In this document: positions 1 through 64,000 of the stretch, piece by piece
Layout: every line of letters begins with the position of its first letter
Position numbering within the stretch: position 1 is the first letter of the stretch
Assembly (NCBI GenBank): GCA_965203875.1
Contig: OZ241914.1
Span: 553,145 to 617,144 of the forward strand
Origin: Bdellovibrionales bacterium
GTDB lineage: Bacteria > Bdellovibrionota > Bdellovibrionia > Bdellovibrionales > JAUICD01
Reading direction: 5' to 3'
Length of the DNA: 64,000 nt
The notes under the pieces: generated by a model
Seen by the model: the letters and a program-made list of their open reading frames with translations, nothing else
Database searches by the model: none
Told to the model about the DNA's origin: nothing
Translations under genes and position numbers: made by a program

Positions 1-75
1 GTGGAAAATACCAGATAAAATGTTAATCAACATCAAAGCAACTTATCAAGGTATATTCTGACGGATTGTCTAAAC
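1..75 (+). repeat. Partial, degenerate right (R) module of the hairpin-repeat family at the window edge
   Basis: ...gataaaatgtt...tcaaggtatattctgacggattgtct resembles the R-module variant ...gataaaatgtttaccagctctcaaggtatattccaacagactatct at 50860-50906. It is interrupted and truncated by the window start. Confidence 0.35.
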
Positions 76-344
76 TATAAACACATTCAGTTCACAGTCA
101 CGGTGTATGTCATAAGTTTTGATAAAAACTTTAGACTTTTAATAAATTTTCGACACCATACTTTGTAATCCTTATCAAAGTCGGCCAATTTTTGTTCATC
201 CATTCAACTAAAGTTTACACTTCAGTAAACTTACTTGCTTTGTATGTGTAATGGGTATACCAAGATTTCACGGTGATCACAATTTTCTATCTTGATGTAA
301 CATTGAATGGTATAAGGCATAGCTTCTAACAAAGGCACTATTGA

Positions 345-1232
345 TTGGAATATTTTAACAATACAAAATCTGTTCTCAGCAAGTTTACTAAAATGGTTTA
401 CGGTCGCTTTGGATTCTACGCCACCTTTCATGATATCAAGAAAGATTTGTTAATTGATGATGAGCTAGCTAAGGTTGTAGAAGAAAATAAGTATGCAAAA
501 GTTATAGTGTTTAGGAATCATGTTCTGATGCCAATAGAGCAATTTGGTGTGGTTCATGGGTACGTGAAGATTGAAAATGGCATTAAACTTAAGCAAAATC
601 AAATAACGCAGGTAAGTGATCTGTCTGATCTTTTGGTAAAAACTATGGTTGTGTCTGAAAAAAACAAGAGGATACAGCTTGTAATAGAGGATATAATTCA
701 AAACGGTTTAGAATATCAGATGCCCGATGCATTTTGTGATACCAAAAAGGTAGATCATCTAACAGTTTTAAAACCTAACCTGCCGACATTAATACTTGCT
801 ACAACCCATTCATCAGCTAAAGGCCTGGCGTTAACGTTACATAATGAATATAAAAATAGACACTTTATAACTGTAGATGAATCCAACATGCATTACTTTA
901 TAGATTCAGAATCTATAAATAATTTTAAAAGCTCCACTATATACATACCAGAACTTGCTGATCTTGAAAAACAACCCCAATTAGCTTTTGAAATATTACT
1001 TAAAACAAATCCTACAAAAGCTCCTAAGATTGTAGCGAGCACAATATTTAACCCAGTTAATCTGATTGAAAAACAAATAGTCAGAAAAGAGCTTTTATGT
1101 GCATTATCTAGTAACAGAATCTTAAATCCAGAAGATGAGTGTAAGTTAAAAACCAGGTCTGTATTTACCAAATACCTACTTGAAAGCACAACCAAAAATA
1201 CATCTAAAATTTCCTTGTGGCCAAGCATTTAA
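345..1232 (+). CDS. Hypothetical protein with a degenerate sigma-54-activator-like (NtrC-type AAA+) region
   Basis: 295-aa ORF. By eye, TLILATTHSSAKGLALTLHNEYKNRHFITVDESN / STIYIPELADLEKQPQLAFEILL / KIVASTIFNPVNLIEKQIVRKELLCAL parallel the vLIxGExGTGKExxAraIH..pFvxvnC / TLFLDEIxxLxxxxQxkLLrvL / RiIAaTnxdLxxxVxxGxFRxDLyyRL blocks of bacterial enhancer-binding proteins. The Walker A GxxGxGK and the GAFTGA loop are missing. Confidence 0.4.
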   Translation: MEYFNNTKSVLSKFTKMVYGRFGFYATFHDIKKDLLIDDELAKVVEENKYAKVIVFRNHVLMPIEQFGVVHGYVKIENGIKLKQNQITQVSDLSDLLVKTMVVSEKNKRIQLVIEDIIQNGLEYQMPDAFCDTKKVDHLTVLKPNLPTLILATTHSSAKGLALTLHNEYKNRHFITVDESNMHYFIDSESINNFKSSTIYIPELADLEKQPQLAFEILLKTNPTKAPKIVASTIFNPVNLIEKQIVRKELLCALSSNRILNPEDECKLKTRSVFTKYLLESTTKNTSKISLWPSI

Positions 1233-1256
1233 TGTACAATACTCCTTAGTTAGTAC

Positions 1257-2171
1257 ATGCTTAAGGATATAGAAATATTTTTAGGAACAGATAATTTTGC
1301 CTTAGCACCTCTTTTGGGTGACGCCTCTAGCAGAAATTATTCTAGAATATCCTCAGATAAAAATTTTGTTTTAATGCAAAGCACAGATACGGAAACAAAT
1401 AAAAATTTTGTTAATGTGCTAAATATATTACAAACAAACCTAGTAAATGTCCCAAAGTTATTTTTAGAACGTTCCACATTTTTTATCTTAGAAGACTTAG
1501 GAGATGTAACTCTAGAGAGTTTTTTTTTCAAACAAGAAAAAGAGCTTATAATAAATTTTTATAAAAAAGCAATAGATCAACTAATACAAATTCAAAAAAT
1601 AGAACCTAAGCTAAGTAAAAAATTTGATGCACAAAAATTGTTAGAAGAGCTTATTTTTTTTAAAAACCAGTTTTTTAAAGAGTCTGACAAAATTTGTAAA
1701 GATTTAGATAGAGAATTTTTAGATCTAAGCCAGAGGCTTGACTTGAAAAATCATAGTAGATGCTTTGTTCACAGAGATTTTCATTCCAGAAATATAATGG
1801 TGCATAAGGGTCAACTGTACATAATTGATTTTCAAGATGCAAGGATAGGTATTCCTCATTATGATTTAGTAAGCTTATTGCAAGACTCGTACACAAACAT
1901 AGACTTCGAAAATCATTTGCTGGATTATTATTTTGAAAACTATCCTTTCAAATTAGAAAAAGACAACTTTATAGAAAATTATAAGATTTGTAGTATTCAA
2001 AGAGGTTTGAAAGCTTGTGGTAGTTTTAAAAGTTTTGATAATTTAAAGAATAACAAGAGGTACTTAAAATATATTCCAATTTGTTTGGATAATGTTCTTA
2101 ATAGTTTAAACTATTTTAGTGAGTATAAAGTTTTATTTAAAATTATACAGGATTTAAGAGCTAGTTTATGA
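1257..2171 (+). CDS. amgK: Aminoglycoside-phosphotransferase-fold kinase, AmgK-like (N-acetylmuramate/N-acetylglucosamine anomeric kinase)
   Basis: FVHRDFHSRNIMV...YIIDFQDARIGIPHYDLVSLLQDSY matches the HRDxHxxN / IDFQDA / YDLxSLLxD signature of AmgK-type kinases. The ORF overlaps the downstream nucleotidyltransferase by 4 bp (amgK-murU pairing). Confidence 0.65.
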   Translation: MLKDIEIFLGTDNFALAPLLGDASSRNYSRISSDKNFVLMQSTDTETNKNFVNVLNILQTNLVNVPKLFLERSTFFILEDLGDVTLESFFFKQEKELIINFYKKAIDQLIQIQKIEPKLSKKFDAQKLLEELIFFKNQFFKESDKICKDLDREFLDLSQRLDLKNHSRCFVHRDFHSRNIMVHKGQLYIIDFQDARIGIPHYDLVSLLQDSYTNIDFENHLLDYYFENYPFKLEKDNFIENYKICSIQRGLKACGSFKSFDNLKNNKRYLKYIPICLDNVLNSLNYFSEYKVLFKIIQDLRASL

Positions 2172-2887
2172 AAGCATTGGTTTTGTCTTCAGGTTTGGGT
2201 TTAAGGTTAAGGCCTATTACGCTTAAAACACCTAAGCCCATCGTAAAGATTTTGAATCTTCCAATGATTTGCTTTAGTATATATCCTGCACTTAGGTATA
2301 CAGAAACTTTTATATTTAACCTAAGTTACCTATCTTCTAAGTTAAAAAATGCTATTTTGGATATACGTCTTGATCAAGAAAAACAATTTCTTTTCGAAGG
2401 GAGTAAGCCTCTAGGAGTTCCAAAAGGAATATTGAACGCTAGGTCTTTTTTAAAAAATGAAGATGATTTTTTTGTAATAAATGCTGATACTTTATTTTTA
2501 CCTGAACAGAGAAATTTTTTAGAGCTTTGTTTTAGTTTTCATAAAAGTCATAATTCTATTGCTACATTTGTGGTTACTAATTTTAAATCGAATCATGATA
2601 AGTTGTTAATGGATGAATCTGGAAAACTATTAAAAATTGAAAAAGGATCAGGATTTCATTTTACAGGATATTATATTTTAAATAAAAAAATTTTTAATTA
2701 TCTGTCGTTTGATCAGGATTTATTTAAATGTGTTCTTAAAGCTGGCGAGCACCACAGTATAAAGTGTTTTTTTTCAGAAGGCTTGTGGTTTGAAACTGGC
2801 AACGAAGATTCTTTAACAAAGGCTAAAAATTATTTAGCACAAAATTCTAACTCATACTTGGATGAGATACTAAAGTATTATAGCTAA
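2168..2887 (+). CDS. murU: Sugar-1-phosphate nucleotidyltransferase, MurU-like (MurNAc-alpha-1-P uridylyltransferase)
   Basis: The N-terminus MKALVLSSGLGLRLRPITLKTPKPIV is the G-x-G-x-R-x-x-P...PK nucleotidyltransferase motif. The gene appears translationally coupled to the amgK-like gene. Confidence 0.6.
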   Translation: MKALVLSSGLGLRLRPITLKTPKPIVKILNLPMICFSIYPALRYTETFIFNLSYLSSKLKNAILDIRLDQEKQFLFEGSKPLGVPKGILNARSFLKNEDDFFVINADTLFLPEQRNFLELCFSFHKSHNSIATFVVTNFKSNHDKLLMDESGKLLKIEKGSGFHFTGYYILNKKIFNYLSFDQDLFKCVLKAGEHHSIKCFFSEGLWFETGNEDSLTKAKNYLAQNSNSYLDEILKYYS

Positions 2888-2895
2888 CTAAGGTT

Positions 2896-3284
2896 AAGGG
2901 TTTTCAATTTTTGATAAACACACATAGCGAAACGGTCCGACCGAAGGTCAAAGTGAAGCTAGTGTGTGTTTATTAAAAATGTTTACCAACGTTCAAGGTA
3001 GACTATAAAAGAACTGCCATAAGGGTTTTCAATTTTTGATAAACACACATAGCGAAACGGTCCGACCGAAGGTCAAAGTGAAGCTAGTGTGTGTTTATTA
3101 AAAATGTTTACCAACGTTCAAGGTAGACTATAAAAGAACTGTCATAAGGGTTTTCAATTTTTGATAAACACACATAGCGAAACGGCCCGACCGAAGGTCA
3201 AAGTGAAGCTAGTGTGTGTTTATTAAAAATGTTTACCAACGTTCAAGGTAGACTATAAAAGAACTGCCATAAGGGTTTTCAATT
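2896..3284 (+). repeat. Tandem array of 3 near-identical 125-bp hairpin-repeat units plus a trailing partial L-module
   Basis: Units start at 2896, 3021 and 3146, and a partial unit at 3271 (aagggttttcaatt). Unit: aagggttttcaatttttgataaacacacatagcgaaacggtccgaccgaaggtcaaagtgaagctagtgtgtgtttattaaaaatgtttaccaacgttcaaggtagactataaaagaactgccat. Only two substitutions separate the copies (3142 and 3186). Internal inverted repeat: ataaacacacatagc / gctagtgtgtgtttat. Confidence 0.95.
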
Positions 3285-3326
3285 AAACTAGCAGCTGGAC
3301 AGGACCACAAGTTTTATGTAAGTTGG

Positions 3327-4169
3327 TTATTGCTCTGACAATAGCATTCCTTTTAGTTTTCGTTCGCTATATTGTCTTTTGACCATGTCGAATATACTAT
3401 CTCCTGATACACCTATTTTTTCATTGCCGTAGATAACACTTAAACCTTTAACATCTGTTTGTTGTTTGGCAACTTTTGCCGTAAAAAAATGAGAAAGGTC
3501 AGGCATTTTAATAGGTTCTATAGTATTATTTGTAAAGGTGTTCGTTTTTAATTTATTTTGTCCTATTGCAGCCATTTTCACTTGGTGTTGTTTGATGCTC
3601 TTTTGATATTGTTTTTTATACTCTAGCTTAACTCTATTTGAGCTTTCTTTCATTTGAGCTTGTAGTGTATCAAAATCTTTAGATGTAAATCCTGCTTGTA
3701 TAAATTTACTTCTGTCTTTAAGTGAATTTACGTTAAGCGACTTGCCTGGTGGGATTGTTATGGTTCCTGCTTTTTGATCAATTGCATACCCTGTATCTTC
3801 TAATTGATCAATAATACTTGAAAGCTGTTCTGAAAGCTTAGGATGTAATTGATTAGGGTTTGATGGTATGCGTGTGCCTGAAAATATTGCTGGCATTTGA
3901 TAGCCATTTGGCTTTATTCCATCTGCTGTTTTAAAAGAGCGTATTGCTTGAGCGGCACTTGAGTATGCCTGTGTGCCATGTGCAACCATTAGTACACAAC
4001 TTAGTTTATTGTAGCTCATACATTTTTTGCCCTGTTTGATTGCTTCTTTTGTGTTAGTGACAGATCCTGCAGCTCCTGCGGCTCCTGTTTTAATAGCAGA
4101 ATCAAACATGTCGCTTGAGTAGGTATGTGCAGAGTATAAGATTATGATTGAAAAAATTATTTTTCTCAA
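3327..4169 (-). CDS. Secreted hypothetical protein
   Basis: 280-aa ORF with an N-terminal signal-like segment MRKIIFSIIILYSAHTYS. It overlaps the upstream ORF by 4 bp (operon). I recognise no family. Confidence 0.5.
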   Translation of the reverse strand: MRKIIFSIIILYSAHTYSSDMFDSAIKTGAAGAAGSVTNTKEAIKQGKKCMSYNKLSCVLMVAHGTQAYSSAAQAIRSFKTADGIKPNGYQMPAIFSGTRIPSNPNQLHPKLSEQLSSIIDQLEDTGYAIDQKAGTITIPPGKSLNVNSLKDRSKFIQAGFTSKDFDTLQAQMKESSNRVKLEYKKQYQKSIKQHQVKMAAIGQNKLKTNTFTNNTIEPIKMPDLSHFFTAKVAKQQTDVKGLSVIYGNEKIGVSGDSIFDMVKRQYSERKLKGMLLSEQ

Positions 4170-5371
4170 GGTAGAAGGATACCTCTTTTTTCGTTCATTG
4201 TTCTTGTGATTTTTTGGAAATTACTTTCTCCGTTTGCGGTTGATATTTTTTTTGAGCTAGTTACTTTACCTACACTTGCAATGCTTCGCTTTTTAGCTTT
4301 TGATCCTCCCGGAAGAAACTTTTTTAAATCAAAAAAACTGGATGATGATCCGAGACTACCTGCTTTTGTAGAAGAGGGATTTCTTGCGGACGTACTGCTG
4401 GCGTCTTTATATCCTCCTCCACCGCTGCCTCCTCCAGAGCCGCCGCCTCCACTGGCTGACTGTACTCCTCCTACAATATCTGTGTCGTATTCTGGGTCGT
4501 CTGATTTGCTGCTTGAATTTGAACTTGAGCTTCCACTACCACTAAGGCCGCCTCCTCCTCCTAGTGCTCCACCTCCACCTCCTGGAGGAGTGAATGATCC
4601 TGAGCCTTGTTGAGAAGAAGCGGAATCAAATTGATTTTCATCTTCAAAAAATTGATTGTCTCTGTAGTTGTCGTCAAATCCGCCTAAGTTGGGGTTTGGT
4701 ATATCGCCCCCTGCATCGTTGCATTGGACTGAGTTTGGATCTCTTAGACAGATGCAGTCTTTTTTATAAAAGTGTTCCGGTCTGTGGCAATCTTCTGTGG
4801 TAAAGTTTCTCTTTAGCGTGTTGGCTGACGCACCTGCATCTATTTGTTTGCAAGAGTCGTTTAGTTGTTTAAAGTTTAGTGCATTTGCTGCCATTTGTAC
4901 TAGCAGTTTATTTCTTTCTTGTCCCAGGTCGTTGCATGCTCCTAGGTGCGGTACGTTAGCTGCTACTGTTTCGTCACAGATTTGTCTACAAGCTCTTATT
5001 ACTCTTTCGCATTGAACTCCTATTACTGCATTGACTGTACCTGATATTCCTGCACTTGATTTCATAAAGTTACAGGTTTTTTTCATATCACCGGTTCCAA
5101 ACACTCTGGACATACCTGACAGTAGGGTTACCGCAAGGCTTATATCTGATCCGTCCGCACACCATCTTTGTGCTCTTTGTCTGGCACATGCACAAGGGTC
5201 CCCAACACATCCGTCCTGTTTAGGTGATTCTGGTGGCACAAGCATAGATGTAGATGTAGGTATGGGTGTGGGTATAGATTCTGATAGTGAAATAGAGGGC
5301 AAAAATAAAATTATGGTTAAAATGGCAAACTTATTCATATCTAGAATCCTACTGGGCTTTTCGGTAGGCAT
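4166..5371 (-). CDS. Secreted Cys-rich protein with a long Gly/Ser low-complexity region
   Basis: 401-aa ORF. The likely start is the internal Met at 5338 (MNKFAILTIILFLPSISLS signal). It has many Cys residues in the N-terminal half and GGGGGALGGGGGLSGSGSSSS / GGGGSGGGSGGGG tracts in the C-terminal half. Confidence 0.5.
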   Translation of the reverse strand: MPTEKPSRILDMNKFAILTIILFLPSISLSESIPTPIPTSTSMLVPPESPKQDGCVGDPCACARQRAQRWCADGSDISLAVTLLSGMSRVFGTGDMKKTCNFMKSSAGISGTVNAVIGVQCERVIRACRQICDETVAANVPHLGACNDLGQERNKLLVQMAANALNFKQLNDSCKQIDAGASANTLKRNFTTEDCHRPEHFYKKDCICLRDPNSVQCNDAGGDIPNPNLGGFDDNYRDNQFFEDENQFDSASSQQGSGSFTPPGGGGGALGGGGGLSGSGSSSSNSSSKSDDPEYDTDIVGGVQSASGGGGSGGGSGGGGYKDASSTSARNPSSTKAGSLGSSSSFFDLKKFLPGGSKAKKRSIASVGKVTSSKKISTANGESNFQKITRTMNEKRGILLP

Positions 5372-5619
5372 TTGATAAAATTAAAGAGGCTCTCAGAATT
5401 TTTATAAAAGAGCTTATGAATAAATGCATTCAGCTACAAGCGGGTACAAACTACAATTTGACCATTTTAAGTCTAGAGGTTGTAGCTGGTGTAAAGTGCT
5501 AAAATATTTTGTTATTAGAAAATGCATCTAACCGCCGGGTTGGTACAAAAGATTAGTTGTGTGGTTAAACGGTCAGTTTGTTTAATTTTTTTTAAAAGTA
5601 TTACCGAAATTCATGTCAG

Positions 5620-7926
5620 GTGTTAGGATTAATTAAAGTTCTTAAAAATCTTCTTAAAGATGCTCTTAAAAAAACCATGAGAGTCTTTAGTGTTTTAGCG
5701 TCCACAACCTGTCTGTTAGTCTTGTTTTTCCAAACGTCTGCACATGCCCAACAAGTTGTAGGTACTTACACCGATCCAACCATCAATGATATAAGCCTTG
5801 CTAATAAAGCTGTATCTTCTTGCGGAATTTTAGAAGAAGTAATTACTAAAAATAAAGACACAGCAGATATTCTAGCTTCACAAGCTTTTATAGAACTACA
5901 AAAAATAAAAGATGGAAAACTTTTAATAGATAACAAAACTTGCCAAGAGAGTATTTTAGAATTTGTTAAAAGTTTATGTTCATCTGAATCGCCTACAAAC
6001 AAACTTTATTGTGAAAGATTAGGCATTCAAAAAAGCACCGATACTGAAACAGACGGCTATAAAACATTTGGTCAATCTGCTATTGACGAGCTGGGTATAG
6101 ATTTAGCGGATGACATAGATTTTGAGCTAAACCAAAGCCAGCAAGATCAAAGTAGAATAAAGTTTCTTGCATCAGGAGCATTGTTTTATTTAAGCCCTGT
6201 GAAAAAATTAAGGTTTATTCCTACAGCCACAAGAGCAGTAGCTGCTAGGGTAAAGCCTGTACTTAGCGGAGCTTTATTGGTGTTAGCTACATTGGGATTA
6301 TCTTCTTGTGGTGATGCAGGCGGCATAGCAGAACCACCAGTCATTGTGGATACTCCTTGTACAAGAGAAGAAGATGGATACTTTGAAGCAGGTAGTGAAT
6401 GTATAAAACTTCCCTATGTAAGCTATACTTTTATTACTGAAGATGGCACGGAGTTAGAAGAGAGTGATGGTAGCCCAACCGCTACTATTAAAATTGAATT
6501 TGATTCTAAAATGTTGTTTTTAGGCGATGATGGTAAGTTCTCCGAGCTAACAAAAGGTAATGTTGTAGACATGCTTATTGTTGCACCTATCAGTGGTGGT
6601 AGTGATTTAGCAAGATTAAACGGCCCTATTAGTGAGGATCAAATATCGATCGCAACTACAGCCCAAGAAAAAACAGTAATTATCATAGAGCCGCCCAATT
6701 CTAAAGTTTATCAAGCTGACAGCTATAGGGCGATAGTTACCAATTACGTAAAAGAGGAACATGCAGCAAAAATACATTCAAATAGACTTTTAGCGTACCT
6801 ACAAACAGCACAAAGTTCTGCAGAGTTTTCCATATCTATTAATGAAAGTTTATTGTGCGAAGTTGAGACTGAGACATCTCAAAGTGCAGCATCGCACAAT
6901 CATGAACATATAAATTCAAATGATAATCAAGATGATCATTCTTTTTGTGCGTCACATTTGCTTGATCTTCCACGTCCAAGTGCACAGCCTGGTATTATGA
7001 AACAAGTAGAATATGAAAGGGCTGATCCTAATACTACCTACGTGATTGATGTTGCGTTTATTCTGTCTAGAAGCTACCGCATAGGTACATGGCGATCTCG
7101 TCTTATAGAAGAGATTATTCCTGCTGTGAATGATATTTACCAAAACTCAGGGGTCAATGTTAGATTTAGAGTGGCAGCTGTTAAACCGTCTGCCGATTGT
7201 ACACACTATTCGCCTTGTCAGATGCAGATTGCAGATATTGATGACTTGCCTCCAGAGGCAACAGTTGAGGCTGTTCAGAGAATGACAAAAGGTATGCAAA
7301 GAGACTATGGAGCTGATTTGGTCTACGGGTTAAGTCACTATTCAGGCGGCGGTGGAGGTGGAGGAGTTTGCGGAGTAGCTTATACTAGAGTTAATGGCTT
7401 AACAAAAGATATGGCAAAGGAATATGCGGCTGGTAGTGTAGATTTTAATTGTCAGGGGTTGTTTACTGATAGATCAGAGTCGTTTAAAATTTATTACGTC
7501 ACACAAGTTCTTGCACATGAAATTGGTCATAATCTGGGGTTATTGCACGATAGAGCAAATGACTCTGGTGACAATCAACCATTTTATCCTGGAGGTTATG
7601 GATATAAAGGTGCTGCCTTGATCCAGACAGGTAATTCACCTCCTACTTACGACTATCGTGGAATAGGAACAATAATGTCATATTCACAAAATGACGAATA
7701 CGTTCCTTTCTTTAGTGCTAATAAAGCGGTGAATAGAGATCTGTTATGTGGTGACAGAGATAGATTTGATCATGTACTAGATAATGGATTTTGTCCTGTA
7801 TACCAGGATTATCTGCCAGAAGGAGAACTTATTAGCATAGGTTATGAAGGTGCTAATGCTTCAGAAGCTCTTCTGTACACAATAAAGGATGCTTCCCAGT
7901 TTGTTTGTGAACCTGGCTCCTGCTAA
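5620..7926 (+). CDS. Secreted zinc metalloprotease (metzincin, reprolysin-like HExxHxxGxxHD)
   Basis: VLAHEIGHNLGLLHD (nt 7507-7551) is the extended metzincin zinc-binding motif. Probable start at 5677 (MRVFSVLASTTCLLVLFFQTSAHA signal peptide). Confidence 0.75.
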   Translation: MLGLIKVLKNLLKDALKKTMRVFSVLASTTCLLVLFFQTSAHAQQVVGTYTDPTINDISLANKAVSSCGILEEVITKNKDTADILASQAFIELQKIKDGKLLIDNKTCQESILEFVKSLCSSESPTNKLYCERLGIQKSTDTETDGYKTFGQSAIDELGIDLADDIDFELNQSQQDQSRIKFLASGALFYLSPVKKLRFIPTATRAVAARVKPVLSGALLVLATLGLSSCGDAGGIAEPPVIVDTPCTREEDGYFEAGSECIKLPYVSYTFITEDGTELEESDGSPTATIKIEFDSKMLFLGDDGKFSELTKGNVVDMLIVAPISGGSDLARLNGPISEDQISIATTAQEKTVIIIEPPNSKVYQADSYRAIVTNYVKEEHAAKIHSNRLLAYLQTAQSSAEFSISINESLLCEVETETSQSAASHNHEHINSNDNQDDHSFCASHLLDLPRPSAQPGIMKQVEYERADPNTTYVIDVAFILSRSYRIGTWRSRLIEEIIPAVNDIYQNSGVNVRFRVAAVKPSADCTHYSPCQMQIADIDDLPPEATVEAVQRMTKGMQRDYGADLVYGLSHYSGGGGGGGVCGVAYTRVNGLTKDMAKEYAAGSVDFNCQGLFTDRSESFKIYYVTQVLAHEIGHNLGLLHDRANDSGDNQPFYPGGYGYKGAALIQTGNSPPTYDYRGIGTIMSYSQNDEYVPFFSANKAVNRDLLCGDRDRFDHVLDNGFCPVYQDYLPEGELISIGYEGANASEALLYTIKDASQFVCEPGSC

Positions 7927-8004
7927 AAACAAAAAACCTTAATATTCTCGTACGTTAATTTTTAATATAATCGCACGTAGTCCATACATTTTATGCCTGT
8001 TATT

Positions 8005-9110
8005 TTACTGCATGCTGGAGTGCCGCTGACGTTTGAGTTTACTCACTCTTTGCTTAGAAACTCCAACTAATTTAGCAATATCAGACACGCTCACCTTATT
8101 TTTTAACATGTTTAGTATTACTTGTGTCAGACCCCGCTCTATACCCTGCTCTGCTGCTTCTTCAGCCAGCTCTTCTGCATAAGATTTATATTTCATCATA
8201 ACACGTTTCTCCTTGGACACACATTTGCTTTCTAACTTAGCTACTTCATCGTAAACAGCACTGTCATACAATCTAGCACTAGCACTGCATAACAACTCCA
8301 TACCTTCTTTGTACTTACTCAAACTTAACAGCTTACCAGCACGAGTAAACAGCTCTTTCAGCTCAGCTTTTATGCTGTTTTGCTAGTATTGTATAGTACA
8401 CCTTGAACGTTGGGCAACTTTTTCAATAAGTGTACACCTAGCTCCACTTTCGGCCTATAGCCTAATCGTTTCGCTAGTGTACGCTTATCGAAAACGAAGA
8501 TCTTGAATGCGACTGTCAATTTACCTATTAATCTGCAAACATCTAAATTGTGCAAATTTAACAACATATATTGAAAATTCAACACATGCTTTTCTAAAAA
8601 TGAATGCAGCCAACTAGGGTATTCTTTCAAACCCAACTGGTTATGAAATGATAAAGGAACATCCCAACTACGGCTCTTACCATGATACAAAACAACCGGT
8701 ATCACAACATAACCTTCCTTCTTATACTGCTTATATATAGAGGCCATATAAGATAATAGCTGGTAATGTACGTACTTATCTTTACTACTTTTGTGCTCAA
8801 TCAACACAAACACTCTTATTTTAACTTCTTGTAACAACAAACGAAAACACCATGTCTGCTATCGTTTCACCTGACGTGCCTACAAACGTACCAGATTCTA
8901 TTTTGAGACTTTTTTTATTCATCTTTGCAAGAATAGAACTAGGCAAGATTAAGCTCAATAATTCTAAAGCATACTTAGGACTACTCAGAAAAACATCCTA
9001 ACTATCTGATCACTTCTTTTAGTTGATTCTCTTTTTTTAGCTTTATGCTTAACGATAGGTTTGGTTACTTTTGACTTCTTGGTTTTATTTTTTGTCAGTT
9101 TCTTTTTCAT
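8005..9110 (-). pseudogene. Decayed Rpn/YhgA-like (PD-(D/E)XK, transposase_31-type) recombination-promoting nuclease gene
   Basis: Three frame fragments on the minus strand reconstruct one protein. (1) ATG at 9110: MKKKLTKNK...RSDQIVR, then a frameshift. (2) DVFLSSPKYALELLSLILPSSILAKMNKKSLKIESGTFVGTSGETIADMVFSF, then a stop near 8822. (3) VKIRVFVLIEHKSS...VIPVVLYHGKS (the hhhhEHxS core typical of the family), which runs into a repeat unit at 8504-8382. After the repeat comes KAELKELF...AEQGIERGLTQVILNMLKNKVSVSDIAKLVGVSKQRVSKL (typical C-terminal HTH-like tail). Confidence 0.6.
8382..8504 (-). repeat. Hairpin-repeat unit (L-hairpin-R) located inside the Rpn-like coding sequence
   Basis: Minus-strand reading: caagatcttcgttttcgataagcgtacactagcgaaacgattaggctataggccgaaagtggagctaggtgtacacttattgaaaaagttgcccaacgttcaaggtgtactatacaatactagc. 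The tail of ORF 8370..8840 (AKRLGYRPKVELGVHLLKKLPNVQGVLYNTSKTA) is a translation of the repeat. Confidence 0.85.
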
Positions 9111-9275
9111 AAGACTAATCATCCCAACATAACATCACTGATACTTACAAGATAAAAACACTGTTAAAACACAACACTGATAGAAAATACATATGGTAAA
9201 ATATTCCCTGTATTTATTTGAGAAAAATTAACATTTGATGACAGTTTTTACATATAAAATGTTTTCACTATCTTA

Positions 9276-9457
9276 CTTATGACCTTAGGTCGGTCTGTTT
9301 CGCTACGTGTGTTATTAACAAAGAAAACCTTGAGCTGATTCTTTTGTAGTTTACCTTGAACGTTGCACAACTTTTTTAATAAATGCACCCTGGCTTCACT
9401 TTCGGCCTTTGGCCTAATCGTTCCACCAGTGCACATTTATTAAAAACGAAGGGCCTT
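9276..9457 (-). repeat. One full hairpin-repeat unit (9332-9457) followed by a half unit (9276-9331)
   Basis: 9332-9457 is the reverse complement of ...taaggcccttcgtttttaataaatgtgcactggtggaacgattaggccaaaggccgaaagtgaagccagggtgcatttattaaaaaagttgtgcaacgttcaaggtaaactacaaaagaatcagctc. 9276-9331 matches the L-module plus the left half of the hairpin (aaggttttctttgttaataacacacgtagcgaaacagaccgacctaaggtca). Confidence 0.85.
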
Positions 9458-9530
9458 ATTCTAAAGTTCTTGGGCATCCTGGTCGATCTAAACCTACATA
9501 CAGCAACAAAAAACCAGAAAAGTAGGCCCC

Positions 9531-10031
9531 TTGGACACCACACAACAAAACAATATCGATCAAATAACAGAGTTTATTAAAAAATTCGATATAAAGCTAA
9601 AAACAGAAATTTCCGATAAGGGGAACCTAACAATAACACAAACCCTAGACAGTAAATCCATAGTAATAAAAAAAGATGAAATAAAAGACTTACTACAAAG
9701 AAACGACTCCAACGGACAATTCTTCATGCAAGTCAACTTCGAAAGCGGAAAAAGAATCCTACTAACCGATCTACTAATAGGTTTCGAACCCCACCCCATT
9801 GAAGGCCTAGAACCAAACATGCTACCAAAAGTTGTAACTACACAAGACCTACACAACGTGTTCGAAGCACTAGAAAACGTAGTATCAGATGAAACAACAT
9901 CAAAAAACGAAATATCAGCCTTAAAAAAAATATTCGATTCCATCATACAAGGCGGTGAAGCCATAGGGTTTAATTTAAAATCAGAAAAGTGCTGGCCACA
10001 CGGACTGGCATACACAAAAGCTTCAGCCTAA
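9531..10031 (+). CDS. Hypothetical protein (atypical A+C-rich coding strand, TTG start)
   Basis: 166-aa ORF with a protein-like sequence (…FFMQVNFESGKRILLTDLLIGFEPHPIEGLEPNMLPKVVTTQDL…). I recognise no family. Its 3' end converges on pilQ. The equally long antisense ORF is Ser/Cys/Phe-rich and looks spurious. Confidence 0.4.
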   Translation: MDTTQQNNIDQITEFIKKFDIKLKTEISDKGNLTITQTLDSKSIVIKKDEIKDLLQRNDSNGQFFMQVNFESGKRILLTDLLIGFEPHPIEGLEPNMLPKVVTTQDLHNVFEALENVVSDETTSKNEISALKKIFDSIIQGGEAIGFNLKSEKCWPHGLAYTKASA

Positions 10032-12238
10032 ATATCATCAAACTCTTCACTAAAATCTTCATCAGCAGCAACATCCTCTTCATCATCTTCCAACTGACTC
10101 AAATTCATACCAATAGCAGCACCTCTGTTTATAATGGTAGGAGTTAAAAAAATCATAAGCTCATTCTTACCACTAGATGTGGTACTATTTTTAAACAAGT
10201 TACCCAATAAAGGAAGCCTTCTAAGAAAAGGTACTCCTGATTCACTTACATCCCTGTCACTAGTATAAACACCGCCTATCACAGTAGTATCCCCATGTTT
10301 TACAAATACATCCGTTGAAATATCCCTTGAATATTCAGTGTCATCCGAACCAGAAGCATACTTTCTTTGCATTGCAACTTTCATGGTAACACCATCAGCA
10401 GAAATAATGGGTGTTACATCTAAACTGAGAGGCAAATCCCGGTACTCACGAGTCTGGGTAGTGGAGTTAATTTCATTGTTGACAGTCTCGTTAATTTTTA
10501 CACGTGTCTCGGTTTGACTTATTTTTGCAGCCTTATTATTTAAAGTTACAACTCTAGGAGAAGCCAATATCCTAGCCACACTTTTAGTCTCAAGAAAATT
10601 GAGCCTGGCCGTGAGATCACCAATGGATATGGCGGGCATATTAGAAATCGTCAGGCCTAAAGAGGCAGTACCTCCACCACTAAACGGCAAAGATATGCTA
10701 GGATCAGCATCTTCGTCAACTGTTTCTATCTGCATACCAAAAGATTTAGCAAATGATTCACTGGCTTCAATTATTTTTCCTTCTATTAAAACCTGTAAAG
10801 CAGGTCTATCTATTTTATCTTTTACAAGTTTTCTTATCTGAGCTATTTTCTTCACTGAATCTTTAACCAATAAAGAATTATTGTCCTTTAAAACATGAAT
10901 TGTGCCCTTATCAGTTAAAACTTTCAGACCGTTTATTGCTGCTACAACATCATCCGCTTTGGAGTTGTATATGGGTATAACATCGTTTTCCACAGGTCCT
11001 AGATCTTCGATCTGTCTTTCAGCTTCAGCCTGTTGCTTTTGAGCTTCTGCTTGCTGTTTTTTAAAATTGGCTTGAGCCTGCACAGCACTTTGCATGTCAG
11101 CCAACGGTCTAATTATAATCACTTCACCTTGTCTAGTGTAACCTAAACCATTTGATTTCATTAATATACTAAGTGCCTGATCCCAAGGTACATTCCTAAG
11201 CTTGAAAGTTACCGTTTGATTAGGGATATTGGACATGAGTATATTAGCACCACTTTCTTCTATGATAAGTCTAATGGCATCCACGATAGGAGAATTACGC
11301 AGCTCTATAGAAATCAAATGTCCATAAAATTTATCAGGAGATCCATCAGTCTCATCGGTTCTCAAAGCACGGTCATCAAAGTTTTCTTGCTCTTGGGTGT
11401 CTTGCTGAACACTTTCTTCTACAAAATTGTCACTAGACGTTTCTTCGTAACTAGCATTTGAACCTTGTGCAGCAATTCGTATACTATTTCCAGACTGAGT
11501 AATATTGGGTTCTATATCTTCTCTTAACTGTATGACAAATCTAGCAACAGAAGATCCTTCACCTTGGTACCCTTGAAAAAAGCCTATGTTACTAGAAAAC
11601 TCCTTAGTGTCATAAGGTCTTTTAAATCTGTCAGGTAATCTAGCATTGGAAATTTCAACAACAACTTGTTTTCCACTGTTTGTTCTTCTGGTGCTATACT
11701 CCACACTATCACTGGCTGTTATTATTATGGTTCCACCGTCTTCATTACCGTTAAATTCAACATTAATTATATCGACCGTGTCGGAACTAGAAAATGCTCC
11801 AGCATCACTCAAGTTTGATTCCGTTTCACTTACACTAAAATCGTCCTCGGATTCTTCAAACTCTTCTTCTATTTCATCTTCTATACCTTCTGACTCTGCT
11901 TCAATCTCAACTCCATCTGTCTCTTCTTCGACTTCTGTTTCAACTTCTGCTTCTTCTAAAACTTCCTCCTCATTAGAAATTTCACTTTCATTAGAAGTAT
12001 CTTCACTAGAAGATTCATCTTCTGAGCCTACTTGTTCTAATGCTGCTTCTATTTCATCTAATTCAGAATCAGCTGCGGTTGCTTCTTCTTCATCTTCCGA
12101 TAATTCATCTGCAAAATCTTGCTCATCAGGGTTATCAAATTCTACGTCGCTAGACGTAACAGTATCTTCCTGGGCTAGAGATCGTTTGCCTATGTCAAAG
12201 ATCAAAAATATAAACAGTAAAGTTAGTAATAATCTCAT
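10028..12238 (-). CDS. pilQ: Type IV pilus secretin PilQ
   Basis: 736 aa. It has a C-terminal secretin domain (…SPRVVTLNNKAAKISQ…VIGGVYTSDRDVSESGVPFLRRLPLLGNLFKNSTTSSGKNELMIFLTPTII), an AMIN-like region and an N-terminal signal. It lies last in the pilMNOPQ order. Confidence 0.9.
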   Translation of the reverse strand: MRLLLTLLFIFLIFDIGKRSLAQEDTVTSSDVEFDNPDEQDFADELSEDEEEATAADSELDEIEAALEQVGSEDESSSEDTSNESEISNEEEVLEEAEVETEVEEETDGVEIEAESEGIEDEIEEEFEESEDDFSVSETESNLSDAGAFSSSDTVDIINVEFNGNEDGGTIIITASDSVEYSTRRTNSGKQVVVEISNARLPDRFKRPYDTKEFSSNIGFFQGYQGEGSSVARFVIQLREDIEPNITQSGNSIRIAAQGSNASYEETSSDNFVEESVQQDTQEQENFDDRALRTDETDGSPDKFYGHLISIELRNSPIVDAIRLIIEESGANILMSNIPNQTVTFKLRNVPWDQALSILMKSNGLGYTRQGEVIIIRPLADMQSAVQAQANFKKQQAEAQKQQAEAERQIEDLGPVENDVIPIYNSKADDVVAAINGLKVLTDKGTIHVLKDNNSLLVKDSVKKIAQIRKLVKDKIDRPALQVLIEGKIIEASESFAKSFGMQIETVDEDADPSISLPFSGGGTASLGLTISNMPAISIGDLTARLNFLETKSVARILASPRVVTLNNKAAKISQTETRVKINETVNNEINSTTQTREYRDLPLSLDVTPIISADGVTMKVAMQRKYASGSDDTEYSRDISTDVFVKHGDTTVIGGVYTSDRDVSESGVPFLRRLPLLGNLFKNSTTSSGKNELMIFLTPTIINRGAAIGMNLSQLEDDEEDVAADEDFSEEFDDI

Positions 12239-13083
12239 TGTTTTCCCATTTTATCGATAGTATCTATTTTCAAAAGTTCTGTTTCATATGCACGTCTTCC
12301 TGTCGTAGAAGGTTTGCTGGTTGCAGTCTCTTCTTGTTTTGCTACCTTATCTGAGACATCGCTTTCAAGTCTCAAAATTTCGGTTTCGTATGAATGCCCT
12401 ACTTTCATAGAAGGTTCAATAACTACAACTTCTCCTTCTCTAATAGCGGCTATATATCCTTTATTGACTCCTATTCTTTCATTTTTTCTAGCTATGTAAG
12501 AAGAACCGTTTGGATCTAAAAATACCGCTCTAGGAGCAGCCGTGCGCCACAAAATTCCAGTCAACCTTAACTTTTCTATAGGAAAGCTTTCTAAAGGCAT
12601 TTTTGGATCCAAAAATTCTGTCACAATCTCTGTAACATTAGCAGGTGATCTTTGTGCAAAGGCTCTAGTAAAAGGATCTCTATTCAGATTCTCTTCTCTT
12701 ATTTTATAATTCAAAACTATTCCTTCAGCTCCAAATCCAACACCAGAAGGAATACCATCTTCAACCTCTGGAGATGGTGGTTCATCAGAACTACTTACCG
12801 TGGATGCATCCAAATCAGCTCCATTACTTACATCAGAATCAGGTGCATCGGAATCAGGCTCACTAACTATTTGAGTAGTAGAGGTAACAGAGGGAGTAGC
12901 ATCATCAGGATTTGAGTCAGGTGCAGGCGGAGGAGTACTCACAATCTCGGGATCAGAGTTAGGGGCAGGTGGAGGAGTATTCACAATTTCAGGATCAGAG
13001 CTAGTTTCAGTAACAGGAGGAGGGCTTGCCTCTTGAGCATTTACAATAACCGGAAAAATAATGAAAAATAAATACCTAATCAT
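12235..13083 (-). CDS. pilP: Pilus assembly protein PilP (with a Pro-rich tandem-repeat linker)
   Basis: It sits between pilO and pilQ with 4-bp overlaps. The C-terminal LESFPIEKLRLTGILWRTAAPRAVFLDPNGSSYIARKNERIGVNKGYIAAIREGEVVVIE fits the PilP beta-domain pattern. The N-terminal part carries the SDPEIV[NS]TPPPAP[ND] x2 repeat. Confidence 0.75.
   Translation of the reverse strand: MIRYLFFIIFPVIVNAQEASPPPVTETSSDPEIVNTPPPAPNSDPEIVSTPPPAPDSNPDDATPSVTSTTQIVSEPDSDAPDSDVSNGADLDASTVSSSDEPPSPEVEDGIPSGVGFGAEGIVLNYKIREENLNRDPFTRAFAQRSPANVTEIVTEFLDPKMPLESFPIEKLRLTGILWRTAAPRAVFLDPNGSSYIARKNERIGVNKGYIAAIREGEVVVIEPSMKVGHSYETEILRLESDVSDKVAKQEETATSKPSTTGRRAYETELLKIDTIDKMGKQ
12916..12999 (-). repeat. Two imperfect 42-bp in-frame tandem repeats within pilP
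   Basis: Plus strand: gtcaggtgcaggcggaggagtactcacaatctcgggatcaga / gttaggggcaggtggaggagtattcacaatttcaggatcaga. They encode SDPEIVNTPPPAPN and SDPEIVSTPPPAPD. Confidence 0.85.
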
Positions 13084-13715
13084 GTTGTCTTAGAACCGCC
13101 TTCGTCATTATTCTCAGCCAAAGATTTATAACCCTTTAACAATAGCTCAGCTCTCAGGTTATCAGTTCCTGGTAGCTTGACAAGATTCAAGCTTTCCAAC
13201 ACTATTAAGTTGTTGTGATTGGAAATAACGTTAATAAAAGATACCAAATTAGCGTGACTACCTTCTAAGACAAATTGTATTGGCAAGGTTTCATAAAATT
13301 CATGAGTGGTAACTTTATCTCTAGCAGGTACCCTAGAGATTTCTCTAATAGAAAATCTACTTAACTGGCTTTTAACAGTGCCGCCTAAATTGATAAAACT
13401 CTGTGTTCTAGGATAATATGACTCCAATTCACCTAGTGTAACTTTCTTATCATCCAAATATCTTTTCACTTCTTGTTCTTTACCAGCTTCACTCTGTTTA
13501 GCAGACATTTGTTCTTCAACGGCTACTATCTGTTCGTTTATAGATGTAATTTGTGTTTTAATTTCGTCATTGGAATAGACACCAAAGTAAAAATATAAAG
13601 CAGCAATTAACAAGCCAATGGCATTTGCATTCAAGTATGAAAGATCATTAATTCTGTGCATATTGTCTCCCAGATATTTTTGCTGAAATATCAAATTGTA
13701 TTGCATCAGAACCAA
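13080..13715 (-). CDS. pilO: Pilus assembly protein PilO
   Basis: It has a single TM (AIGLLIAALYFYFGVY), a coiled coil and a C-terminal domain, and lies between pilN and pilP. The likely true start is Met at 13661 (MHRINDL…). Confidence 0.7.
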   Translation of the reverse strand: MVLMQYNLIFQQKYLGDNMHRINDLSYLNANAIGLLIAALYFYFGVYSNDEIKTQITSINEQIVAVEEQMSAKQSEAGKEQEVKRYLDDKKVTLGELESYYPRTQSFINLGGTVKSQLSRFSIREISRVPARDKVTTHEFYETLPIQFVLEGSHANLVSFINVISNHNNLIVLESLNLVKLPGTDNLRAELLLKGYKSLAENNDEGGSKTT

Positions 13716-14247
13716 TACTCTCTCTGTCTAACAAAACTTGATCTTGATCAAAAGTAGAATCAGATCCAAGTTGACTAACAAACTGTTTTATAGCATCGCT
13801 AGATGCCGACAAACCTGATATTTTTAAGCTACCAGTGTTGTTATCCACGTTTAAGTTTTTTAAAAAAACCTGTTCAGGTATATTTACCCTCACAGCATCA
13901 ATGGCTCTCAGAGGTGATATTCTCAGTTCAAAAATTTCTTTTATCTTTTGAAGCTGTAAATCTATTTTTTGGCTCTCTTCACTCATGCCACTAATCATTT
14001 TTAGTTTATTTTCAATTTCTAATGCTTCATTGTTCTTTGAATCCAGGGTAGCTTGTCGCTCATCTCTATTCACAGTTTCAATTACGGAATACACTTTGCC
14101 AGCCCCAACACAAATAACAAGCCAAATCAATATGCAGAACATTTTCTTAATAGCGTCCGACATATCAACGCCAGAAACGTACTTCTTAACTGCATCACTC
14201 TTTGAAGCAGCGTCATCTAAATCTTTAAGCAAATTAACTTCAATCAT
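13648..14247 (-). CDS. pilN: Pilus assembly protein PilN
   Basis: N-terminal MIEVNLL (the conserved PilN INLLP-like motif), a single TM (MFCILIWLVICVGAG) and a coiled coil. It follows pilM. Confidence 0.75.
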   Translation of the reverse strand: MIEVNLLKDLDDAASKSDAVKKYVSGVDMSDAIKKMFCILIWLVICVGAGKVYSVIETVNRDERQATLDSKNNEALEIENKLKMISGMSEESQKIDLQLQKIKEIFELRISPLRAIDAVRVNIPEQVFLKNLNVDNNTGSLKISGLSASSDAIKQFVSQLGSDSTFDQDQVLLDRESIGSDAIQFDISAKISGRQYAQN

Positions 14248-14271
14248 AAGCTAACCTTTTTATCCATAAAA

Positions 14272-15300
14272 TTACCTCAACGACAGGCCCAATGAAACAC
14301 CAGCATATGGTTTGAATTCATCTATCTGTTCTTCACTAAAAGTTTTTTTATCATAAACAATTCGTCTAAAAGGATCAAAGAACTCTACTTCAAAACTTGC
14401 ATCAAAAGCTTTTATTACATACTCTTTTAGTCCATGTACCAGGGAGCTTCCTCCAGTAAGATATAACTTTGAAATAGCTGCATCTTTTTGAGACTGACAA
14501 TACTGATCAAAATAATTTGACAGTAATTCAACAAAGAAGTTATTTGATTCTTCAATCACCGGAAGAATTTCAGAGGCAATAGGTTGTGTCTTTTTTAAAC
14601 TCTCAACTTCACTAAGGGACATTCCATCACCAGACAAATGATTGTACATTGATGTAGTGTAATGGTGCCCACCAAAGTCAACATCTCTATAAAACGACAG
14701 CTCTCCACTTCTTAAAATAGCTAAAGCTGTGAATTGCTCACCAATATCTGCAATTGCTATAACTTCTCCATCTTGAGATTCGTAGTTGTATGTATAACAA
14801 TTTGCAAGTGCTCCTCCAACTATGTTCACTAGATCACATTTTAACCCCGCATTAGATATAGTTTCTACGTAACTTACAAGCATCTTCTTACTCACAGCGA
14901 ATAACATCATATATTCTTCATCTGATGTTTTAATCTTTTTGCACTGTAAATTGACTTCTTCTAAATCAAATGGAATGTGCACACTAGCCTCATCTCTGAT
15001 TATCTCTTTATCGTATATTCCATGACTAACTACTTTTCTTACAACAGTGTCAGGACCCCATGTACTAGTGTATACACTCTTTCGCTTAGACTTGGAAGTA
15101 GCTACAAGCTGTCTTATTATCGTACCTATTTCTTTAGTGTTCTCTATTGCTCCGTTCTTGATTTTACTCTTAGGAGTTTCTAGTTGTCCAAAAGATACAA
15201 GGCTCACTGAGTTTTTTTTAATGTTCCTGTCCAATTCACACATTTTGATAGTGTTGGTGCCTATGTCTATGCCTATGGGTTTAGAAAAAAGTGATTTCAT
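14272..15300 (-). CDS. pilM: Type IV pilus assembly ATPase-fold protein PilM
   Basis: Actin/FtsA-like fold signature (IGIDIGTNTIKMCEL…, …LYLTGGSSLVHGLKEY). It is first in the pilMNOPQ order. Confidence 0.85.
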   Translation of the reverse strand: MKSLFSKPIGIDIGTNTIKMCELDRNIKKNSVSLVSFGQLETPKSKIKNGAIENTKEIGTIIRQLVATSKSKRKSVYTSTWGPDTVVRKVVSHGIYDKEIIRDEASVHIPFDLEEVNLQCKKIKTSDEEYMMLFAVSKKMLVSYVETISNAGLKCDLVNIVGGALANCYTYNYESQDGEVIAIADIGEQFTALAILRSGELSFYRDVDFGGHHYTTSMYNHLSGDGMSLSEVESLKKTQPIASEILPVIEESNNFFVELLSNYFDQYCQSQKDAAISKLYLTGGSSLVHGLKEYVIKAFDASFEVEFFDPFRRIVYDKKTFSEEQIDEFKPYAGVSLGLSLR

Positions 15301-15471
15301 CTGTTTATCTCAAAAGTTCTTATCCAAAATCGCTTACACAGTTAGATTGACAGCCTCAGCGTATCATCAACCTAGATACTGAAACTCAACACTAGGAAGA
15401 GCGTAAGGCTACAACCACCCTTTAGTATTGGATAATATAACTAAAAAAATGTCAAATATATGGCATTGACC

Positions 15472-16281
15472 TTAGGGAAAAAATACTTCCCAGTACCAAG
15501 CAGTTATTTGTTTACCTACAAATAGGTACACGCAAGAGGCTAATGCTAAAAACGGACCAAATGGTAATACGGTTTTCATACCGCCTTTAGTCTTGAACAT
15601 GACTATTACGCCTATAAAAGTCCCCACGATGCTTGAAAACATAATTATAAAAGGTATACTCTGCCACCCCAAGACAGCACCAATCCATGCGAGCAATTTT
15701 ATGTCTCCACCACCAAGCCCATGCTCCTTTTTGATCATATGATACATAAACCCTGTGATCCAAAAAATTCCTCCACCTAGAACAATACCAAAAAAACTGT
15801 CCAAAATCATACGCTCAGGATTTATTAGTGCTCCTAAAACACCAATCAAAATTCCCGATATACTTAAAATATCTGGAATTAAAAAATGCTTAAGATCAAT
15901 TACAGAAATAGTTAAAAGTCCAAACACAAATATCAAATACTCTACACCTGTTATTGAAAGACCAGTTGTTAGATAGACTGCCAAAAACAATAATGCCATT
16001 AACAGTTCAACTATAGGATACATGGTAGATATTTTGCTTTTACAAAATCTACACTTTCCCTTGAGAAGAAGCCACGATATGACGGGAATGTTGTCTATGT
16101 TTAATATTTGTTTATCACAAGATCTGCATTTACTGCGTGGGATAACTATGTTCTCTTCCAAAGGCCATCTTACTATGATCACATTTGCAAAACTGCCAAA
16201 GATCGCTCCTAGTAATGGCATGACCACTAACAAGTAATCAAAATCAACCAATGTCTTTATCCTTGAACATAATAACTGCAA
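15472..16281 (-). CDS. pilD: Prepilin peptidase / N-methyltransferase PilD (A24 family)
   Basis: GSFANVIIVRWP, Cys pairs CRSCDKQI…CRFCKSKIS, multiple TMs and GGGDIKLLA (the A24 catalytic Asp motif). The track start is TTG at 16281; an alternative ATG lies at 16221. Confidence 0.9.
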   Translation of the reverse strand: MQLLCSRIKTLVDFDYLLVVMPLLGAIFGSFANVIIVRWPLEENIVIPRSKCRSCDKQILNIDNIPVISWLLLKGKCRFCKSKISTMYPIVELLMALLFLAVYLTTGLSITGVEYLIFVFGLLTISVIDLKHFLIPDILSISGILIGVLGALINPERMILDSFFGIVLGGGIFWITGFMYHMIKKEHGLGGGDIKLLAWIGAVLGWQSIPFIIMFSSIVGTFIGVIVMFKTKGGMKTVLPFGPFLALASCVYLFVGKQITAWYWEVFFP

Positions 16282-17011
16282 CGCTATTGAATATTAATAC
16301 CCAAGCAATACAGTAAAGAACAGAGAGTCCAAAATTAGATAAACTTAAAGTCTCTTCACTAAAAAGCAAGTTTTTCCAATCAAATCGACTAAAATTAGGG
16401 AATGTAAAACGAAGTATGTTTGCAAAATATTTGTAAAACTCCATGTCTGACTTGTTCATAAAAAATACTAGGCTAGACATAGATTTTCCAACCAAAAATA
16501 TCCCTATTGCTACTGGCACCGACAAATTGGGCCTAACCACAACTCCTAAAGCTATGGTTATGGCTACCAAAACAGCAGCCTCTTTGGCAAATCCGGATAT
16601 GACGTAAAAATAGTCAAAATTTAGCTGCCACCCCATAATCAAAAGCAAAGCCAGAAACAAAGCGGCTAACAAAAATAGAAGTACCAACACAAGCGACACT
16701 AATCCAACATACTTACCTATCAAAAATTGCCAACGATCGATAGGCTTAGTAAACAAAGTTAATACTGTACGCCTTTCTACTTCTCTAAACACAACTGTTG
16801 CACCTAAGAATATACTCAGTATCACAACACTAAGCTCTAAACCTGCCAAGCCTAAATCCATAGTAATTCTGGTTTTTTCTGTATAGCTTAACTGTGCTGA
16901 TATAAGGCTTAAAAACACCAATAGTACGGCAAATACCAGAATGCCGTACATGATTCTATCTCTGATAAGTTCCCTTATCGTGTTAGAAGCTATGATATAA
17001 ATTTCTTTCAA
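16244..17011 (-). CDS. ABC-2 type transporter permease (PilI-like position)
   Basis: 255-aa polytopic membrane protein that overlaps the ABC ATPase gene by 4 bp and lies immediately upstream of pilD. This matches the Myxococcus xanthus pilH-pilI-pilD arrangement (from memory of the literature). Confidence 0.65.
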   Translation of the reverse strand: MKEIYIIASNTIRELIRDRIMYGILVFAVLLVFLSLISAQLSYTEKTRITMDLGLAGLELSVVILSIFLGATVVFREVERRTVLTLFTKPIDRWQFLIGKYVGLVSLVLVLLFLLAALFLALLLIMGWQLNFDYFYVISGFAKEAAVLVAITIALGVVVRPNLSVPVAIGIFLVGKSMSSLVFFMNKSDMEFYKYFANILRFTFPNFSRFDWKNLLFSEETLSLSNFGLSVLYCIAWVLIFNSVAVIMFKDKDIG

Positions 17012-17886
17012 TCTGACCCATCTCCGTTAAATGACAGCGTAACAAATGCTTCTTCCAAAGTTTTTCTCTTAGCAGATACACTATAAATTGTAACTTTGTT
17101 GTTGATCAACTCTGCTATCTTTTCGTTGGCTTTCTTCAGCGAATCTACAACTATCAACTCCGCTCCGTCGTTCTTTTTAATCTTGATTTCATGCTCTGTA
17201 TGTATATCTTTGGTGAAATCTGCAATTGGACCCTCAAAAGCCAACCTTCCATTTTTTAAAATGACTAAGTCATCACATAAATCCTCTACATCGTGAAGCA
17301 AATGACTACTAAAAAAAATAGTGCACCCTTCTGACGATACTTTTCTAATAAGATCCTTTATCATAGAACGGCCATCGGGATCTAAGCCAGCCATCGGCTC
17401 ATCCAAAATGATAAGCTTTGGTCTGTGGATTATAGCTTGGGCAAAACCGACTCTTTGTAACATTCCCTTAGAATAAGATCTCAGAGGTTTTTTTCTAGCG
17501 TGGTCCAATTTTACTGTATTTAAAATATCCAAAACAGCACTGCTGATATCTCCAAAATCTGGGTTCCAGCTTAATTTTGCATAAAAAGTCAGAAATTCTT
17601 CACCAGTAAGATAGTCGTAAAAATACGGCCTCTCTGGCAAAAAACCAATATTTTCTCTATTATTTTTAAAAGTCCCTTGTTCAAAGAAAGAAAATTTACC
17701 AGCATCAGATTTTATAAACTCAAATATGCACTTAAATGTTGTGGTTTTACCAGACCCATTTGCTCCTAAAAAACCAGTTATGTTGCCTTGTTTTACAGAA
17801 AAACTTACATTCTTTAATACCTCGGTCTTACCTTGGTAATCGCCAAATGATTTACATAACCCATCAACAGAAATAGCATCCATCAA
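17008..17886 (-). CDS. ABC transporter ATP-binding protein (PilH-like position)
   Basis: Walker A GANGSGKTT, signature YSKGMLQRV and Walker B LIILDEP. Confidence 0.85.
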   Translation of the reverse strand: MMDAISVDGLCKSFGDYQGKTEVLKNVSFSVKQGNITGFLGANGSGKTTTFKCIFEFIKSDAGKFSFFEQGTFKNNRENIGFLPERPYFYDYLTGEEFLTFYAKLSWNPDFGDISSAVLDILNTVKLDHARKKPLRSYSKGMLQRVGFAQAIIHRPKLIILDEPMAGLDPDGRSMIKDLIRKVSSEGCTIFFSSHLLHDVEDLCDDLVILKNGRLAFEGPIADFTKDIHTEHEIKIKKNDGAELIVVDSLKKANEKIAELINNKVTIYSVSAKRKTLEEAFVTLSFNGDGSD

Positions 17887-18015
17887 TTAAGCTCCAGCTT
17901 GTACAGAGTGATTAATTATATCAATACAACTTTCAACCACAAACAATTTTATACCACATGACTCATATAGACCTAAATCTTAGCTAGGATAAATAAAAAG
18001 AATAGATGCACCGTA

Positions 18016-18043
18016 TTGACATGTATCCTTGATGTGATATAAA
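18016..18043 (+). promoter_or_regulatory. Sigma-70-type promoter for rpmI-rplT (and the downstream MVA genes)
   Basis: TTGACA (18016-18021), a 16-nt spacer containing TGa (extended -10), then TATAAA (18038-18043). It lies about 135 nt upstream of the rpmI ATG. Confidence 0.55.
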
Positions 18044-18177
18044 TGTCGGGTTTTTGGAATCTCTCTAGGGCTAGTGCCTTTAAGAAGTGGTCTTGATGAC
18101 TGATCATAAAAGCGGCATATGTCTGATCATGCCCGCCTTAAGGAGATAGAAAAGCTAGATAAATTTGGAGAATTATC

Positions 18178-18378
18178 ATGTCTGGTAAGATGAAGTCTCA
18201 TTCTGGTTCGTCCAAGAGGTTTACAGCTCTTGGTTCGGGTAAAATCAAGAGAAAACAAAAAGGTAAACGTCATCTGTTATCTAACAAATCTTCTAAAAGA
18301 AAACGAAAGCTTACTGGTACAGAATATGTCCACCCGTCTGATTCTAAAAGGGTGGGCAGAATGCTAAAAGGAGCCTAA
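18178..18378 (+). CDS. rpmI: 50S ribosomal protein L35
   Basis: 66-aa highly basic protein, MSGKMKSHSGSSKRF…, with an SD GGAG 7 nt upstream. It is followed by rplT. Confidence 0.9.
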   Translation: MSGKMKSHSGSSKRFTALGSGKIKRKQKGKRHLLSNKSSKRKRKLTGTEYVHPSDSKRVGRMLKGA

Positions 18379-18381
18379 CTT

Positions 18382-18726
18382 ATGAGAGTAAAAGCAGGTA
18401 CAACAAGAAGAAAGCGTCACAATAAGGTATTAAAAAGAGCCAAAGGCTATTATAGTGCAGCCAGCAGATCTTATAAAATAGCTGTCGAAACCAACGACAG
18501 AGCTATGGCCTATGCCTACAGAGACAGAAGGAATAAAAAAAGAACAATGCGTTCACTGTGGATTGTTCGCATCGGGGCAGCCGCAAGGGCAAATGGCACC
18601 AACTACTCAAAACTCATGGCATTACTTAAGACAAAAAACATCGATATAAACAGAAAAATGCTAAGTGATATGGCTGTTAGAGATCCAGAAGCTTTTTCTG
18701 GCTTAGTTCAACACATTTCGAACTGA
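18382..18726 (+). CDS. rplT: 50S ribosomal protein L20
   Basis: MRVKAGTTRRKRHNKVLKRAKGYYSAASRSYKIA…AYRDRRNKKR is the canonical L20 N-terminus. Confidence 0.95.
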   Translation: MRVKAGTTRRKRHNKVLKRAKGYYSAASRSYKIAVETNDRAMAYAYRDRRNKKRTMRSLWIVRIGAAARANGTNYSKLMALLKTKNIDINRKMLSDMAVRDPEAFSGLVQHISN

Positions 18727-18736
18727 AGATAAAACT

Positions 18737-19768
18737 ATGAGTGAAGTGGCCAGTTTTAAAATTAGAAAATCACAACACATAGATTTGGCTATGAATGACT
18801 CTAATCAGGCTGTTGGCTTGTCTGGGTTTGATAAAATTAAACTCCCTCATCAAGCACTACCAGAAATAAATTTTTCGGAAATTACTTTTGAAAATACAAT
18901 CCTGGGCAAAAAATTAAAAACTCCATTTTTTATAAGTGCAATGACGGCTGGAAACGACAGAAGCCTTGAAATTAATAAAATAATAGTAAAAGCATGCCAG
19001 AAACGAGGTTGGATGTTTGGTTTTGGCAGCCAAAGAAGACAACTTTTAGATAACTCAAACGCACTATATGATGAGTGCGAAGTTATCAGAAATTTAGCAC
19101 CTGATATAAATATTTTAAGCAACATAGGACTAAGCCAGTTGATCCATTTGGATCTAAACAAAGTTAGATCATTACTTGATTCTATACACACTGACATATT
19201 GGTAATACACACCAACCCTCTTCAAGAAGCTTTACAACCAGAGGGTACTCCTAATTTTAGAGGCGGTTTGAATGCAATAGAAAAAATTGTAAAGAATCTC
19301 GATGTTAATATAGTTTTAAAAGAGACAGGTTGTGGAATTTCCAAAAAAGCTGCTGCACAATTAGATGATGTGGGAGTGGATGCGGTCGATGTAAGTGGAT
19401 TGGGTGGTACACATTGGGGTAGAATAGAGGGAAAGAGATCGTCTGATAATTCAGTATTAGCCAAGGCATCTGAGACCTTTCAAGATTGGGGCATACCTAC
19501 CACAGAATCTATCAAAAATTCAGTAGGCCAAGGATATGAAGTATGGGCCTCAGGAGGAGTAAGGTCAGGATTGGATGCCCTAAAGTCATTTTATCTAGGA
19601 GCAAATGCCGTAGGTTTTGCTAAACCAGCTTTAACCTTGGCTACATCCAGTGGCTATGAAGCTCTGGAAAAATGGATGGAGACAATAGAGACAGAATTCA
19701 AAGTAGGCATGTTTTGTATGGGAAAAAGTCAAGCGAGCACAATAGGAGGAACCAGTGAAGAAAACTAG
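18737..19768 (+). CDS. fni: Isopentenyl-diphosphate delta-isomerase, type 2 (FMN-dependent)
   Basis: TIM-barrel FMN oxidoreductase pattern (…LKETGCGIS…VSGLGGTHWG…ASGGVRSGLDALK…). It lies in an MVA gene cluster. Confidence 0.8.
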   Translation: MSEVASFKIRKSQHIDLAMNDSNQAVGLSGFDKIKLPHQALPEINFSEITFENTILGKKLKTPFFISAMTAGNDRSLEINKIIVKACQKRGWMFGFGSQRRQLLDNSNALYDECEVIRNLAPDINILSNIGLSQLIHLDLNKVRSLLDSIHTDILVIHTNPLQEALQPEGTPNFRGGLNAIEKIVKNLDVNIVLKETGCGISKKAAAQLDDVGVDAVDVSGLGGTHWGRIEGKRSSDNSVLAKASETFQDWGIPTTESIKNSVGQGYEVWASGGVRSGLDALKSFYLGANAVGFAKPALTLATSSGYEALEKWMETIETEFKVGMFCMGKSQASTIGGTSEEN

Positions 19769-21014
19769 CCTGGAAGGTTTTTCCAAACTCACACAGTCAG
19801 AAAGATTTAAGAAACTTGCAGACCTTGGATATTTAACAAAAGAAGACTTGATTTTTTTAAAAGAAAAAACAGTTCCTGACTCCATTTCCGAACATTTGAT
19901 AGAAAATTCTGTTGGATACTTTCATATGCCTCTTGGGATAGCAACACATTTTGTTATAGACAAAAATCCCTACTGCATTCCAATGGCAGTAGAAGAAACA
20001 TCAGTTGTTGCTGCAGCCAGTAAGACAGCCAAGTGGATAAGTCAAAAAGGTTATGTAACAACAGAACAGAAAGGAAATTTAATCATAGGGCAAATACAAA
20101 TTGCAAAAACCAAGAACTTGGAAAAACTAAAGTCTATAATACAAGAACATAAACAAGATTTACTAAAGTATGCAAATAAACTGGCTAGTGGGTGGGTTAC
20201 TAGAGGTGGTGGATTTGTTGATCTAAAACTTCGTACTATCAAAAGGCAAGATGAACACATAATGTCTGTTATGCATGTGTACGCAAACCCGGTTGATTCC
20301 ATGGGAGCAAACATTATGAACCAGGTGTGCGAAGCAATAAAACCAAAGATAGAAGCTCTATCTGAAGAAAAGATCTCAATGTGCATACTATCCAACTTAG
20401 CTGACACAAAATTATTTGCTGCACAGGTTGTAATAGAAGATATTGATCCTGCTCTAGGTACAAAAATAGAAGAGGCATCTTTATTTGCTCAAGTCGATCC
20501 TTACAGAGCAGCCACAAATAACAAAGGTGTACTGAATGGAATCGATCCAATTTTAATAGCAACTGGTAACGACTGGAGAGCTGTTGAAGCTGGCATACAT
20601 GCTTACGCATCTAGAAATGGACAATACACATCTCTTACAACATGGAAAATGCAAGGAAGAAATCTTGTGGGTTATTTAGAAATACCAGTGTCGGTTGGAA
20701 TAATCGGTGGGGTAACTGGCGTACATCCCACAGCTAAATTAGGTCTAAAAATACTAAAAGTTAAAAACTCCAGCGAATTAAGTAGGGTAATAACAGCGGT
20801 AGGTCTTATACAAAATTTGGGTGCACTTAAAGCATTAGTAACGGATGGAATTGTTGTGGGACATATGAAGTTGCATGCATCTAACCTGGCATTACAGGCA
20901 GGTGCCAGCAAACTTGAAGTTAATATGGTTAAACAAGAACTAAACAAACTTTTACTTAAAAATAAAAAAGTTTCCACTAGTGATGCAACGAGTGTTTTAC
21001 AACAAATGAGATAG
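19755..21014 (+). CDS. mvaA: Class II HMG-CoA reductase
   Basis: ENSVGYFHMPLGIATHFVIDKNPYCIPMAVEETSVVAAASKTAKW, DSMGANIMN and GNDWRAVEAGIHAYA are typical class II HMGR blocks. Confidence 0.9.
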   Translation: MKKTSLEGFSKLTQSERFKKLADLGYLTKEDLIFLKEKTVPDSISEHLIENSVGYFHMPLGIATHFVIDKNPYCIPMAVEETSVVAAASKTAKWISQKGYVTTEQKGNLIIGQIQIAKTKNLEKLKSIIQEHKQDLLKYANKLASGWVTRGGGFVDLKLRTIKRQDEHIMSVMHVYANPVDSMGANIMNQVCEAIKPKIEALSEEKISMCILSNLADTKLFAAQVVIEDIDPALGTKIEEASLFAQVDPYRAATNNKGVLNGIDPILIATGNDWRAVEAGIHAYASRNGQYTSLTTWKMQGRNLVGYLEIPVSVGIIGGVTGVHPTAKLGLKILKVKNSSELSRVITAVGLIQNLGALKALVTDGIVVGHMKLHASNLALQAGASKLEVNMVKQELNKLLLKNKKVSTSDATSVLQQMR

Positions 21015-21017
21015 TAA

Positions 21018-21761
21018 ATGAGTCTACCAAGTAAGACTTTTCTTATTGGTGAATATGCGGTACTTAATAAAGGAGCCGCAATTATCTTAAACACAAAACC
21101 TAGGTTTGAAATGCAAAACGGTAAGTTTTGTGACCCTCACCATTCTAAAGGAGGTTTCGGAGCATCTAGTGCAGCTTGGATTTTTAAAAATAAAATTTTC
21201 GATAAAAATCCAAAAACTATCATATCCAAATATGTTAAAGACACCTGGAGTGGAGTAGGAATTCCGCCCAGCGGAGTAGACGTAATATCACAAATGGTAG
21301 GCAAGGTTTTTTCAATAGATTTATCCAGCATGAAAATTACATCTGACGACTGGAACTTCTATGATTTTTTTATAGTGAGAACCGGAAATAAAATACCAAC
21401 CTATAAACATTTGGAACAATTGGATAATGTATATCAATTTAATAACCTAACTGAGTTATCTAGAAAAGCTCTAGCTTTATTTATCAAAAAAGATAAAAAA
21501 TTTTTTGAATATTTAAAACAATTTGATCAGGAGCTTGCTAGATTGAATTTATATTTGAATGAATCTGCAAAACTAAAAAAGAAAATAATGAAGATAGATG
21601 GTGTTGTATACACCAGAGCTTGCGGAGCTATGGGTGCCGACACAATAATTGTATTTATACTTCCTGATAAAAATACAACAGTAGAAAAAGAGCTTTTAAA
21701 ACTAAATTTAGACATTGTAGCTACACAAAATGATATCTGCGAAGGTATGTATGATATTTAA
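21018..21761 (+). CDS. mvaK2: Phosphomevalonate kinase-like GHMP kinase (short, 247 aa)
   Basis: N-terminal KTFLIGEYAVLNKGAAII (PMK GEYxVL pattern) and the GHMP motif GGFGASSAA. It lies between mvaA and mvaD. Confidence 0.6.
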   Translation: MSLPSKTFLIGEYAVLNKGAAIILNTKPRFEMQNGKFCDPHHSKGGFGASSAAWIFKNKIFDKNPKTIISKYVKDTWSGVGIPPSGVDVISQMVGKVFSIDLSSMKITSDDWNFYDFFIVRTGNKIPTYKHLEQLDNVYQFNNLTELSRKALALFIKKDKKFFEYLKQFDQELARLNLYLNESAKLKKKIMKIDGVVYTRACGAMGADTIIVFILPDKNTTVEKELLKLNLDIVATQNDICEGMYDI

Positions 21762-22671
21762 AGCATCTGCTCCATCAAATTTAGCTTTGGTAAAATATAT
21801 GGGAAAAAGATCAAAGGATAATTTCCCAATAAATTCATCACTTTCCATAACTCTAGATCATTTGAAAACTACTGTGGAATTAGAACAAAGTAATGCTGAT
21901 CAATTTCAAAACAACGAACTAAAGCTTGAACAAAAAGAGTGTAAAAGATTTTTAGACCATCTAAAATTTCTAAAAGATAAATTCTGTGTTGATGAATGTT
22001 TTAAAATCAAATCCTATAATAACTTCCCTGCTAGCTCTGGATTTGCTAGCTCAGCCAGCAGTTTTGCTGCACTTACATTAGCTTTTGCAGAATTCTTACG
22101 CTCAAAAAACAGGCGTCCTGACATTGAAACATTATCTGCGTTAAGTAGAAGGGGTTCTGGGTCATCTTGCAGAAGTTTTTTTGCACCATGGTGTCTATGG
22201 GATCATGTAACCGGAAAAGCTAGCAAAATTGATTTGCCAGATTATAAATTTATATTTCTATCGGTTATAATTTCTAAAAAGAAAAAGATCTCCTCATCTT
22301 TGGCTCATCAAATAGTTCAAAGCTCGCTACTGTATGATGGAAGAGCAAAGAGAGCACAGGAGCGTTTAGATTTGATTATTGAAAATTTAAAAAAAGACAA
22401 CTGGCAAAATTTATTTCAATTAATAAAAGCAGAATTTTGGGATATGATGGGTTTGTTTCATACTTCCATGCCTGGATTTTTTTACATAGAACCTGGTTCA
22501 ATCGAAATATTAAAAAATGTAGAAAAAATTTGGCATGATCATAAAACAGGTCCATTAGTAACAATGGATGCAGCTTCAAGCGTACATCTAATTTTCAAAC
22601 CACAAGATAGTAACATTGCATTAAATATGAAAAACAATCTGAACTTTCCATATATATATCATGAAAGTTAA
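21730..22671 (+). CDS. mvaD: Diphosphomevalonate decarboxylase
   Basis: ASAPSNLALVKYMGKR (NIAxIKYWGK-like), the GHMP motif SSGFASSASSFAAL and RRGSGSSCRS. Confidence 0.85.
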   Translation: MISAKVCMIFKASAPSNLALVKYMGKRSKDNFPINSSLSITLDHLKTTVELEQSNADQFQNNELKLEQKECKRFLDHLKFLKDKFCVDECFKIKSYNNFPASSGFASSASSFAALTLAFAEFLRSKNRRPDIETLSALSRRGSGSSCRSFFAPWCLWDHVTGKASKIDLPDYKFIFLSVIISKKKKISSSLAHQIVQSSLLYDGRAKRAQERLDLIIENLKKDNWQNLFQLIKAEFWDMMGLFHTSMPGFFYIEPGSIEILKNVEKIWHDHKTGPLVTMDAASSVHLIFKPQDSNIALNMKNNLNFPYIYHES

Positions 22672-23521
22672 TGTTTTTGGAAAAGTCATTTTATCTGGAG
22701 AACACTCTGTGCTCAGGGGCAAGAATGCAATCTCTGTGCCTGTAAAGCAAAAAAAATTAGAGTTACAATTTGAACCAAATAGCTGTTTACAAATAGAGTA
22801 TAATCTAAATGGAAAACAAAATAAAAAAGCACAAGCCTTGATAGAAAATATTTTTCTTAAAGCATCTGAGCTACTAGATATAACAGTTGGCGGTACAGTT
22901 ATAATCAACAGCAATTTAAATTTAGGCCAAGGTATCGGGGGCAGTGCTGCTATGTGCACTGCTGTAGGTAAGGTTTTATTAAATTTAAATTTAATAAAGC
23001 AATATGATATCCTAGATTTTTGTACCAACCTAGAAAATATGTTTCATAAAGAAAGTAGCGGTTTAGATATAGCTGTATGCCTTGAAGAAAAACCTATTTT
23101 ATATAACAGAAAAGAAAAAGTTATAGAAATAATTAAACCTGTCTATCAACCTAATCTTGCCATAATTAATTCTGGAATAAATAGTAACACTTCGTATTGT
23201 GTAGAAATGGTAAAACAATTTTATAAAAACTCCAAGATTGCACCTGATATAGACGACAGGATGAACTCTGCTACAGAATATATATATAATTCATTAACAA
23301 GTGGTGATGAAAATAAATTGATAACAGGAATGAACATAGCTTTAGAATGTTTTACTCAATGGGGATTAGTTTCTAATATTAACAAAGTTATAAAACAAAC
23401 ATTTTTAGATGGAGCAGTTGCAGTAAAACCAACTGGTGCAGGTTTAGGTGGTAATGTACTTGCTCTGTTCAAAAGACCTGTCAAATTACCCTACACCGCA
23501 ATTAGCCTAGAAGTCCTTTGA
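22661..23521 (+). CDS. mvaK1: Mevalonate kinase
   Basis: FGKVILSGEHSVLRGKNAISVPV (MVK GKxILxGEHxV motif), the GHMP motif LGQGIGGSAAMCTAV, and C-terminal KPTGAGLGGNVLALF. Confidence 0.8.
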   Translation: MKVNVFGKVILSGEHSVLRGKNAISVPVKQKKLELQFEPNSCLQIEYNLNGKQNKKAQALIENIFLKASELLDITVGGTVIINSNLNLGQGIGGSAAMCTAVGKVLLNLNLIKQYDILDFCTNLENMFHKESSGLDIAVCLEEKPILYNRKEKVIEIIKPVYQPNLAIINSGINSNTSYCVEMVKQFYKNSKIAPDIDDRMNSATEYIYNSLTSGDENKLITGMNIALECFTQWGLVSNINKVIKQTFLDGAVAVKPTGAGLGGNVLALFKRPVKLPYTAISLEVL

Positions 23522-23564
23522 CTAGAAAGTCAAATCATATGACTAGAATGCCAGTAGTACATAT

Positions 23565-24074
23565 GTGAATCTACTAAGCAGTAAGTTAAAATTCATAGAT
23601 ATAGTTATGAAAAAAATATGTTTTTTAGCATGTGCTTTTACTCTTGTTTTAACTAATTCAGGTTGTAATAAAAGTAGAAACGCTGTGTACAAAGGTGGTG
23701 GGTATAGTCTAAACAGTATGTTTAGCATGTCTCCAAATAGTAGTGGGTATGTTCTACAGTTGGATACTATAGGCTGGGAAGCAAGTGTTATAAATGATAA
23801 AATAGAACCTCCAATAAAAAATATTTTCATAATGTTTAATCATGACAAAGTAGTAATTGGAGTTGAAGACAGTCACGATGATAATAATTACAGAGAGCTT
23901 CAAATGTCATTTAAAATTAACCCTTGGTCATGCGGAGTTTATCAAGATAATTTTGGAAAGGTTAAAGTAGAAAAGATTAATAATAAATACACTATTTCAT
24001 TTAGTGATAATCAAAATAATTGGTATATCTTAGGTGAACTTTATAAAAAACCGCCAATAGATTGCTTGCAATAG
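23565..24074 (+). CDS. Lipoprotein, hypothetical (paralog of the next gene)
   Basis: The likely start is 23607 (MKKICFLACAFTLVLTNSGC lipobox). The C-terminal half resembles ORF 24132..24662. Confidence 0.55.
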   Translation: MNLLSSKLKFIDIVMKKICFLACAFTLVLTNSGCNKSRNAVYKGGGYSLNSMFSMSPNSSGYVLQLDTIGWEASVINDKIEPPIKNIFIMFNHDKVVIGVEDSHDDNNYRELQMSFKINPWSCGVYQDNFGKVKVEKINNKYTISFSDNQNNWYILGELYKKPPIDCLQ

Positions 24075-24131
24075 ACTGAACTAAAGTAGCAATTACACAT
24101 GCTTAAAAACAAATCTTGAATATTAGAATCT

Positions 24132-24662
24132 TTGTTGTATACTTGGCGTATGATGTTTAAAAATTTATTTTCATGTCATTTAGTTTTGTTGGTGTTTTCG
24201 CTGTTTGTTACTAGTTGTGTTAGTAATCCTATGCCTCGTGGTAGTCATTATAGAAATGCAAGTGCGGTAAGAGGTAATCACAACTCTGGTCCTGGCGGTG
24301 GGAAACAATGTACAGTAATGCTGACCAGAGGTGCTGATGCAAATAATTTTGATGCAGCTAACATGGTAACTCCTGTTCGTGAGGTATGTTTGGAATTTTC
24401 TTCAAACTTTTTAACAGTTTGGATAGAAGATTCAGATACGACCGGAGCTGGATCATTACAGTATCCACTTCGTGCAGTTGGAGGTGGCAGTGGCTGTACA
24501 TATGAAGATGATTATGTCTCAGTTCAGATAATGCCCCGAATACATGATGGAATTACTTCTGTGTACTTTAGTTTTCGTGGTGAGGATTTTTTATACAGTT
24601 TAGGCGAGGTTCCTGACTCACAAAGACACAGACTACCGCCTTCTTGCTCAGGTACAATTTAG
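24132..24662 (+). CDS. Lipoprotein, hypothetical (paralog of the previous gene)
   Basis: Lipobox-like LFVTSC. LTVWIEDSDTTGAG…GCTYEDDYVSVQI…SVYFSFRGEDFLYSLGEV…PPSC parallels VVIGVEDSHDDNNY…SCGVYQDNFGKVKV…YTISFSDNQNNWYILGEL…PPIDC. Confidence 0.55.
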   Translation: MLYTWRMMFKNLFSCHLVLLVFSLFVTSCVSNPMPRGSHYRNASAVRGNHNSGPGGGKQCTVMLTRGADANNFDAANMVTPVREVCLEFSSNFLTVWIEDSDTTGAGSLQYPLRAVGGGSGCTYEDDYVSVQIMPRIHDGITSVYFSFRGEDFLYSLGEVPDSQRHRLPPSCSGTI

Positions 24663-24670
24663 AGTAGGTT

Positions 24671-25393
24671 TTGCGTTCTATTTTTGCTTCGTTTTTGGCT
24701 ATTATTTGGACGGCATTTTGTTCCTTCTTATGTCTATGGTTTGTATATACCAATAACAAAAAACAAAATTATTTTCTAAAAATGTGGTCCAGAGTTTTAG
24801 TAAAGATTTTTGGAATCAAGGCTACCATACGAGGTGAAAATAATTTACCTGACGGTGGGTGTGTGTTTGTGTTTAATCATCAAAGTCTATTGGATATACC
24901 TGTATTGGCTGCTTTTGTAAAAAAGCCATTTAGGTTTGGAGCAAAGCAAGAGTTATTTAAAATACCTGTGTTTGGTTTTGCAATGAAAAAAATTGGAATG
25001 CTACCTATATACAGAAGCAATAAACACAAAGCATTAAAACTCTACAGTAATTCTGTGGATAAAATACGTAGTGGAAAAAGTTATATGTTAGCACCTGAAG
25101 GTACTAGATCTATTAGTGGTGATCTGATAAAGTTTAAAAGTGGACCTTTTATTTTGGCAATAGAGGCACAAGCACCGTTGGTGCCAGTTGTAATTAAGGG
25201 AGTAGGTAAGATACTTGCTGGTAAAAAGATATTTGCAAACCTAGAGGACACAAATATTGAGATAGATATACTGCCGTCTTATTCAACTAGAGGTTTATCT
25301 AAGGAGCATAGGCATCAGGTTAAAGTCGATATCAGAAATATGTTTTTAGATGAACTACAAAATAGTAAAGACGTATCAAAACCTTGCAGTTAG
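24671..25393 (+). CDS. plsC: 1-acyl-sn-glycerol-3-phosphate acyltransferase
   Basis: HX4D motif FNHQSLLD and PEGTRS motif APEGTRS, with an N-terminal TM. Confidence 0.85.
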   Translation: MRSIFASFLAIIWTAFCSFLCLWFVYTNNKKQNYFLKMWSRVLVKIFGIKATIRGENNLPDGGCVFVFNHQSLLDIPVLAAFVKKPFRFGAKQELFKIPVFGFAMKKIGMLPIYRSNKHKALKLYSNSVDKIRSGKSYMLAPEGTRSISGDLIKFKSGPFILAIEAQAPLVPVVIKGVGKILAGKKIFANLEDTNIEIDILPSYSTRGLSKEHRHQVKVDIRNMFLDELQNSKDVSKPCS

Positions 25394-25513
25394 GTGAGTT
25401 GAATAAAATAACTGTATATTGAAGAAATGAAGTTACATAGTAGTTGAGTTACTTCAGTCTAGTTGTAAACCATAAGTTTAAAGCTTCTGTCCAGTGTTCC
25501 CGATCTTTAATAC

Positions 25514-26767
25514 ATGAAAGTCAACCAAATATATCATGGTGATAACCTTCATTTTATGCCTGATATGAAGCCTGAAAGTATAGATTTAATTTATATTGAT
25601 CCACCATTTGGAACACAGAGTTTATGGCAATCTAAAGCGTTTAGGGAAAAAGTACAAGAATTAAAGTTTTATGATATTTTTGGAGGCGGTGACTCAGGAT
25701 ATATAAATTTTATGGTCCCAAGGCTAAGGCAGATGCACAGGCTTTTAAAACCTACTGGCTCTTTGTTTGTTCACCTGGATTGGCGAATGAGTCATTGTAT
25801 TAAGATGGAGCTGGACAAAATATTTGGAGTTACAAATTCAGCTTCTTCAAAAACAAATTTTATTAATGAAATCATTTGGTTTTATCCAAATGGAGGGGGA
25901 AGAGGTAAATCTCGATTAAATAAAAAACACGACACCATACTATGGTACGCCAAAGATAAAGCACAATTCAAATACAACTGGAAAGACATTTCATTGACAA
26001 GGAACAAGGATCAAAAAACTTTTGGAGGATATTTTAAAAAAGATAAAAAAGGAACCTATCAGGAGGTAAGATCAAACAATAAAATCTACAAGTACTATGT
26101 AGATGAACCAAAAAATAATGACGATGTGTGGTTTTTAAATATCATCTCACAAAGAGATAAGACTGAAAGGCTAGGTTATCCAACTCAAAAACCTCTAGAT
26201 TTACTTAAAAGAATTATACTAATGGCCTCAGATAAAAATGATCTTATTGCAGATTTTTTTTGTGGCTGCGGAACAGCTATTGATGCTGCTCAAATATTAG
26301 ATAGAAGATGGATAGGAATGGATGCAAGTCATACAGCTTGTGAAGTTATGCAAAAAAGAATGGAAGATAGGCATAGTCTTTTTATTGGAATAGACAAAAA
26401 GCCTATGACTTATGAAGAATTTAAAAAACTTAAGCCTTTACAATTTGAAAAAGAAGCTGTCCGTTATATTGGCGGTGTGACAAATGATGTGCAAATTGGA
26501 GATGGAGGAATTGATGGCAGATTAGCTTTTGACGGAACACCAATACAAGTAAAAAAGTCTGAAAAACCAATGGGAGATACAGATCATTTTAGGAGTTTTT
26601 ACATGCCACTAAAAGAACATGGGAGAGGTATTTTTATTACTTTAAGCGGCTATACAAATCCAGCAAAACAGAGAGCCAATGATTGGCGTAAAGAAGGTTT
26701 AGATATTCAATTATTAGATATAAAAGATATTCTGGCTGGCAGATTCAGAGAACAACCAGCAGCATGA
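25514..26767 (+). CDS. DNA methyltransferase (N6-adenine/N4-cytosine, beta-class order) fused to a C-terminal Mrr-like PD-(D/E)XK domain
   Basis: Motif IV DLIYIDPPF near the N-terminus, YPTQKP, and motif I ADFFCGCGTAIDAA…WIGMD. In the C-terminal ~110 aa (nt ~26441-26767), GDGGIDGRLAFDGTPIQVKKSEK…GRGIFITLSGYTNPAKQRAN…IQLLDIKDIL parallels the Mrr catalytic-domain pattern D-GIDG…(i)Q-K…GvfiTTsxFtxxA…LiDgxxL. Confidence 0.75.
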   Translation: MKVNQIYHGDNLHFMPDMKPESIDLIYIDPPFGTQSLWQSKAFREKVQELKFYDIFGGGDSGYINFMVPRLRQMHRLLKPTGSLFVHLDWRMSHCIKMELDKIFGVTNSASSKTNFINEIIWFYPNGGGRGKSRLNKKHDTILWYAKDKAQFKYNWKDISLTRNKDQKTFGGYFKKDKKGTYQEVRSNNKIYKYYVDEPKNNDDVWFLNIISQRDKTERLGYPTQKPLDLLKRIILMASDKNDLIADFFCGCGTAIDAAQILDRRWIGMDASHTACEVMQKRMEDRHSLFIGIDKKPMTYEEFKKLKPLQFEKEAVRYIGGVTNDVQIGDGGIDGRLAFDGTPIQVKKSEKPMGDTDHFRSFYMPLKEHGRGIFITLSGYTNPAKQRANDWRKEGLDIQLLDIKDILAGRFREQPAA

Positions 26768-26806
26768 TTTTAACAGTCGCTTATTAGATATAGTTTAATT
26801 GTCAAT

Positions 26807-27550
26807 TTAAGGTGAGCCAAAGGTAATTCTATGTCTAGAACAATACCTAAGATTATGCATTTGATAGCCGCCACTAATCCCTGATGCATATTGGTCGGCC
26901 CTTTCAACAATTAGATCCATGTATACATATGGATTTCCTAAATTATATCCAGCAATAAAACTAGCTTCTACGCTTGGATTTATTGGCGTCATCAACAGTA
27001 CCACACCACCTGGGCCTTGAGCTACAAGTTGATAATTACCAAACGAAGTGCCGTGCATAGTTGCAGGGTATTCTACAAATACGTTGTATCGGCCTGCTGG
27101 TATTATGCAGTTGTTAAATGGTCTTAATGCACCTGGGTGGTAGCCTGATTGATATTGAAAACCACCATACATACCATTGAACAGATAAGTATTACCTAAA
27201 TCATACGCTAAAAGCAGTTCTGCTCTTATATCTACAGGACCGCTCCATGATATGCTCTTTAAAAATATAGGACTAAAAGCTTGTGGGTAATTATAATTCC
27301 CATGAGGTGAAAGTGTAAGATTAATTAAATGCCCGCCCGAGTGGTACCCTGTGGCTTGATATACTTGACCACCAGGATAGGCACCACCTAATGGACCATA
27401 CCCAGCACCGTATCCGCCGCCATATCCACCGTACCCGTATCTGTTTATTGGTTTTTGTCCACAACCAACTACCACATAAGAAGATATTAGAACACAAGCT
27501 ACAACAACAAGAGAGGTAATCAGTAAGCCAGACTTATACTTCTTCTTCAT
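26807..27550 (-). CDS. Gly/Tyr-rich lipoprotein, hypothetical
   Basis: Signal and lipobox (LISSYVVVGC), followed by YGYGGYGGGYGAGYGPLGGAYPGG. I recognise no family. Confidence 0.5.
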   Translation of the reverse strand: MKKKYKSGLLITSLVVVACVLISSYVVVGCGQKPINRYGYGGYGGGYGAGYGPLGGAYPGGQVYQATGYHSGGHLINLTLSPHGNYNYPQAFSPIFLKSISWSGPVDIRAELLLAYDLGNTYLFNGMYGGFQYQSGYHPGALRPFNNCIIPAGRYNVFVEYPATMHGTSFGNYQLVAQGPGGVVLLMTPINPSVEASFIAGYNLGNPYVYMDLIVERADQYASGISGGYQMHNLRYCSRHRITFGSP

Positions 27551-27556
27551 CTAAAG

Positions 27557-28666
27557 TTAATTCCTTTTATTCCTAACGCTTTTTCTTTTTGTAAGTACCA
27601 CCGCTATTACCAATACAAAAAATCCTCCCATAAGATAAAACATCCATACCCTGCTGGCGTTTTCAACCGATGCTAAACCTCTGGACAAATCTGTAGTTGA
27701 GAGTGAAGCAAAATAGTCGCTTTGAGCATCCAGTATATTAAAGTTATTAAATGAACCTAATCTGGTGTAATTTCTTTGTATGGTTCTTTTTTTACAAATA
27801 TATCTTCTTTGTTTTTTGTCGTACTTGGCTCCACCACCTGTACAATGATGCACTTGATAGGTAGAAGCACCTGATGAAGGGGATAACGTACTGGTGTGAC
27901 ATTGATAAGGGCCTGCTTTTAAGAGCCAACAATGTTGGTGCAGGCTCTTTTCTCCACATCCGTGCCATACTCCATTTATATAATCGCCCCCACCAGGACA
28001 ATATGGTGGAAGATAGTGAAGTGAACCTTGCATGGTTCCATTATCTCCTCTTTCATGTCCATAGAAAATAAATGCTCCTCCCATAAGATCGTAGTCTGCA
28101 CCCCATGGATCCAATATTTCAAATATTAGTCTTAAGCTTGCACCTTTTCCATAGGAGTGCCTTTTGGCTTCGTTTGATTCATTAAACAGAACTGTGCAAC
28201 CCTTCCACCAAGAACATTCTTTAACAGATGTTTGCATCATTACGGTTTCAGCTCTGGCTTTTATTTCTTGAAACTGGCCATCTGATATCCAGCCTATATT
28301 GAGATCTCCTTGGTAATGCTGTTGTTGTCCTTCATCTGCAACCACTATGGTTTGTAGCTCAAGGTTAATACTTAGTGACTCAAATTGATTTACACTTAGA
28401 CCAAGATCGGTGCCTAGAGTTTCCAAGGTTCTTCTAGCTGCACTACTTGGAAGTGACAATTCCACTGTTTCACCAAATTCCCACTCCGAGAATGTTTCTT
28501 CATCATCCGTACTGCTGCTTGAAGGATCATCAGAGGATGGATTGTTTATGGATGCTCCTTTACCACAGTTTACCAGTAATGCTGCTGAACATATTAGAAA
28601 AAATAGTTTTAAAATATTCACCCGATAACCCCCTGAATACTCAAGTTCTGCCAGGCTTTTCGGCAA
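27557..28666 (-). CDS. Hypothetical envelope protein (lipobox N-terminus, Cys/His-rich core, C-terminal TM anchor)
   Basis: The probable start is GTG at 28621 (VNILKLFFLICSAALLVNC). C-terminal VWMFYLMGGFFVLVIAVVLTKRKSVRNKRN. It ends 6 nt upstream of the Gly/Tyr-rich gene (operon). Confidence 0.5.
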   Translation of the reverse strand: MPKSLAELEYSGGYRVNILKLFFLICSAALLVNCGKGASINNPSSDDPSSSSTDDEETFSEWEFGETVELSLPSSAARRTLETLGTDLGLSVNQFESLSINLELQTIVVADEGQQQHYQGDLNIGWISDGQFQEIKARAETVMMQTSVKECSWWKGCTVLFNESNEAKRHSYGKGASLRLIFEILDPWGADYDLMGGAFIFYGHERGDNGTMQGSLHYLPPYCPGGGDYINGVWHGCGEKSLHQHCWLLKAGPYQCHTSTLSPSSGASTYQVHHCTGGGAKYDKKQRRYICKKRTIQRNYTRLGSFNNFNILDAQSDYFASLSTTDLSRGLASVENASRVWMFYLMGGFFVLVIAVVLTKRKSVRNKRN

Positions 28667-28791
28667 GTTGTGGTGTTTTGTTTAGTATCCTAAAGATTGT
28701 GTTCATCTTGTATCAAAGTTGCTCTGTTACCAGACTTTGGTGGAGGAAATTGTGTTGTACGGTTATCTCTTATGTAGAATAATACTTTTTA

Positions 28792-28880
28792 GCGCCAATG
28801 CTGGAATTGGTAGACAGGCTAGGTTGAGGGCCTAGTGGAGATTATTTTCCGTGGTGGTTCAAGTCCACCTTGGCGCACCA
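28792..28880 (+). tRNA. tRNA-Leu (anticodon GAG), CCA encoded
   Basis: Manual cloverleaf: acceptor GCGCCAA/TTGGCGC, D-loop AATTGGTAGA, anticodon arm CTAGG-TTGAGGG-CCTAG, a long variable arm, T-arm GGTGG-TTCAAGT-CCACC, discriminator A and CCA. Confidence 0.9.
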
Positions 28881-28955
28881 AACTATGACTACAGGTTTTT
28901 ATAACAATAAAAATAAGCGTGCTGTTTGTAGAATAGAAGCTTTGTTAGGTGTGAT

Positions 28956-29743
28956 CTAATAAGTGGGCAAATTAGGTTTCAACAACTTGCGTACTTTGGA
29001 TTTTCTCCCGAAACCAAGTAAACCAAGTGCAAAAGGTGGATTATAATAGTTGTATAAATCGATAGGTATCATATATCTAACATCATCACCAAGGACGCCT
29101 TGCATCTTTATATGTGCTGCTAAAGTAACATCAGCACCATTTTCAACAAATAGTTCAGCCGTTTTCCAATATTCAGACATAGCCATTTTGTGTAGTACTT
29201 TAGTCCGTCCTTAAAAGTAGTATTTACATTACTTCCGTAATCAATCAATAGCTGCATTTTATTAAGCTCTTGTTTGCTTTGACCAGATATTGCCAATGCC
29301 ATTAAAGCAGTAGCACCATCAAAGGATCTTCTTTGATCTAGCAGCACATCAATTTCATCTGACAGATCTATAAAAGTTTGAATGAATTCAAGTGAGATAT
29401 TCTTTCTTGCAGCGTAGTGCAATTTATTTTCACCCCATTTGTTTACTGACTCTATATTCAGACCATTTTTTGTTAATAAAATTAGTGCAGATACACTCTG
29501 TACTATGTGTGCAAGTGTGTTGTGAGAGTTATTAAATTTTGCATTTACATTAGCTCCTTGGTCAATGATATGCTTAATTTGATCTAGATCAGGTTTGCGT
29601 TTATTAACCGCATTAAAAAGTTGTTCATCTAATTTTTCCTGCTTTAACGTTAAGGCTCGAGCACAATCGTAGGATGTTGTACTAGCAGATGCATGTGATA
29701 CACATACTAGGAAAATAAAATAGACACCAAAACTTCTCATCAC
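28956..29743 (-). pseudogene. Secreted ankyrin-repeat protein gene split by a 1-nt frameshift (paralog of 29839..30678)
   Basis: ORFs 29120..29743 and 28956..29186 together align along the full length of the intact paralog. The frame changes near 29208-29216 (…NVNTTFK | GRTKVLHKMAMSEYWKTAELFVENGADV versus the paralog …NAAVKKNRTTALHKAAKYGYLKAAELLIENGASV). Confidence 0.7.
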
Positions 29744-29838
29744 GAGATGGTAACATACATCTTACAAAGTGTAAGTATTTTAATGATCTACGTTTATAAA
29801 TAATTTGTAAATATATAAGTAACTTTTTCAAGTTTCAG

Positions 29839-30678
29839 CTACCGTACTTTGTCACGATACGGTCTATACTCTGCATTAGAGTTTAATACTCTAGGTAGAG
29901 TAGGCCTCAGCAATGTACGTGCTTTGGAGTTTTTCCTGAAATCCTCAAAATGTGCGTGATACTGATACAAATCTATGGGTAGCACATGTCTAGCTCTATG
30001 ATCAAAGCCAAGCTTTAACTTTGCCATTGCATCAACACTTGCACCATTTTCAATTAATAATTCGGCAGCTTTCAAATATCCGTACTTGGCTGCTTTGTGT
30101 AGTGCTGTTGTTCTATTCTTCTTAACAGCAGCATTTACATCACTTCCGTTATCAATCAACAGCTGCATTTTCTCAAGCTTTTGTTTACTTTCACCAGATG
30201 ATGCTAATACCATCAAAGGAGTAGCACCGTCATAGGTTCTTCTTTGATCTAACAGTGCACCGCTGTCTTCGCTTGAAAGTTCTATGAAAGCTTTAATTAA
30301 TCCAAGTGGGGTATTTCTTTTTTCAGCGTAGTGCAGTCTGTTTTCACCCCCTCTATCTACTGATCCTAAATGTAGGCCATTTTCTGCCAATAGGACTAGT
30401 GTAGACACACCCTTTACTGCATGTGCAAGTGTTTTGCGAGACCGTCCAAACTTTGCATTTACATTAGCTCCCTGACCTATAAGATACTTAATTCGATCTA
30501 GCTTTGGCCTTCGTTTAGTAACTGCACTAAAAAGTTGTTCATCTAATTTTCTTTGTTCCAACATCAAAGCTTGAGTACAAGCGGAGGATGTTGTGCTACC
30601 TGAAACTGAGGTATGTGCACATACCAAAAAGAAAATACAAAATATAACACAATTTTTCACCGCAAAACAGTAACACAT
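29839..30678 (-). CDS. Secreted ankyrin-repeat protein
   Basis: Signal-like N-terminus (VIFCIFFLVCAHTSVSG) and ANK motifs (…TALHKAAKYGYLKAAELLIENGASVD…, GQGANVNA…). It is a tandem paralog of the downstream gene. Confidence 0.8.
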   Translation of the reverse strand: MCYCFAVKNCVIFCIFFLVCAHTSVSGSTTSSACTQALMLEQRKLDEQLFSAVTKRRPKLDRIKYLIGQGANVNAKFGRSRKTLAHAVKGVSTLVLLAENGLHLGSVDRGGENRLHYAEKRNTPLGLIKAFIELSSEDSGALLDQRRTYDGATPLMVLASSGESKQKLEKMQLLIDNGSDVNAAVKKNRTTALHKAAKYGYLKAAELLIENGASVDAMAKLKLGFDHRARHVLPIDLYQYHAHFEDFRKNSKARTLLRPTLPRVLNSNAEYRPYRDKVR

Positions 30679-30774
30679 ATCTTACAAAATGATAAATACT
30701 TTCATGATCAACGTTTGTAAAATGTGAGTAACTTTTTCAATAGATGTAGGTTATGGAAAACTCTAGACTTTGCA

Positions 30775-30902
30775 AAACTTGTTCACCATACGCAACAAAT
30801 CTTAGTGTAAGGCTTTCAAGCCAGTCGTAGACTGGCGTACCTCGGAAAGCCTTACACTAAGATTTGTTGTATTAAAAACTCGATCAAAAATGAATACCCT
30901 TA
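30775..30902 (-). repeat. L-module plus class-B long hairpin immediately 3' of rpoN
   Basis: Minus-strand reading directly after the rpoN TAG: TAAGGGTATTCATTTTTGATcgagtttttaatacaac…. A perfect 25-bp inverted repeat follows (30793-30817 caacaaatcttagtgtaaggctttc / 30845-30869 gaaagccttacactaagatttgttg) enclosing an inner hairpin ccagtc-gta-gactgg. Confidence 0.85.
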
Positions 30903-32351
30903 CTAATAAAACCTCTTCCTTCTCCTGGAAGAAGGTATCCCCAAACGCTCCCTATACTTAGACACAGTCCTTCTGGCTACGTCAATTCCACTGGCTCTTA
31001 ACATAGTCCAGAGCTTAGAATCCGAATAAGGTTTTTTTGGATCTTCATTATCTATAATATTTTTAATCTGTGATTTAACCTTGTTGCTAGCAACAAACTG
31101 ACCGCTATCACTAGATACACCAGAATTAAAAAAATACTTAAGCTCAAAAATACCTCTAGGAGTATGCATGTATTTATTAGTAGTCACTCTAGACACTGTT
31201 GACCCATGCAAACCCACGTCATGAGCTATATCTCTTAAAATCATGGGCCTAATAAAATCCTTACCTTTTTCAAAAAATTCCATCTGATGTTTCACTATGC
31301 TACTAGCCACCTTGTATATAGTTCGCTGCCTCTGATCAATAGAATTTATTAAAAAACGAGCAGACTTCAACCGCTCCCTTATATAATTCTTAGCCTCACT
31401 CTTTGCCAAAGAACTAGAACGAAAAGTCTTTTTATAAAAATTAGAAATTCTTATTCTAGGCACGCCTTCATCATTGAGTGATACGACATAGCCACCTCGT
31501 TGTACTTTATTAACATACACATCAGGAACAACATATTGAGTTTCGTTATTATCAGGTGAAAAAACAAAGCCAGGTTTAGGATCCATATCAAACACTATCT
31601 GACACAGCTCTTTTACATACTCGATGCTAAGTTTCATTTTTTTAGAAATGGTTTTATAATCCCTATTCTCCAAATTAGTTAGATGGTTTTGTACCAACTC
31701 TACCACATCCTTTGTATCTTCTTCCAAATGCTTGGCCTGGATCAAAAGACATTCTTTTAGATTCCTAGCACCTACACCAGGTGGATCAAATTCATGAAGC
31801 AAAACCAGATTTTCCTCTAAAGCCTCTAATTCAATACCCACCTCTTCAGATATTTTTTCAAGTGGAGTTTTTATATAGCCATCGTCCTCTACGTACTCAA
31901 CTAATTTACCTACAACATGAACTTCCTCATCACTGAAGCCGCTAAGCCCAACCTGCCAATTCAAATGATCAGAAAGAGTCCTAGAAGAAGATATTACGTT
32001 TTCATAACTCCTGGCTTCATCCTTGCTATATTTGGTCACGGTTTGATCTGTACCACCTGCACTATCTACATACTTTTCCCAATCGAAGTCGTCTTGATCT
32101 GCTTTTCTTGGATCATCATAAGACTCCAGATCACTTTCCTTAGAATCTCTTAACTCACCACCTTGTAGATCTTCTGCTTGAGTATCTGTTATTTCTTCTA
32201 AAACGGGATTTTCTTCCATCTCCTTTCTTATAGCTATTTCTAATTCAATCCTGGACATTTGCAATAATTTGATCGCCTGCTGAAGTTGAGGGGTAATCCT
32301 CAAAGTTTGTATCTGAGACGTATTCAAAGTCTGTTTAAATTGCTGAGACAT
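30903..32351 (-). CDS. rpoN: RNA polymerase sigma-54 factor
   Basis: N-terminal Gln-rich region I (LNTSQIQTLRITPQLQQAIKLLQMS), an HTH region and the RpoN box ARRTVSKYRE near the C-terminus. Confidence 0.95.
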   Translation of the reverse strand: MSQQFKQTLNTSQIQTLRITPQLQQAIKLLQMSRIELEIAIRKEMEENPVLEEITDTQAEDLQGGELRDSKESDLESYDDPRKADQDDFDWEKYVDSAGGTDQTVTKYSKDEARSYENVISSSRTLSDHLNWQVGLSGFSDEEVHVVGKLVEYVEDDGYIKTPLEKISEEVGIELEALEENLVLLHEFDPPGVGARNLKECLLIQAKHLEEDTKDVVELVQNHLTNLENRDYKTISKKMKLSIEYVKELCQIVFDMDPKPGFVFSPDNNETQYVVPDVYVNKVQRGGYVVSLNDEGVPRIRISNFYKKTFRSSSLAKSEAKNYIRERLKSARFLINSIDQRQRTIYKVASSIVKHQMEFFEKGKDFIRPMILRDIAHDVGLHGSTVSRVTTNKYMHTPRGIFELKYFFNSGVSSDSGQFVASNKVKSQIKNIIDNEDPKKPYSDSKLWTMLRASGIDVARRTVSKYRERLGIPSSRRRKRFY

Positions 32352-32622
32352 ACAAAAAACTCCTAGGCTTATTATAAGTCATATTCACCATATCTTCCAG
32401 AATAAAAGTTTTTATTAAAATAGCTGGCCCATCTGCTGTTTGATGGTTTAACAAAATAGAATGTGTGGCTTATAGAAAATTACTTAATTAAAACAACAAC
32501 ACTAACAGTCTAGTTTATTGGGCCTATATACTGGTTATTTGAGTATTAGGATGTTGCTAAAGTTTAAACTGCTCTTAGTTTTTTTGCGTAAGATTTGCAT
32601 TTTGTCATGGTACGTTTCTTAT

Positions 32623-33540
32623 TTAGAATAGAGCTTTTCTAGTTCCAATTTTTAGTTCTAATCTGTGACCTTGGTTGTTGCGTAATGTGATGCTACCTTT
32701 TTCTTTTATGAATTTCATTGCATCTTGCATTGCATTTTGCAATTCATAATCAAATGTGTGCCCGCCTAGATATACATAATTATAACTTGTACCTAAAGTT
32801 AGTGGACCTACATCAAAATCAACACCTGCTCCTACCTGACCAGCTGGTATTAATGCCCAATCACTAACCTTACCTAAATCCAATGTCAGATCAATAAAAC
32901 TATTTGAAACACCTACATTTGCAGATATGTAAGGGGTAACAATACTCCTGTTGTCAAAAGAAAAATTACCACCAACTGCCACTAGCACATTGTTTCTGTT
33001 ACCTTCAAACCCTATGTTTCTATAATTACAATTCCATTGTATGGGCTGAGTATTAGGCACAGGAGAACATCTGCGAACTTGCTGGATACCGTTTTCAATT
33101 TTGTGTCTAAAGTAAGCTGTCTCAAAATCAGCAGATAATCCTCTAAATGGTTTATATTCCAATCTAAGTGCTACAGATGGAAAAAGTGTTTCTTTCAGTT
33201 CAACAGGTGCCAGGTGATCATGTGTATGTATATCTATTGATCCAGCAGGCTCATTCTCATCACAAACTTTCTTACTAGCATTAAAACGTTCGTCATCACC
33301 GAAGCTTTGAGTACAATTATCGTCAAAAAATATATCCAGTTTATCCGCAAACATCGTGCCTAACTGTACAGACAGACGCCACCCATACTCATCGTAATAG
33401 AATACTCTGTTGTCGTTCACACGCTCCATACGCTCTCTAACTTGAGCATAAGAAACAGAACAGCCTAGAAAAACTGTAACAAGTAACACTTTTGCAAGAT
33501 AACCCTTCATACAGGATCCCTCCCCCACGCTTTTGGACAA
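32623..33540 (-). CDS. Outer-membrane beta-barrel protein, hypothetical
   Basis: Signal peptide (likely start at 33510: MKGYLAKVLLVTVFLGCSVSYAQ), an alternating beta-strand pattern and a C-terminal …KALF (terminal Phe). Confidence 0.55.
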   Translation of the reverse strand: MSKSVGEGSCMKGYLAKVLLVTVFLGCSVSYAQVRERMERVNDNRVFYYDEYGWRLSVQLGTMFADKLDIFFDDNCTQSFGDDERFNASKKVCDENEPAGSIDIHTHDHLAPVELKETLFPSVALRLEYKPFRGLSADFETAYFRHKIENGIQQVRRCSPVPNTQPIQWNCNYRNIGFEGNRNNVLVAVGGNFSFDNRSIVTPYISANVGVSNSFIDLTLDLGKVSDWALIPAGQVGAGVDFDVGPLTLGTSYNYVYLGGHTFDYELQNAMQDAMKFIKEKGSITLRNNQGHRLELKIGTRKALF

Positions 33541-33778
33541 TAAACCGACCAGGCTGGCATGTCAAAGATCACATCAAACAACTGAAAATAATATAAAATT
33601 AAAGCTGCGGCACACTCTGTGTAGGGTATGAGATTTTCTATGGTCAAATTTTAGTCATAGTGCAATGCTAGACTAAAGTTTATCATATGAATATCCGAGA
33701 CATATAGAAGCGGTGGTTGACGGTCTTCTTGTTTTAGCTGCTGATAAATATTTTACAAAACTATTTTAAAGGAGCGTA

Positions 33779-34963
33779 GTGCTTATGAATCACTCTATGA
33801 ATGAATTAAAACAGCGTTTGCAGGACTTAAAACAGAAGATTATAGAAACAGAACAAGCTCAGATAAAGCTAAGCGAACAGGACACCAGACAAGGATTGAT
33901 AAACCCGCTGTTTGAAGCACTAGGGTGGGATTTTTCTGACTTCAGATCTATCAGAAGTGAATTGAGACACAAAAAATACAATAACCCCGTGGATTATGCT
34001 TTCTACAACAGTCAAAAAAATTCCACAAAAAATCAGGATAAAAATACACAAGGCAACATTCCTATTTTATTGCTGGAAGCCAAGGCCCTTGGAACTGATC
34101 CGAATAAACCTAGAATAGTAAAACAGTTGTGTGCTTACTTAGGTGAGATGGGTGTTCAGTGGGGAGTAATAACAGATGGAAATAAGTATGTTATGTATAA
34201 CTCCAGGTCAGGTGCTTCTTTTGAAGATCAGAAGTTTATAACTTTACAGATAAAGACATTTGATACAGATGATGGTATCCCTCTACAAGCTCTAGCTGAA
34301 AAGTTTTTTGCTCTATTAAGTCGAAAATGTCTTGAAAATGTTGGAATCCAAGAAACATATGAAACTGTAGCCATGGACAGACAAATTGAAGATGCTTGGG
34401 AATCTCTTTTAACAGAACCTTTTGATACACTTGCCAGTGCAATAAGAAAAGAGTTTAAACAAGATAGGGTTAAAGTTGACCAAAATCTAAAAGTTACCCT
34501 GAAACAAATTATATCCTATTTTGAGAACAGAAAAGATGATGAGGGCCGAATACAGTTTGATTATAATAATCAGGGTAATTTGAGTGATGCTATAATGCAT
34601 AAAATTGTTGAGTTACAACAAGGATCTGATGGCAAGGTAGATACTAGTAAACTATCGGTAGTAGGTCCTAAGCGAATTTCAGTTAGAGATTTACTAAAAA
34701 GTGGTTTTTTAGAAGAAGGAGATCCTTTAAGGCTGGAGTTTAAAGGTGAAGTTGCCTGGGGTAGAGTTACTGGTAATGGAGAGATTGAAGTTGGTGGAAA
34801 GGTTTATACAAGTCCTTCAAGAGCTGGTCAGTCTGTCACTGACAGAAGTTGTAATGGATGGACGTATTGGCAATACAGAGACAAAGATGAATGGAAATCA
34901 CTAGGCCACTTGCGTACTCTGTATATGGGACAATCAGACACTGAGCCAAAGAAAGCTGTATAA
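33779..34963 (+). CDS. PD-(D/E)XK (HsdR-N-terminal-like) nuclease domain protein with a C-terminal RAMA-like domain
   Basis: N-terminal SEQDTRQGLINPLFEALGWDF…VDYAF…ILLLEAKALG…QLCAYL…WGVITDGNKYVMYN (D…ExK pattern as in type I R-subunit N-termini). C-terminal ISVRDLLKSGFLEEGDPLRLEFKGEVAWGRVTGNGEIEVGGKVYTSPSRAGQSVTDRSCNGWTYWQY matches my recollection of the restriction-enzyme/adenine-methylase-associated (RAMA) domain. Confidence 0.6.
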   Translation: MLMNHSMNELKQRLQDLKQKIIETEQAQIKLSEQDTRQGLINPLFEALGWDFSDFRSIRSELRHKKYNNPVDYAFYNSQKNSTKNQDKNTQGNIPILLLEAKALGTDPNKPRIVKQLCAYLGEMGVQWGVITDGNKYVMYNSRSGASFEDQKFITLQIKTFDTDDGIPLQALAEKFFALLSRKCLENVGIQETYETVAMDRQIEDAWESLLTEPFDTLASAIRKEFKQDRVKVDQNLKVTLKQIISYFENRKDDEGRIQFDYNNQGNLSDAIMHKIVELQQGSDGKVDTSKLSVVGPKRISVRDLLKSGFLEEGDPLRLEFKGEVAWGRVTGNGEIEVGGKVYTSPSRAGQSVTDRSCNGWTYWQYRDKDEWKSLGHLRTLYMGQSDTEPKKAV

Positions 34964-35105
34964 CTTAGTCTTTCTGAACCCATGCTTTATAATCTAAAAA
35001 TTTCTGCAACTAGCAGGTTATAAGTGTATCAGTCATCAGATTATAGGATTACTAACAGACTTTGTTGTAGACTACCTGGCTATACTTTGATAAAAAACGT
35101 AGATT

Positions 35106-35417
35106 ATGTTGGTCAGAAGGTGGCGTGCCCCAATCATGCCTACAAAAGAACAAATACAGCTTATGTTTATTCAGGAAGACCTAAAACCTCGAGTTGAGGT
35201 GTATCAATCTGGTGTAGAAGTAAAAGAACATAAACATCCATTTGATGAAATTTGTATGGTTGTTAATGGCCAGTTGTTTGTGAACGTATCAGGAAATCAT
35301 TTGTTGTTAAGATCTGGTGACAGAATAGAGATCCCTTCTAACACCAGGCATTCCACCATAAATAAACTAGGTACCGACTGTACTTGTGTATTTGCTAACT
35401 CTGTATTCAAGTCATAG
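35106..35417 (+). CDS. Cupin domain protein
   Basis: 103 aa. EHKHPFDEICMVVNGQLFV…GDRIEIPSNTRHS fits the two cupin motifs. Confidence 0.6.
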   Translation: MLVRRWRAPIMPTKEQIQLMFIQEDLKPRVEVYQSGVEVKEHKHPFDEICMVVNGQLFVNVSGNHLLLRSGDRIEIPSNTRHSTINKLGTDCTCVFANSVFKS

Positions 35418-36176
35418 AGTAAGATTTTTTATCTTGTTTGTTGCATGATCAAATTCTAGCTCATCTATTTTGTTGTATTTAAATAACTTTAATAGAATGT
35501 CGTGCATTCTTTCCGTATTAAATTCGGTCAATTCTTTCTTATTAAATCCTTCAGAATATAGTATTGGGTTTGGCAGTATGTGTGCCAAAAATACACTTTC
35601 GGTCAAAGACAAATATAGTGGGTGTTTTCCAAAATAATGCTGACTTGCCTGCTTAATTCCATATATTTTTTCTCCAAATTGCACAACATTGATATATTTT
35701 TCCAAAATCTGTTCTTTAGAAAGAATTTTTTCTATATGGTAAGTCATCATGGCTTCTTTTAATTTTCTGATAATAGATTTATCTTTACTTAAAAACACAT
35801 TTTTTACTAGTTGTTGTGTTATAGTGGATCCTCCTCTATATAATTTTTTTTTCTCAACATTTGTCTTTATGCTATTTTTGATTTCTTTTAAATCAAAACC
35901 ATTGTGAGTATAGAATCTTGCATCTTCTGAAACTATAATTGCATGCATAAGATATGAAGGTATAAATTGTAAATTTACATAGCCTGAGTTTGTGCTACAT
36001 AATTCCACCTGGGTCATGCTGGTCACCATACATGAGGTAATTTTTAATACTTTTCTTTTGTAGTAGATAGAAACCAAAGCACAAAATATGAATAAGAATA
36101 GTGTACATATTGATAGTGCATAAATAAGTTTTTTATTCTTAATAACAGTTTTCATTCTATAAAGTAGCGTTACCAT
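35412..36176 (-). CDS. mtgA: Monofunctional biosynthetic peptidoglycan transglycosylase
   Basis: GT51 motifs EDARFYTHNGFD and RGGSTITQQLVKN, a single N-terminal TM and no transpeptidase domain. Confidence 0.9.
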   Translation of the reverse strand: MVTLLYRMKTVIKNKKLIYALSICTLFLFIFCALVSIYYKRKVLKITSCMVTSMTQVELCSTNSGYVNLQFIPSYLMHAIIVSEDARFYTHNGFDLKEIKNSIKTNVEKKKLYRGGSTITQQLVKNVFLSKDKSIIRKLKEAMMTYHIEKILSKEQILEKYINVVQFGEKIYGIKQASQHYFGKHPLYLSLTESVFLAHILPNPILYSEGFNKKELTEFNTERMHDILLKLFKYNKIDELEFDHATNKIKNLTL

Positions 36177-36375
36177 CTTTTTTTAATAGCACGGTTTGTT
36201 AAAATAATTTTGTTGTTTTGGTTATGTTGAATATACCACACGCATACCACAATGACATATTGACATTTAATTTTAAAAAAGTATACTGACCCCTGACCAT
36301 TGTTGCGAGCAAGAAATATAAGCTTCGTGCTCTGGCTTAGGGGAATATATCCTATAATTCAATTAGGGTAACTTT

Positions 36376-37194
36376 ATGAGAAAACTAACTAAAGTATACT
36401 TTGCGATACTGCTGTCTTCCTGTCTCAACATTAGGACAGTACATACCGCTGAAAAAAGTTTGGGTAAAATTTACAAAAATGACTCTAAATTTACTTGTGT
36501 TAAGGCTCTTAGTGATGAAAGAGCGTGGGATGATTTTTTAGTAGCGGCTGTACGAGGTCACTTTGTTAGTGACAATGATATACTGAATATAAAGAGAAGA
36601 CTGAATCATTACAACGGGAATACTGAATATAAACAACAGCTATTGATGTATGCAGTTTCTAATGGCAATACAACGGTTGTTAAGATTCTACGTGAAGATC
36701 CAGATATTACAGATATGAATGTTCAAGATAAGCATGGATTCACGGCTTTTCACATTGCAGTGACCAAGGGGTTCAGTCGTACAGTTAGGGCAATGATAAA
36801 ATGGCCGGAGGTTGATATAAATAAAACAGATCACAAAGGTATGACTCCTCTTATGACTGCAATAAATACTAATCCATTCTTGGCACGTGATATAATTGAT
36901 AACTCTAATATAAAAATAAACATTCAAGATAAACAATTTAAAGCAACAGCACTTCACTACGCAGTCATAGTAGATAGTGAGGTCTTGGTTAAATTGTTAT
37001 TAGCAGTTCCAGGTATAGATACAAATATGAAAGATGTAAATGGTGAAGATGTGTTTCAACTTGCAGAACATCTCAATCGTGAAAGAATCAAAGAAATTCT
37101 GGATGATTATCGTACTAACAAATTTCAAATGACTACATATAAAGTTAAAAAATTTGTTGACGATGCATTAAAAAAGCTTCGGCAGAACAGGTGA
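36376..37194 (+). CDS. Secreted ankyrin-repeat protein
   Basis: Signal-like N-terminus and ANK repeats (GNTTVVKILRED…, GFTAFHIAVTKGFSRTVRAMI, GMTPLMTAI…, TALHYAVIVDSEVLVKLLL). Confidence 0.8.
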   Translation: MRKLTKVYFAILLSSCLNIRTVHTAEKSLGKIYKNDSKFTCVKALSDERAWDDFLVAAVRGHFVSDNDILNIKRRLNHYNGNTEYKQQLLMYAVSNGNTTVVKILREDPDITDMNVQDKHGFTAFHIAVTKGFSRTVRAMIKWPEVDINKTDHKGMTPLMTAINTNPFLARDIIDNSNIKINIQDKQFKATALHYAVIVDSEVLVKLLLAVPGIDTNMKDVNGEDVFQLAEHLNRERIKEILDDYRTNKFQMTTYKVKKFVDDALKKLRQNR

Positions 37195-37227
37195 TACATA
37201 TGATTGATGGGCTATATGTTTTTTAAT

Positions 37228-38178
37228 TCATATCAAATTATTATTTCTTGCCCATTCGACACTTGTTCTTAAAGCTTCTATGGCAGGTTTTGGATTAAAG
37301 CCAAATTCTTCTTTTGCTTTTGTGGAATCAAACCAATGAAACATAGTACCCAGCAGTGCCTTTTCATAACTTATTATTGTCTTTAATTTTATTTTTTTAA
37401 GTAAAGATTCTCTTGATCCAATAGATAGTAAAACTTTTTTTGATAGTGGTATAAATGGTTTTATCGAGTTTGCTATCTCTGCCAAAAGACAAAACATGTC
37501 CTTTGTATACATGTTTTCTCCAGACAAAACATACCGTTCACCACTAACTCCTTTACTTATCGCACTATAAGCAGTTTTGGCGACACTGGATATATCTACA
37601 ACACTGACACCGCCTGGTGGATAAAACAAAAATCTACCCTTAGCTATCTTTAGCTGTAGCGATTGTCTAGAAGGCTTGATCATGTCACCGGGTCCATACA
37701 CCTGAGTAGGGTTTAGTATCACAGCTTCAATTTCTTTTTTTTTAGCACTTTTTATAACAATTTGTTCGCTTAAGTATTTTGATTGAAAGTAATTTAAATG
37801 TTGTAGATTGAACTTAAAGTCTTCTGCAATGACCCTGGGTTTAAAGCTAGCACCTACAGCGGCAGTTGAGCTTATGTGAATTAGTCGTTGTACTTTACGC
37901 CTAATCACAGCAGATACAACATTCTGTGTTCCATCAACATTAACTTTATGAATCTGGCTATCTTGTGTGTCTGTCACTCCAGCTGCATGTATAACCAGAT
38001 CGATTCCTTTAAATGCACTTACTAAAGAGTCTATATTGGTTACATCTCCATATACGTAATCATTGGATCCTCCAGGATCACTTCTACACATAGACTTTAC
38101 TGGAATTTTCTTATCCTTTAGGTATTGGACTAAATGGCCCCCGATAAATCCGTTGGCCCCTGTAACCAAACAGTTCAT
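37228..38178 (-). CDS. NAD-dependent epimerase/dehydratase (extended SDR)
   Basis: N-terminal Rossmann motif LVTGANGFIGGHL and a YxxxK-like YFQSKYLSE. Confidence 0.8.
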   Translation of the reverse strand: MNCLVTGANGFIGGHLVQYLKDKKIPVKSMCRSDPGGSNDYVYGDVTNIDSLVSAFKGIDLVIHAAGVTDTQDSQIHKVNVDGTQNVVSAVIRRKVQRLIHISSTAAVGASFKPRVIAEDFKFNLQHLNYFQSKYLSEQIVIKSAKKKEIEAVILNPTQVYGPGDMIKPSRQSLQLKIAKGRFLFYPPGGVSVVDISSVAKTAYSAISKGVSGERYVLSGENMYTKDMFCLLAEIANSIKPFIPLSKKVLLSIGSRESLLKKIKLKTIISYEKALLGTMFHWFDSTKAKEEFGFNPKPAIEALRTSVEWARNNNLI

Positions 38179-38184
38179 AAGTTT

Positions 38185-38847
38185 TTATCTTTCGATTGTT
38201 ATTTTTTGGATAGTGACAGGTTCTACCGGTTTATCGGTTCTCATATCTCTTTCAACGGTGGATATCTGTCTTACAACATCCATTCCGGACACCACTTGTC
38301 CAAAAATAGAATGCCTACCATCTAGGTGCGGTGTAGGGCCTACTGTTATGAAAAATTGGCTTTCTCCTGTGTTAGGTCCAGCATTAGCCATTGATACAAC
38401 GCCTGGTTTATTGTGCTTCAAGCTACTATTGAACTCATCGGCTATCTTCGAACCACTACCGCCTGTCCCATTTCCTAAAGGGCATCCTGTTTGTACCATG
38501 AATCCAGGTATAACACGGTGAAAAGTTAGGCCGTTATAAAAAGGCTTTTTGCTAACTTTTTTTGTTTTCATATCATAATATTCTTTGGTTCCTTCTGCTA
38601 AGCTAACAAAGTTAGCTACCGTATTAGGTGCATACCTTGAATGTAATTCAACTCTAATATCACCTTTAGAGGTTTCAATTTTTGCAAACATAGTTGTATC
38701 CTTTTTCTTTTCAGTAGTAGTTTTTTTAGTAGCAACACTTTTTTTCTCTTCAGGGTTTTTCTCCTCAGCAACAAGATCATTGCTAAGTACACTGCTAAAT
38801 ATAACGACTAAAAATATCTTCACAAGGTTGTTAAAATTACTGTGCAT
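38185..38847 (-). CDS. Cyclophilin-type peptidyl-prolyl cis-trans isomerase (secreted)
   Basis: FHRVIPGFMVQTGCPLGNGTGG, SMANAGPNTGESQFFIT and HLDGRHSIFGQV. It has an N-terminal signal. Confidence 0.9.
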   Translation of the reverse strand: MHSNFNNLVKIFLVVIFSSVLSNDLVAEEKNPEEKKSVATKKTTTEKKKDTTMFAKIETSKGDIRVELHSRYAPNTVANFVSLAEGTKEYYDMKTKKVSKKPFYNGLTFHRVIPGFMVQTGCPLGNGTGGSGSKIADEFNSSLKHNKPGVVSMANAGPNTGESQFFITVGPTPHLDGRHSIFGQVVSGMDVVRQISTVERDMRTDKPVEPVTIQKITIER

Positions 38848-40204
38848 TGCTATGCCACCCCCACTTTGGTTTATAATAGTTATGATTATCCTTTATAACT
38901 CTGAACGTATTGTCTCCGTTTAAATCTGTTATATATAATTGTCTTTTACCAGAGCTATTGTTTACAAACATAATACTTCTACCGTCAGGAGAGAAAGTAG
39001 GTTCTTCGCTACTCGATCTCTTAGCTGAAAAGCTACTATACTGAGTTAATCTTTTCAAGTTGTTTCCATTAGCATCAATTATGAATATATCATAATATCC
39101 ACCTATGTTACTTGCAAAGCTAATTCGCTGTCCATCTGGTGACCACACAGGCGTTGAGTTATATCTTCCAGCATAAGTGAGTCTTTTTATATTTTTTCCG
39201 TCTATATCTGCGACATATATCATTGGTCGCCCTGATCTGTCTGAAGAAAAAGCTACTTTTTGTCCATTAGGGCTAATGTCTACTTCAATGTTCATAGCTC
39301 CTCTTGGGCCATTAGTTAATCTAGTTAGATTTCTCCCTGTAAGTGTATCGATACTAAAAATATTTGCATGCCCAAATGATGAAATGGTGAAAAATATATT
39401 TCTTCCATCTCTAGAAAAAGCACTTCCAGAGTTACTTCCTTTTCTAGCTGATAAAATTCTAGTTCTACCAGTTTCAAAACTATAAATTAGTAAATCTGCA
39501 TTTCTAATCTTTTGTTTTCTGTGTAAGATAAACGAAGTGTAGGTTATAAATTTTCCATCCGGTGACCAAGCTGGCGAAAAAGAACTAGTCTTATTATTAC
39601 TGATTTGCTTTACATTGTCTCCATTCCAATCCATAACAAAAATTTCTTTTTCTCTTGAATTTTGTATGCTTCTGGAAACAACAATTTGAGATCCAAATAT
39701 GCCTGGTTTTCCTGTAAGAGCTAGCATTACATCATTTGAGAATTTATCAGCCATCTTTTTTATATTGGATGTATTACTTGAATAGTTTTTACCCATAACT
39801 AGAGTTTCATTAGAAACATTGTAAACATAAATCTCCAAATTAATTGTATTTAAAGTGATGCTATATTCTGCCTTAACCAGTATGTCTGTGCCGATAGTTT
39901 TCCAATCATTGTATCTGAATCCATTAGCTACTACTGTGTCAGGTTTTATTGAAGAGGTTCTTACATCTTCAAGGTATGCTTTAGGATTTATAAAATTAAA
40001 ATAAAATGTGCTATTTAAGTTATTCAGTATATTTCTATATAAAGTATTTCCTATATCAAGACCAGATCTGGAAGTTTGTTTGTATTTTAGTGGAGTGAAC
40101 GCTACCGCCAGTTTTTTTGTTTTAGCTTGATTGACGTTTATGTAATAGTCATTCGCATAAGTATTTATTGTAAATAATGAAATAATTAATACTAAAATAT
40201 TCAT
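38837..40204 (-). CDS. tolB: Tol-Pal system beta-propeller protein TolB
   Basis: A signal peptide, an N-terminal TolB-like domain and repeated …PAWSPDGK…/…PVWSPDGQ…/…PTFSPDGR… propeller blades. Confidence 0.8.
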   Translation of the reverse strand: MNILVLIISLFTINTYANDYYINVNQAKTKKLAVAFTPLKYKQTSRSGLDIGNTLYRNILNNLNSTFYFNFINPKAYLEDVRTSSIKPDTVVANGFRYNDWKTIGTDILVKAEYSITLNTINLEIYVYNVSNETLVMGKNYSSNTSNIKKMADKFSNDVMLALTGKPGIFGSQIVVSRSIQNSREKEIFVMDWNGDNVKQISNNKTSSFSPAWSPDGKFITYTSFILHRKQKIRNADLLIYSFETGRTRILSARKGSNSGSAFSRDGRNIFFTISSFGHANIFSIDTLTGRNLTRLTNGPRGAMNIEVDISPNGQKVAFSSDRSGRPMIYVADIDGKNIKRLTYAGRYNSTPVWSPDGQRISFASNIGGYYDIFIIDANGNNLKRLTQYSSFSAKRSSSEEPTFSPDGRSIMFVNNSSGKRQLYITDLNGDNTFRVIKDNHNYYKPKWGWHSNAQ

Positions 40205-40373
40205 GTTGCCCTTATACTAAAACTATACACATCTTTTTGCAAGTTAGACTACAACAGATTTGGTCAAGGCGGCTGGCTATAGGCTAGCAAATTAATCCAA
40301 CCGAAGGTTAATGCCTAAGTTAATGTTGATAATATAGCATTAGATTTGGTAGTATGGCTTTTGGGTACACAAA

Positions 40374-41120
40374 ATGAATTTTAGACATGCTGATAAACTC
40401 AGACATATTCTTAACAGAACGCATAACTTTTGGGGTATTAAAGGTTCTGTTGGTATACATTTGTGTGCTTTTTTGTTGTTGATGGTAAAGCCTGTAGTTT
40501 TACCAAGTAAGCCGGTATCACACCCTCCAGCCATAAGAGTCGATATGGTAGCTTTGCCTGACAAAGAACCGCCAACTGAAACAAAGGCTCCTGAACCAAA
40601 ACCTATAGTAAAAGCCAAGAAACCTAAAAAAAAACCACAGACTAAGAAAAAAGTAAAGGTTAAAAAAACAGAAAAGTCTTCAAAACCTAAAGCAAATGAG
40701 TTTGGTAAAAGTGCCATAGAAAAAATAAAACAAATACAAGAACTAAAAAGTAAACTGGATGATGATTTGGTTGAAACACAAACGGTATATAAAGGTAACA
40801 GAATATCTCCAGGATCGTCCTTACAAGGTTTAGAAAAAATAGATTATGACAGATATATAGATGAATTAAGAAATCATGCCAAGCAATACTGGAGCATACC
40901 AGGATGGTTAATTGACTCAGAGCTTACCACTCAAGTCAGAGTATTTTTGGATGAAGATGGGTTTGTTATAAGACAAATCATGATAGAATCCTCTGGAGAT
41001 AGTAATTTTGATCAAAGTGTGGAAGTTTCAATCTCAAAGGCTTCACCATTTCCAAGGCCAGTGGAAAAATTTATTGATCTAGTAAGGGTAAAAGGAATAA
41101 TATTTTCGCTGACTCCTTAA
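40374..41120 (+). CDS. TonB/TolA-family energy-transducer-like protein
   Basis: N-terminal TM (IHLCAFLLLMV), a Pro/Lys-rich spacer (EPPTETKAPEPKPIVKAKKPKKKPQTKKKVKVKK) and a C-terminal TonB_C-like fold (…YWSIPGWL…VRVFLDEDGFVIRQIMIESSGDSNFDQSVEVSISKASPFP). Confidence 0.65.
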   Translation: MNFRHADKLRHILNRTHNFWGIKGSVGIHLCAFLLLMVKPVVLPSKPVSHPPAIRVDMVALPDKEPPTETKAPEPKPIVKAKKPKKKPQTKKKVKVKKTEKSSKPKANEFGKSAIEKIKQIQELKSKLDDDLVETQTVYKGNRISPGSSLQGLEKIDYDRYIDELRNHAKQYWSIPGWLIDSELTTQVRVFLDEDGFVIRQIMIESSGDSNFDQSVEVSISKASPFPRPVEKFIDLVRVKGIIFSLTP

Positions 41121-41175
41121 AGGTGTTGGTAATTTATCTTGACCTTAGGTCTGCCGTTTCGTTATGTACCAAATC
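41119..41175 (-). repeat. Degenerate, internally deleted hairpin-repeat remnant
   Basis: gtgttggtaatttat resembles the reverse complement of the R-module (acgttggtaaacattt). cttgaccttaggtctgccgtttcgttatgt resembles the reverse complement of the hairpin loop (ctttgaccttcggtcggaccgtttcgctatgt). Confidence 0.4.
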
Positions 41176-41214
41176 TGTTCGTAGTCTATTTTTAATGCTG
41201 CACAAGGGCTTTAA

Positions 41215-42513
41215 ATGAATTTTAATCTTAAATATGAATCACCATTTGATTTGAAAGTAACCTCCTCGGTGCCTTCTTCCAAGATAGACAGCATGTTCAA
41301 TGAAATTTACGCTGCTTTAGCACAGAATACTCAAGTTAAAGGCTTTAGAAAAAAGAAAATTCCAATCAATATAATAAAGACCAATTTTTCTAACAGAGCT
41401 AAAATTGAAGTATTCAAAACCTTAACCAACCAAGTTTATGGTCACTTAAGCAGCCAGCGTATAAATATCATTGAACTAACAGACGATCTATCCTCATATA
41501 CCCCTATGCCCGAAGAAGGAAAAGAGTATAAATTTACCCTGTCATTCAAGGTACAACCTATGCCAAAAATAAAAAGTAAAATAACAGGCATGGTACTAGA
41601 TAAACCTAACATCTCAACTATCACTCAAGAGGATATCCAAAGACAAATAGACATCTATAGAAGAGCAGGGAATAGTAAACAAATAGTAGAAAATAGAACA
41701 GTACAAGATTACGATATAATAGTTGCAGACATTTTGGTCGAATTAGATGGTATTTATTCCAAAGTTTTATCTAAAACTCCAGGTGCAATTCATCTAACCA
41801 AACAATCATGCCCACAAGAAATGATTGATGGTTTAATAGGTATGAAACTATCAGAAACCAGAACAATTAACCTCAACCCTAAAAGTGATCCTGACACCTA
41901 CATTGATAGAGTTAAAAGAAAATACACTGTCAAGTTATATAAGATAGTTGAGATTTCTGCATCTCAATTGGACGACAATCTTGCTAAAAAATTTAACTTA
42001 GACACTGTAGCATCTTTAAAAGATCAAGCTAGAAAAATGGTTGAGTTTGAAAATTCTATTATTACTAGGGATAATTTAAAAAAACAAATATGCGATATAT
42101 TACTAAAAGAACAAACTTTCGAAGTAGCTCCAAAGGATGTTGAAGCACAAAAGAATCTACTAAAACTTAATCTAAGTCAGAGTATGCAGATGTATGGAGT
42201 AACAAATAATGAAATAGAAAAACAATTAAAAAATATGGAAAATGAACTAGAAAAAAAGAGTTTAAACAAATGTAGTCTGGAGCTTATTATATCACAAATA
42301 ATAGCAGAGCTTGGAATAACAGTGACTGATCGAGATATAGAAGAACAAATAAGACAGATACATCTTAGAGAGGGTATTCCATTATCAAACCTTAAAAAAA
42401 GATACTCTAACAAGCAGGCCAGGTTTTCTTTGGAATTTTCTATAGCAAAAGAACGAGCCTTTGACCATATAATATCCAATGCTAAATTTAATCAAGATTC
42501 ATCTGGTGTATAA
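41215..42513 (+). CDS. tig: Trigger factor
   Basis: 432 aa. It has the N-terminal ribosome-binding signature VKGFRKKKIPINII (GFRxGxxP-like), a central FKBP-like region and a C-terminal helical arm region. Confidence 0.8.
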   Translation: MNFNLKYESPFDLKVTSSVPSSKIDSMFNEIYAALAQNTQVKGFRKKKIPINIIKTNFSNRAKIEVFKTLTNQVYGHLSSQRINIIELTDDLSSYTPMPEEGKEYKFTLSFKVQPMPKIKSKITGMVLDKPNISTITQEDIQRQIDIYRRAGNSKQIVENRTVQDYDIIVADILVELDGIYSKVLSKTPGAIHLTKQSCPQEMIDGLIGMKLSETRTINLNPKSDPDTYIDRVKRKYTVKLYKIVEISASQLDDNLAKKFNLDTVASLKDQARKMVEFENSIITRDNLKKQICDILLKEQTFEVAPKDVEAQKNLLKLNLSQSMQMYGVTNNEIEKQLKNMENELEKKSLNKCSLELIISQIIAELGITVTDRDIEEQIRQIHLREGIPLSNLKKRYSNKQARFSLEFSIAKERAFDHIISNAKFNQDSSGV

Positions 42514-43642
42514 CGTGACTTCCATTAATTTTGAAAAATTATCTAAATTTGAAATAAAACTAAAGGTTACTTTGTCTAAAAAAGAGCTTACCAGTTCAAA
42601 CAATAAAGGAAAAAAATCTAAAAATTTAAAAAACAACGATTATAAAACAGCTATAGTCAGTAATCTTCAAAAGATTGTGTGTAATGAATTTCTGGTTAAA
42701 AATAATATGGCTCCTACAGGTTTTGCAAAACTTAGATTCAACATAGTAGGTAATAAATGTGATGTGGAGTATACTACAGACGTAAACTTATTAACTCCCA
42801 TAAATAGTATAGAAGGTGTAAATTTAAATATTTCAAATCATGAAATTAATATAACTCAAAATATGATTGATTCTTATCTCTACAGCCTAAAAAGAGAAAG
42901 TGCTAAATATGTAGTTTTAGAAGAAGACCGCAAGGTTATACCTTCTGATCTAGCGTATGTAAAGATAGAAATCTCTGATGATTTCAATTATGATTTTTCA
43001 ATAGCTTTAGATCAGCCTTTTGAGATTATAAACTTACCAAAAGCTATTATTGGCATGCGTGTAGGAGAAACCAAAACTATAAATGATCGCTTACCATCTA
43101 ATCTAAAATATAAACAATATTCTGGTAAAAATGCACAGATAAAAGTAACGGTTAATCGAGTATTGGTAGGGGATATGCCTACTATAGATGATGAATTTAG
43201 TAAAGATGCTGGGTTTGATGATGTTGTTATACTTTTAAGTAATACAATTTCTTATTTGAGATTAAAGCAAGACAGATCCGTAAATGATAAATTAAAAGAA
43301 GAAATATGCGGCCAACTATCAAGCAAATTCCCTGTTGAAATATCAGATAAAGCGATTCAGGATTATAAAGAAATGCTTGAGGAAAAATTAAAAACCGATC
43401 TTGATAAATACAAATGGTCTCAAGATGAGATAGACAATTATATAAAAAATTCTTCTACAACTCTTACGGATCAATCCAGAAAAGAGCTTATGGAGGATAG
43501 TATTTTATCGCAGTTAGCATTGTATTTTAGAAAAAGTCATAATTTTGATTATGATTTTGCTAAACTCATGCCTTTTGATGATTTACAAAAAGAAATTAAG
43601 TATCAGCTCATTAAGCTGATTGTAGAATCACAAAACTCTTAG
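42479..43642 (+). CDS. Trigger-factor-like paralog lacking the GFRxGxxP ribosome-docking motif
   Basis: The likely start is GTG at 42515, 2 nt after the tig stop. The architecture is similar: an FKBP-like segment YVKIEISDD…IIGMRVGETKTINDRLPSNLKYKQYSGKNAQIKVTVNRV and a helical C-terminus. It has no GFR motif. Confidence 0.55.
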   Translation: MLNLIKIHLVYNVTSINFEKLSKFEIKLKVTLSKKELTSSNNKGKKSKNLKNNDYKTAIVSNLQKIVCNEFLVKNNMAPTGFAKLRFNIVGNKCDVEYTTDVNLLTPINSIEGVNLNISNHEINITQNMIDSYLYSLKRESAKYVVLEEDRKVIPSDLAYVKIEISDDFNYDFSIALDQPFEIINLPKAIIGMRVGETKTINDRLPSNLKYKQYSGKNAQIKVTVNRVLVGDMPTIDDEFSKDAGFDDVVILLSNTISYLRLKQDRSVNDKLKEEICGQLSSKFPVEISDKAIQDYKEMLEEKLKTDLDKYKWSQDEIDNYIKNSSTTLTDQSRKELMEDSILSQLALYFRKSHNFDYDFAKLMPFDDLQKEIKYQLIKLIVESQNS

Positions 43643-43750
43643 CAAATCTTTTTGTAGCTTTAAGCCTTGCGGCTTACCGCTTCGCTAATCAAACATTTGA
43701 TAAAATTTAAAGACCTTTAGGCTTTAGTCTGGCCTTGAACATAAATTAGC
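43641..43750 (-). repeat. Shortened hairpin-repeat unit plus a fragment, starting within the final two bases of the tig-like stop codon (43640-43642)
   Basis: aaatctttttgtagctttaagccttgcgg…cgcttcgctaatcaaacatttgataaaatttaaagaccttta is a reverse-oriented unit with a truncated hairpin and an L-module (rc: taaaggtctttaaatttt). It is followed by ggccttgaacat (a fragment of the R-module in reverse complement). Confidence 0.6.
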
Positions 43751-43796
43751 TTACTACATTGAAAATAAACATGCAGATATATAGACTTATAAAAAC

Positions 43797-44822
43797 ATGG
43801 AAGTTGTTAAGAAAACAGATTGGCTGTTAGTCGTTGTACTGCCTATATTGATTACCTTGGTACCTGACTTATACACTAAATATCATTTCTGTGGTGATTG
43901 CTACAAATTGGATAAACAGATAGAAGACATACCAGAAGATGTAAGTGCAGATGATTTTTTCAAAAACGACTCAAAAACACAAAATATATGTAGCGATAGA
44001 ATTCCAGAAAAAACATATAGCTTTCTTGGCACCAAGTTTGGAATAGAATGTCAAACTAATTCTGGAATAATATTAAGTACATTTTCTGATCTACCTCAGC
44101 TTCAAAAGGTTGTGTCGCTTTCTACTGTAGGTGCTTTGTTAATTTTTATTTTTATCATGATACAAATGTTTTTACCTCACAGAATGCTAGCTTTAAGAGC
44201 TGGTATATCTCTTTTATTAGGTAGCATCTTAGGTAATGTGGCAGACAGGATATTGAATAAAAAAATTACTGACTTTTTGTTCATCCAAGTTAAAATTCCA
44301 TGGGAGGAAGGCTTTAGTTATAAGTTTATATGGAATTTTGCAGATGCTTTCCAGTGGGTAGGCTGTGCAATAATAATTATCTATTTGTTGAAGGGTGGAT
44401 CTATTTTATGGCCTATAGATAATTTGAGAAAGAAATATGTAACAGATAAAGATTATCAATACAAGTATTGTGTAAGGATGATGTTGTTTATAATGGCATT
44501 TGCAATAGTAACTCTTGTATATTCATACACATTTTTAAGTGTTGTATTAGATGATCCAGGATCTATAACTGACAAAAAAGAATTTTTGATCTCGTTTGTT
44601 ATAATACATGCTATATTGAGTATGATATTTATGGGAGCTATGGGGTATATAGGTTTAATTTTATCTCATAGAACTGTTGGACCTTTATTTGCATTGGAAA
44701 GATTTTTGAAAAACTTATTAGCTGGAAAAAGTGATACTTTTGAAACCAGAAAAGGTGATTATATTTTTGGAAAGCTAAAAACTATTGCAGATGATTTTTC
44801 CAAACAGCTGAAAAAACGTTAA
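43797..44822 (+). CDS. lspA: Lipoprotein signal peptidase (SPase II)-like protein with an extra 2-TM + HAMP-like C-terminal extension
   Basis: LspA motifs PDLYTKYH (DxxTK), ECQTNSGIILS (N-x-G-x-x-F/L), GSILGNVADRI…ITDFL (GNxxDR…DF) and IWNFADAFQWVG (FNxAD). The C-terminal ~140 aa add two TMs, then HRTVGPLFALERFLKNLLAGKSDTFETRKGDYIFGKLKTIADDFSKQL, which resembles a HAMP linker. Confidence 0.6.
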   Translation: MEVVKKTDWLLVVVLPILITLVPDLYTKYHFCGDCYKLDKQIEDIPEDVSADDFFKNDSKTQNICSDRIPEKTYSFLGTKFGIECQTNSGIILSTFSDLPQLQKVVSLSTVGALLIFIFIMIQMFLPHRMLALRAGISLLLGSILGNVADRILNKKITDFLFIQVKIPWEEGFSYKFIWNFADAFQWVGCAIIIIYLLKGGSILWPIDNLRKKYVTDKDYQYKYCVRMMLFIMAFAIVTLVYSYTFLSVVLDDPGSITDKKEFLISFVIIHAILSMIFMGAMGYIGLILSHRTVGPLFALERFLKNLLAGKSDTFETRKGDYIFGKLKTIADDFSKQLKKR

Positions 44823-45270
44823 AGGTCTTCAATTTTATTTAAGGCCCTTCGTTTTTAATAAATGTACACTGGCGTAACGATTAGGCCAAAGGCCGAAAGT
44901 GAAGCCAGGATGCATTTATTAAAAAAGTTGTGCAACGTTCAAGGTATATTCCAACAGATTCCCTAAGGCCCTTCGTTTTTAATAAATGTACACTGGCGTA
45001 ACGATTAGGCCAAAGGCCGAAAGTGAAGCCAGGATGCATTTATTAAAAAAGTTGTGCAACGTTCAAGGTATATTCCAACAGATTCCCTAAGGCCCTTCGT
45101 TTTTAATAAGTACATATAGTTAAACGGTCCGGCCGAAGGCCAAAGTGAAGCTAGCTGTTATTTGATAAAATGTTGCCCAACGTTCAAGGTAGACTATAAA
45201 AGAATTGTCGTAAAGGTCTTCGTTTTTAATAAATGTTTACCAGCTCCCAAGGTAGATTATAAAAAAATTT
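44821..45270 (+). repeat. Mixed tandem array of hairpin-repeat units
   Basis: A truncated L-module lies at 44821-44840. Two identical 124-bp units start at 44841 and 44965. A third unit with a different hairpin starts at 45089. A hairpin-less L+R unit lies at 45212-45270. The first TAA of the array is the stop codon of the lspA-like gene (44820-44822). Confidence 0.95.
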
Positions 45271-45306
45271 ACTTTAAGTCTAAAGTTTTCCATTAATAAT
45301 AACAGT

Positions 45307-46770
45307 CTATTGCTTAAGGCTTACGTGGTATAGTGGAGAAAAATCTCCGTTTAGTGGAGGCTCATAATCTAAAACTCTCTTGCTTACTATTGCTACATCG
45401 GTGTTATACCACAACGGAATAATAGGAAGATCTTTGTGTACAATATCTTGTACTTTTAAATAATGTGTTATTCTATCATTTAAATTCTCAATAGTTCTTC
45501 CTTTTAATAATAATTTATCCAAGTCGTTATTGGAGTAAGAACCTCTATTTCTTCCTAATGGAGGTAGTTCTTCAGAATGAAGAGCCACCCTATAAATATC
45601 AGGATCACTGGCACCAACCCATCTCATAATAGCAGCTTGAAAATTACCAGATTTTATATCTTCATAAAAAGTACCCCATTCAAAGCTCTGAATGGAAGTT
45701 TTAAACCCTGCTTTGTTTAGTTGATTCGATATGACCTTACCATTTTCAACAGCACTAGAGCTGCTTGAGGTTTTTATAACTATATCATCTTCAACAGAGC
45801 TAGCTATTTGTTTTGCGTAGTCTAAATCATGCTTTATCCTCTTTAAATTAGAGTTGAAAAATTGATTTCCAGGAGTAAGAATACTAGTTGCTGGTATACC
45901 TAATCCAGATAACTTAAACTTAATAATAGAATCTATATCAATAGCACTTGCCATAGCCCTTCTAATATCTTTACTAAAAGTAAGATCTTTTAAATTTAGT
46001 AATATATAATTCATTTTCAATCCGGGATATTTGTAAATATGAAATTTTTTATTATTAAATTTATCCACCTTATTGGTTGGCATGTCTGATTGAACAATGT
46101 CCACTTCACCTTTTAAGGTTTTTAAAAAAAGAGTGCTTTCGTCTCTTATTACTTTAAACACAACTGCGTCTATTTTTGGTTTAATAACACTATGATCTTT
46201 TCTAGCTCTTAATATTATTTCATTTGGAGTTTGTTTTTGAAATACAAAGCTACCGGTACCTATTAAATTATTTTGTGTGCTTTTTTTAGATAAAATTTTA
46301 ACCACATTTAAATCTTCCAACAATGATGCACTAAATTCAGATAGCTCTAATACAACTTTAGGATTTTTTTCATCAGAAAAATCTGCTCTGACATTCTTTA
46401 TTATGCTCAAGGCTTTCTTGAACGGAACATTGTTTTTTTTATACTCATCAAAAGTAAATAATATGTCTTCTTCTGTAACAGGTTCTCCGTTAGAAAAGGT
46501 AAGTCCAGGGTGTAAATTGAATGTATACACCAGATTCTCATAACTCCATGTTTTGGCTGCATCGTTTTCAATTTTAAGTTTTGGCCCCATCCTTACAAGT
46601 GAATTGAAAATTAGATTAGAAATTCGTTGTCCATTTGCGTCTGTAGCAAATCTAGGATCCAAAGTTTTTGCTTCACTAGTCAGAGCAAATATAACTGTAT
46701 TTTCTGAATGCTTTTCTTTTTTTATGCAAGCTACTGCAAATATTAAAATAAAAAATATTCTGAATATCAC
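45307..46770 (-). CDS. ABC transporter substrate-binding protein, family 5 (peptide/nickel type), lipoprotein
   Basis: 487 aa with a lipobox-like FAVAC and the typical SBP_bac_5 layout (…LDPRFATDANGQRISNLIFNSLVR…). Confidence 0.75.
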   Translation of the reverse strand: MIFRIFFILIFAVACIKKEKHSENTVIFALTSEAKTLDPRFATDANGQRISNLIFNSLVRMGPKLKIENDAAKTWSYENLVYTFNLHPGLTFSNGEPVTEEDILFTFDEYKKNNVPFKKALSIIKNVRADFSDEKNPKVVLELSEFSASLLEDLNVVKILSKKSTQNNLIGTGSFVFQKQTPNEIILRARKDHSVIKPKIDAVVFKVIRDESTLFLKTLKGEVDIVQSDMPTNKVDKFNNKKFHIYKYPGLKMNYILLNLKDLTFSKDIRRAMASAIDIDSIIKFKLSGLGIPATSILTPGNQFFNSNLKRIKHDLDYAKQIASSVEDDIVIKTSSSSSAVENGKVISNQLNKAGFKTSIQSFEWGTFYEDIKSGNFQAAIMRWVGASDPDIYRVALHSEELPPLGRNRGSYSNNDLDKLLLKGRTIENLNDRITHYLKVQDIVHKDLPIIPLWYNTDVAIVSKRVLDYEPPLNGDFSPLYHVSLKQ

Positions 46771-48107
46771 AGCAAGCCTATTAGTTCATCCATGAACGAC
46801 AAAACATTTTTCTTTCCATTATAAATAATCACAAATACTTTTTCTGAATCATTTATATATCCTGCAATACCATATACATTATTTAACTGTCCTGTCTTGG
46901 CTCTAACGGCCTGTGATAAATTTCTATTTTTTAATGTTCCATCCAGTCCACCTATTGGCAATGAAGCCATAAATTCATAGTTATACTGTAATTTTTTATA
47001 TGCAAACAAAAGTTTAGCAAGTGATAATGGCTTAAAGCGATTTTTGTGAGACAGACCGGATACACTGTGTATAACAAAATCATTTGGACTTACGTTTAAG
47101 TCTTTATTTATTTTGGATACATGCAAATTTATTACTTTGATTCCTCCAGCTATATTTCCACGCAATGCTCTAGCTTTTATAGATAAATGTTTTGCCATCA
47201 TCTCAGCAATAAAATTATTAGAAAATTTCATCATCATTTTTACTATATCGCCTACGGTGGCACTGGGAGATGATGCTACTTCTACGGCATTTTTTGGTAC
47301 TTTAGATCTAATCACTTTTCCATCAACACTAATACCTCTTCTGGATAAGAATGACTTTAACGCTTTTCCAGCCCAAAGATTGTCTTTAACGGGTGTATAG
47401 TACAATTTTTCTTTGTCCGAACTTTGTACCCTTCCACTGATAGTTAAAAAATTATCAGATAAATCCGTGGCTACCCTGGAAGTATTTTTGGAAGTAAGAG
47501 TTTTGTTTTTGAAATTATTATTTTCAGGATCAACCGATACTATAGCTGGCTTTCCAATCTGTGACGGCTTTACAAATACGTTTAATGAGTTCCAATTAAA
47601 TGATAGTCCAAAGGCAGGGGAGTCATATGCTCTGTTGACTCTTGGAGTACTTCTGCCTGGATCAATCCAGTTGTCATCAAATATAAAGTCGTCAACTACT
47701 ATATTTCCATTTATATGAGTAATTCCTTGCCTTTTAAATTCATTGACCAAATACCACAATCTTTCTGAGGTAAAGGATGGATCTCCGTCACCTTTAATAT
47801 ATAAATTACCTTGCAACTTATTTTTTACAGGTTTTTTATTTATATAGAGTCTGGTTTTAAAAGTATGGTTTGGAGAGAAATTTTCTAGGATTGCTCCAGC
47901 AACCGGTATCTTTGTTAATGATGCGGGTATTTTGAATCTATTTTCATTTATTTGATATACACTTTCACCTTTTTTATCTAGCACTACTAAACCTATAGAT
48001 TTTTTTTTAATAGAATATTTTTTAAACAATCTATCCAAAGATTGTTCAGTGTTATTAGAAGCCATAGATAGATTTGTACTAATTATTAAGGCAATAATAG
48101 ATTTCAT
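46767..48107 (-). CDS. dacB: D-alanyl-D-alanine carboxypeptidase/endopeptidase (PBP4 family)
   Basis: S-x-x-K motif PASLTKIP, the S13-family size and layout, and an N-terminal signal. Confidence 0.75.
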   Translation of the reverse strand: MKSIIALIISTNLSMASNNTEQSLDRLFKKYSIKKKSIGLVVLDKKGESVYQINENRFKIPASLTKIPVAGAILENFSPNHTFKTRLYINKKPVKNKLQGNLYIKGDGDPSFTSERLWYLVNEFKRQGITHINGNIVVDDFIFDDNWIDPGRSTPRVNRAYDSPAFGLSFNWNSLNVFVKPSQIGKPAIVSVDPENNNFKNKTLTSKNTSRVATDLSDNFLTISGRVQSSDKEKLYYTPVKDNLWAGKALKSFLSRRGISVDGKVIRSKVPKNAVEVASSPSATVGDIVKMMMKFSNNFIAEMMAKHLSIKARALRGNIAGGIKVINLHVSKINKDLNVSPNDFVIHSVSGLSHKNRFKPLSLAKLLFAYKKLQYNYEFMASLPIGGLDGTLKNRNLSQAVRAKTGQLNNVYGIAGYINDSEKVFVIIYNGKKNVLSFMDELIGLL

Positions 48108-48649
48108 TTTAGTAAATCTGATGTGGCAATATAAGGTAGGTTTCTGAAATAACCTCTATAATCCATGCCATAACCTACGACAAATACATTTTTTATTTTA
48201 AAACCAACTAAATCTATTCCCAATTCTTCTATATTAGAATCTGGTTTGGATAGTAACACCACCTGATGTAGTGACTTAGGCTGTTTTGCCTTTACTAGAT
48301 TCCGGAGATACTTCAGTGTTTTACCATTATCCACTATTTCGTCTACAAGTATAATATGCTCGTCCTTAATTTTTGCAGTAATGTCCGTATCCAAATGAAC
48401 ATCTCTTTTGGCGGCAGTGGAACCGAGGTATGAAGATACTTTTACAAAATCACATTTTATATCTATGTCCATAGCTCTTATTAGGTCTGTGTAAAAAAAC
48501 ATGGACCCTTTTAAGGTACATATAACTAACGGACATAGATCTTTGAACTTATTAGAAAGCTTATCGGCCATTTCGGTGATCTTATCCTGTATCTTATCAG
48601 CCAAAATCAAAGGCTTTAATGTGTTTTCTATATCTTGTATGTCTTTCAT
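48104..48649 (-). CDS. hpt: Hypoxanthine phosphoribosyltransferase
   Basis: PRPP-binding motif HIILVDEIVDNGKTL, 181 aa, and a C-terminal …GYGMDYRGYFRNLPYI. Confidence 0.85.
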   Translation of the reverse strand: MKDIQDIENTLKPLILADKIQDKITEMADKLSNKFKDLCPLVICTLKGSMFFYTDLIRAMDIDIKCDFVKVSSYLGSTAAKRDVHLDTDITAKIKDEHIILVDEIVDNGKTLKYLRNLVKAKQPKSLHQVVLLSKPDSNIEELGIDLVGFKIKNVFVVGYGMDYRGYFRNLPYIATSDLLK

Positions 48650-48681
48650 TGTTACTATTTAGTTATTAGAAGCTAGTATTT

Positions 48682-49728
48682 TCATAAAGTAGAGTACTCC
48701 ACAAAAACTACAAAATCTCTATTGTTAATTAAAAATTCTCTTTGAAGCATAAATCTAGCGATCAGGTTTGGCATTAAATCTGCCTCAATAGCAGAAAGCT
48801 CTCTTCTAGGTATAATTCCTGATATTAGCAGAGCACTTCCTCTGTTAAGGTTTAGTTGATCTGAAGAAATACTATTTGTACTAGTACTGAACGTAATTGA
48901 AGGCTGTGGTGCGCTTGCAGGATCATTAATTTCTTCATCTTCTGTAGTTATTGCATCTTCGGCATTAATTTCACCCGCATCAGACGCTGTACCCATGTCT
49001 TCTGCATCATTAGATGCAGGTTGGTTTTGAACGTTTGGAATAGCTTCAACCGAAACAAAAGTTACCCCACCTGTCAAAGTTACAGATTCAGGTGAAATCT
49101 CTGCAACTTCCAACCTAAGATTTAATCCAGCACTAGCTTCAGACTCAGGAAGTTTTTTGGTAATACTGAATATCTTTACAATCCTACCAGCATTAGCAGG
49201 TACAGACCATGAATCCATATTAACAACGTTAACACTCCCTTCTGCCTCTGATGTTAAATAAGAAGATAAATCTGTAATTGTACCCACATTATTTGTCATA
49301 CTTGCATTTGCTAATATTGGACTAGTTCTGGATAATGATGCATAATATACATTCAGTTTGCCAGAATCAAACACCTCAGGTTCTTTAACAGTCATTTGAG
49401 TTGTGGCAGAGCTTAACTCAGCACTAGGTTCATTAAAGCTATTAGCCACAGTTGGTATAACTGGTGGAGATACCTCCACTAAATTTTCGTATGTTTGGGA
49501 TCCTGAAAGCTCTAAACTTTTTTGCTCTAAGATGTAGTCTTTCACTCTGGAATAGATAAATGAAGAGCTGATGCCTACAGCTAAAACAAGCAGTATCACA
49601 TATGCAACAGGCTCTTTTAAAATGTCTAACAGAGATCTCTTAGAGACATACGAAGACATATCAATACCACAGTTGGCACAGTAATCATCGTCTGGTTGGT
49701 CAAAACCGCAGTTAGGACAACTTGCCAT
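48682..49728 (-). CDS. Zinc-ribbon membrane protein, hypothetical
   Basis: N-terminal CPNCG…CANCG zinc ribbon, one TM (VAYVILLVLAVGISSSFIY) and an acidic Ser/Thr-rich extracytoplasmic part. Confidence 0.5.
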   Translation of the reverse strand: MASCPNCGFDQPDDDYCANCGIDMSSYVSKRSLLDILKEPVAYVILLVLAVGISSSFIYSRVKDYILEQKSLELSGSQTYENLVEVSPPVIPTVANSFNEPSAELSSATTQMTVKEPEVFDSGKLNVYYASLSRTSPILANASMTNNVGTITDLSSYLTSEAEGSVNVVNMDSWSVPANAGRIVKIFSITKKLPESEASAGLNLRLEVAEISPESVTLTGGVTFVSVEAIPNVQNQPASNDAEDMGTASDAGEINAEDAITTEDEEINDPASAPQPSITFSTSTNSISSDQLNLNRGSALLISGIIPRRELSAIEADLMPNLIARFMLQREFLINNRDFVVFVEYSTL

Positions 49729-49792
49729 AGTCTAAAAATTATATACTAAGTATGCTATATATATAACACTTTATTTGACGCATTAAGTTTTA

Positions 49793-50674
49793 GTGTCTAA
49801 TACTTACCAAGTGTTACACAAGCCAGTCTTATTAAACGAGATTATAAAAAGCCTAAGTGAAATGGATAGGGTCACAAGCATTTTAGACGCTACCTTTGGA
49901 AGAGGTGGTCATTTGGTAGCCATTCACAATGCATTTAGAAAAGCAAAAATAGTAGCTATCGATAGAGACTTAGAGGCCATACAATTTGCAAAGGATAACG
50001 TTTCAAAGTTATTTAACCTTGACAGTATTGAGATTCATCACATGAACTTTTCTAGAGCTTATACCCTAAAAAAAACTTTCGATGCAATTATTGTAGATCT
50101 AGGAGTATGCTCCTCACAACTGGAGAGTGCACATAGAGGATTCAGTTTTAGATTGGATGGGCCACTTGATATGCGGATGAATACCGAGGAAAAGTTATTG
50201 GCTTCACATTTAGTAAATAATTTAAACTATAAACAGCTCTGTGAGTTGTTTATTAAATATGGCCAGGTGACAAGACCACAAAAAGTAGTTAATGCTATTA
50301 TACATCATAGAAAAAATAAAAAAATAGATTCAACTCTTGAGCTTGCAAATATTATTACCACACAAAATAAAAAAACTAAAATGCATCCAGCTACAAACTA
50401 CTTTATGGCATTGAGAATTAAAGTAAATAATGAACTAGATAGTTTATCAGAATCCTTAGATTCTTTAATAGACCAACTACTACCTGGTGGTCGTTTGATG
50501 GTTATATCGTTCCACTCGCTTGAAGATAGAATTATTAAGTTTAATTTTAAAAATAGTAGAGTAGGAAAACAGTTAAATAAAAAAGTGATAAAGCCCAGCC
50601 AGGATGAGATCAAAGATAATCCAAGGTCTAGGAGTGCAAAACTAAGAATTTTTATTAAAGGCCCTTCGTTTTGA
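49793..50674 (+). CDS. rsmH: 16S rRNA (cytosine1402-N4)-methyltransferase RsmH (MraW)
   Basis: HKPVLLNE, DATFGRGGH, VDLGVCSSQL, ISFHSLEDRIIK and NPRSRSAKLR. GTG start. The last 5 codons and the TGA lie inside a repeat L-module. Confidence 0.9.
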   Translation: MSNTYQVLHKPVLLNEIIKSLSEMDRVTSILDATFGRGGHLVAIHNAFRKAKIVAIDRDLEAIQFAKDNVSKLFNLDSIEIHHMNFSRAYTLKKTFDAIIVDLGVCSSQLESAHRGFSFRLDGPLDMRMNTEEKLLASHLVNNLNYKQLCELFIKYGQVTRPQKVVNAIIHHRKNKKIDSTLELANIITTQNKKTKMHPATNYFMALRIKVNNELDSLSESLDSLIDQLLPGGRLMVISFHSLEDRIIKFNFKNSRVGKQLNKKVIKPSQDEIKDNPRSRSAKLRIFIKGPSF

Positions 50675-50998
50675 CAAATGCTTGCTAGTGTAGTGGAAAA
50701 ACCGAAGGTTTTGAAACGGAACTAGGCGAGCATTTGATCAAAACGTTGTGCAACGTTCAAGGTAGACTACGAAAGAATTGCCTAAAGGTCTTCAATTTTG
50801 TCAAATGCAAGCTAGCGTAGTGACAAGACCAGAGGTCTAAACGTAGCTAGGCTTGCATTTGATAAAATGTTTACCAGCTCTCAAGGTATATTCCAACAGA
50901 CTATCTAAAGGTCTTCATTTTTAATAAGTGCACATAGCGAAACGGCAAGGCCGAAGGCCTGAGTATAGTTATGCATGCTTATTAAAAATTGAAAACCT
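50657..50998 (+). repeat. Array of three hairpin-repeat units with three different hairpins, between rsmH and ftsL
   Basis: Units start at 50657, 50784 and 50907. The L-modules (aaaggcccttcgtttt / aaaggtcttcaatttt / aaaggtcttcattttt) and R-modules are conserved, and the hairpins differ. Unit 3 ends with aaaaattgaaaacctc, an inverted copy of an L-module. Confidence 0.9.
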
Positions 50999-51002
50999 CT
51001 GA

Positions 51003-51308
51003 TTGGAAATGTACCATACTACTGTGACCGTAGTAAGACCCTTGATCAGTTTTGTAATCATCATAATAAGCCTGCTTGTAGTTGTCTTTTTTAGAATGGA
51101 AGTGCGAAGACTCGGATACGAAGTGTTTAAACTTACTCAGATAGAAAAACAAGAGCTAGATGAGTATAGAAAAAAACAAATACACCTTTCAAGGTTAACC
51201 AGATCAGACAGAATAGAGGAATTTTCAACAAATCAACTTGGCCTAAGTCATGCTAAACCTGGCCAAATTATACAGTTGGTAGCAGACGGTGCTGCTATCG
51301 AAAGATAG
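51003..51308 (+). CDS. ftsL: Cell division protein FtsL-like
   Basis: ~100 aa with a single TM (ISFVIIIISLLVVVFF) and a short coiled coil. It lies between rsmH and ftsI. The likely start is ATG at 51009. Confidence 0.6.
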   Translation: MEMYHTTVTVVRPLISFVIIIISLLVVVFFRMEVRRLGYEVFKLTQIEKQELDEYRKKQIHLSRLTRSDRIEEFSTNQLGLSHAKPGQIIQLVADGAAIER

Positions 51309-51319
51309 GATGTAAAACT

Positions 51320-53233
51320 TTGTCCAGATTGAATGTTATAATGTCTTTGTTTGTACTTGCTTGGGCTGGGCTTTTAGTTAGGCTAGCTACAGTGCAAGTT
51401 TTGCCTAACAAAAAATTATCAGATCTAAGACATAAACAATACGAATCAAGCATCACTCTAAACGCTGTAAGAGGTAACATCTTGGATCGAAACGGTGTAG
51501 AGTTGGCTAGCTCAATATCTGTATATTCATTATTTGCAGACCCACATATAATAAAAAATCCAAAAACTCTAAGCAAAAAAATTTCTAAAAAATTAAACTT
51601 GCCATACAAAGATGTTTTAAAAAAGCTAAGTAATAAAGATTCAAGATTTGTCTGGATAAAAAGAAAGCTAGATGCTTCAGTCAGAGATAAAATAAACTCT
51701 TGGAAAGAGTATGGTATTGGATTCATCGAAGAGTCACAACGAATTTATCCAAAAGGAAGTGTTTTAAGTCAGGTGTTAGGTTTCGTTGGAAATGATGGAA
51801 AGGGACTCGAAGGATTAGAAGGTTACTATGACGATCTATTAGCGGGTAAAAGTTATAAAAAAGTAATACTAAGAGACGCAAAAAGAAGACCACTTCTAGG
51901 AGAAAGAAGTTTCTTTTTTGATAGACCTGAGGGAAAAAGCATACAACTAACAGTCGATCAGCAATTACAGTATAAACTTGCACAAGAACTAGATGGTACT
52001 GTTAGACAATTCAAGGCAGATTCTGCTTTAGGAATTATTTTAGATGTCAATACATCAGAAGTTATAGCTATGGGAAACTACCCTTTTTTTGACGCCAACA
52101 TGGCTTTGAAAACTCCAGCTCGTGCAAGAAGAAATAAGTCGGTCACGGATTCATTTGAACCAGGCAGTACTTTTAAACCGTTCACAATAGCTGCAGCTCT
52201 GGAAGAAAATTTAATATCACCTAATGATGAGTATGATTGCAAGATGGGTAGTATAAAAGTAGATGGTCATACAATATCGGAGGCAGAAGGCAGAGAATTT
52301 GGCAAACTTACTGTGATAGATATCTTGGCCAAATCATCCAACATATGCATAAGTAAAATTGCTCTAAAAATTAAAGATCAAGTTTTTAGAGAATATATAG
52401 ACCTATTTGGTTTTGGGCATAAAACCGATGTAGATTTTTGGGGAGAAAGTTATGGTATTTTACCCAAAACACCTTGGAAAAAAGTTAAATCTAGTACAAT
52501 TGCATTTGGACATGGAATAAGCGTTACTCCTATACAAATAGCTAATGCATACGCTATGCTGGCCAACGGAGGTATACTTAACCAACCTTATATCTTAAGA
52601 CATGTGTTAGATTCAGAAGGTAATACAATTACTGATAATACCAAAAATCGCTCACCTAAAAGAGTTTTAAGCAAAAAGACGGCAAAAAAAATTAAACTAA
52701 TGCTAATGGCTGCTACCAGTAAAGATGGAACAGGGGCTAAAGCCAGAGTAATTGGTTACCACGTTGCTGGTAAAACTGGAACAGCACAAAAAGTATCTCC
52801 AGATGGAAAAGGATATCTAAAGGACGAACATATATCCAGTTTTGCTGGATTTGTACCTGCAAACGATCCTAAGTTTGTTATATACATTGCAGTTGACAAT
52901 CCTAAAATAAAATACTTTGGCTCAGAAGTGGCGGCACCAATTTTTTCTAAACTAGCATACCAAGCTCTTTTACAAGAAGGAATTCAACCTGCTGTAATCA
53001 CTAAAGAGCAAATATATACTACTCCAACCACAACAATATCTAGAAAAATAGCTAGCACTCCAGCAGGCAAGCTGCCAGATTTAGAAGGCCTATCTTTAAA
53101 AGAAGTCATGCATTTGTTAAAAGGTGCTGATATAAAAACTACCGTAGTAGGAGCTGGTACCGTGGTTAGCATGAAACCCAAAGCCAACACGCCACTGTCT
53201 GAAATCCAGAATTTATACTTATTTTTAGAGTAA
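51320..53233 (+). CDS. ftsI: Class B penicillin-binding protein (FtsI/PBP3-like transpeptidase) with a C-terminal PASTA-like domain
   Basis: An N-terminal TM, a dimerisation domain, SxxK (PGSTFKPF), SxN (KSSN) and KTGT (GKTGTA). The C-terminal LPDLEGLSLKEVMHLLKGADIKTTVVGAGTVVSMKP is PASTA-like. Confidence 0.9.
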   Translation: MSRLNVIMSLFVLAWAGLLVRLATVQVLPNKKLSDLRHKQYESSITLNAVRGNILDRNGVELASSISVYSLFADPHIIKNPKTLSKKISKKLNLPYKDVLKKLSNKDSRFVWIKRKLDASVRDKINSWKEYGIGFIEESQRIYPKGSVLSQVLGFVGNDGKGLEGLEGYYDDLLAGKSYKKVILRDAKRRPLLGERSFFFDRPEGKSIQLTVDQQLQYKLAQELDGTVRQFKADSALGIILDVNTSEVIAMGNYPFFDANMALKTPARARRNKSVTDSFEPGSTFKPFTIAAALEENLISPNDEYDCKMGSIKVDGHTISEAEGREFGKLTVIDILAKSSNICISKIALKIKDQVFREYIDLFGFGHKTDVDFWGESYGILPKTPWKKVKSSTIAFGHGISVTPIQIANAYAMLANGGILNQPYILRHVLDSEGNTITDNTKNRSPKRVLSKKTAKKIKLMLMAATSKDGTGAKARVIGYHVAGKTGTAQKVSPDGKGYLKDEHISSFAGFVPANDPKFVIYIAVDNPKIKYFGSEVAAPIFSKLAYQALLQEGIQPAVITKEQIYTTPTTTISRKIASTPAGKLPDLEGLSLKEVMHLLKGADIKTTVVGAGTVVSMKPKANTPLSEIQNLYLFLE

Positions 53234-53318
53234 AAATAAAGAAAATATTTATTAATAAGAAAAGTATGCTAATATCACACGATTTGTGTAAACGTACTAA
53301 TATATAAAGGAGAGTTAT

Positions 53319-54605
53319 ATGACAGCTCTAGTTGTAATAGGTGTCATTGTTTCTGCCGTTGGAGTTATATATCTAATATTTTTTAATAGAGCTGGAGTAA
53401 ACCAGCCACAACTAAAGGAATTTATCGATAAAAATAAGGAGCTAGAAAAAGAGAAAAAAGATTTATATACTCAGTTAAGCAATGTTAGAGAAGAAAAAGC
53501 TAGGCTGGAAAGTGATAATAAAAATCTAAAGAATAACATAGAAGAGCGTGGAAAATTCTTAGATAGTGTGAAATCTGAGTTTGAAAATTTAACTAACACA
53601 ATTTATGACGAAAAAACAAAAAAATTTAAAGAAACTTCCAAAGAACACATGGACAACATCTTAAATCCTCTTAAATCAAAAATTGAAGATTTTAAAAAAG
53701 ATTTTGGGGATAAATTTACGGAAGAACAAAAAGAAATTGTTTCTTTAAAAACCCAAATCAAAAGCTTTGTTGACGAAAGAAAATCTCTGGTAGATACAAC
53801 AACTAAACTTACAGAGGCATTAACATCTGATCCTAAAAAGCAAGGTAACTGGGGAGAACTGAAACTTGAGAGAATTTTAGAATACTCTGGTCTTGAAAAA
53901 GATAGAGAATACACCATGCAGGCTAAAGGTATGGGATTAAAAAGTGATGATGGCACACATCAATTACCTGATGCTGTGGTATTTTTGCCTGATAAGAAAC
54001 ATGTAATAATAGATTCAAAAGTAAATATAAAATCTTACTTCGATGTTATTAATGCTGATAGCGACACGGAAGAAAAACTAAAAGAATTAATGTTATCTGT
54101 CAAAGACCACGTAGATAATCTGCATGAAAAAGAGTACCATCTTAATGAAAAATTATGTTCTCCTGAGTTCACCCTATTATTTTTTCCACAAGAAGGTGCG
54201 TTTGGTCTGGTGATGGATATGAGTGTTCCAAATCAAAACACAACCTTACTAGAGTATGCCTGGGATAAGTCCATAATCATTGTTACACCTTCCAACCTAA
54301 TAGCGACTCTTAGAACCATTGCTTCTTTATGGAGAATGGATAAACAAAATAAAAATGTTCAGGCAATAGTAAAGGAAAGTGGAAATTTATATGATAAATT
54401 TGTTGGATTTTTAGATAGTATGGATAGTGTAAAGAGAAATTTAAAAGAAGCTACAAGTGCCTATGACAAAGCAGAAGATAGGCTTAAAGAAGGCAGAGGA
54501 AATATTATAAACAGGTTGGAGAAGATAAAAAAACTGGGAGCAAAATCTGCAAAACAAATACCAGAAGAATGGACTGATAACACTAAACAAATTTTAGAAG
54601 AATAA
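53319..54605 (+). CDS. rmuC: DNA recombination protein RmuC
   Basis: An N-terminal TM, a long coiled coil, QGNWGELKLERILEYSGLEKDREY… and …VVFLPDKKHVIIDSKV… (RmuC nuclease-like core). Confidence 0.85.
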   Translation: MTALVVIGVIVSAVGVIYLIFFNRAGVNQPQLKEFIDKNKELEKEKKDLYTQLSNVREEKARLESDNKNLKNNIEERGKFLDSVKSEFENLTNTIYDEKTKKFKETSKEHMDNILNPLKSKIEDFKKDFGDKFTEEQKEIVSLKTQIKSFVDERKSLVDTTTKLTEALTSDPKKQGNWGELKLERILEYSGLEKDREYTMQAKGMGLKSDDGTHQLPDAVVFLPDKKHVIIDSKVNIKSYFDVINADSDTEEKLKELMLSVKDHVDNLHEKEYHLNEKLCSPEFTLLFFPQEGAFGLVMDMSVPNQNTTLLEYAWDKSIIIVTPSNLIATLRTIASLWRMDKQNKNVQAIVKESGNLYDKFVGFLDSMDSVKRNLKEATSAYDKAEDRLKEGRGNIINRLEKIKKLGAKSAKQIPEEWTDNTKQILEE

Positions 54606-54616
54606 ATAATACCCAC

Positions 54617-54691
54617 AACTAGGCCAGTAAAATGAAGCTTGTGTCAAAATACTAGACACTTCATGAATCTTTAGGCTAGTTATTTTTTTTT
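54617..54691 (+). terminator. Possible rho-independent terminator after rmuC
   Basis: Nested stems: outer aactag(54617-54622)/ctagtt(54676-54681), inner atgaag…gtgtc / gacacttcat (54632-54664). A run of 9 T follows (54683-54691). Confidence 0.4.
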
Positions 54692-54736
54692 CATTAAAAA
54701 GTTCAAAAAAACTGTCCGAATAAGTAGCTAGAAAGA

Positions 54737-57160
54737 GTGGATACTATGAACGAAGATGAAAAATCTAAAGAGATATTACCTCTATTACCAGTAAGAGATA
54801 TCGTTGTATTTCCATACATGATAGTTCCTTTGTTTGTTGCAAGAGAATCATCTGCAAGAGCTATAAAAGAAGCCCTGTCGACAGATAGACTAATTTTCTT
54901 AACAGCACAAAAAAAATCAACAGACGAACAAGTACCCAGACCAGACTCATTATATATGACAGGTATAGTAGCAACCGTAATGCGTACTAGACAATTAGCA
55001 GATGGCCGTATGAAAGTTTTAATTCAGGGTGTTTCAAAAGCCAAAATCAAAAACTTTGATAATGCTGATGGTTGTATGATGGTAGAAATAGAAAGATGTA
55101 CAGAAACAGAAGTTAATCACATGGAAACCCAACCATTAATAGAAACAATAAAAGATCAAGTGAATCAAATTATTTCTTATGGAAAAGTAATTTCACCTGA
55201 CATACTGAGTGTGCTAGAAGATCTAAAAGCTGAACCAAGTAAGATAGCGGAGATAGTTGCAAGTAATATATCTTTAAAAATTGCTGATGCACAAAAGGTG
55301 CTAGAGTCTGACAGCCCAGTAGAAAAACTAAAAATGGTTTGTAAATATCTAAGCAAAGAAGTTGAAGCTTTGAAAATGCATATAAGAATAAAAAACTCTG
55401 CCAAAGACGAAATTAATAAATCACAAAAAGAATATTTTTTAAGAGAACAGTTAAAAGCAATAAAAAGCGAATTAGGGGAATCAGATTCTAAGAACGAAGA
55501 AATTAATGAATTAAGGCAAAGAGGTGCAAAAGCTGGTATGCCAGATGAGCCAAAAAAAGAATTTACGAAACAACTAAATAGATTAGAAAAAATGCATCCA
55601 GAAGCTAGCGAAGCTTCCATAGTTAGAAATTATCTAGAGTGGATGGTAGAACTTCCTTGGAATAAATTAAGTGAAGATAACCTGGATATAAAACATGCTA
55701 GACAAGTTTTAGATCAAGATCACTATGATATAAATAAAGTGAAAGACAGAATACTAGAATTTCTAGCCGTTAGAAAATTAACAAAAAAAGTTAAAGGGCC
55801 TATATTATGTTTTGTAGGACCACCTGGTGTTGGGAAAACTTCGTTAGGGAACAGCATAGCAAAAGCAATGGGAAGAAAATATCACAGAATTGCTTTAGGT
55901 GGTGTCAAAGATGAAGCTGAAATCAGAGGTCACAGAAGAACTTATGTAGGAGCTATGCCTGGCAAAATAATACAAGCTCTAAAAATAACTCAAACAAAAA
56001 ATCCAGTTCTGGTTTTAGACGAGGTAGATAAACTTGGAAGTGATTATAAAGGTGATCCTAGCTCTGCTCTGTTGGAAGTATTAGATGCGGAACAAAATCA
56101 CACTTTCAGAGATCACTATTTAAACTTGGATTTTGATTTAAGTGATGTACTGTTTTTAGCCACTGCTAATGTTGTAGAAAATATTCCAGCACCTTTGAGA
56201 GACAGAATGGAAATAATCAACTTGAGTGGGTATACCGAACACGAAAAATTTGTAATAGCTAAAAAACATTTAATCAAACATCAACTTGTGTCTAATGGAC
56301 TTACAGAAAAACACATAGAGTTTAAAGATTGTGGTATACGATCTGTTATTTCTAACTACACCAGAGAAGCAGGACTGAGGAATTTGTCTCGTGAGTTAGG
56401 TGGAGTTTGTAGAAAAGTCGCAGCTAAAGTTGTGATGGGTGAGAACAAAGATACATTTGTTGTAACTTCAGATAGAGTTGAAGAGCTCTTAGGCCCTGCT
56501 AAATTTTTAAGAGATGAACTAAATCATGAGCACAGGGTAGGCGTAGCAACTGGATTGGCATGGACATCTGTAGGCGGTGAGATTCTATACATAGAAGCAA
56601 TAGGTATGAAGGGAAAAGGCAAGATCATTTTAACAGGTCAGCTGGGTGATGTGATGAAGGAATCTGCTCAAGCAGCCTTAGGGTATGCAAAGGCTAATGC
56701 AGCAGAACTAGGTATCAAATCAGAATGGTTTGATAACAACGACATACATCTACATATACCTTCAGGTGCAACACCAAAAGACGGCCCGTCAGCCGGTGTG
56801 GCTATTATAACAGCAATAGTATCTCTCATAACTAAAAGGCCGACCAAAAATCGTATATCAATGACTGGGGAAATTACCCTCACTGGTAGAGTTCTGCAAA
56901 TAGGAGGCCTGAAAGACAAAGCACTTGCTGCACTCAGACATGGATATAAAAATATAATAATACCAACACAAAATTCCAAAGACCTAATAGATATTCCTAC
57001 AGAATTTAGAAACAAGCTAAATTTTATGACCGTCAAATCTGTGGGTGAAGTTTTAAAGCTTGCCTTAGAAAAAGATCCAGTGGATAACGAAATAAAGAGC
57101 ATAGTGGAATTGGATTCTACCGACCCTGGGCTATCTTTGGTGTCTAAGTCTAACTCCTAG
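54737..57160 (+). CDS. lon: ATP-dependent Lon protease
   Basis: LON N-domain (LPLLPVRDIVVFPYMIVPLFV), Walker A GPPGVGKTS, Walker B VLVLDEVDK and the protease Ser motif PKDGPSAGVAI. Confidence 0.95.
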   Translation: MDTMNEDEKSKEILPLLPVRDIVVFPYMIVPLFVARESSARAIKEALSTDRLIFLTAQKKSTDEQVPRPDSLYMTGIVATVMRTRQLADGRMKVLIQGVSKAKIKNFDNADGCMMVEIERCTETEVNHMETQPLIETIKDQVNQIISYGKVISPDILSVLEDLKAEPSKIAEIVASNISLKIADAQKVLESDSPVEKLKMVCKYLSKEVEALKMHIRIKNSAKDEINKSQKEYFLREQLKAIKSELGESDSKNEEINELRQRGAKAGMPDEPKKEFTKQLNRLEKMHPEASEASIVRNYLEWMVELPWNKLSEDNLDIKHARQVLDQDHYDINKVKDRILEFLAVRKLTKKVKGPILCFVGPPGVGKTSLGNSIAKAMGRKYHRIALGGVKDEAEIRGHRRTYVGAMPGKIIQALKITQTKNPVLVLDEVDKLGSDYKGDPSSALLEVLDAEQNHTFRDHYLNLDFDLSDVLFLATANVVENIPAPLRDRMEIINLSGYTEHEKFVIAKKHLIKHQLVSNGLTEKHIEFKDCGIRSVISNYTREAGLRNLSRELGGVCRKVAAKVVMGENKDTFVVTSDRVEELLGPAKFLRDELNHEHRVGVATGLAWTSVGGEILYIEAIGMKGKGKIILTGQLGDVMKESAQAALGYAKANAAELGIKSEWFDNNDIHLHIPSGATPKDGPSAGVAIITAIVSLITKRPTKNRISMTGEITLTGRVLQIGGLKDKALAALRHGYKNIIIPTQNSKDLIDIPTEFRNKLNFMTVKSVGEVLKLALEKDPVDNEIKSIVELDSTDPGLSLVSKSNS

Positions 57161-57194
57161 TTTTTTGTCACAGAAAAGTTAAATATATGCCTTT

Positions 57195-58226
57195 TTGGTT
57201 TGGTGTCTGTGTTTGCAGAATCAAATTTTAGGTGTTGATTTGCACTTCGAACTGGGGGGAGAGTGCATGAAGCAGGTGGGATTGCTTGTTGTTTGTGTTG
57301 TTTTTTGCAAAACTGCCATAGCACAAAATATTGTACTCTTGGGTAATACATTTTCTGATAACTCTGCTTTTTCGTATCGCTTTGATGATGAAATACACGA
57401 AAGCTCAGGATTAGCTATTAGCAAAAAAAATCCTGGTATTTTTTGGACACATAATGACTCACAATCAGAGGCAATTATCTATGGCATAGACATTGAGGTA
57501 GGAATTGTAGCCAAGCTAACATTAAAAGATGTAATTAATTATGATTTTGAAGACATTGCACTGGCTTCTTGTTCCAAAGAAAATCTGGAGGAGCAATGTC
57601 TATTTGTTGCAGATATTGGAACAAATGTATTGTCTAGGACATATACAAAAATTCATTTGATTAAAGAACCTGATTTACTACATCTACCAAAGATTCTGAA
57701 AGAAGACTTAGAACCTCTAGCTACGGTAAAGTTAATTTACGAAGATAACAAAATTTACAATGCAGAAAGCTTAGCTATAACAGAAGATTTGGATTTTTTA
57801 ATAATAACCAAAGGCGATGATACAGCTAATGCTATGCTTTTTAGACTACCGTACGAAGTTTGGCATAACAACTATGCTGATGGGCCATTAACTTTGGAAT
57901 ATGAATTTACATTGTTTGACAACATAGATACAAGATTTGGCCAGGTTACCGCAGCCTCCTACCAGGATGGTATTTTGTCGGTTAAAACATATAGTCATGT
58001 TCATTTTTTTAATAAACCTAAGTCAAAAGGTCAGGGTTGGTTACAAAATAGAAAACCTTGTTTTATTCTTCACTTAGCAGTGATTGGTGAAGGATTAGAG
58101 TTTGATCAAAATAGAGTATATATTTCGAGTGAAAATCTATTAGCTCGTCATATTGGGCTTGGAAATTCTAATGTACTAATACAAAGAGGCGGTATCTTTT
58201 CTTTTATATGTCAACCTGTCAGATAG
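57195..58226 (+). CDS. Secreted hypothetical protein
   Basis: The likely start is 57267 (MKQVGLLVVCVVFCKTAIAQ signal). HESSGLAISKKNPGIFWTHNDS is reminiscent of beta-propeller SdiA-regulated/phytase-like families, but I cannot confirm this. Confidence 0.45.
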   Translation: MVWCLCLQNQILGVDLHFELGGECMKQVGLLVVCVVFCKTAIAQNIVLLGNTFSDNSAFSYRFDDEIHESSGLAISKKNPGIFWTHNDSQSEAIIYGIDIEVGIVAKLTLKDVINYDFEDIALASCSKENLEEQCLFVADIGTNVLSRTYTKIHLIKEPDLLHLPKILKEDLEPLATVKLIYEDNKIYNAESLAITEDLDFLIITKGDDTANAMLFRLPYEVWHNNYADGPLTLEYEFTLFDNIDTRFGQVTAASYQDGILSVKTYSHVHFFNKPKSKGQGWLQNRKPCFILHLAVIGEGLEFDQNRVYISSENLLARHIGLGNSNVLIQRGGIFSFICQPVR

Positions 58227-58229
58227 AAA

Positions 58230-59234
58230 TTATTTTATTGCCTCTCTTATGTAAGCAGAGGCGGTATCCATCACCCAAACTGCAATGACTATCAGTATAG
58301 CTAAGGTTCCAACTTCTCTCCATAAAGCTTGCCCCTGATATTGAATCAGCATAGTACCAATACCACCACCACCTACAAGACCAATGATAGTAGCCATTCT
58401 GACATTAATATCCCACCTGTATATGGTAAAAGATATATAAGGTAAAATTATCTGTGGAACTACACCAAACCAAATAACCTGAAGCCTGGAGGCTCCAGTA
58501 GACTGTATTCCTTCAATAGGCCCTTCATTTACACATTCAATAAATTCACTGTATTGTTTAGCAAGTGAAGCTACGGAGTGGATCATTAATGCTAACATAC
58601 CTGCAAACGGCCCTATACCAACCCAGACAGTAAAAACAATTGCCCAAATTAGAGGTTCAATGGATCTTACAATGTTTAATAATGCTCTTAGTAAAAGATA
58701 TATTAAAAAACCAACTGGTGTAGTGGCCATAATATTTTTTGCACATGCAAAACTTAACACAAACGCCATAGGTACAGCTATTGTAGTGGACATAAAGGCT
58801 ATTGCTATTGTTTCAAAAATTGAATTTACTCCCTCCGGCAATACAGATAATTCTGGATTAAATAAGCTTCTTAGAATTTTTATCGCCCCACCTAAGCCAT
58901 CAGGGTCTGTTAACTCGTATACACTAAAATCGGTTACCCTAACACCAAGGATCAAAGTTACTAAAAATAATACAGAAAGTTGAGTGCCGTAGAACGTCTT
59001 ATACCAAGGAATTGATGCAAACCTTGCTTTTTTGTAAGGTGGATCAAATATATACCTACCTAGCGACTTTATTTTAATTTTTGATAATAAAATACTAATT
59101 CCAAATCCAAGAGCTATACATCCTATTGACAGCAGTAAGTTTGTTTTAAAATTATCCCTTGAAACTCCGGATACAAATATACCTACCAAAATTAGGTAGC
59201 CCAAAGTTACTGAATCAAATAGCCTTGCTTTCAA
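58230..59234 (-). CDS. phnE: Phosphonate ABC transporter permease
   Basis: Polytopic permease with an EAA-like loop (…IEGIQSTGASRLQVIWFGVVPQ…). It overlaps phnC by 4 bp. Confidence 0.7.
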   Translation of the reverse strand: MKARLFDSVTLGYLILVGIFVSGVSRDNFKTNLLLSIGCIALGFGISILLSKIKIKSLGRYIFDPPYKKARFASIPWYKTFYGTQLSVLFLVTLILGVRVTDFSVYELTDPDGLGGAIKILRSLFNPELSVLPEGVNSIFETIAIAFMSTTIAVPMAFVLSFACAKNIMATTPVGFLIYLLLRALLNIVRSIEPLIWAIVFTVWVGIGPFAGMLALMIHSVASLAKQYSEFIECVNEGPIEGIQSTGASRLQVIWFGVVPQIILPYISFTIYRWDINVRMATIIGLVGGGGIGTMLIQYQGQALWREVGTLAILIVIAVWVMDTASAYIREAIK

Positions 59235-59998
59235 TTAACATGTACCTCTTTGGAATTTTCACCGTATATTTTTTTAAACCAATTTTGGTCAATTTCATTT
59301 GGTGATCCATTGTAAACAAGCTCACCATCATTTAATGCAATTACTCTAGTTGCATACTTTCTTACCAAGCTTAAAAAATGTAGATTACATATTATAGTTA
59401 TACCTAGCTCTTTGTTTACTTTTTCTAGATAATCCATAATGACATGACAAGTTGCTGGATCGAGGCTAGCAACCGGTTCATCTGCAAGTAACATTTCAGG
59501 GCTTTGCATAAGTGCTCTTGCTATTGCTACTCTTTGCTGCTGACCACCAGATAATTGATCAACTCTTATATGGGCTTTTTCTTTAATACCAACCAACTCT
59601 AAATATTCCAGTGCATCGTCTTTAGTTTTTCCAGGAAAAAGCCCCAATATACTTTTCATGTTGTCAGTTGATGCAAGTCTTCCCATAAGAACATTGCTTA
59701 AGACAGTATGCCTGTCTACCAAGTTGAAATGTTGAAAAATGAAAGCCATCTTTGTTCTGATTCTTCTAATAGATTTGGGATCCAAATAAGTTATATCCTC
59801 ATCTTTAAAAGTTATTTTTCCACCTGTAGGTTCTTGTAGGTGGTTAAGACACTTAAGTAAGGTAGATTTACCAGAACCACTAAGACCTATAACTACAAGA
59901 AATTCCCCCTTAGCTACATCAAAGTTTATATTCTTTAACGCAACAACTCCGTTAGGATATTCTTTTTCTAATCCCTGTACGGATAATATATAAGACAT
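59231..59998 (-). CDS. phnC: Phosphonate ABC transporter ATP-binding protein
   Basis: Walker A GLSGSGKST, signature LSGGQQQRVAIARAL and Walker B MLLADEP. The N-terminus resembles PhnC (LEKEYPNGVVALKNINF). Confidence 0.75.
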   Translation of the reverse strand: MSYILSVQGLEKEYPNGVVALKNINFDVAKGEFLVVIGLSGSGKSTLLKCLNHLQEPTGGKITFKDEDITYLDPKSIRRIRTKMAFIFQHFNLVDRHTVLSNVLMGRLASTDNMKSILGLFPGKTKDDALEYLELVGIKEKAHIRVDQLSGGQQQRVAIARALMQSPEMLLADEPVASLDPATCHVIMDYLEKVNKELGITIICNLHFLSLVRKYATRVIALNDGELVYNGSPNEIDQNWFKKIYGENSKEVHVN

Positions 59999-59999
59999 C

Positions 60000-60965
60000 T
60001 TAGCTTTTTTTCACTAGATCAGAAGCATTTACACTTAGCTGTTTGAGTATGGCTCTTATAGGATCATATTTGGCATCATTACTTTTTACAAAATCATCTG
60101 CACCGTAGAGATCTTTAAACACAGACTTGCCTTCTTCGGTTTTTATATATTTAATTAGTGCTTCTACAATCTTAGCTCTCATCTCATCTGTGATACCTTT
60201 TCTAAAAACAATAGGATCGTTTGGAACAGGATCAGTTAGTGTGACAATTTTAACTTCATCTTTGATATTGGGATACTGGGTGAGCACAAGCCTTCTTGCA
60301 TCGTTTATTGTTTCTCCGACTGGTGGAGAGTAAAACGTTGCACCTGCATCCACCTGTCTCTGATAGACCATGGTTATTACATTGTCGTGCTTTCTAGCAA
60401 ATACTGTTTCTTTTGGCTTGATATTTTTTTCCCTGAACATATTGGCCGGTAATAAATAGCCAGAAGTCGAAGCCGGATCAACATACGCAAACCTTTTATT
60501 CTGAATGTCTTCTATTTTATTGATATCGCTATCGGTTCTAGCAACTATTTGTGCCTTATAATCATGACGGCCATGCCTAGTCAAAGTCATAAGTGCATTA
60601 ACCCCATACTTTTCATGAGCCATTATGTAACCAAAAGTATTGATAACCGCAACATCAACACGTTTGGTTCCAAAAGCCTCCACAACTGCAACATAACTAG
60701 AAGGCACAGCTAATTTATATTTATATGGGGTATTTGATTCTAAAAAAGCTTCTACATTTACAATTCTACTGGCTATAAGCTGGGCATCCACGGAAGGCAA
60801 AAACATAAACTTTATCGGGTTACCTTCAGTACCAATTTCACCTTTTTTTCTAGTGCAAGATGCAGAAGAAAATAGAACAGACAATACAGCAATGAATAAT
60901 ACAAATACACGGGATACAGAAGAAATACAGAGCATACGAAAAGACTCCTTTAATGATTCGCACAA
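60000..60965 (-). CDS. phnD: Phosphate/phosphite/phosphonate ABC transporter substrate-binding protein
   Basis: Lipoprotein-like N-terminus (SSASC) and a PhnD-type layout (…IKFMFLPSVDA…YVDPASTSGYLLP…). It lies first in the phnDCE order. Confidence 0.7.
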   Translation of the reverse strand: MCESLKESFRMLCISSVSRVFVLFIAVLSVLFSSASCTRKKGEIGTEGNPIKFMFLPSVDAQLIASRIVNVEAFLESNTPYKYKLAVPSSYVAVVEAFGTKRVDVAVINTFGYIMAHEKYGVNALMTLTRHGRHDYKAQIVARTDSDINKIEDIQNKRFAYVDPASTSGYLLPANMFREKNIKPKETVFARKHDNVITMVYQRQVDAGATFYSPPVGETINDARRLVLTQYPNIKDEVKIVTLTDPVPNDPIVFRKGITDEMRAKIVEALIKYIKTEEGKSVFKDLYGADDFVKSNDAKYDPIRAILKQLSVNASDLVKKS

Positions 60966-61006
60966 GGCTTAGCACAGCTAATTTGCTATTGCAAAAGAAA
61001 TTTAAT

Positions 61007-61723
61007 TCAATGGCAAAATGACTTTATTCTAGGTGTTTTGTCACATGGCTCTGGTTTTCTGCCTGAATGCACGCTATCAAAAAACACCACTTTGACATGC
61101 GGAGCATCTTTATAGACAAGATGTATATTTTCTGGTTCATTTTCAAAAAACCATATGATATCATGTCTGTTTTCCGTTGATATAACCACATCCCTTTTAA
61201 ATTTTGAGTCGCTCATATCTTTGTGCGGTTTCATTACTAATGTTTCCAAAGAGTTTAAAAGGAAGCCTTCTTTTTTTAATCTGTCCAGGGTGCCGTCTTT
61301 CATTCTAATTTTATCTCTGCCTGTTAGGTACATCACTTCGATGTTGTGGTTTAATAGATCTGTTATAAATTCTAACGCCCCTTTGGTTAATATATCATAA
61401 CCTAAGTAATGGTTACTAAAAAACTTTTGTTTCCAGAATGTGATCAGTTCAGATACACATTGTTTAGATTTTAGCTCTAAAATATCTAGTGTATCTTTAA
61501 TGTGAAACAATACTGGTATGTTTTTCATTTCAGATATTTTCTTTGTGTCTTCAGGGTAGAGTTTTTTATTATTTGGAATTTTAGCAAAGTCTTGCATTAT
61601 TTTAAATGTTCTAGGCGTTACATCAAATAGTGTTGAGTCCAAGTCGAATATTGCCAAACCTCTTTTTATTTTGCTTGCTTGCTCTAGTATTTGCTTTAGC
61701 AAGAGTTGTTGTTTTGTATCCAT
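61007..61723 (-). CDS. HAD-superfamily hydrolase-like protein
   Basis: Motif I IFDLDSTLFD (DxDxT) and motif II-like MYLTGRD. Confidence 0.55.
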   Translation of the reverse strand: MDTKQQLLLKQILEQASKIKRGLAIFDLDSTLFDVTPRTFKIMQDFAKIPNNKKLYPEDTKKISEMKNIPVLFHIKDTLDILELKSKQCVSELITFWKQKFFSNHYLGYDILTKGALEFITDLLNHNIEVMYLTGRDKIRMKDGTLDRLKKEGFLLNSLETLVMKPHKDMSDSKFKRDVVISTENRHDIIWFFENEPENIHLVYKDAPHVKVVFFDSVHSGRKPEPCDKTPRIKSFCH

Positions 61724-61744
61724 AAAAAATTAAACTCTGAAGAT

Positions 61745-62542
61745 CTACTTATCTGGAGTTAGCCCTTCACCTTTGGTTATAAGGTTTTTCAGCCATTCCA
61801 GTAAGCTTTCATACCATGGAGGTATGTTTGTTCTAGGTTCTGCTCCGCTTTTTATCAGGTACTTAATATATTTTTTCATTGAGCTTTTGCTACCAGAATC
61901 ATGAAAAAACCTTACACCAAGTTTTTCTTGATAGGTGTGTACAACATCAAAGTTGATATTAAATTCAAAATCTTCATCTTTGAATTGTAAGACCATTGTT
62001 TCTGAACTGTTCAACTTTTTTTGATTGGTATCAAGCCTAGCTCCAGTGAGAGATATGTTCTCTATCGTGCAATCGGTAGTTTCGTTGTTATCAGTTTTTA
62101 TTGTGGCTTGTGTATTAACTTTGTATCTTTGTTTTTGTTCCCACCATCTAACATTTTTATCGTAGTAGACTCTGGATACTGATGGTACAAAAAAGTAAGA
62201 TACGCAGGCTATATTTATGCATGTTATTATAAGGAATATGGCAAAGCTTGCGTTAGTTGGATGTGCGTTGTGTTCTATGATATTGCACAGTACAACTATG
62301 ATCATTATTGATATGAATACGTAGTAACTCCATCTTTTAGTGATGTATATGGCAGCACCTGCTACTGGTAGCAGGATAAATCTTGAAATTACAGCGTAGT
62401 ACGCTCCTGTTTCTGCTAGTTGCTGATGATATTCGTATATGGATAGGCTGAACATATAACTTGATAGCAGATGGTAGAAAATTGGTATTATCAAAGCATG
62501 GATAAATGCCATTATTACTATGGGCCATGGTCTTCTAATCAT
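61745..62542 (-). CDS. Membrane protein with a C-terminal PilZ domain
   Basis: Four N-terminal TMs. The C-terminal QKQRYKV…CTIENISLTGARLDT…MVLQF…FDVVHTYQEKLGVRF fits the PilZ pattern (RxxxR-like … D/NxSxxG). Confidence 0.65.
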   Translation of the reverse strand: MIRRPWPIVIMAFIHALIIPIFYHLLSSYMFSLSIYEYHQQLAETGAYYAVISRFILLPVAGAAIYITKRWSYYVFISIMIIVVLCNIIEHNAHPTNASFAIFLIITCINIACVSYFFVPSVSRVYYDKNVRWWEQKQRYKVNTQATIKTDNNETTDCTIENISLTGARLDTNQKKLNSSETMVLQFKDEDFEFNINFDVVHTYQEKLGVRFFHDSGSKSSMKKYIKYLIKSGAEPRTNIPPWYESLLEWLKNLITKGEGLTPDK

Positions 62543-62895
62543 GCAAACCCTCCCGGTGCTTAGCTATACGCTTATTCTTAGTATCGGTGTGTTTTTTATG
62601 CGTACAACTCTATAGTGTATCAGTATAGAAACTATCTACTCTTGAAACAAGTTTTTAGTGAGATACATAGAGCATTGCATAACCAACCATAGGTTGGTAT
62701 TTCCAGGTCTATTATTTGGGTCAGTGCTAAGGTAGAGTACTATTTTGATACAAATTGGACCTGCCATTTAGTCAGGAAGTTTATTTTATACAACTAATAG
62801 TAGCAGAATTGTGGCAAAATAGTAGTGTTAGGAATTAATATTATATTGTTCTATAGGCTAAGTGAAGAAGAGTTATTGTAAAGGTGAGGAAGTAA

Positions 62896-63267
62896 ATGAA
62901 TAAGCGAAGTTCTGAAGAACTGCTATCATTGGTTAAAAAAAGAAACGATTTATTTGTTAAGTTTAGGAATATTAACGATAGAGAGTTAGATCAGGTCAGA
63001 AGCGGTGACTTTTCAAATTTGAAAGTGTTTTATGATGAAAGATCTGTTTTGTTATCGAGTGTTAGTAAATTAGATTCTAGTATTAGAAGTTTTTCTAAAC
63101 ACCCAGTGGCTAAACCAGTAAAAAATGACGTGCGTGTAAACTTGTTAAATGCGTTGGATAAAAAAGAAGAGTTGGTAAGAGAAATTTTAGAGCAAGATTT
63201 AGAGATTATTCATTTGGTAGATGAGCATCAGCTAAATCTAGAAAACCAACACAGTAAGTCTGCATAA
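62896..63267 (+). CDS. Hypothetical helical protein
   Basis: 123-aa ORF with a strong SD (aaggtgagg) 6 nt upstream of the ATG. Its TAA stop is the first triplet of a solo L-module. Confidence 0.55.
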   Translation: MNKRSSEELLSLVKKRNDLFVKFRNINDRELDQVRSGDFSNLKVFYDERSVLLSSVSKLDSSIRSFSKHPVAKPVKNDVRVNLLNALDKKEELVREILEQDLEIIHLVDEHQLNLENQHSKSA

Positions 63268-63285
63268 GGGTTTTCGATCACATTT
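63265..63285 (+). repeat. Solo L-module of the hairpin-repeat family, on a stop codon
   Basis: TAAGGGTTTTCGATCACATTT versus the array L-module TAAGGGTTTTCAATTTTTGAT (2895-2915). Confidence 0.55.
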
Positions 63286-63297
63286 AAAGATCTAGTT

Positions 63298-63385
63298 TGG
63301 TGCCTCCGGGGAGACTCGAACTCCCAAGGTGATGAACACCGGTGGATTTTGAGTCCACTGCGTCTACCAGTTCCGCCACAGAGGC
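63298..63385 (-). tRNA. tRNA-Leu (anticodon CAA), CCA encoded
   Basis: Reverse complement GCCTCTGTGGCGGAACTGGTAGACGCAGTGGACTCAAAATCCACCGGTGTTCATCACCTTGGGAGTTCGAGTCTCCCCGGAGGCACCA. Acceptor GCCTCTG/CGGAGGC (one G-U pair), anticodon arm GTGGA-CTCAAAA-TCCAC, a long variable arm and T-arm GGGAG-TTCGAGT-CTCCC. Confidence 0.9.
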
Positions 63386-63519
63386 ATTGAGCATTGTTTT
63401 ACTTAACACATAAATATACTTATTAAAAACTTTAGAGCGTTTAACTTCAGCACTACTGCTTTCTGCCATGCTAATCAAGCATTTGATAAGAGAAGATATT
63501 TAATAATTTAATATTTTCA

Positions 63520-63650
63520 TGTTCATCGAAGTTGAACTTACAATGAAGATAGATGTGTGGTTTGTAGAGGCTTTCAAGCTGCCCAAAAGAGCAGCGTACC
63601 CCAGAAAGCCACACACCCATCTTCGTTGTATTGAAAAACAAAGATTAAAA
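63520..63650 (-). repeat. Second class-B long hairpin element
   Basis: It shares with 30793-30869 the core ggctttcaagc-[inner hairpin]-gcgtacc-nnn-gaaagcc and the flank ttgttgtatt[ag]aaaaac. Its outer stem (acaatgaagatagatgtgtgg / ccacacacccatcttcgttgt) and inner hairpin (gctgc…gcagc) have different sequences. Confidence 0.75.
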
Positions 63651-63654
63651 ACTT

Positions 63655-63789
63655 TAGGCCTCAAGAAAATCTTTCGGAATATACCTTGAACGTTGGTGAA
63701 CATTCTATCAAATTCTTGCCTAGTTTAGTTACAAGACCTTCGGTCTTTCCACTACACTAGCAAGCTTTTGATAGAATCAAAGACCCTTA
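63655..63789 (-). repeat. Hairpin-repeat unit (class with ctag…cactac…ctagc hairpin)
   Basis: It is similar to the reverse complement of unit 50784-50906: ggaatataccttgaacgttggtgaacattctatcaaattcttgcctagtttagttacaagaccttcggtctttccactacactagcaagcttttgatagaatcaaagaccctta. Confidence 0.85.
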
Positions 63790-63823
63790 ATCAAAACACC
63801 CCTTGCCCTAAAAAGGGAAGGGG
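63790..63823 (-). terminator. Possible rho-independent terminator for a minus-strand transcript entering from the right
   Basis: GC-rich stem cccctt(g)ccc / gggaagggg (63799-63823) with an A5/T5 loop. On the minus strand it is followed by tgttttgatt. Confidence 0.4.
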
Positions 63824-63852
63824 TAAAGGAGCAACAGTGCCAGAAATCTTTA

Positions 63853-63864
63853 GGGGGGGGGGGG
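63853..63864. repeat. Homopolymeric G12 (C12 on the minus strand) tract
   Basis: Counted directly: tta-gggggggggggg-acg. It lies in an ORF-free region. Confidence 0.95.
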
Positions 63865-64000
63865 ACGATCCCTAGCACGTACTGGCTGATAAAAGATTCA
63901 GCCAATAGAAGTTTAGGTAACGGTCCTAAATTAACAAGTCAAACGCCAAAACTTGAGCAACCAATAGGTATGAACAGATTACACACGACTTACATACTTA

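Follow-up and report, generated by a model that had tools for sequence, protein, structure and literature searches.

The 125-bp tandem repeat at positions 2896-3284 of the window (the whole 64,000-nt stretch of DNA analysed here) is one array of a dispersed repeat whose unit folds into a long hairpin; compensatory changes preserve this fold, which exists on just one of the two strands. The most probable reading, at roughly 60%, is that these mosaic intergenic repeats form a lineage-specific family of selfish or "small mobile" DNA, non-coding and non-autonomous, which would probably spread through a single-stranded intermediate. The host is an uncultivated, small-genome (1.24-Mb) member or relative of Bdellovibrionota: its Lon protease matches those of relatives with 77-85% identity and those of Bdellovibrionales/Bdellovibrionota with 59-64%. 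Genes in the window include pilMNOPQ (type IV pilus), rpoN, mevalonate-pathway enzymes, rsmH-ftsL-ftsI, lon, tig, and tolB, along with several genes for ankyrin-repeat proteins. A related strain (ENA ERZ25067941 contig_1, 1,239,795 bp), which encodes identical proteins but is a distinct sequence with 97-99.8% DNA identity to the window, serves as the main comparison.

Anatomy and census of the units

According to Tandem Repeats Finder, the focal array spans 2895-3284 with a period of 125, 3.1 copies, and 98% matches. Its first unit (2896-3020), on the plus strand like the whole array, comprises the L-module (2896-2912), the hairpin (2907-2980), the conserved tail GTTTACCAACGTTCAAGGTA (2981-3000), and a variable tail end (3001-3020). 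In a base-by-base comparison, the second unit (3021-3145) departs from the first only at 3142 (C/T) and the third (3146-3270) only at 3186 (T/C), where both units of the related strain carry C. A 14-nt partial L-module (AAGGGTTTTCAATT, 3271-3284) ends the array after the third unit. The sequence-only reading, which had proposed three 125-bp units starting at 2896, 3021, and 3146, a trailing partial unit, and two substitutions, is borne out by both analyses.

Units are 124-126 bp long and consist of the L-module, TAA(A)GGnnnTTCnnTTTT, the hairpin, an unpaired conserved tail, and a variable end. The hairpin is a single imperfect stem-loop of 75-80 nt in which TTTTTGAT pairs with ATTAAAAA. Compared with the division into L-module, hairpin, and R-module proposed earlier, the hairpin is longer, taking in TTTTTGAT of the former "L-module" and ATTAAAAA of the former "R-module". 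At its base lies an AT-rich lower stem of ~17-20 bp; the middle part of this stem is variable yet paired. Above the lower stem, the 3' arm carries a one-base bulge, followed by a 4-bp helix (UAGC/GCUA or UGGC/GCCA) and a 3x3 internal loop with GNA on both strands (GNA/GNA), where G·A, N·N, and A·G pairing would be possible. The 2-bp helix above this loop covaries (AC/GU, GC/GC, or GU/AC), and a second internal loop is bounded by an invariant G and an invariant A. The apical stem is GC-rich, 4-6 bp long, and capped by a loop of three bases, GAA in most cases. Outside the hairpin, a non-palindromic tail of ~45 nt is found on its 3' side alone: the unpaired GTTnnnCAACGTTCAAGGTA, which is the best-conserved primary sequence of the unit, and a variable end of ~20 nt that exists in two recurrent types (GACTATAAAAGAA... 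or TATTCCAACAGA...), after which the next L-module begins.

Copies were located with nhmmer, seeded with one unit, and then with a covariance model. Seven further loci of the window carry the same unit as the focal array, and the census amounts to 11 full and 4 partial units (1,969 bp, 3.1% of the window), with a GC content of 37-42%; the window has ~35% GC. The L-module pattern has 15 matches where 1.06 are expected, and the AACGTTCAAGGTA motif 15 where 1.84 are expected; none of 100 shuffles reached either count. Within every array, all units share one orientation. The recurrences listed in the sequence-only reading are all recovered by nhmmer and the covariance model, although the one at 43606-43721 turns out to be weak, partial, and on the minus rather than the plus strand.

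Four of these copies precede the 44.8-kb array, all on the minus strand. A single unit (8371-8505) lies within an Rpn/Transposase_31 pseudogene; a full unit of subtype A (9333-9458) has 94% identity to the units at 44840; a unit cut short in its 3' arm (9264-9332) stands at the edge of an Rpn cassette; and the degenerate partial unit at 43606-43721 (L-module and 5' arm; 33 bits, E 1.4e-4) is antisense to both adjacent genes. The 44.8-kb array, on the plus strand, opens with a solo L-module (44820-44839) whose TAA serves as stop codon for the preceding gene and which is duplicated in the related strain, flanking an extra unit. Two 124-bp subtype-A units, 100% identical, follow (44840-45087); they are part of a second tandem array that Tandem Repeats Finder reports as perfect (44840-45109, 2.2 copies of a 124-bp unit). 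Behind them come a chimeric unit (45088-45210), whose 5' and 3' arms belong to different subtypes and whose fold is weak (-16 kcal/mol), and a stretch at 45211-45291 made up of a short unit (45211-45274; L-module and tail, with the hairpin core deleted) and a trailing L-like remnant. The rsmH-ftsL spacer is occupied by a plus-strand array (50656-51000) of two full units (from 50656 and 50783) and one tail-less unit (from 50906), the first of which contains the rsmH stop codon (50672-50674). The last locus, 63643-63789 on the minus strand, lies upstream of tRNA-Leu and holds a single full unit (63664-63789) with a trailing L-like module (63643-63663).

Three remnants named in the sequence-only reading are recognisable by eye. 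The degenerate tail at 1-75 (plus strand) lies downstream of a three-unit array just outside the window (seen in L001 7352-7734) and is the only one with a model match, a marginal one in the related strain. The other two, seen by eye only, are an apical-core remnant at 41119-41175 (CGAAACGGCAGACCTAAGGTC on the minus strand) and a solo L-module at 63265-63285 (TAAGGGTTTTCGAT, plus strand), which overlaps the stop codon of ORF 62896-63267.

Covariation and strand specificity of the fold

RNAalifold, applied to 21 units, gives 22 pairs, 14 of them with compensatory changes. In an alignment of 23 distinct units fitted to the covariance model, 96.6% of the cells pair, compared to 79.3% in column shuffles and 31-48% in slid controls, where partners are moved by 1-3 columns. 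Compensatory change on both sides is found in 15 of the 22 pairs of this alignment, in which counts of covarying cells are inflated by kinship among the copies and by the fitting to the model; the conclusion that the stem covaries is safe despite this inflation, given the slid controls and how varied the pair types are. When every pair of columns is scanned, the covarying pairs 26-80 and 27-79 are added, which lengthen the same helix, and no long-range covarying pairs are detected, the L-module with the tail included.

The fold is specific to one strand. Stem cells contain 35 G·U against 3 A·C combinations; the mean minimum free energy is -30.7 kcal/mol in the forward and -23.9 in the reverse direction, i.e., better by 6.8 in the forward one; and full units score 97-143 bits with the covariance model on the forward strand versus 17-28 bits on the reverse. 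The hairpin is also stable under DNA parameters (z-scores of -6 to -10).

It is possible, though unlikely, that this asymmetry reflects a functional structured RNA, with units transcribed together with their neighbours or alone and serving to stabilise mRNA or to be processed by RNase III/E, as shown for REP, ERIC, and Correia elements, or else acting as a protein-binding motif or a family of small RNAs. A covarying fold confined to one strand, with conserved purine-rich internal loops, speaks for such a role. Lacking a U-run 3' of the hairpin, the units would be read through by transcription, several arrays begin at the stop codon of the co-oriented gene before them or overlap it, and the array in the rsmH-ftsL spacer fills, in sense orientation, a gap within the normally co-transcribed dcw operon. 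Many small repeats are indeed co-transcribed and affect mRNA stability (PMC3184786).

The orientation of the units, however, speaks against this explanation. In co-directional gene contexts, three loci are sense and three antisense to transcription, so that there is no bias and the proposal that units are always co-oriented with transcription is ruled out. One antisense case is a full three-unit array of the related strain: since ORF 9531-10031 (166 aa) is, by codon-position statistics, a plus-strand gene, the array there is antisense to both its neighbours. Chimeric units with broken stems persist, and the units contain no promoter-like (sigma-70-type) sites. A TTGCCC-N16-TATAAA stretch was considered as a promoter, but it lacks the final T in one tail type and is absent from the other. 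In the genus-level relative L020 (syntenic; Lon with 84% protein identity), the orthologous rsmH-ftsL spacer has no unit, which argues against a conserved cis function tied to these genes. Rfam offers no match to the units even at E<=10, where the best scores are 13-24 bits against thresholds of 35-211; only a tRNA of the window passes its gathering threshold. As the asymmetry is independent of local transcription, its simplest reading is selection on the element's own propagation.

Several narrower identifications were also rejected. No intrinsic terminators were found, the hairpin being preceded by a T-run on its 5' side and followed by an A-run on its 3' side on both strands. Coding potential is ruled out by stop codons, which are present in each of the six frames in 22-23 of the 23 distinct units, unlike in RPE-like in-frame palindromic inserts, through which a reading frame stays open. 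A resemblance to SRP domain IV (apical GGUCCG...GAAGG) is visible by eye in one subtype only and lacks model support. A CRISPR array would have unique spacers, whereas here whole 125-bp units repeat and the variable tail is of two recurrent types only. The GTTRRRY motif of integron attC sites appears in the apical loop of a single subtype, with neither cassette ORFs nor an integrase in the window; more generally, the positions that define a K-turn, an attC site, or an IHF site are not kept across subtypes. Counts around AACGTT are unremarkable with regard to restriction-site avoidance.

Turnover, dispersal, and distribution of the arrays

The related strain was assembled independently and contains the same arrays with small differences, so the arrays are not an assembly artefact. 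Unit number and order differ between the two sequences at three loci, a polymorphism for which the sequence-only reading had suggested looking. The focal array has three units in the window and two in the related strain, with flanks 99.8% identical, which agrees with the recent amplification proposed earlier. At 44.8 kb, the order [L][A][A][B][short] of the window corresponds to [B'][L][A][B][short] in the related strain, and a 19-bp L/L direct repeat flanks the B' indel. At 8-9.4 kb, the window has a 1.3-kb Rpn cassette and 1.5 units in place of a 3.3-unit array of the related strain. This comparison lends good support to unequal crossing-over or slippage, with L-modules and cores as partners, as the way in which arrays are resized. 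Strains that are otherwise near-identical differ in structure mainly at the arrays, which are therefore ready-made strain-typing (VNTR) markers and likely breakpoints of assembly errors.

Subtypes of L-module, stem, and tail combine freely among units, consistent with the modular architecture noted from the sequence. In two chimeric, poorly folding units (45088-45210 and L001 15728-15860), the arms of different origin indicate exchange at the conserved apical core. Members of subtype A share 90-94% identity across three loci, at 9.4 kb, at 44.8 kb, and immediately upstream of the window, which lie as much as 45 kb apart, while single arrays mix subtypes that are merely 59-80% identical; local duplication alone therefore does not build the arrays. 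A five-unit array outside the window (L012 16655-17286) has the subtype order X-Y-X-Y-Y.

The unit at 8371-8505 lies between the nuclease domain and the C-terminal helix-turn-helix region of the Rpn pseudogene. Compared with an intact paralogue (L014, 77% protein identity), it stands where ~34 bp of coding sequence were and thus swaps out this segment rather than duplicating a target. Neither this unit nor the other solitary one (63664-63789) has a direct repeat beside it that could represent a target-site duplication, and the strains compared yield no clean pair of empty and filled sites. At least five Rpn paralogues are present in the lineage. In L014, a second Rpn gene is located directly downstream of units.

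Recombination alone, with no dedicated enzyme, would account for many of these observations: copies of one ancestral hairpin spacer could have arisen through gene conversion, illegitimate recombination, and slippage, with L-modules and cores as microhomology and perhaps with help from the paralogues of Rpn, a recombination-promoting nuclease. Chimeric and mosaic units, identical adjacent units, the higher-order X-Y duplication, and the indel flanked by the 19-bp repeat all fit this explanation, as do the number of Rpn paralogues, the cassette inserted in an array, and the Rpn gene next to the units of L014. As a complete account it is nevertheless quite unlikely, since it leaves unexplained both the compensatory maintenance of the fold on one strand and the near-invariant unpaired motif beside the hairpin; moreover, 7 of the 9 sampled Rpn genes have no unit nearby. 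Since neither a clean empty/filled pair nor a target-site duplication was found, transposition as such stands as a proposal, and spread by recombination only would fit most of the data.

Beyond the window, the related genome contains further arrays upstream (L001 5950-6251 and 7352-7734) and downstream (L012 16655-17286), as well as a copy at L015 20921-21055, which answers the concern that the repeat might be a local duplication only. Of the same genome, ~61 kb sampled elsewhere, consisting of islands of defence and mobile genes (Thoeris, type ISP restriction, RhuM, and Rpn), contain one locus and one weak match, and ~45 kb more from two related assemblies add only that same locus again. The high density reported from the window thus holds regionally but not genome-wide, as the islands are nearly devoid of units. 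Strain-specific regions of Pseudomonas fluorescens SBW25 form similar "repeat deserts" (PMC2718517).

Outside the closest relatives, the family is scarce. A 22-base gapped pattern has no matches among 185,579 GTDB species representatives or in IMG/VR viral contigs, and its two matches in JGI metagenomes are due to chance, lying inside unrelated sequence. Blastn searches against plasmids, phages, and E. coli genomes give no match. Together with the Rfam result, this agrees with the sequence-only reading, which could not match the repeat to a named family. The genus-level relative L020 has one diverged copy (27 bits), which adjoins a tRNA and retains the GCG-UAA-CG ... GU-GAA-GC core with a covarying apical stem; the family therefore predates the species but expanded in the present lineage. 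The sequence GACCTTTATACT, common to intergenic spacers of L020, is not enriched in the window, and the Bdellovibrionota MAG L004 has neither synteny nor repeats in common with it.

Relation to known repeats and proposed mode of spread

The repeat is of a familiar kind but forms a new family, unrelated in sequence, and lacks the tested defining features of MITE, REP/BIME, ERIC, and BOX. Its behaviour is closest to that of BIME/REP clusters and Neisseria NIME, and its size and hairpin form are closest to ERIC. In NIME, reportedly described by Parkhill et al. in 2000, RS repeat units are separated by dRS3, a 20-bp inverted repeat that acts as an integration site for phages or IS. Both systems form intergenic arrays of several 50-150-bp unit types with a short conserved separator, and their composition differs between strains by recombination. 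Unlike dRS3, the separator here (the L-module) is direct and non-palindromic, each unit carries a long hairpin, and there is no sequence similarity to NIME. Mycobacterial MIRU/VNTR are reportedly (Supply et al., 1997) 40-100-bp intergenic tandem units with short ORFs that overlap the stop and start codons of their neighbours. They, too, differ in copy number between close strains and sometimes lie within operons, whereas the present units have stops in nearly every frame and periods (124-126 bp) that are mostly not multiples of three.

REP/BIME, REPIN/RAYT, and R0/R2 of P. fluorescens are presumed to move as single-stranded hairpins via a single-copy Y1 transposase (PMC2817692, PMC3184786). 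The present units resemble them as abundant, lineage-specific intergenic hairpins, solitary or in mosaic clusters. Like the present arrays, REP/BIME are recombination hot spots; they are missing from recently acquired regions (PMC2718517) and do without the terminal inverted repeats and target-site duplications that mark classical MITEs. Here, the inverted repeat is not terminal but internal, formed by the hairpin arms, and no target-site duplication was detected at the two solitary units. REP elements, on the other hand, are palindromes of ~35 nt (about 20-40), usually GC-rich, with a GTAG head and alternating orientation in BIMEs, while the units here are 125 bp long, AT-rich, in one orientation per array, and extended by the 45-nt non-palindromic tail after the hairpin. 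In contrast to REP/RAYT systems, no RAYT gene is seen in the DNA sampled: gene tables covering ~240 kb of the lineage list no Y1/HUH transposase, those of the loci fetched from the genome (<15% of it) list no PF01797-type gene, and no IS with matching ends was seen in those ~240 kb.

ERIC/RU-1 elements (127-bp imperfect palindromes) are similar in size, consist largely of one long imperfect hairpin, are intergenic, and can be co-transcribed (PMC3184786, PMC2759123), but they have terminal inverted repeats with flanking TA and form no head-to-tail arrays. Nor does 44838-45290 show similarity to ERIC/RU-1, RU-2, or RU-3: blastn at word size 11 yields no match in 5,426 complete E. coli genomes (20,395 records). 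BOX elements of Streptococcus pneumoniae are likewise modular, vary in module copy number, and have a predicted RNA structure (PMC3184786). In BOX, boxB alone is reiterated between a single boxA and boxC, whereas here the whole L-hairpin-tail unit is repeated, and no sequence similarity is found. The likeness to BOX or BIME suggested earlier consequently stands for behaviour, the defining features of either family being absent.

It is highly improbable that the units act as cruciform-forming elements or that a host protein (nucleoid, gyrase, or IHF-like, as suggested for BIMEs, which bind IHF, gyrase, and Pol I; PMC3184786) binds them as double-stranded DNA, because, while the palindromic AACGTT core and the long inverted repeats could form cruciforms, nothing in a duplex would make G·T preferable to A·C on one strand (35 versus 3), AACGTT is not unusual outside the units (10 of its 22 sites in the window lie outside), and the IHF-like WATCAANNNNTTR match is seen, by eye, in one subtype only.

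For the preferred reading, that of small mobile DNA, the arrangement of the unit is suggestive. Substrates of HUH enzymes (REP/RAYT, IS200/IS605 ends, oriT nic sites, and rolling-circle origins) share this layout of a hairpin with an adjacent conserved single-stranded site, and the C-GAA-G triloop is a classic example of a stable mini-hairpin in DNA. By analogy, the hairpin and the motif beside it may constitute a module for recognition and cleavage by a trans-acting enzyme on one single strand, most likely of DNA, as in REP/RAYT, IS200/IS605 ends, and other HUH substrates. New units would join beside existing ones, after which the size of an array could shift through exchange or slippage between its conserved L-modules and cores. 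Against this reading stand the presence of both orientations within 90 kb, with no simple bias towards a replication strand, and the lack of a mobilising enzyme in the ~240 kb sampled. Effects on nearby genes would be a by-product, with units supplying stop codons and read-through transcripts containing long double-stranded RNA stems. Such side effects at the RNA level are plausible from the sequence, considering the units without terminators, the array in the dcw operon, and the rsmH stop codon inside a unit.

More tentatively, Bdellovibrionota might have a strand-specific system for mobilisation or processing, so far unrecognised, whose substrate is the hairpin (including its extrahelical base and G·A motifs) together with the invariant unpaired CAACGTTCAAGGTA; it could act on single-stranded DNA, for instance through a divergent HUH/Y1 enzyme or an Rpn nuclease. 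Or else the unit might represent a new class of structured RNA, for instance a protein-binding or self-processing one. If either were true, the repeat would be more than passive repeat DNA.

The family gives Bdellovibrionota a structurally constrained repeat where, as far as the searches show, none has been described. Occupying ~3% of a core-genome region in a 1.24-Mb genome, it shows that such elements can thrive during genome reduction. The one-strand fold and the conserved motif next to it provide a handle for finding the enzyme that moves such elements.

Repeat units in the rsmH-ftsL spacer and around Rpn genes

In the window, repeats occupy the whole spacer between rsmH and ftsL in the dcw operon. 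The stop codon of rsmH (TGA) falls within the first repeat unit, the gene and the unit overlapping at 50656-50674, and the final few codons of the gene therefore come from the L-module, the conserved 5' part of each unit. The corresponding spacer of L020, a syntenic genus-level relative, is 237 bp long and differs from that of the window.

Another unit (8371-8505) constitutes an insertion within a pseudogene of the recombination-promoting nuclease Rpn/Transposase_31 (8005-9122, minus strand), which also carries a frameshift near position 8840. The entire ~1.3-kb Rpn cassette present in the window is missing from the related strain (ENA ERZ25067941 contig_1). At least five Rpn paralogues occur in the lineage, and co-oriented repeat units are located directly upstream of a second Rpn gene (2163-3257 in L014, a locus of a related genome).

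Other repeats in the window and in L020

Directly past the 3' end of rpoN (30903-32351, minus strand), two perfectly matching 25-bp arms separated by 27 nt form an inverted repeat (30793-30869), which has no relation to the 125-bp family and may be a terminator or another kind of element. The pilP-like gene (12235-13083, minus strand) contains an in-frame tandem repeat of 42 bp, i.e., 14 codons, in 2.1-2.4 copies (12905-13019).

L020 has a short intergenic repeat of its own (6171-6230, 9901-9935, and 21946-21978), in which a small hairpin, AAGTGAACAAGTCCACTTGTTTTT, precedes AGGAAGACCTTTATACT; this second segment includes the reverse complement of the L-module-like TAAAGGTCTTCC. Counted across the 64-kb window, this motif showed no enrichment.

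Defence, restriction-modification-like, and ankyrin-repeat genes

Defence islands of related genomes (L017 14967-18231, L018 13569-16839, and L014 4248-9137) encode Thoeris ThsA/ThsB, a type ISP restriction enzyme, RhuM-like genes, an AAA_13 protein, and a Schlafen/AlbA-like protein; the 125-bp repeat is nearly absent from them. The core region of the window holds two restriction-modification-like genes, both on the plus strand, coding for an N6/N4 DNA methylase-Mrr_cat fusion protein (25514-26767) and a protein with HSDR_N and RAMA domains (33779-34963).

Several ankyrin-repeat genes were found in the window (29120-30678, minus strand; 36376-37194, plus strand) and in L012, a locus of the related strain (12383-14190), including two neighbouring paralogues with 75-81% DNA identity across ~450 bp. 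The presence of these genes, combined with a genome size of 1.24 Mb, suggests a eukaryotic host-associated lifestyle.

Follow-up and report, generated by a model that had tools for sequence, protein, structure and literature searches.

A probable dispersed palindromic DNA repeat beside rpoN and tRNA-Leu in a Bdellovibrio-like symbiont lineage

The window, by which we mean the whole 64,000-nucleotide stretch analysed from a Bdellovibrionales bacterium, carries two copies of a long hairpin of a second class (class 2), one directly after rpoN and the other close to a tRNA-Leu gene. The features at the two sites are given below in minus-strand order.

30903..32351, minus strand: rpoN (sigma-54), 5' neighbour of copy 1 (ORF; Pfam Sigma54_AID/CBD/DBD; Bdellovibrio-type homologues), with its stop TAG at 30905-30903
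30912..30934, minus strand: terminator-like hairpin (8 pairs, 4 of them G-C) and then the T-run TTTTATT, overlapping the rpoN stop, ahead of the repeat
30883..30902, minus strand: L-module TAAGGGTATTCATTTTTGAT, directly 3' of the rpoN TAG; like modules precede copies 2 and 3
30793..30878, minus strand: class-2 copy 1, recognised by sequence, folding and covariance model R1 (113.9 bits)
30878-30866, minus strand: copy 1, TTTTTAATACAAC
30869-30845 / 30817-30793, minus strand: copy 1, perfect 25-bp stem
30844-30837, minus strand: copy 1, NNN and GGTAC
30836-30820, minus strand: copy 1, inner hairpin GCCAGTC-TAC-GACTGGC (7 bp)
30819-30811, minus strand: copy 1, TT-GAAAGCC
30749..30792, minus strand: 3' flank of copy 1, with CGTAT, GGTGAACAAG and the R-tail-like stretch AAGTTTTGCAAAGTCTAGAGTTTTCCATAAC
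29839..30678, minus strand: ankyrin-repeat gene 3' of copy 1 (ORF; Pfam Ank), strongly divergent between strains
63799..63818, minus strand: terminator-like G+C-rich hairpin and T-run heading the copy-2 repeat stack
63657..63798, minus strand: unit of the main 125-bp repeat (hairpin and R tail), stacked ahead of copy 2 (blastn matches to the arrays 50649-50925)
63639..63656, minus strand: short L-module TAAAGTTTTTAATCTTTG ahead of copy 2
63539..63638, minus strand: class-2 copy 2, recognised by sequence, folding and model R1 (122.5 bits)
63638-63625, minus strand: copy 2, TTTTTCAATACAAC
63624-63611, minus strand: copy 2, 5' arm
63610-63604, minus strand: copy 2, GGCTTTC
63603-63596, minus strand: copy 2, TGG-GGTAC
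63595-63578, minus strand: copy 2, inner hairpin GCTGCTC-TTTT-GGGCAGC
63577-63569, minus strand: copy 2, TT-GAAAGCC
63568-63559, minus strand: copy 2, 10-nt segment TCTACAAACC
63558-63545, minus strand: copy 2, 3' arm
63544-63539, minus strand: copy 2, ATTGTA
63298..63385, minus strand: tRNA-Leu(CAA), ~150 nt downstream of copy 2

Both hairpins are real copies of one repeat, each of about 90-110 nt, and have in common the core GGCTTTC-NNN-GGTACGC-(7-bp hairpin)-TTGAAAGCC, the stem base ATACAAC/GTTGTAT and an L-module 5' of each. On the minus strand, the order at copy 1 is rpoN TAG, L-module TAAGGGTATTCATTTTTGAT, CGAG, TTTTTAATACAAC and the hairpin, whose arms (30793-30817 / 30845-30869) are 100 % complementary over 25 bp, as the first-pass annotation had described, and enclose GGCTTTC-CGA-GGTACGC-CAGTC-TAC-GACTG-GCTTGAAAGCC. 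Copy 2 (63539-63638) has the same order of parts and retains GGCTTTC-NNN-GGTACGC, GCTTGAAAGCC and the flank TTTTT[A/C]AATACAAC, but compared to copy 1 it has TGG, another inner hairpin, other mid-arms and an added TCTACAAACC after GAAAGCC, a 10-nt segment of the family that copy 1 does not carry. The outer arms had been called entirely different, which goes too far since the stem base CAAC/GTTG is common to both copies and 7 of 14 arm positions agree; in addition, other family members have arms that fall between those of copies 1 and 2. The pattern GGCTTTCNNNGGTACGC, with 14 specified letters, has exactly two matches in the window, a number reached in 0 of 100 shuffles, and folding compared to shuffled sequence gave z = -7.1 and -7.7 for the two copies.

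Class 2 belongs to the modular L-hairpin-R system of this lineage, as it has the TAA-initial L-module, a hairpin start with T-run and AAT and, behind copies 1 and 3, an R-tail-like stretch; the start itself, TTTTT[A/C]AATA, is the same as in the 125-bp units. The reading of the hairpin as a second class in the same L-module context has held up, and the L-module also fronts copy 3 (see below) and several loose contig ends. The R-tail-like stretch after copy 1 was likened to the R tail of the 125-bp units (44926-44964) by eye and carries no score. At both window sites the L-module (TAAGGGT...) begins right after the terminator-like hairpin and T-run, and at rpoN this hairpin sits inside the end of the coding sequence (30912-30934). 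The 125-bp units (44841-44964 compared with 63657-63790) resemble class 2 in having an outer stem, an asymmetric loop and a G+C-rich apical hairpin, with GTAACG-like and GAAAG-like letters in the internal loop, and class 1 and class 2 may be distant relatives.

A role of the element as terminator or stabiliser of the rpoN transcript had been raised in the first-pass annotation. Terminator-like hairpins lie ahead of the repeat at 30934-30912 (rpoN) and 63818-63799 (copy-2 stack), and terminator scans gave no site at the class-2 hairpins, a U-tract being absent on either strand. In gene sense the class-2 hairpin has a T-run before it and non-T sequence after it, and in the other sense an A-run follows. 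Intrinsic terminator identity was rejected for the class-2 hairpin, which does not combine a G+C-rich hairpin with a direct U-tract. Since rpoN has its own hairpin and U-tract upstream (30934-30912) and the element has none, a function of class 2 as rpoN terminator or stabiliser is unlikely.

RpoN is of the Bdellovibrio type, and an identical RpoN is encoded on a 1,239,795-bp ENA contig, which represents a sister strain and not the window itself; the next RpoN relatives have 77 %, 75 % and 70 % identity. Sister and window are 99.6 % identical across 11.1 kb at the right end of the window and ~95 % identical across 7.5 kb around rpoN, while rpoN itself differs by 0.35 % between the strains. After rpoN in the 77 % relative the class-2 element is absent, and a short, different hairpin is found behind an L-like TAAAGG. 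A secretin and T2SSE ATPase gene pair adjoins rpoN in the 77 % and 75 % relatives (L018:7063-9442, L019:1920-4320, L020:14206-16605), and in the lineage studied here this pair lies ~10 kb past the window end, a local rearrangement.

A third complete copy was found in the sister genome (L022:14062-14189), ~13 kb beyond the window end, with a score of 86 bits. It sits between an AcrB-like gene and a 147-aa gene, is co-oriented with its neighbours, and is preceded by the L-module TAAGGCACTAAAGTTTTTAATCAAGC; the sequence TAAAG-TTTTTAAT... fronts copy 3 and several loose contig ends, and one copy-3 arm matches a loose end from the window's own sample. An L-module thus stands ahead of all three full copies and of several loose ends, and copies 1 and 3 are each followed by an R-tail-like stretch (likeness by eye, unscored). 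The rpoN terminator and the ankyrin gene flank copy 1; copy 2 is placed between divergent genes, namely tRNA-Leu on the minus strand and a plus-strand gene, and copy 3 comes after the AcrB-like gene. The claim that copies are co-oriented with their neighbours therefore stands in so far as all three full copies match flanking genes, but copy 2 has no upstream co-oriented gene.

Further copies are evident from the Logan contigs of the sample's own sequencing runs, in which the summed word depth rises from 17 to 161 over the copy-1 core and from 14 to 254 over the copy-2 core, and contigs pile up 10-18-fold over the core. In run X1, 10 contigs meet at copy 1 and 15 at copy 2, with unrelated loose ends that carry other arms and flanks, and in one contig the core is joined directly to an inverted L-module. 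There are two alternative 7-bp apical hairpins: the copy-1 type occurs in at least four further contigs and the copy-2 type in at least nine, mostly as GCTGCTC-TTTC-GAGCAGC (minus-strand sense). A walk through the sister genome by exact protein look-ups, extending ~56 kb past the window end, gave one further copy, and no added copy was picked up by the covariance model, which was run on the window, on 21 kb from the 77 % relative and on the remaining sister-genome loci. Taken together, three full copies per ~120 kb examined and the depth figures suggest a family size of ~10-30 copies per genome. The possibility that only these two copies exist and relatives lack them is thereby removed, since more than two exist and related strains carry them.

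The anatomy of the unit was derived from an alignment of five sequences from three loci, in which the stem base ATACAAC / GTTGTAT is kept and the mid-arms differ yet stay complementary. Four of the five carry the 10-nt segment after GAAAGCC, in the variants TCTACAAACC, TCTCCAAGCC and TCTCTAAGCT; it ends in AAGCC, AAACC or AAGCT, which is able to pair with 5' GGCTT, and GAGGT or GGGGT can then pair with GCCTC to give a near-continuous rod with small internal loops. The full unit is a rod of ~110 nt consisting of base, mid-arms, the core GGCTT(TC)/GGTAC/apical hairpin/TTGAAAGCC and the 10-nt segment. Two pairing registers fit, with 91.8 % and 92.3 % of cells paired (three independent loci only) and 10 and 12 pairs changed on both sides, respectively, again from three loci. 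The covariation score was 0.33-0.35 compared to 0.19-0.20 in shuffles, and none of 500 shuffles reached the observed value. The co-variation of the helices proposed earlier is borne out by these figures (~92 % of cells paired and 10-12 two-sided pair changes at three loci). The junction model proposed with it is a possible pairing register, but only one of two, owing to the extra 10-nt segment in copy 2 and most members. Loss of this segment, by a deletion between repeated AAGCC, accounts for the clean look of the copy-1 stem in the window. Kink-turn and sarcin-ricin/loop-E motifs were considered for the internal loop and set aside, as a comparison by eye with their consensus rules showed no fit.

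In the window strain, as in most contigs, the core letters do not vary. The junction nucleotides had been described as conserved, a description that fails beyond these, as the junction is overwritten in the sister's copy 2, where CTTGAAAG is replaced by CGTAAAAG, and decayed in copy 3, whose core is altered at three places (GATACGC, AGCTTGC, GCTGATC). The first-pass annotation had taken the element for a structured RNA or a structure-recognised DNA element, and while covariation agrees with this, covariation in a DNA palindrome cannot separate selection on an RNA from DNA-level processes. Comparison of the strains points to DNA-level processes.

At the rpoN site, seven 5'-arm substitutions and a single core substitution separate the two strains, together with indels of 10 nt and 1 nt. 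The 3' arm of the sister is the same as in the window, and its 5' arm is ACGACGAAGATGGGTGTAT, which is identical to the copy-2 5' arm at 24 of 26 positions and close to other family members; the resulting stem has four mismatches and three G-U pairs. As all seven arm differences fall in one arm and the adjacent rpoN differs by only 0.35 %, this is patch replacement and not point mutation. In a sponge-metagenome relative (run X8, reconstructed from tables) the arms are like those of the window, but include one double change of U-A to G-C and two G-U pairs. Because this more distant relative has window-like arms, the sister's arm is the likelier derived state, and would have arisen by gene conversion from another copy. 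In copy 2, six positions differ within 18 nt of the core, and the flanks are identical for hundreds of bases. Two of the changes in the sister (CTTG to CGTA) make the inner stem TACGCTGCT/AGCAGCGTA, of 9 bp, and one change (GCCTC to GCCCC) lies opposite GGGG. Such changes bear the signature expected of template switching in a quasi-palindrome, by which part of the junction would have been overwritten; two papers describe template switching as a documented route that creates and maintains perfect hairpins (PMC8794818, PMC7202029). Three modes of change were seen, namely a whole-arm swap to a family-typical arm, a 10-nt deletion and palindrome lengthening. No filled/empty polymorphism between the strains was seen at the three sites. 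The family is multi-copy, lies in intergenic mosaics, is kept in place in close strains and is altered in multi-base patches.

Two positions at the tip of the adjoining 125-bp unit also differ between the strains (63738, 63746), and eight of the 44 strain differences in the 11.1 kb fall in the apices of two repeat hairpins (63738, 63746; 63568-63585); mutation or conversion seems to be concentrated at hairpin tips. The ankyrin-repeat genes (window 29890-30530 compared with L021) are up to ~20 % divergent, compared to 0.35 % in rpoN, and the ankyrin region just 3' of copy 1 is a sharp hot spot of divergence or recombination.

Searches outside the lineage were negative. The comparison with Rfam gave no family at gathering score, the whole window matching only tRNA, and at E<=10 only microRNA-precursor-like and similar generic hairpins were obtained, at 15-27 bits against thresholds of 35-135. 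Exact-core scans gave 7 matches in genome_contigs and 10 in metagenome_contigs, all attributable to chance in unrelated taxa and without long hairpins, the genome of the window evidently lying outside both collections, and protein searches with spurious ORFs crossing the element gave no candidates. On this evidence, the family is private to one lineage of small-genome, Bdellovibrio-like symbionts. The precomputed Pfam lists that cover ~56 kb of the sister genome beyond the window contain no Y1/HUH transposase or RAYT, nor any enzyme able to move the element, and none of the three copies is flanked by a direct target duplication. An apparent defence or mobile island lies in the sister genome ~45-70 kb past the right end of the window (L024:9036-19181 and L025/L026). 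It contains a BglII-type restriction-modification pair, a gene for a 2169-aa reprolysin-like protein, a Zorya-like set (ZorA-like, OmpA-like, EH_Signature, SNF2 helicase, Helicase_C+HNH) and at least four PF04754 'Transposase_31' (Rpn/YhgA-like) genes with HTH_Rpn_C, some of them truncated; the covariance model gave no class-2 copy near these Rpn-family genes.

We consider it probable that class 2 is a dispersed non-coding palindromic DNA repeat, the second hairpin module of the L-hairpin-R system, which changes by gene conversion and probably template switching and has no role for rpoN or tRNA-Leu. Class 2 would then be an alternative hairpin module in the frame (L-module, hairpin, R-tail) of the main 125-bp repeat. 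At the DNA level, gene conversion of short patches from copy to copy would spread the family or at least homogenise it, and intrastrand template switching in quasi-palindromes would keep the stems paired and sometimes lengthen them, possibly helped by selection for a foldable strand. Individual copies would have no specific function for rpoN or tRNA-Leu, and read-through transcription of a copy would yield no more than a long double-stranded RNA stem. Across copies, folding energy shows no consistent preference for one strand. Several observations speak against the DNA-repeat reading. No enzyme able to move the element was identified, and neither an empty site nor a target duplication was seen, so that mobility enters only by inference. 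In most copies the unpaired core letters are conserved better than the arms, which could instead reflect recognition by a factor, and all three copies share the orientation of flanking genes, with several imperfect pairs being G-U only in the GGUAC sense, as a transcribed functional RNA would also predict.

Such an RNA, cis-acting or small, would present GGUAC opposite UUGAAA on co-varying helices, where a protein or an RNase would read them; it might serve, for instance, in processing or stability at a position between a terminator and the gene that follows. The covariation (92 % of cells paired, 10-12 two-sided changes), the co-orientation of three of three full copies and the core letters invariant in the window strain and most contigs are in line with it, as is the folding of window copy 2 and the sister's copy 1, whose imperfections are G-U in the GGUAC sense, which makes this sense 8-9 kcal/mol more favourable. 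However, copy 3 folds slightly better in the opposite sense and window copy 1 and the sister's copy 2 nominally so, partly via flank pairs, and the junction has been overwritten in one copy (the sister's copy 2) and has decayed in another (copy 3). Moreover, Rfam gave no match, a terminator-like hairpin lies ahead of the repeat at two sites, the contexts differ (after rpoN, between divergent genes, after an AcrB-like gene) and the 77 % relative has no element after rpoN, so that we regard a functional RNA as unlikely. An argument for RNA from the strand asymmetry of one-sided G-U pairs was dropped, as copy 3 has A-C mismatches and copy 2 one C-A in the GGUAC sense.

Mobility of the hairpin itself, as a non-autonomous element inserted beside L-modules by a putative structure-specific enzyme that, as in REPIN/RAYT or IS200/IS605, acts on single-stranded DNA in folded form, would fit the conserved asymmetric core on variable arms, the constant L-module / TTTTTRAT association, the many copies and the several PF04754 genes that the sister genome has 45-70 kb past the end of the window. 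Nevertheless, the Pfam lists for ~56 kb beyond the window contain no Y1/HUH transposase, the three sites show no presence/absence polymorphism between strains and no target duplication, and the Rpn-family genes of the island have no class-2 copy nearby. We rate this explanation as rather unlikely. Chance similarity or an assembly artefact, for which only the presence of just two copies in the window could speak, is already refuted and has practically no probability left, as two core matches never arose in shuffles, independent Logan contigs from several runs reproduce both copies exactly and a separate ENA assembly has copies at the same sites. Finally, we speculated, as a long shot, that the conserved asymmetric core (GGUAC opposite UUGAAA, with competing GGCUU pairings) is the handle of a putative lineage-specific factor that swaps hairpin cassettes into the L-R frame on a folded single strand. 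If true, this would be a cassette-exchange system for intergenic hairpins, with classes 1 and 2 and the two apical subtypes as alternative cassettes.

Read as a dispersed DNA repeat, class 2 is comparable to several known families. Like the REP/BIME sequences and REPINs of Enterobacteria and Pseudomonas, it is a short non-coding, intergenic, multi-copy and lineage-specific palindrome, and those too are often stacked in mosaics with other modules and keep their stems paired despite sequence drift. REP sequences, however, have ~20-40 nt and a 5' GTAG head and usually flank a RAYT Y1 transposase gene (PF01797-type), whereas class 2 is a rod of ~90-110 nt with conserved apex and stem base and no GTAG head, and the Pfam lists of the ~56 kb beyond the window contain no RAYT. 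Correia elements (CREE/NEMIS) of Neisseria, with ~100-150 bp, are likewise one long hairpin near gene ends or starts with subtypes that differ by internal deletions, but their 26-bp terminal inverted repeats are conserved, and they duplicate a TA target and carry an IHF site inside. In class 2 the mid-arms vary and the apex is kept, no duplication was seen at the three copies and there is no sequence likeness to Correia elements; towards its ends, class 2 conserves the stem base ATACAAC/GTTGTAT as well as the T-run and A-run that flank it. In the modular BOX elements of Streptococcus pneumoniae and neisserial intergenic mosaic elements (NIMEs), as in the repeat system described here, inner modules that are interchangeable or repeated (here hairpin class 1 or class 2) are framed by constant ones (here L and R); their sequences and hosts are unrelated, and class 2 differs in its long self-complementary inner hairpin with an asymmetric core. 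Ripley-type template switching in quasi-palindromes, as described in PMC7202029 and PMC8794818, gives clustered multi-base changes in an imperfect inverted repeat, and in the sister's copy 2 one arm has likewise been made the exact complement of the other, with an inner stem of 9 bp. This is a mutational mechanism and not an element family; it is inferred here from the comparison of two strains alone, and part of these data can also be accounted for by gene conversion from another copy.

In conclusion, class 2 is new as a sequence family, and the kind of bacterial intergenic repeat to which it belongs is well known. Two near-identical closed genomes give a rarely available view of how hairpin stems change, which is here by whole-arm replacement, deletion between short direct repeats and palindrome lengthening and not by slow paired point mutations, a caution against taking covariation in palindromic repeats to prove a functional RNA. 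To the symbiont, the class-2 repeat is probably neutral or selfish DNA, and it is a further well-documented example of hairpin repeats in which the tip is conserved and the arms co-vary.

Follow-up and report, generated by a model that had tools for sequence, protein, structure and literature searches.

A tandem array of lineage-specific 124-bp hairpin repeats beside lspA in a Bdellovibrionales-like bacterium, with a hairpin-less unit that is probably a deletion derivative

The repeat array described here occupies the 484-nt gap between two convergent genes in a stretch of 64,000 nucleotides (hereafter the window, by which the whole analyzed stretch is meant) from a host-associated, small- or reduced-genome Bdellovibrionales-like bacterium. 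The first of these genes, an lspA-like gene taken from the ORF list (43797..44822, + strand), encodes a signal peptidase II with a C-terminal extension, and homologues of this ORF carry PF01252. The second, convergent and downstream gene (45307..46770, - strand) encodes a solute-binding protein of the SBP_bac_5 family. The TAA stop codon of the lspA-like ORF (44820-44822) represents the first three bases of the array, all parts of which lie on the + strand. The array opens with a truncated L-head of 20 nt (TAAAGGTCTTCAATTTTATT; 44820..44839), which lacks the AATAA stem base and has a complete L directly 3' to it. This complete L belongs to full unit 1 (44840..44963; 100% match in TRF), composed of L, an A-type hairpin, the R core CAACGTTCAAGGT and the tail ATATTCCAACAGA, and is followed by full unit 2 (44964..45087), a 124-bp sequence that is 100% identical to unit 1, the pair representing a recent tandem duplication. 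Unit 3 (45088..45210) is chimeric, with arms that are unpaired according to fold z-scores and arm duplex energies, while the hairpin-less unit (45211..45275) has its L joined straight to R. An earlier note on this DNA had listed these five parts, and all are present with every quoted string located, albeit at coordinates shifted by ~1 nt. A sixth part, absent from that list, is a terminal L-variant, TAAGTCTAAAGTTTTCCATTAATAA (TAAGTCTAAAGTTTTCC...; 45276..45300), which marks the end of the array beside the convergent gene. This CTAAAG-type L is also present elsewhere in the window, at 30715(-), 63660(-) and 110-140(-), and in other sampled DNA at L004 7354, SR 41140(-) and L009 6119.

The sampled DNA amounts to ~113 kb of a 1.2-1.6 Mb genome and comprises the window and the sister-genome loci L003-L010; the sister genome was taken from ENA as a 1.24-Mb contig, compared with 1.6 Mb for the contig of the window, and its LspA is identical to that of the window at 340 of 341 residues. 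The R-module pattern was matched 12 times in the window against 0.00 matches expected, so the array is not a chance occurrence, and copies of the repeat family are located at no fewer than eight sites in the window. Since assemblies tend to collapse tandem repeats of this length (124 bp), and the short-word contigs of Logan break inside the array, the hairpin-less unit might be regarded as an artefact of assembly or consensus, i.e., a collapsed repeat or a mis-joined contig. There is, however, next to no likelihood that this is the case. The unit and its unique flank were found on single 5.5-kb contigs of the independent sequencing runs X1 (no differences) and X4 (one difference), with no break between the L+R junction and 500 bp of that flank in either, and the unit is also present in the independently assembled sister genome (L003 11415-11479) with one substitution (C45247T), meaning that the junction occurs in two independent assemblies that are one substitution apart. 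On the basis of these contigs and of the sister assembly, the hairpin-less unit is no assembly artefact, and the tandem array in the 450-bp stretch, built of a lineage-specific hairpin repeat of 124 bp, is real.

To the extent of the collections scanned, the family was not found outside a narrow lineage. The flanking LspA has its best named relatives in Bdellovibrionales/Oligoflexia MAGs (~44% identity), runs of three coded host organisms contain near-identical DNA, and a ~92% identical relative is present in sponge metagenomes. A scan with the R-module pattern returned no match in 185,579 GTDB genomes and, in JGI metagenomes, a single chance match (L001) in unrelated coding DNA. The family is also absent from the 21 kb around lspA in L002 (79% LspA identity) and in L006 (a Bdellovibrionales MAG with 78% LspA identity); gene order around lspA is rearranged in both, and the two relatives are uninformative with respect to filled versus empty sites.

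The anatomy of the repeat was established from an alignment of 13 distinct full units, which yielded a consensus stem in which columns 13-29 pair with columns 75-91, together with inner helices. Compensatory changes were observed in 17 of the 28 pairs, including 13/91, 16/88, 20/84 and 21/83; for example, pair 13/91 is AU in six units, UA in five and GC in one, pair 20/84 is AU in seven and UA in five, and pair 21/83 is UA in seven and CG in six. Columns 13-23 correspond to the final ~10 nt of the ‘L’ of the earlier note (TTTTTAATAA) and columns 81-91 to the initial ~10 nt of its ‘R’ (TTATTAAAAA), the two segments together making up the covarying stem base of the palindrome. Because these two segments covary, the functional pieces of a unit are a 12-nt L-head, an imperfect palindrome of ~80 nt, and the R core with its tail. 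Full units fold with z-scores of -3.5 to -4.5, unit 1 (44840..44963) yielding -19.3 kcal/mol and a z-score of -3.67 in DNA folding.

The repeat is non-coding; its units in the arrays are delimited by TAARGNYYTTC and CAAGGTA, and are arranged head to tail on one strand in every multi-unit array examined. L and R are not reverse complements of each other, i.e., terminal inverted repeats were not found, and an inverted L occurs at the end of one unit only (50906-51000). The central core was lacking in two clean L+R units; at least 19 units carried it once, and it was never multiplied within one L...R frame. The HP1 core can, furthermore, be replaced by either of two others, namely HP2, a hairpin class of ~105 nt, and HP3, consisting of two mini-hairpins, which occupy the same L-head...R frame. 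Intrinsic terminator-like sites were not found in 44600-45500, where stems are followed by TTATTAAAAA, and a scan for terminators and promoters returned nothing above shuffled sequences. A search of Rfam 15 at gathering score returned a tRNA as the sole match in the window and none for the repeat.

Unit 3 departs from this folding behavior, with z-scores of +0.47 in the window and -0.31 in the sister genome, and the duplex formed by its own arms has an energy of -7.8 kcal/mol versus -20.6 kcal/mol when its 5' arm is paired with the 3' arm of another unit. Positions 45116-45228 are 96.5% identical to the first unit of the sister array (L003 11053-11165), and that sister unit folds with its own 5' arm (z -3.48). 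Unit 3 has its L and 5' arm from one hairpin lineage, and its loop, 3' arm, R and tail A from another. The suggestion that its hairpin is partly decayed is thus not borne out, as the unit is a chimera whose 3' half is highly similar to that of a well-folding sister unit. An arm-pairing matrix of 21 units, in which own arms mostly ranked first to third, placed them eleventh for unit 3 and thirteenth for sister unit L004 15858, the 5' arm of which matches the 50657 lineage, while its 3' half is identical to that of its neighbor.

Such reassortment extends beyond the hairpin. Units a2 and a4 of a five-unit array in the sister genome have a common hairpin and different R cores and tails, whereas units 9458 and 44840 have L, hairpin and core in common and diverge from CAAGGTA onward. 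Two R-tail variants had previously been reported to be mixed within arrays, and all four combinations of R core and tail do indeed occur. A PHI test of 17 units yielded observed values of 0.50-0.63 versus 0.80 for permuted data, with none of 2000 permutations as low (p<0.0005). Similarity between units breaks down at no single site, the breakpoints being found within hairpins as well as at the borders of hairpin with R and of core with tail. Recombination in the arrays is therefore demonstrated, and the proposed recombinational shuffling is upheld by the unit differences between strains (see below), the chimeric hairpins, the reassorted cores and tails, the PHI result, and the presence of HP2 and HP3 in the L...R frame.

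Comparison with the sister strain, whose flanks are ~99% identical to those of the window (~0.6% differences), indicates how the arrays turn over. From lspA, the order of parts in the window is L-head, A, A, unit 3 and L+R, while that of the sister is L-head, full unit, L-head, A, unit 3 and L+R. Relative to the sister, the window thus lacks 124 nt exactly between two 19-nt L-head repeats and carries one additional, identical A unit through tandem duplication; the single A unit of the sister (L003 11168-11291) is the counterpart of window unit 2, unit 1 being absent there. The 484-nt total is, by coincidence, equal in both strains. The window form was confirmed by lspA-anchored contigs of X1 and X5, and the sister form by contigs of X4, X6 (host B) and X9 (host C); as Logan short-word contigs break inside repeats, this confirmation applies to junctions and not to unit counts. 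That the sister form is shared by runs of hosts B (X4/X6) and C (X9), as opposed to X1 and X5 for the window form, suggests that it is the older of the two.

The truncated L at the start of the array is accordingly the product, or partner, of direct-repeat recombination between 19-nt L sequences that removed one unit, and the same arrangement of an L-head followed by L recurs at L009 6102. Repeated nested insertion at L had been offered as an alternative; no specific support for it was obtained, and as the source of the truncated L it was rejected, given that the sister has both 19-nt partners 124 nt apart. Differences on the scale of whole units were observed at three of the seven sites shared by the two strains. 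For example, the array at 2895 has three units in one strain versus two in the other, and at 9266-9458 the window has 1.5 units and a YhgA-like pseudogene of ~1.1 kb, versus 3.5 units in the sister. These differences are gains or losses of whole units between repeats and not insertions with duplications. For the unit that interrupts the YhgA-like pseudogene there is no empty site at the orthologous position, the gene being missing in its entirety from the sister strain. Ordinary recombination between units would account for the remodeling of arrays: gains and losses of units would follow from unequal crossing-over or from slippage involving direct repeats, and chimeric hairpins and swapped R cores and tails from gene conversion or crossover in conserved blocks.

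In the hairpin-less unit (45211..45275), an intact L that retains the 5' half of the stem base (TTTTTAATAA) is followed by the R core CAGCTCCCAAGGT and an A-like tail; the unit has neither the hairpin core nor the 3' stem base and does not fold (z +0.54). As the stem reaches into both ‘L’ and ‘R’ with covariation, the TTTTTAATAA that remains in this unit is half a stem. Contigs of four runs (X1, X4, X5 and X7) were compared with 45205-45300, and the junction at 45231-45236 was crossed by the contig of the locus itself and by no other. The other copy of this L runs past 45236 into a hairpin (ACACTGG...), and other copies of this R, at least six per run, are preceded up to 45230 by the 3' arm of a hairpin (...TTTGATA). 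Contig pieces of the four runs consequently delimit a 6-nt junction microhomology, AAATGT (45231..45236, + strand), which is common to the L-to-hairpin and hairpin-to-R junctions and represents a direct repeat flanking the palindrome. Such a repeat is a classic substrate for deletion by slippage or single-strand annealing, and the loss of a hairpin through slippage between the direct repeats on either side of it is well established (PMC4134008, PMC3519483).

Further partial forms were encountered in the ~113 kb sampled. One, at L009 6119-6178, is another clean L+R unit, located after a bare L-head and with a junction 1-3 nt from that of the unit at 45211. Three R-only remnants (L004 5961, SR ~41160 and L010) retain the 3' half-stem, L with a 5' half hairpin occurs at 9275-9333, a 3' half hairpin with R at L004 6161-6228, and L-only remnants are also represented. 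The R-only remnant at L004 5961 overlaps the hemE stop codon, and that at SR ~41160 abuts an acrB-like stop codon. Partial forms as varied as these, and the orphan half-stems, are more readily reconciled with deletions whose endpoints vary than with a discrete cassette.

Taken together, the covarying stem, the orphan half-stem, the AAATGT repeat and the varied junctions are best read as the outcome of a palindrome-stimulated deletion, and the hairpin-less unit is probably a deletion derivative of a full unit in a recombining array. The palindrome would stimulate deletions within arrays, and in this instance the core and the 3' stem base would have been lost between A-rich direct repeats that flank it (...AATAAATGT / ...ATAAAATGT), leaving the orphan 5' half-stem in 45211-45275. 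The molecular route would be replication slippage or single-strand annealing across the hairpin, and the event would be older than the divergence of the two strains sampled. That it was a deletion, as opposed to a site that was never filled, is what we infer: the hairpin-less unit is carried by both strains at 45211-45275, a filled orthologous site was not found, and the sequence next to the downstream gene is a different one in the ~92% identical relative. A contig of X9 with 92 nt between R modules was considered as a filled allele and rejected, since its upstream hairpin differs from that of unit 3, placing it at another locus.

The two clean L+R units do present an argument against deletion, as they lie at unrelated loci with nearly the same boundaries, both with the 5' base and without the 3' base, and this near-coincidence could point to a defined empty form rather than to a hotspot of recurrent deletion. 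If so, L+R would be the primary, empty scaffold, and an enzyme with recognition of hairpins or of the L/R ends would insert mobile hairpin cores (HP1, HP2 and HP3) at, or precisely excise them from, a fixed site between L and R. The junctions of the two units are no more than 1-3 nt apart, reassortment affects hairpin types as well as L/R variants, and three structurally unrelated cores reside in the same L-head...R frame, the unrelated HP2 and HP3 in one frame being what a cassette model would predict. We nevertheless consider an empty scaffold unlikely. The supposed scaffold holds half of the stem, with a 5' base that covaries with the 3' base, and an insert would therefore need to carry the complement of its target and not a direct target-site duplication. 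Furthermore, endpoints are not fixed, as the R-only forms retain the 3' stem base, and breakpoints lie inside hairpins as well as at the hairpin/R and core/tail borders. There is also no filled/empty polymorphism between the two strains, and no transposase is linked to the family in the ~113 kb sampled.

The interpretation offered in the earlier note is thus upheld in part, but the hairpin as a discrete, separable module is not supported in the form in which it was put forward: the stem extends ~10 nt into both ‘L’ and ‘R’, the junction bears microhomology and leaves an orphan half-stem, crossovers occur inside hairpins, and other hairpin-less forms have other junctions. The earlier note had named, as the case against modular assembly, a unique hairpin-less unit explained by a simple deletion between short A-rich repeats; such a deletion fits the unit, but the unit is not unique, in view of the second L+R at L009.

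A dedicated site-specific recombination system of the NIME or integron kind, with YAAGGT as its crossover site and the hairpin-less unit as a cassette-free junction, would offer another account of the shuffling, cassettes being exchanged or deleted by it. AAGGT is common to the L-head (TAAAGGTC) and the R core (TCAAGGTA) in direct orientation, L-heads occur at the starts and ends of arrays, and one tail swap, that between units 9458 and 44840, begins exactly after CAAGGTA. Most breakpoints, however, are located away from AAGGT, in the hairpin loop, in the apical stem or at ATAAAA|, and the hairpin-less junction is ~20 nt from either AAGGT. In addition, homologous recombination alone explains the identical tandem units and the losses between 19-nt repeats, and no recombinase gene adjoins the arrays examined, making such a system highly improbable. 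We likewise regard it as very unlikely that the L-head and R core (YAAGGT) are the crossover sites of an undescribed cassette-exchange system, with hairpin-less units as genuine empty sites rather than decay products; if true, such a system would install, swap or remove structured cores (HP1, HP2 and HP3, or no core at all) in the short intervals beside genes of this bacterium.

Parallels to the behavior of the arrays are found in several mosaic repeat families, the closest analogues being the pneumococcal BOX, the neisserial NIME/Correia and the ERIC elements. BOX elements are composed of boxA-boxB(n)-boxC, in which the central module may be absent (A1C1) or multiplied; they fold into stem-loops, their length differs between strains, which has been attributed to unequal crossover, and BOX-related families with other module sets exist, such as boxD/E/F of S. 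suis (PMC3049150). The present family resembles BOX as a composite, modular intergenic repeat with stem-loops, some units without a core and length variation between strains. In BOX, however, pairing takes place between the end modules and boxB is the sole module repeated in tandem, whereas here whole L-hairpin-R units are repeated and the center is a palindrome; moreover, BOX has terminal inverted repeats and target duplications, neither of which was seen here, and the two families have no sequence similarity.

In NIME, dRS3 delimiters (a 20-bp inverted repeat, ATTCCCN8GGGAAT) flank RS cassettes and arrays vary in unit number between strains, being viewed as recombination substrates, while Correia elements exist in a full-length and a recurrent, internally deleted form (PMC1797815). 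Short conserved delimiters between diverse segments of 50-150 bp and a strain-variable number of units are features common to NIME and the present arrays, and the full and internally deleted Correia forms parallel L-hairpin-R and L+R. Whereas dRS3 is an inverted repeat at which phages are known to integrate, L and R do not form inverted repeats, and no integrase is known to be linked to them; a dRS3-like inverted repeat was not found at the array delimiters, and the cassettes here mostly belong to one homologous hairpin family rather than to more than 100 unrelated RS families.

REP, BIME and REPIN elements, which are associated with RAYT transposases, are likewise abundant intergenic hairpin repeats (PMC3333891, PMC2817692, PMC3116915). 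Clustered mosaic arrays, linker motifs, lineage specificity and diversification within a genome are shared with REP/BIME, yet REPs measure 20-40 nt and alternate in orientation within BIMEs, and REPINs are inverted doublets, as opposed to the strictly head-to-tail units of ~124 nt described here. No RAYT (Y1/HUH TnpA-REP) gene is present in the gene tables of the ~113 kb sampled. ERIC elements (IRUs) of enterobacteria are imperfect palindromes of ~127 bp, located in transcribed intergenic regions as mostly solitary copies, and shorter, internally deleted copies exist. The present repeat is similar to ERIC in its size, its long imperfect palindrome and the existence of copies with internal deletions; it differs in forming tandem arrays and has no sequence similarity to it. 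Because of its head-to-tail units, the fact that L and R are not inverted repeats, and the lack of dRS3 and of any sequence or Rfam match, the array belongs to none of BOX, NIME and REP/BIME.

The array is thus a new example of a familiar, junk-like type of bacterial repeat that entails no new mechanism, the hairpin-less unit being most likely an ordinary internal deletion, and the apparent ‘separable hairpin module’ is largely accounted for by known recombination and palindrome instability. The comparison offers a strain-level view of array turnover through losses between 19-nt repeats, tandem duplication, crossovers within hairpins and palindrome deletion, and it documents repeat dynamics in a reduced, host-associated genome. 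Units of this family supply stop codons and interrupt a pseudogene, which calls for caution in assembly and annotation, while the variable-number arrays constitute markers for strain typing.

Some repeat arrays differ in unit number between the two near-identical strains. The near-identical 125-bp array, for example, comprises three units in the window (2895-3284) versus two in the sister strain (L004 10728-11000), these being counts as assembled, which short-word contigs, breaking as they do inside repeats, cannot confirm. A five-unit array is located on the minus strand of the sister genome, approximately 6 kb past the position at which the window ends (L005 1562-2170), and consists of a two-unit block that is duplicated with a period of ~249 nt, plus one further unit; in one of the copies, the R core and tail have been swapped. 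Between window and sister strain, 22 substitutions were counted in 1551 positions of colinear array parts (1.4%) versus 262 in 41162 positions outside the arrays (0.64%), i.e., an approximately twofold higher density in the former. Several of the differences within arrays represent a return to, or a departure from, the family consensus, such as TT versus CG at window 45120-45121.

Besides the main hairpin core, two further core types were identified. The second class, HP2, is longer (~105 nt), possesses its own leader (TTTTTAAT-ACARC) and is located 3' of L-type modules, with an R module then following in two cases; copies are present at window 30780-30902 and 63520-63640 (both minus strand), L004 6031-6137 and 7730-7834, and L008 ~4590-4700. 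The third, HP3, is composed of two mini-hairpins (GCAGCC-GTTA-GGCTGC and CCAACC-GTA-GGTTGG) placed between an L-head of 8 nt and a normal R core, as observed at L009 9880-9950 (minus strand) and L008 ~4700-4760.

Pairing is predicted between the GG/GC of the L-head and the variable R triplet (GTTnnnCAA), corresponding to columns 5-6 and 97-98 of the unit alignment, e.g., window 44844-44845 with 44933-44934. Column pair 6/97 reads GC in six units and CG in four; the predicted pairing encompasses two pairs only and may be spurious.

In the window, tig, a 387-aa gene and lspA share the same orientation (41215-44822), whereas in the relative with 79% LspA identity lspA is convergent with a 361-aa gene and tig (L002 10001-13395). 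Therefore, lspA lies at a rearrangement breakpoint, where the array now occupies the gap.

A full repeat unit (window 8382-8506) interrupts a decayed YhgA/Rpn-like gene on the minus strand (window 8010-9010), whose match to the Pfam profile Transposase_31 (E 1e-17) covers positions 71-168 of the 203 in that profile. The sister strain lacks this entire ~1.1-kb segment and carries 3.5 repeat units in its place. As Rpn-type nucleases promote recombination, an intact copy elsewhere, if present, would be a candidate driver.

Follow-up and report, generated by a model that had tools for sequence, protein, structure and literature searches.

Three units of a repeat lie between rsmH and ftsL in the window, by which we mean the whole stretch of DNA analysed, 64 kb in length. 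The units run head to tail at 50656-50988 (array C). A complete unit is modular and ~125 nt long (123-127 nt), with a left flank (L), a hairpin of ~65 nt (H) and a right flank (R). The features of the junction are:

49793-50674, + strand: rsmH (16S rRNA m4C1402 methyltransferase), from the ORF, homologues and C-terminal alignment
50656-50782, + strand: unit 1, with L 50656-50672, H 50673-50739 (beta subfamily, GAA triloop) and R 50740-50782 (Rb type 1)
50783-50905, + strand: unit 2, with L 50783-50799, H 50800-50863 (beta subfamily, AGA triloop) and R 50864-50905 (Rb type 2)
50906-50988, + strand: unit 3, with L 50906-50922 and H 50923-50988 (alpha subfamily, imperfect stem), no R
50989-51008, + strand: probable native ftsL leader (TTGAAAAC...ATT..AA), non-repeat, its octamer common to the relative L001
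51009-51308, + strand: ftsL (Pfam FtsL)
51320-53233, + strand: ftsI, downstream of ftsL (Pfam Transpeptidase, PBP_dimer)

The array and the gene ends

A sequence-only reading had described three different hairpins in constant flanks at this junction, and every string it quoted is present. It had assigned both flanks to all three units; L is indeed in all of them, but R is in units 1 and 2 only, and the nhmmer match of unit 3 covers just model positions 1-87. Units 1 and 2 have nhmmer E-values of 2.6e-29 and 2e-30 and covariance model scores of 120.1 and 119.2 bits. The nearest relative of the unit 1 hairpin is that of the copy at 63664 (84%), while other copies hold the nearest R halves. Stem arms lie at 50675-50688/50722-50736, 50802-50816/50846-50861 and 50923-50938/50968-50983, with apical mini-hairpins at 50699-50711, 50826-50838 and 50948-50960.

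The rsmH frame ends inside the first L, as had been proposed: 'att aaa ggc cct tcg ttt TGA' is found at 50654-50674, and the L module of unit 1 holds its four final codons (GPSF) as well as the TGA stop. Alignment with homologues, which had been suggested as a check, places the end of the conserved RsmH core (...RSAKLRIFxK) before this repeat-encoded GPSF tail. The insertion has rewritten the final four codons and the stop of rsmH.

At the other end, the last unit had been placed about 10 nt before the ftsL ATG. We move the repeat end to ~50988, 20 nt before the ATG, because the TTGAAAAC octamer, at -20 here, also occurs in the ftsL leader of L001, the closest relative, at -21. This segment is probably native ftsL leader. 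The FtsL N-terminus, MYHTTVTVVRP, aligns with MYSIIMVVVRP of L001. The inverted pair seen around unit 3 and likened to the terminal inverted repeats (TIRs) of a MITE exists as strings, at 50907-50923 and 50983-51000, but its right arm is largely the A-run of the hairpin plus the apparently conserved ftsL leader.

A family dispersed through the window

We searched the window with nhmmer and a covariance model, taking array periods from Tandem Repeats Finder, and found the family at eight loci, with 11 full and about 8 partial units that make up ~3% of the DNA. The array is therefore not special to the dcw junction, as had been supposed; the same family occupies seven other window loci. These, and the pseudogene that one of them interrupts, are:

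1-71, + strand: unit end (3' part of hairpin, and R with an internal insertion), clipped by the window start; family D8
2895-3284, + strand: array A, three units 98-99% identical and a terminal partial L (Tandem Repeats Finder period 125, 3.1 copies)
8005-9122, - strand: Rpn-family (PF04754 / TIGR01784) nuclease pseudogene, its N-terminal part frameshifted and its body split by unit E
8381-8506, - strand: unit E, a single L-H-R unit in the Rpn/YhgA-like pseudogene (nhmmer and gene analysis)
9248-9458, - strand: array D, located upstream of the Rpn pseudogene, with a full unit (9334-9458) and a degenerate L+H (9248-9333)
43636-43719, - strand: unit G, partial L+H of a tetraloop (GCAA) subfamily (nhmmer 9.7e-6; covariance model 43.9 bits)
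44820-45272, + strand: array B, a solo L, then two identical units, a further one, and finally an L+R unit without hairpin (Tandem Repeats Finder, nhmmer)
63643-63789, - strand: unit F (63664-63789), then an L-like remnant (63643-63663) (nhmmer, covariance model)

Two of the copies cited earlier from outside the junction are present, though at coordinates shifted by 1-2 nt (gaccGAAggtc at 2939-2949 and ggccAAAggcc at 44884-44894). The L consensus is TAARGGYYTTC..., often beginning TAA or TA, and R starts GTTKNSC and ends ...TAGACTATAAAAGAAYTGYC or ...TATATTCCAACAGA. In the family alignment a T-run and then WATAAAYG or TCAAATG open the stem; every unit, on both strands, has a T-run 5' and an A-run 3' of the stem, and no unit is a terminator of the hairpin-plus-T-run kind. 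A bulged G on the 3' arm is conserved, and the loops are purine-rich. Within arrays A, B, C and D all units have one orientation and meet head to tail in R-L junctions. Variants of the three modules reassort from copy to copy: the units at 9334 and 44840 have L (100%), H (94%) and Ra (100%) in common and differ in Rb type.

The neighbors of the family are unrelated to each other (a nucleotidyl transferase gene, lspA, the Rpn pseudogene, a tRNA). Array A starts 7 nt beyond the stop codon of gene 2168-2887, which has the same orientation, and the TAA of the first L in array B is itself the stop codon of the lspA-like gene; all three large arrays (A, B and C) start -18 to +8 nt from the stop codon of a co-oriented gene. 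The unit F locus is upstream of tRNA-Leu(CAA) at 63298-63385. Unit G is anti-oriented to both adjoining genes. Counting unambiguous loci, two are co-oriented with transcription (array C, unit E) and two anti-oriented (unit G and the L001 copy). GC skew tracks gene orientation and carries no replication-direction signal.

Unit E, of 126 nt, sits inside a gene, and the upstream ORF reads through it. When the parts of the Rpn pseudogene are joined across the unit, they match TIGR01784 positions 65-272 in one stretch. The paralogue P0121, 78% identical, has about 15 residues (PLLGILKSSHRVDKV) at the position of unit E, and about 9-10 codons are missing from the unit E site relative to it. This paralogue was the sole comparison, and a clean pair of empty and filled sites with defined ends was not found. 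Units occur upstream of or inside two of about seven Rpn paralogues (array D and unit E in the window, and L083/L086), while the five others have no adjoining unit. The apparent association is biased by sampling, because the loci were fetched for their Rpn content, and we set aside a partnership between Rpn genes and the repeat.

Folding, strain comparison and known repeats

Minimum free energies of units 1, 2 and 3 folded as RNA are -42.0, -41.6 and -32.7 kcal/mol, with z-scores of -4.2, -5.9 and -4.9 (0/200 shuffles as good). The compensatory stem changes noted by the sequence-only reading were borne out in a set of 16 distinct family members. Pairing holds in 94.2% of cells and in 34-44% with a slid partner column, and 15 of 25 pairs have double-sided changes, values matched by none of 500 shuffles. 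A 2-bp inner helix covaries AC/GT -> GT/AC. The covariation traces to few subfamily-level events, and hairpin-templated repair of a DNA palindrome could be another source of it. The G-U pairs reported for the sense strand of the element are likewise in excess there, with 22 G.U cells in 13 columns versus 5 A.C cells in 4 columns. Sense outfolds antisense in every copy, whether RNA or DNA parameters are used, and since the DNA parameters give the same strand asymmetry, RNA and single-stranded DNA fit it equally. A second small hairpin in R (AAYGTT-N4-AACGTT) was dropped, having no compensatory change and being broken in AGCTCT variants.

A near-identical strain, L115, shares 99.84% identity with the window. 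Its array C is the same except for one SNP, at 50958 in unit 3, which turns G-C into G.T; in array B one 124-nt unit is replaced. SNPs number 7/763 in repeats and 26/19413 elsewhere, a ~7-fold difference (Fisher p=2e-4). Both stem SNPs between the near-identical strains give G.U, and none gives A.C. L084 (96.4% identical) has unit subfamilies at the array D site that differ from those here, and it has the unit E insertion too. L086, L113 and L114 had been candidates for a low-copy relative and were ruled out, since they come from elsewhere in what is essentially one genome with the window (99.84% identity).

The closest relatives in this clade do not support the idea of a normally tight rsmH-ftsL junction. 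The spacer of L001 is 236 nt long and contains a diverged unit on the opposite strand, and that of L112 holds an octamer microsatellite. The window and L001 spacers are unalignable apart from the octamer of the ftsL leader. On the minus strand of the L001 spacer, a unit of L, hairpin and GTTGCCCA stands. We rejected GAAGACCTTTA of this spacer as a terminator plus promoter, as the terminator scanner calls none, and an 11-mer from the spacer is by itself not above chance (1 match versus 0.61 expected). L and the start of R seem to be kept in relatives whose RsmH is just 66-68% identical, with H replaced; this suggests a constraint beyond pure selfishness. A search for related loci by RsmH alignment gave no close relatives among the matches listed (RsmH at most 46% identical).

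We compared the family with known RNAs and repeats. Rfam 15 at the gathering threshold matches only a tRNA in the whole window. Permissive Rfam matches in 50600-51060 scored 14-21 bits, where the thresholds are 50-100, and were chance matches to miRNA-precursor hairpins and to a single sRNA family, STnc490. Exact scans for AAAANGTTNNNCAACGTTCAAGGTA gave 0 matches in GTDB-representative genomes and JGI metagenomes, as did TCAAGGTAGACTATAAAAGA in JGI metagenomes. The array has no blastn match in plasmids, phages or 5,426 E. coli genomes. Matches of GTTNNNCAACGTTCAAGGTA in 25 viral contigs are due to chance; all are one phage coding sequence without the hairpin (covariance model 18-21 bits).

The ERIC element, or IRU (~127 bp), is an imperfect palindrome that forms a long hairpin and is found in many copies, intergenically at gene 3' ends inside transcription units (PMC3184786); the units here resemble it in length (123-127 nt), hairpin palindrome, placement and copy number. 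ERIC-type elements have TIRs and a flanking TA duplication (PMC3184786), whereas in the present family neither flank is an inverted copy of the other, and we see no duplication. ERIC also has no sequence similarity to the array (the E. coli blastn), and direct tandem arrays are typical of the present family, unlike ERIC. The BOX element of Streptococcus pneumoniae (boxA-boxB(n)-boxC) is modular, variable in module number, stably structured and intergenic, with potential for co-transcription (PMC3184786), all of which we find again here in build, module count, predicted structure and placement. BOX iterates an internal module, however, while the whole L-H-R unit is iterated here, its host phylum is unrelated, and no IS with matching ends was seen here; the two were compared by description, not by sequence. 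REP and BIME elements are likewise high-copy extragenic palindromes that form mosaics with short linkers and show compensatory stem changes. REPs are 20-40 nt long with a GTAG or CGTC head (PMC3733652), and within BIMEs their orientation alternates and they are associated with RAYT transposases (PMC2817692). The present hairpin core is ~65 nt, has no conserved GTAG or CGTC head in the family alignment and is repeated in direct orientation, and the window contains no RAYT.

Rickettsia palindromic elements (RPEs), along with other small repeats found within genes, are a parallel for a unit in coding frame (unit E) and for the repeat-encoded tail gained by rsmH. In contrast to RPEs, the host of unit E is an already frameshifted pseudogene, and the evidence for repeat-encoded peptides in working proteins goes no further than the four-residue RsmH tail. 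The Correia (NEMIS) elements of Neisseria, about 100-155 bp, are often co-transcribed with their neighbors and can affect their expression; their transcripts reportedly fold into hairpins that are RNase III substrates (De Gregorio et al.). Of the 26-bp TIRs, TA duplication and IHF site that mark Correia elements, none is consistently present here; WATCAANNNNTTR is matched by only two copies (43636 and 63664), judged by eye.

Nature of the units

The insert between rsmH and ftsL very probably consists of three members, clustered locally, of a lineage-specific, multicopy, modular palindromic repeat. We class this repeat as a new REP/ERIC/BOX-like family among dispersed repeats. It has the broad marks of a dispersed small palindromic repeat, being multicopy, conserved in fold and variable among strains, with 0 exact matches in the collections scanned. 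The unit in a pseudogene, the reassortment of modules, the unit swap between strains and the denser SNPs point to mobile, recombining DNA. We infer that the units are selfish or near-neutral DNA that would spread by a hairpin-dependent, strand-specific step, after which recombination between repeated L and R modules may lengthen or shorten the arrays. They may persist at this junction because they would let transcription read through from rsmH into ftsL-ftsI. In the mRNA the array is predicted to fold into three long stems of 25-30 bp, likely substrates of double-strand or single-strand RNases, and could thus change how stable the rsmH segment is relative to the ftsL-ftsI segment. An RNA-level role for the units is possible.

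A stronger version of this role, which we consider unlikely though worth serious thought, makes the units a selected cis-acting RNA module of the sense transcript (an mRNA stabilizer, processing site or translational insulator), with the array tuning the rsmH : ftsL-ftsI expression ratio. The sense-strand excess of G.U fits this, as do the G.U outcome of both stem SNPs, the purine-rich loops, the covarying inner helix, and the way in which arrays A, B and C run in the direction of the gene upstream and begin at its stop codon. No terminator-like site was found on either strand in 49600-51400, which also agrees, and promoter-like sites there are not above chance. ERIC, Correia and BOX elements are precedents, being co-transcribed and in some cases altering mRNA stability (PMC3184786). 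Yet the asymmetry is the same with DNA parameters, orientation is split two against two, SNPs are 7-fold denser in the repeats, array content turns over between strains, one unit is inside a pseudogene, and the covariation amounts to few events that DNA repair could also yield. The earlier suggestion of selection on an RNA thus keeps its G.U excess and is weakened by the DNA folding, the orientations and the SNP density. The starts of arrays A, B and C at stop codons question neutrality too, and could reflect either function or target preference.

A further proposal, in our view improbable, takes L and the start of R as conserved single-stranded recognition sequences and the hairpin as needed for its shape only. 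In its favor, the flanks stay in place in relatives whose RsmH is no more than 62-68% identical while the palindrome is exchanged, and the wobble bias is strand-specific. The units would then be either a new class mobilized as hairpin-dependent single strands without TIRs or target duplication, for which the many Rpn-family nuclease paralogues of this genome would be one candidate enzyme, or a selected RNA module at the stop codons of operon genes.

Classical MITEs, cut and pasted through TIRs by a transposase elsewhere in the genome with duplication of the target site, are a distinctly improbable account. The elements are small, non-coding, multicopy and dispersed, one is inserted in a gene (unit E), unit 3 appears flanked by an inverted pair, and L frequently begins TAA or TA. 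But the L and R ends are not complementary, so TIRs are absent, and at unit 3 the supposed right arm runs into the conserved ftsL leader. The single units E and F show no target duplication on either side, and the arrays are direct tandems with R-L junctions. A cognate transposase with matching ends, the finding that was to favor a MITE, did not turn up among the 61 window ORFs, in which the sole transposase-family annotation is the broken Rpn-family gene, and in another 63 kb of this genome none adjoins units.

Very unlikely, to our mind, is mobilization as a folded single strand in the manner of integron attC sites, IS200/IS605 ends or REP-RAYT, with L and R as recognition sites, a hairpin of any sequence, and the neighboring Rpn-family PD-(D/E)XK nucleases as candidate enzyme (for Rpn proteins see PMC5350276). 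Flanks that stay constant around varying palindromes, even across relatives, would suit it, as would the conserved bulged G on the 3' arm, a strand-specific wobble bias that holds with DNA parameters, and the units just upstream of or inside two Rpn paralogues. The last point loses its weight with the five paralogues that lack a unit and the sampling of loci for Rpn genes; unit E, moreover, disrupts an Rpn gene instead of flanking one. No Rpn protein is known to act on hairpins, which counts against Rpn as the mobilizer. The window has no Y1/HUH transposase, RAYT or integrase, and the units differ from integron attC sites, which have RYYYAAC...GTTRRRY cores, ORF cassettes in between and an intI close by, in abutting without cassettes, in a GTTKNSC that does not fit RRR and in having no left AAC box.

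A dedicated regulatory leader, riboswitch or attenuator of dcw genes, to which the position between rsmH and ftsL and the strong structure might point, is scarcely credible: the same units adjoin unrelated genes, there is no Rfam match and no terminator, and the orthologous spacers of L001 and L112 differ in content. With the family at seven or more other places, it is therefore no dedicated cell-division regulator.

Reading the insert as a member cluster of a dispersed repeat has consequences for annotation. It should be labeled a repeat array, neither riboswitch nor leader, and the annotated RsmH C-terminus is repeat-derived. The family is previously undescribed, belongs to an uncultured Bdellovibrionota-like lineage and remodels gene ends. 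If the strand-specific structural constraint is real, it would offer a clean system for the spread of repeats without TIRs or target duplications, possibly with action on mRNA. Because it differs between strains 0.16% apart, the family is a useful strain marker. It may also drive an inversion (lspA). Its density suffices to break short-read assemblies; contig L084 has repeats at both ends.

Anatomy and distribution of the repeat family

The target array (array C) consists of three repeat units arranged head-to-tail between rsmH and ftsL; the strings quoted in the sequence-only reading, here and at other copies, were all located where it had placed them or at most 2 nt away. Each unit comprises a left flank (L), a hairpin (H) built of four helices and a right flank (R); unit 3 of array C is L and H only. 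A profile built from units, together with a covariance model, found the family at eight loci across the window (35% G+C), where 11 full units and some 8 partial ones account for about 3% of the DNA.

Loci of the family in the window
1-71, +: unit truncated by the window start
2895-3284, +: locus A, three units 98-99% identical and a partial L
8381-8506, -: locus E, a lone unit
9248-9458, -: locus D, one full and one degenerate unit
43636-43719, -: locus G, a partial unit
44820-45272, +: locus B, a solo L, three units and a hairpin-less L+R unit
50656-50988, +: locus C, the target array
63643-63789, -: locus F, one unit and an L-like remnant

Modules of the unit
L: consensus TAARGGYYTTCRWTTTT
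H: hairpin of about 65 nt
H, outer stem: contains a T-run/A-run
H, second helix: conserved bulged G, then TAGC/GCTA
H, inner helix: 2 bp
H, apex: GGCC-GAA-GGCC mini-hairpin, or a tetraloop variant
R: AAAAWGTTnnnCAACGTTCAAGGTA, then one of two tails, TAGACTATAAAAGAA.. or TATATTCCAACAGA..

Between the copy at 9334 and that at 44840, L and the first half of R are 100% identical and H is 94% identical, but the R tails differ. The hairpin of unit 1 is nearest the copy at 63664 (84%), while the halves of its R are nearest other copies. By these comparisons the modules reassort between copies. The different hairpins in constant flanks first noticed at array C are indeed there, but are thus a trait of a mosaic family, present at eight loci, and not of the rsmH-ftsL junction.

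A variant of L (TGAGGCCTAAAGTTTTTAAT / TAAAGGTTCTAAAGTTTTTAAT) occurs at 63643-63663 (-) and at L084 99-215, on a contig with both ends within repeats from a strain that shares 96.4% identity with the window across 856 nt of unique sequence. A motif of about 20 nt, TTTTTMAATACAACRAAG, follows this variant in unit F and lies within a hairpin in L084, a placement that hints at another small module having been inserted in nested fashion. A solitary R (AAAAAAGTTGCCCAACGTTCAAAG..CTCCAACAGA), with no L or hairpin, lies elsewhere in the window genome (L114 8795-8866), so R is able to exist alone. In a further 63 kb of this genome (L086, L113, L114) there is just one full-unit locus besides the solitary R and a relic L, which makes the window unusually rich in repeats.

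Exact-pattern scans of 185,579 representative genomes and of JGI metagenomes found no instance, blastn against plasmids, phages and E. coli genomes found no match, and Rfam gave no family match at gathering thresholds or permissively. The 25 viral-contig matches were rejected as a chance match within a phage coding sequence. The closest RsmH with a taxon name, among the matches listed, is from Bdellovibrionota/Oligoflexia MAGs (about 45% identity).

Hairpin structure and strand asymmetry

The compensatory stem changes proposed from array C hold across the family. RNAalifold on 12 copies predicted 25 pairs, with double-sided changes in 16. In a model-guided alignment of 16 distinct copies, 94.2% of cells were paired, against 34-44% with the partner column slid, with double changes in 15 of 25 pairs and 47 compensated cells, and none of 500 shuffles reached these values; the covariation events are few in number, most of them at the level of subfamilies. 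One example is the inner 2-bp helix, which switches from AC/GT to GT/AC along with the beta hairpin subfamily. Units of array C fold as RNA at -42.0, -41.6 and -32.7 kcal/mol (0/200 shuffles as good). A second small hairpin considered in R was unsupported.

Among consensus pairs, G·U (22 cells in 13 columns) exceeds A·C (5 cells in 4 columns), and the sense strand of every copy folds better than the antisense. The G-U pairing had been taken to hint at RNA; the excess stands, but the strand asymmetry remains under DNA parameters and so argues for a single-stranded stage of one strand, be it RNA or DNA.

Within 49600-51400 there are no terminator-like sites, and promoter-like sites occur no more often than expected by chance. 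On both strands the T-run precedes the stem (5′) and the A-run follows it (3′), so that units cannot serve as intrinsic terminators in either direction; this lack of terminators would allow the repeat to be tolerated between rsmH and ftsL.

Junctions and genes altered by repeats

As had been read, rsmH (49793-50674) ends within the first unit (...att aaa ggc cct tcg ttt TGA). Across 14 aligned RsmH sequences the conserved core extends to ...RSAKLRIFxK, before the repeat, and short variable tails follow; the tail GPSF and stop codon of the window gene are therefore repeat-encoded. The ftsL start was placed at ATG 51009 from a Pfam FtsL match and alignment of the N-terminus with the orthologue in L001, a fully syntenic relative (RsmH 68% identical).

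The rsmH-ftsL spacer of L001 is 236 nt long and unalignable with that of the window save for the last 20 nt or so. TTGAAAAC stands at -21 in L001 and -20 in the window, so the right arm of the inverted pair around unit 3, earlier likened to MITE termini, is probably for the most part native ftsL leader. The opposite strand of the L001 spacer carries, in this order, TAAAGGTCTTC, an unrelated hairpin with a 19-bp stem, and GTTGCCCA, together a diverged L-H-R unit. In another relative, L112 (RsmH 66%), an octamer microsatellite (GAYTGCCY)n follows rsmH to the contig end (L112 2100-2301), and L plus yet another hairpin comes right after the stop codon of the neighbouring gene. A possible remnant of the microsatellite, CTGATTGCCC, is seen in the L001 spacer. 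The junction, supposed to be normally tight, is so in an Oligoflexia MAG; in this clade it is instead a site where repeats have landed recurrently, with no conserved tight coupling.

The lspA-like gene at 43797-44822 (+) takes its stop codon from the TAA of a solo L. Its orientation is the reverse of that in the relative L002 (4307-5323), which is syntenic in other respects, and in the window it is flanked by copies in inverted orientation, G (-) and array B (+). This suggests inversion via recombination between inverted L modules.

Unit E sits in a pseudogene of the Rpn/YhgA family (PF04754, Transposase_31, TIGR01784) at 8005-9122 (-), the only transposase-like gene among 61 window ORFs. In ORF 8840-8370 the match to the family extends as far as the residue at which unit E starts, after which the frame runs into the unit; ORF 8322-8005 is the C-terminal HTH part. 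Joined over unit E, the two give one continuous match to TIGR01784 positions 65-272; the pseudogene is also frameshifted near its N-terminus. Intact paralogues (P0121, 78% identity) have PLLGILKSSHRVDKV at this site, about 9-10 codons of which are lost in the window, and comparison with P0121 revealed no target duplication. The L084 strain shares the insertion, with upstream units of other subfamilies.

The window genome has at least six further Rpn paralogues (P0123, P0124, P0127, the P0121-like P0132, L113 5328-6407 and L083 2163-3257); small HTH_Rpn_C ORFs lie downstream of several of them. Rpn paralogues are interspersed among the genes of defence-rich regions of this genome and its sister strains (L085 15405-16839, L114 16803-18231, L083 4248-9137), which include Thoeris (ThsA_Macro, ThsB_TIR), a Type ISP restriction enzyme, AAA_13, SLFN/AlbA_2 and RhuM-like genes.

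Turnover and interpretation

An exact match to the window FtsL identified a near-identical strain (ENA ERZ25067941 contig_1, here L115; 99.84% identity to window 41009-61308). Array C differs at one base, 50958 (C/T), which converts a G-C pair to G·T in the apical stem of unit 3. Array B differs over a full 124-nt segment (window 44840-44963, L115 3832-3955): the window has a solo L and then two identical units, L115 a complete L-H-R unit, the same L and one such unit. Exactly one 124-nt unit has been replaced. The strains also differ by TT versus CG at 45120-45121, a change from C-G to T·G in one pair of the inner TAGC/GCTA helix. SNPs number 7 in 763 repeat bases and 26 in 19,413 elsewhere (odds ratio 6.9, Fisher p=2e-4). 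Together with unit E inside a gene, the differing units of L084 and the possible lspA inversion, these differences are evidence of mobile, recombining DNA.

In the best-supported reading, which we consider probable, the family is a lineage-specific, modular, palindromic dispersed repeat, which would have spread through a strand-specific step and then expanded, contracted and exchanged modules via recombination. The family is new but its class is well known; in its working it most resembles ERIC, BOX, Correia and REP-BIME repeats. From its anatomy and the precedents of ERIC, Correia and BOX (PMC3184786), we infer that array C would be co-transcribed with its neighbours, fold as three stems of 25-30 bp and perhaps affect mRNA processing or stability.

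That the family is a functional RNA is possible but doubtful: it is favoured by the G·U bias, by the fact that arrays A, B and C each lie at the stop codon of a co-oriented gene, and by L and R being conserved beyond H, against which stand a 2:2 split of orientation at informative loci, the fast turnover and the raised SNP density. The other rivals are less likely. A classical MITE is improbable, given that neither its terminal inverted repeats nor its target duplication was found. A single-stranded DNA element like attC or REP-RAYT, possibly tied to Rpn nucleases, is more improbable still. The defining attC test was negative, as were those for REP/BIME (size, head motif, alternating orientation and RAYT). 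A dcw-specific regulator scarcely merits consideration. The value of the dispersed repeat lies mainly in annotation correction and as a fast-evolving strain marker in a poorly known lineage.

Elsewhere in the window, restriction-modification-like genes stand amid otherwise housekeeping DNA: a fused N6/N4 DNA methylase with Mrr_cat nuclease domain (25514-26767) and a protein with HSDR_N and RAMA domains (33779-34963). Three ankyrin-repeat proteins are encoded at 29120-30678 and 36376-37194, the first two by tandem paralogues with DNA 75-81% identical (repeat families D3, D5). A mevalonate-pathway cluster at 18737-23521 (HMG-CoA reductase, diphosphomevalonate decarboxylase-like, GHMP kinases, FMN-dependent dehydrogenase) adjoins rplT and the type IV pilus genes pilMNOPQ with prepilin peptidase (10028-16281).
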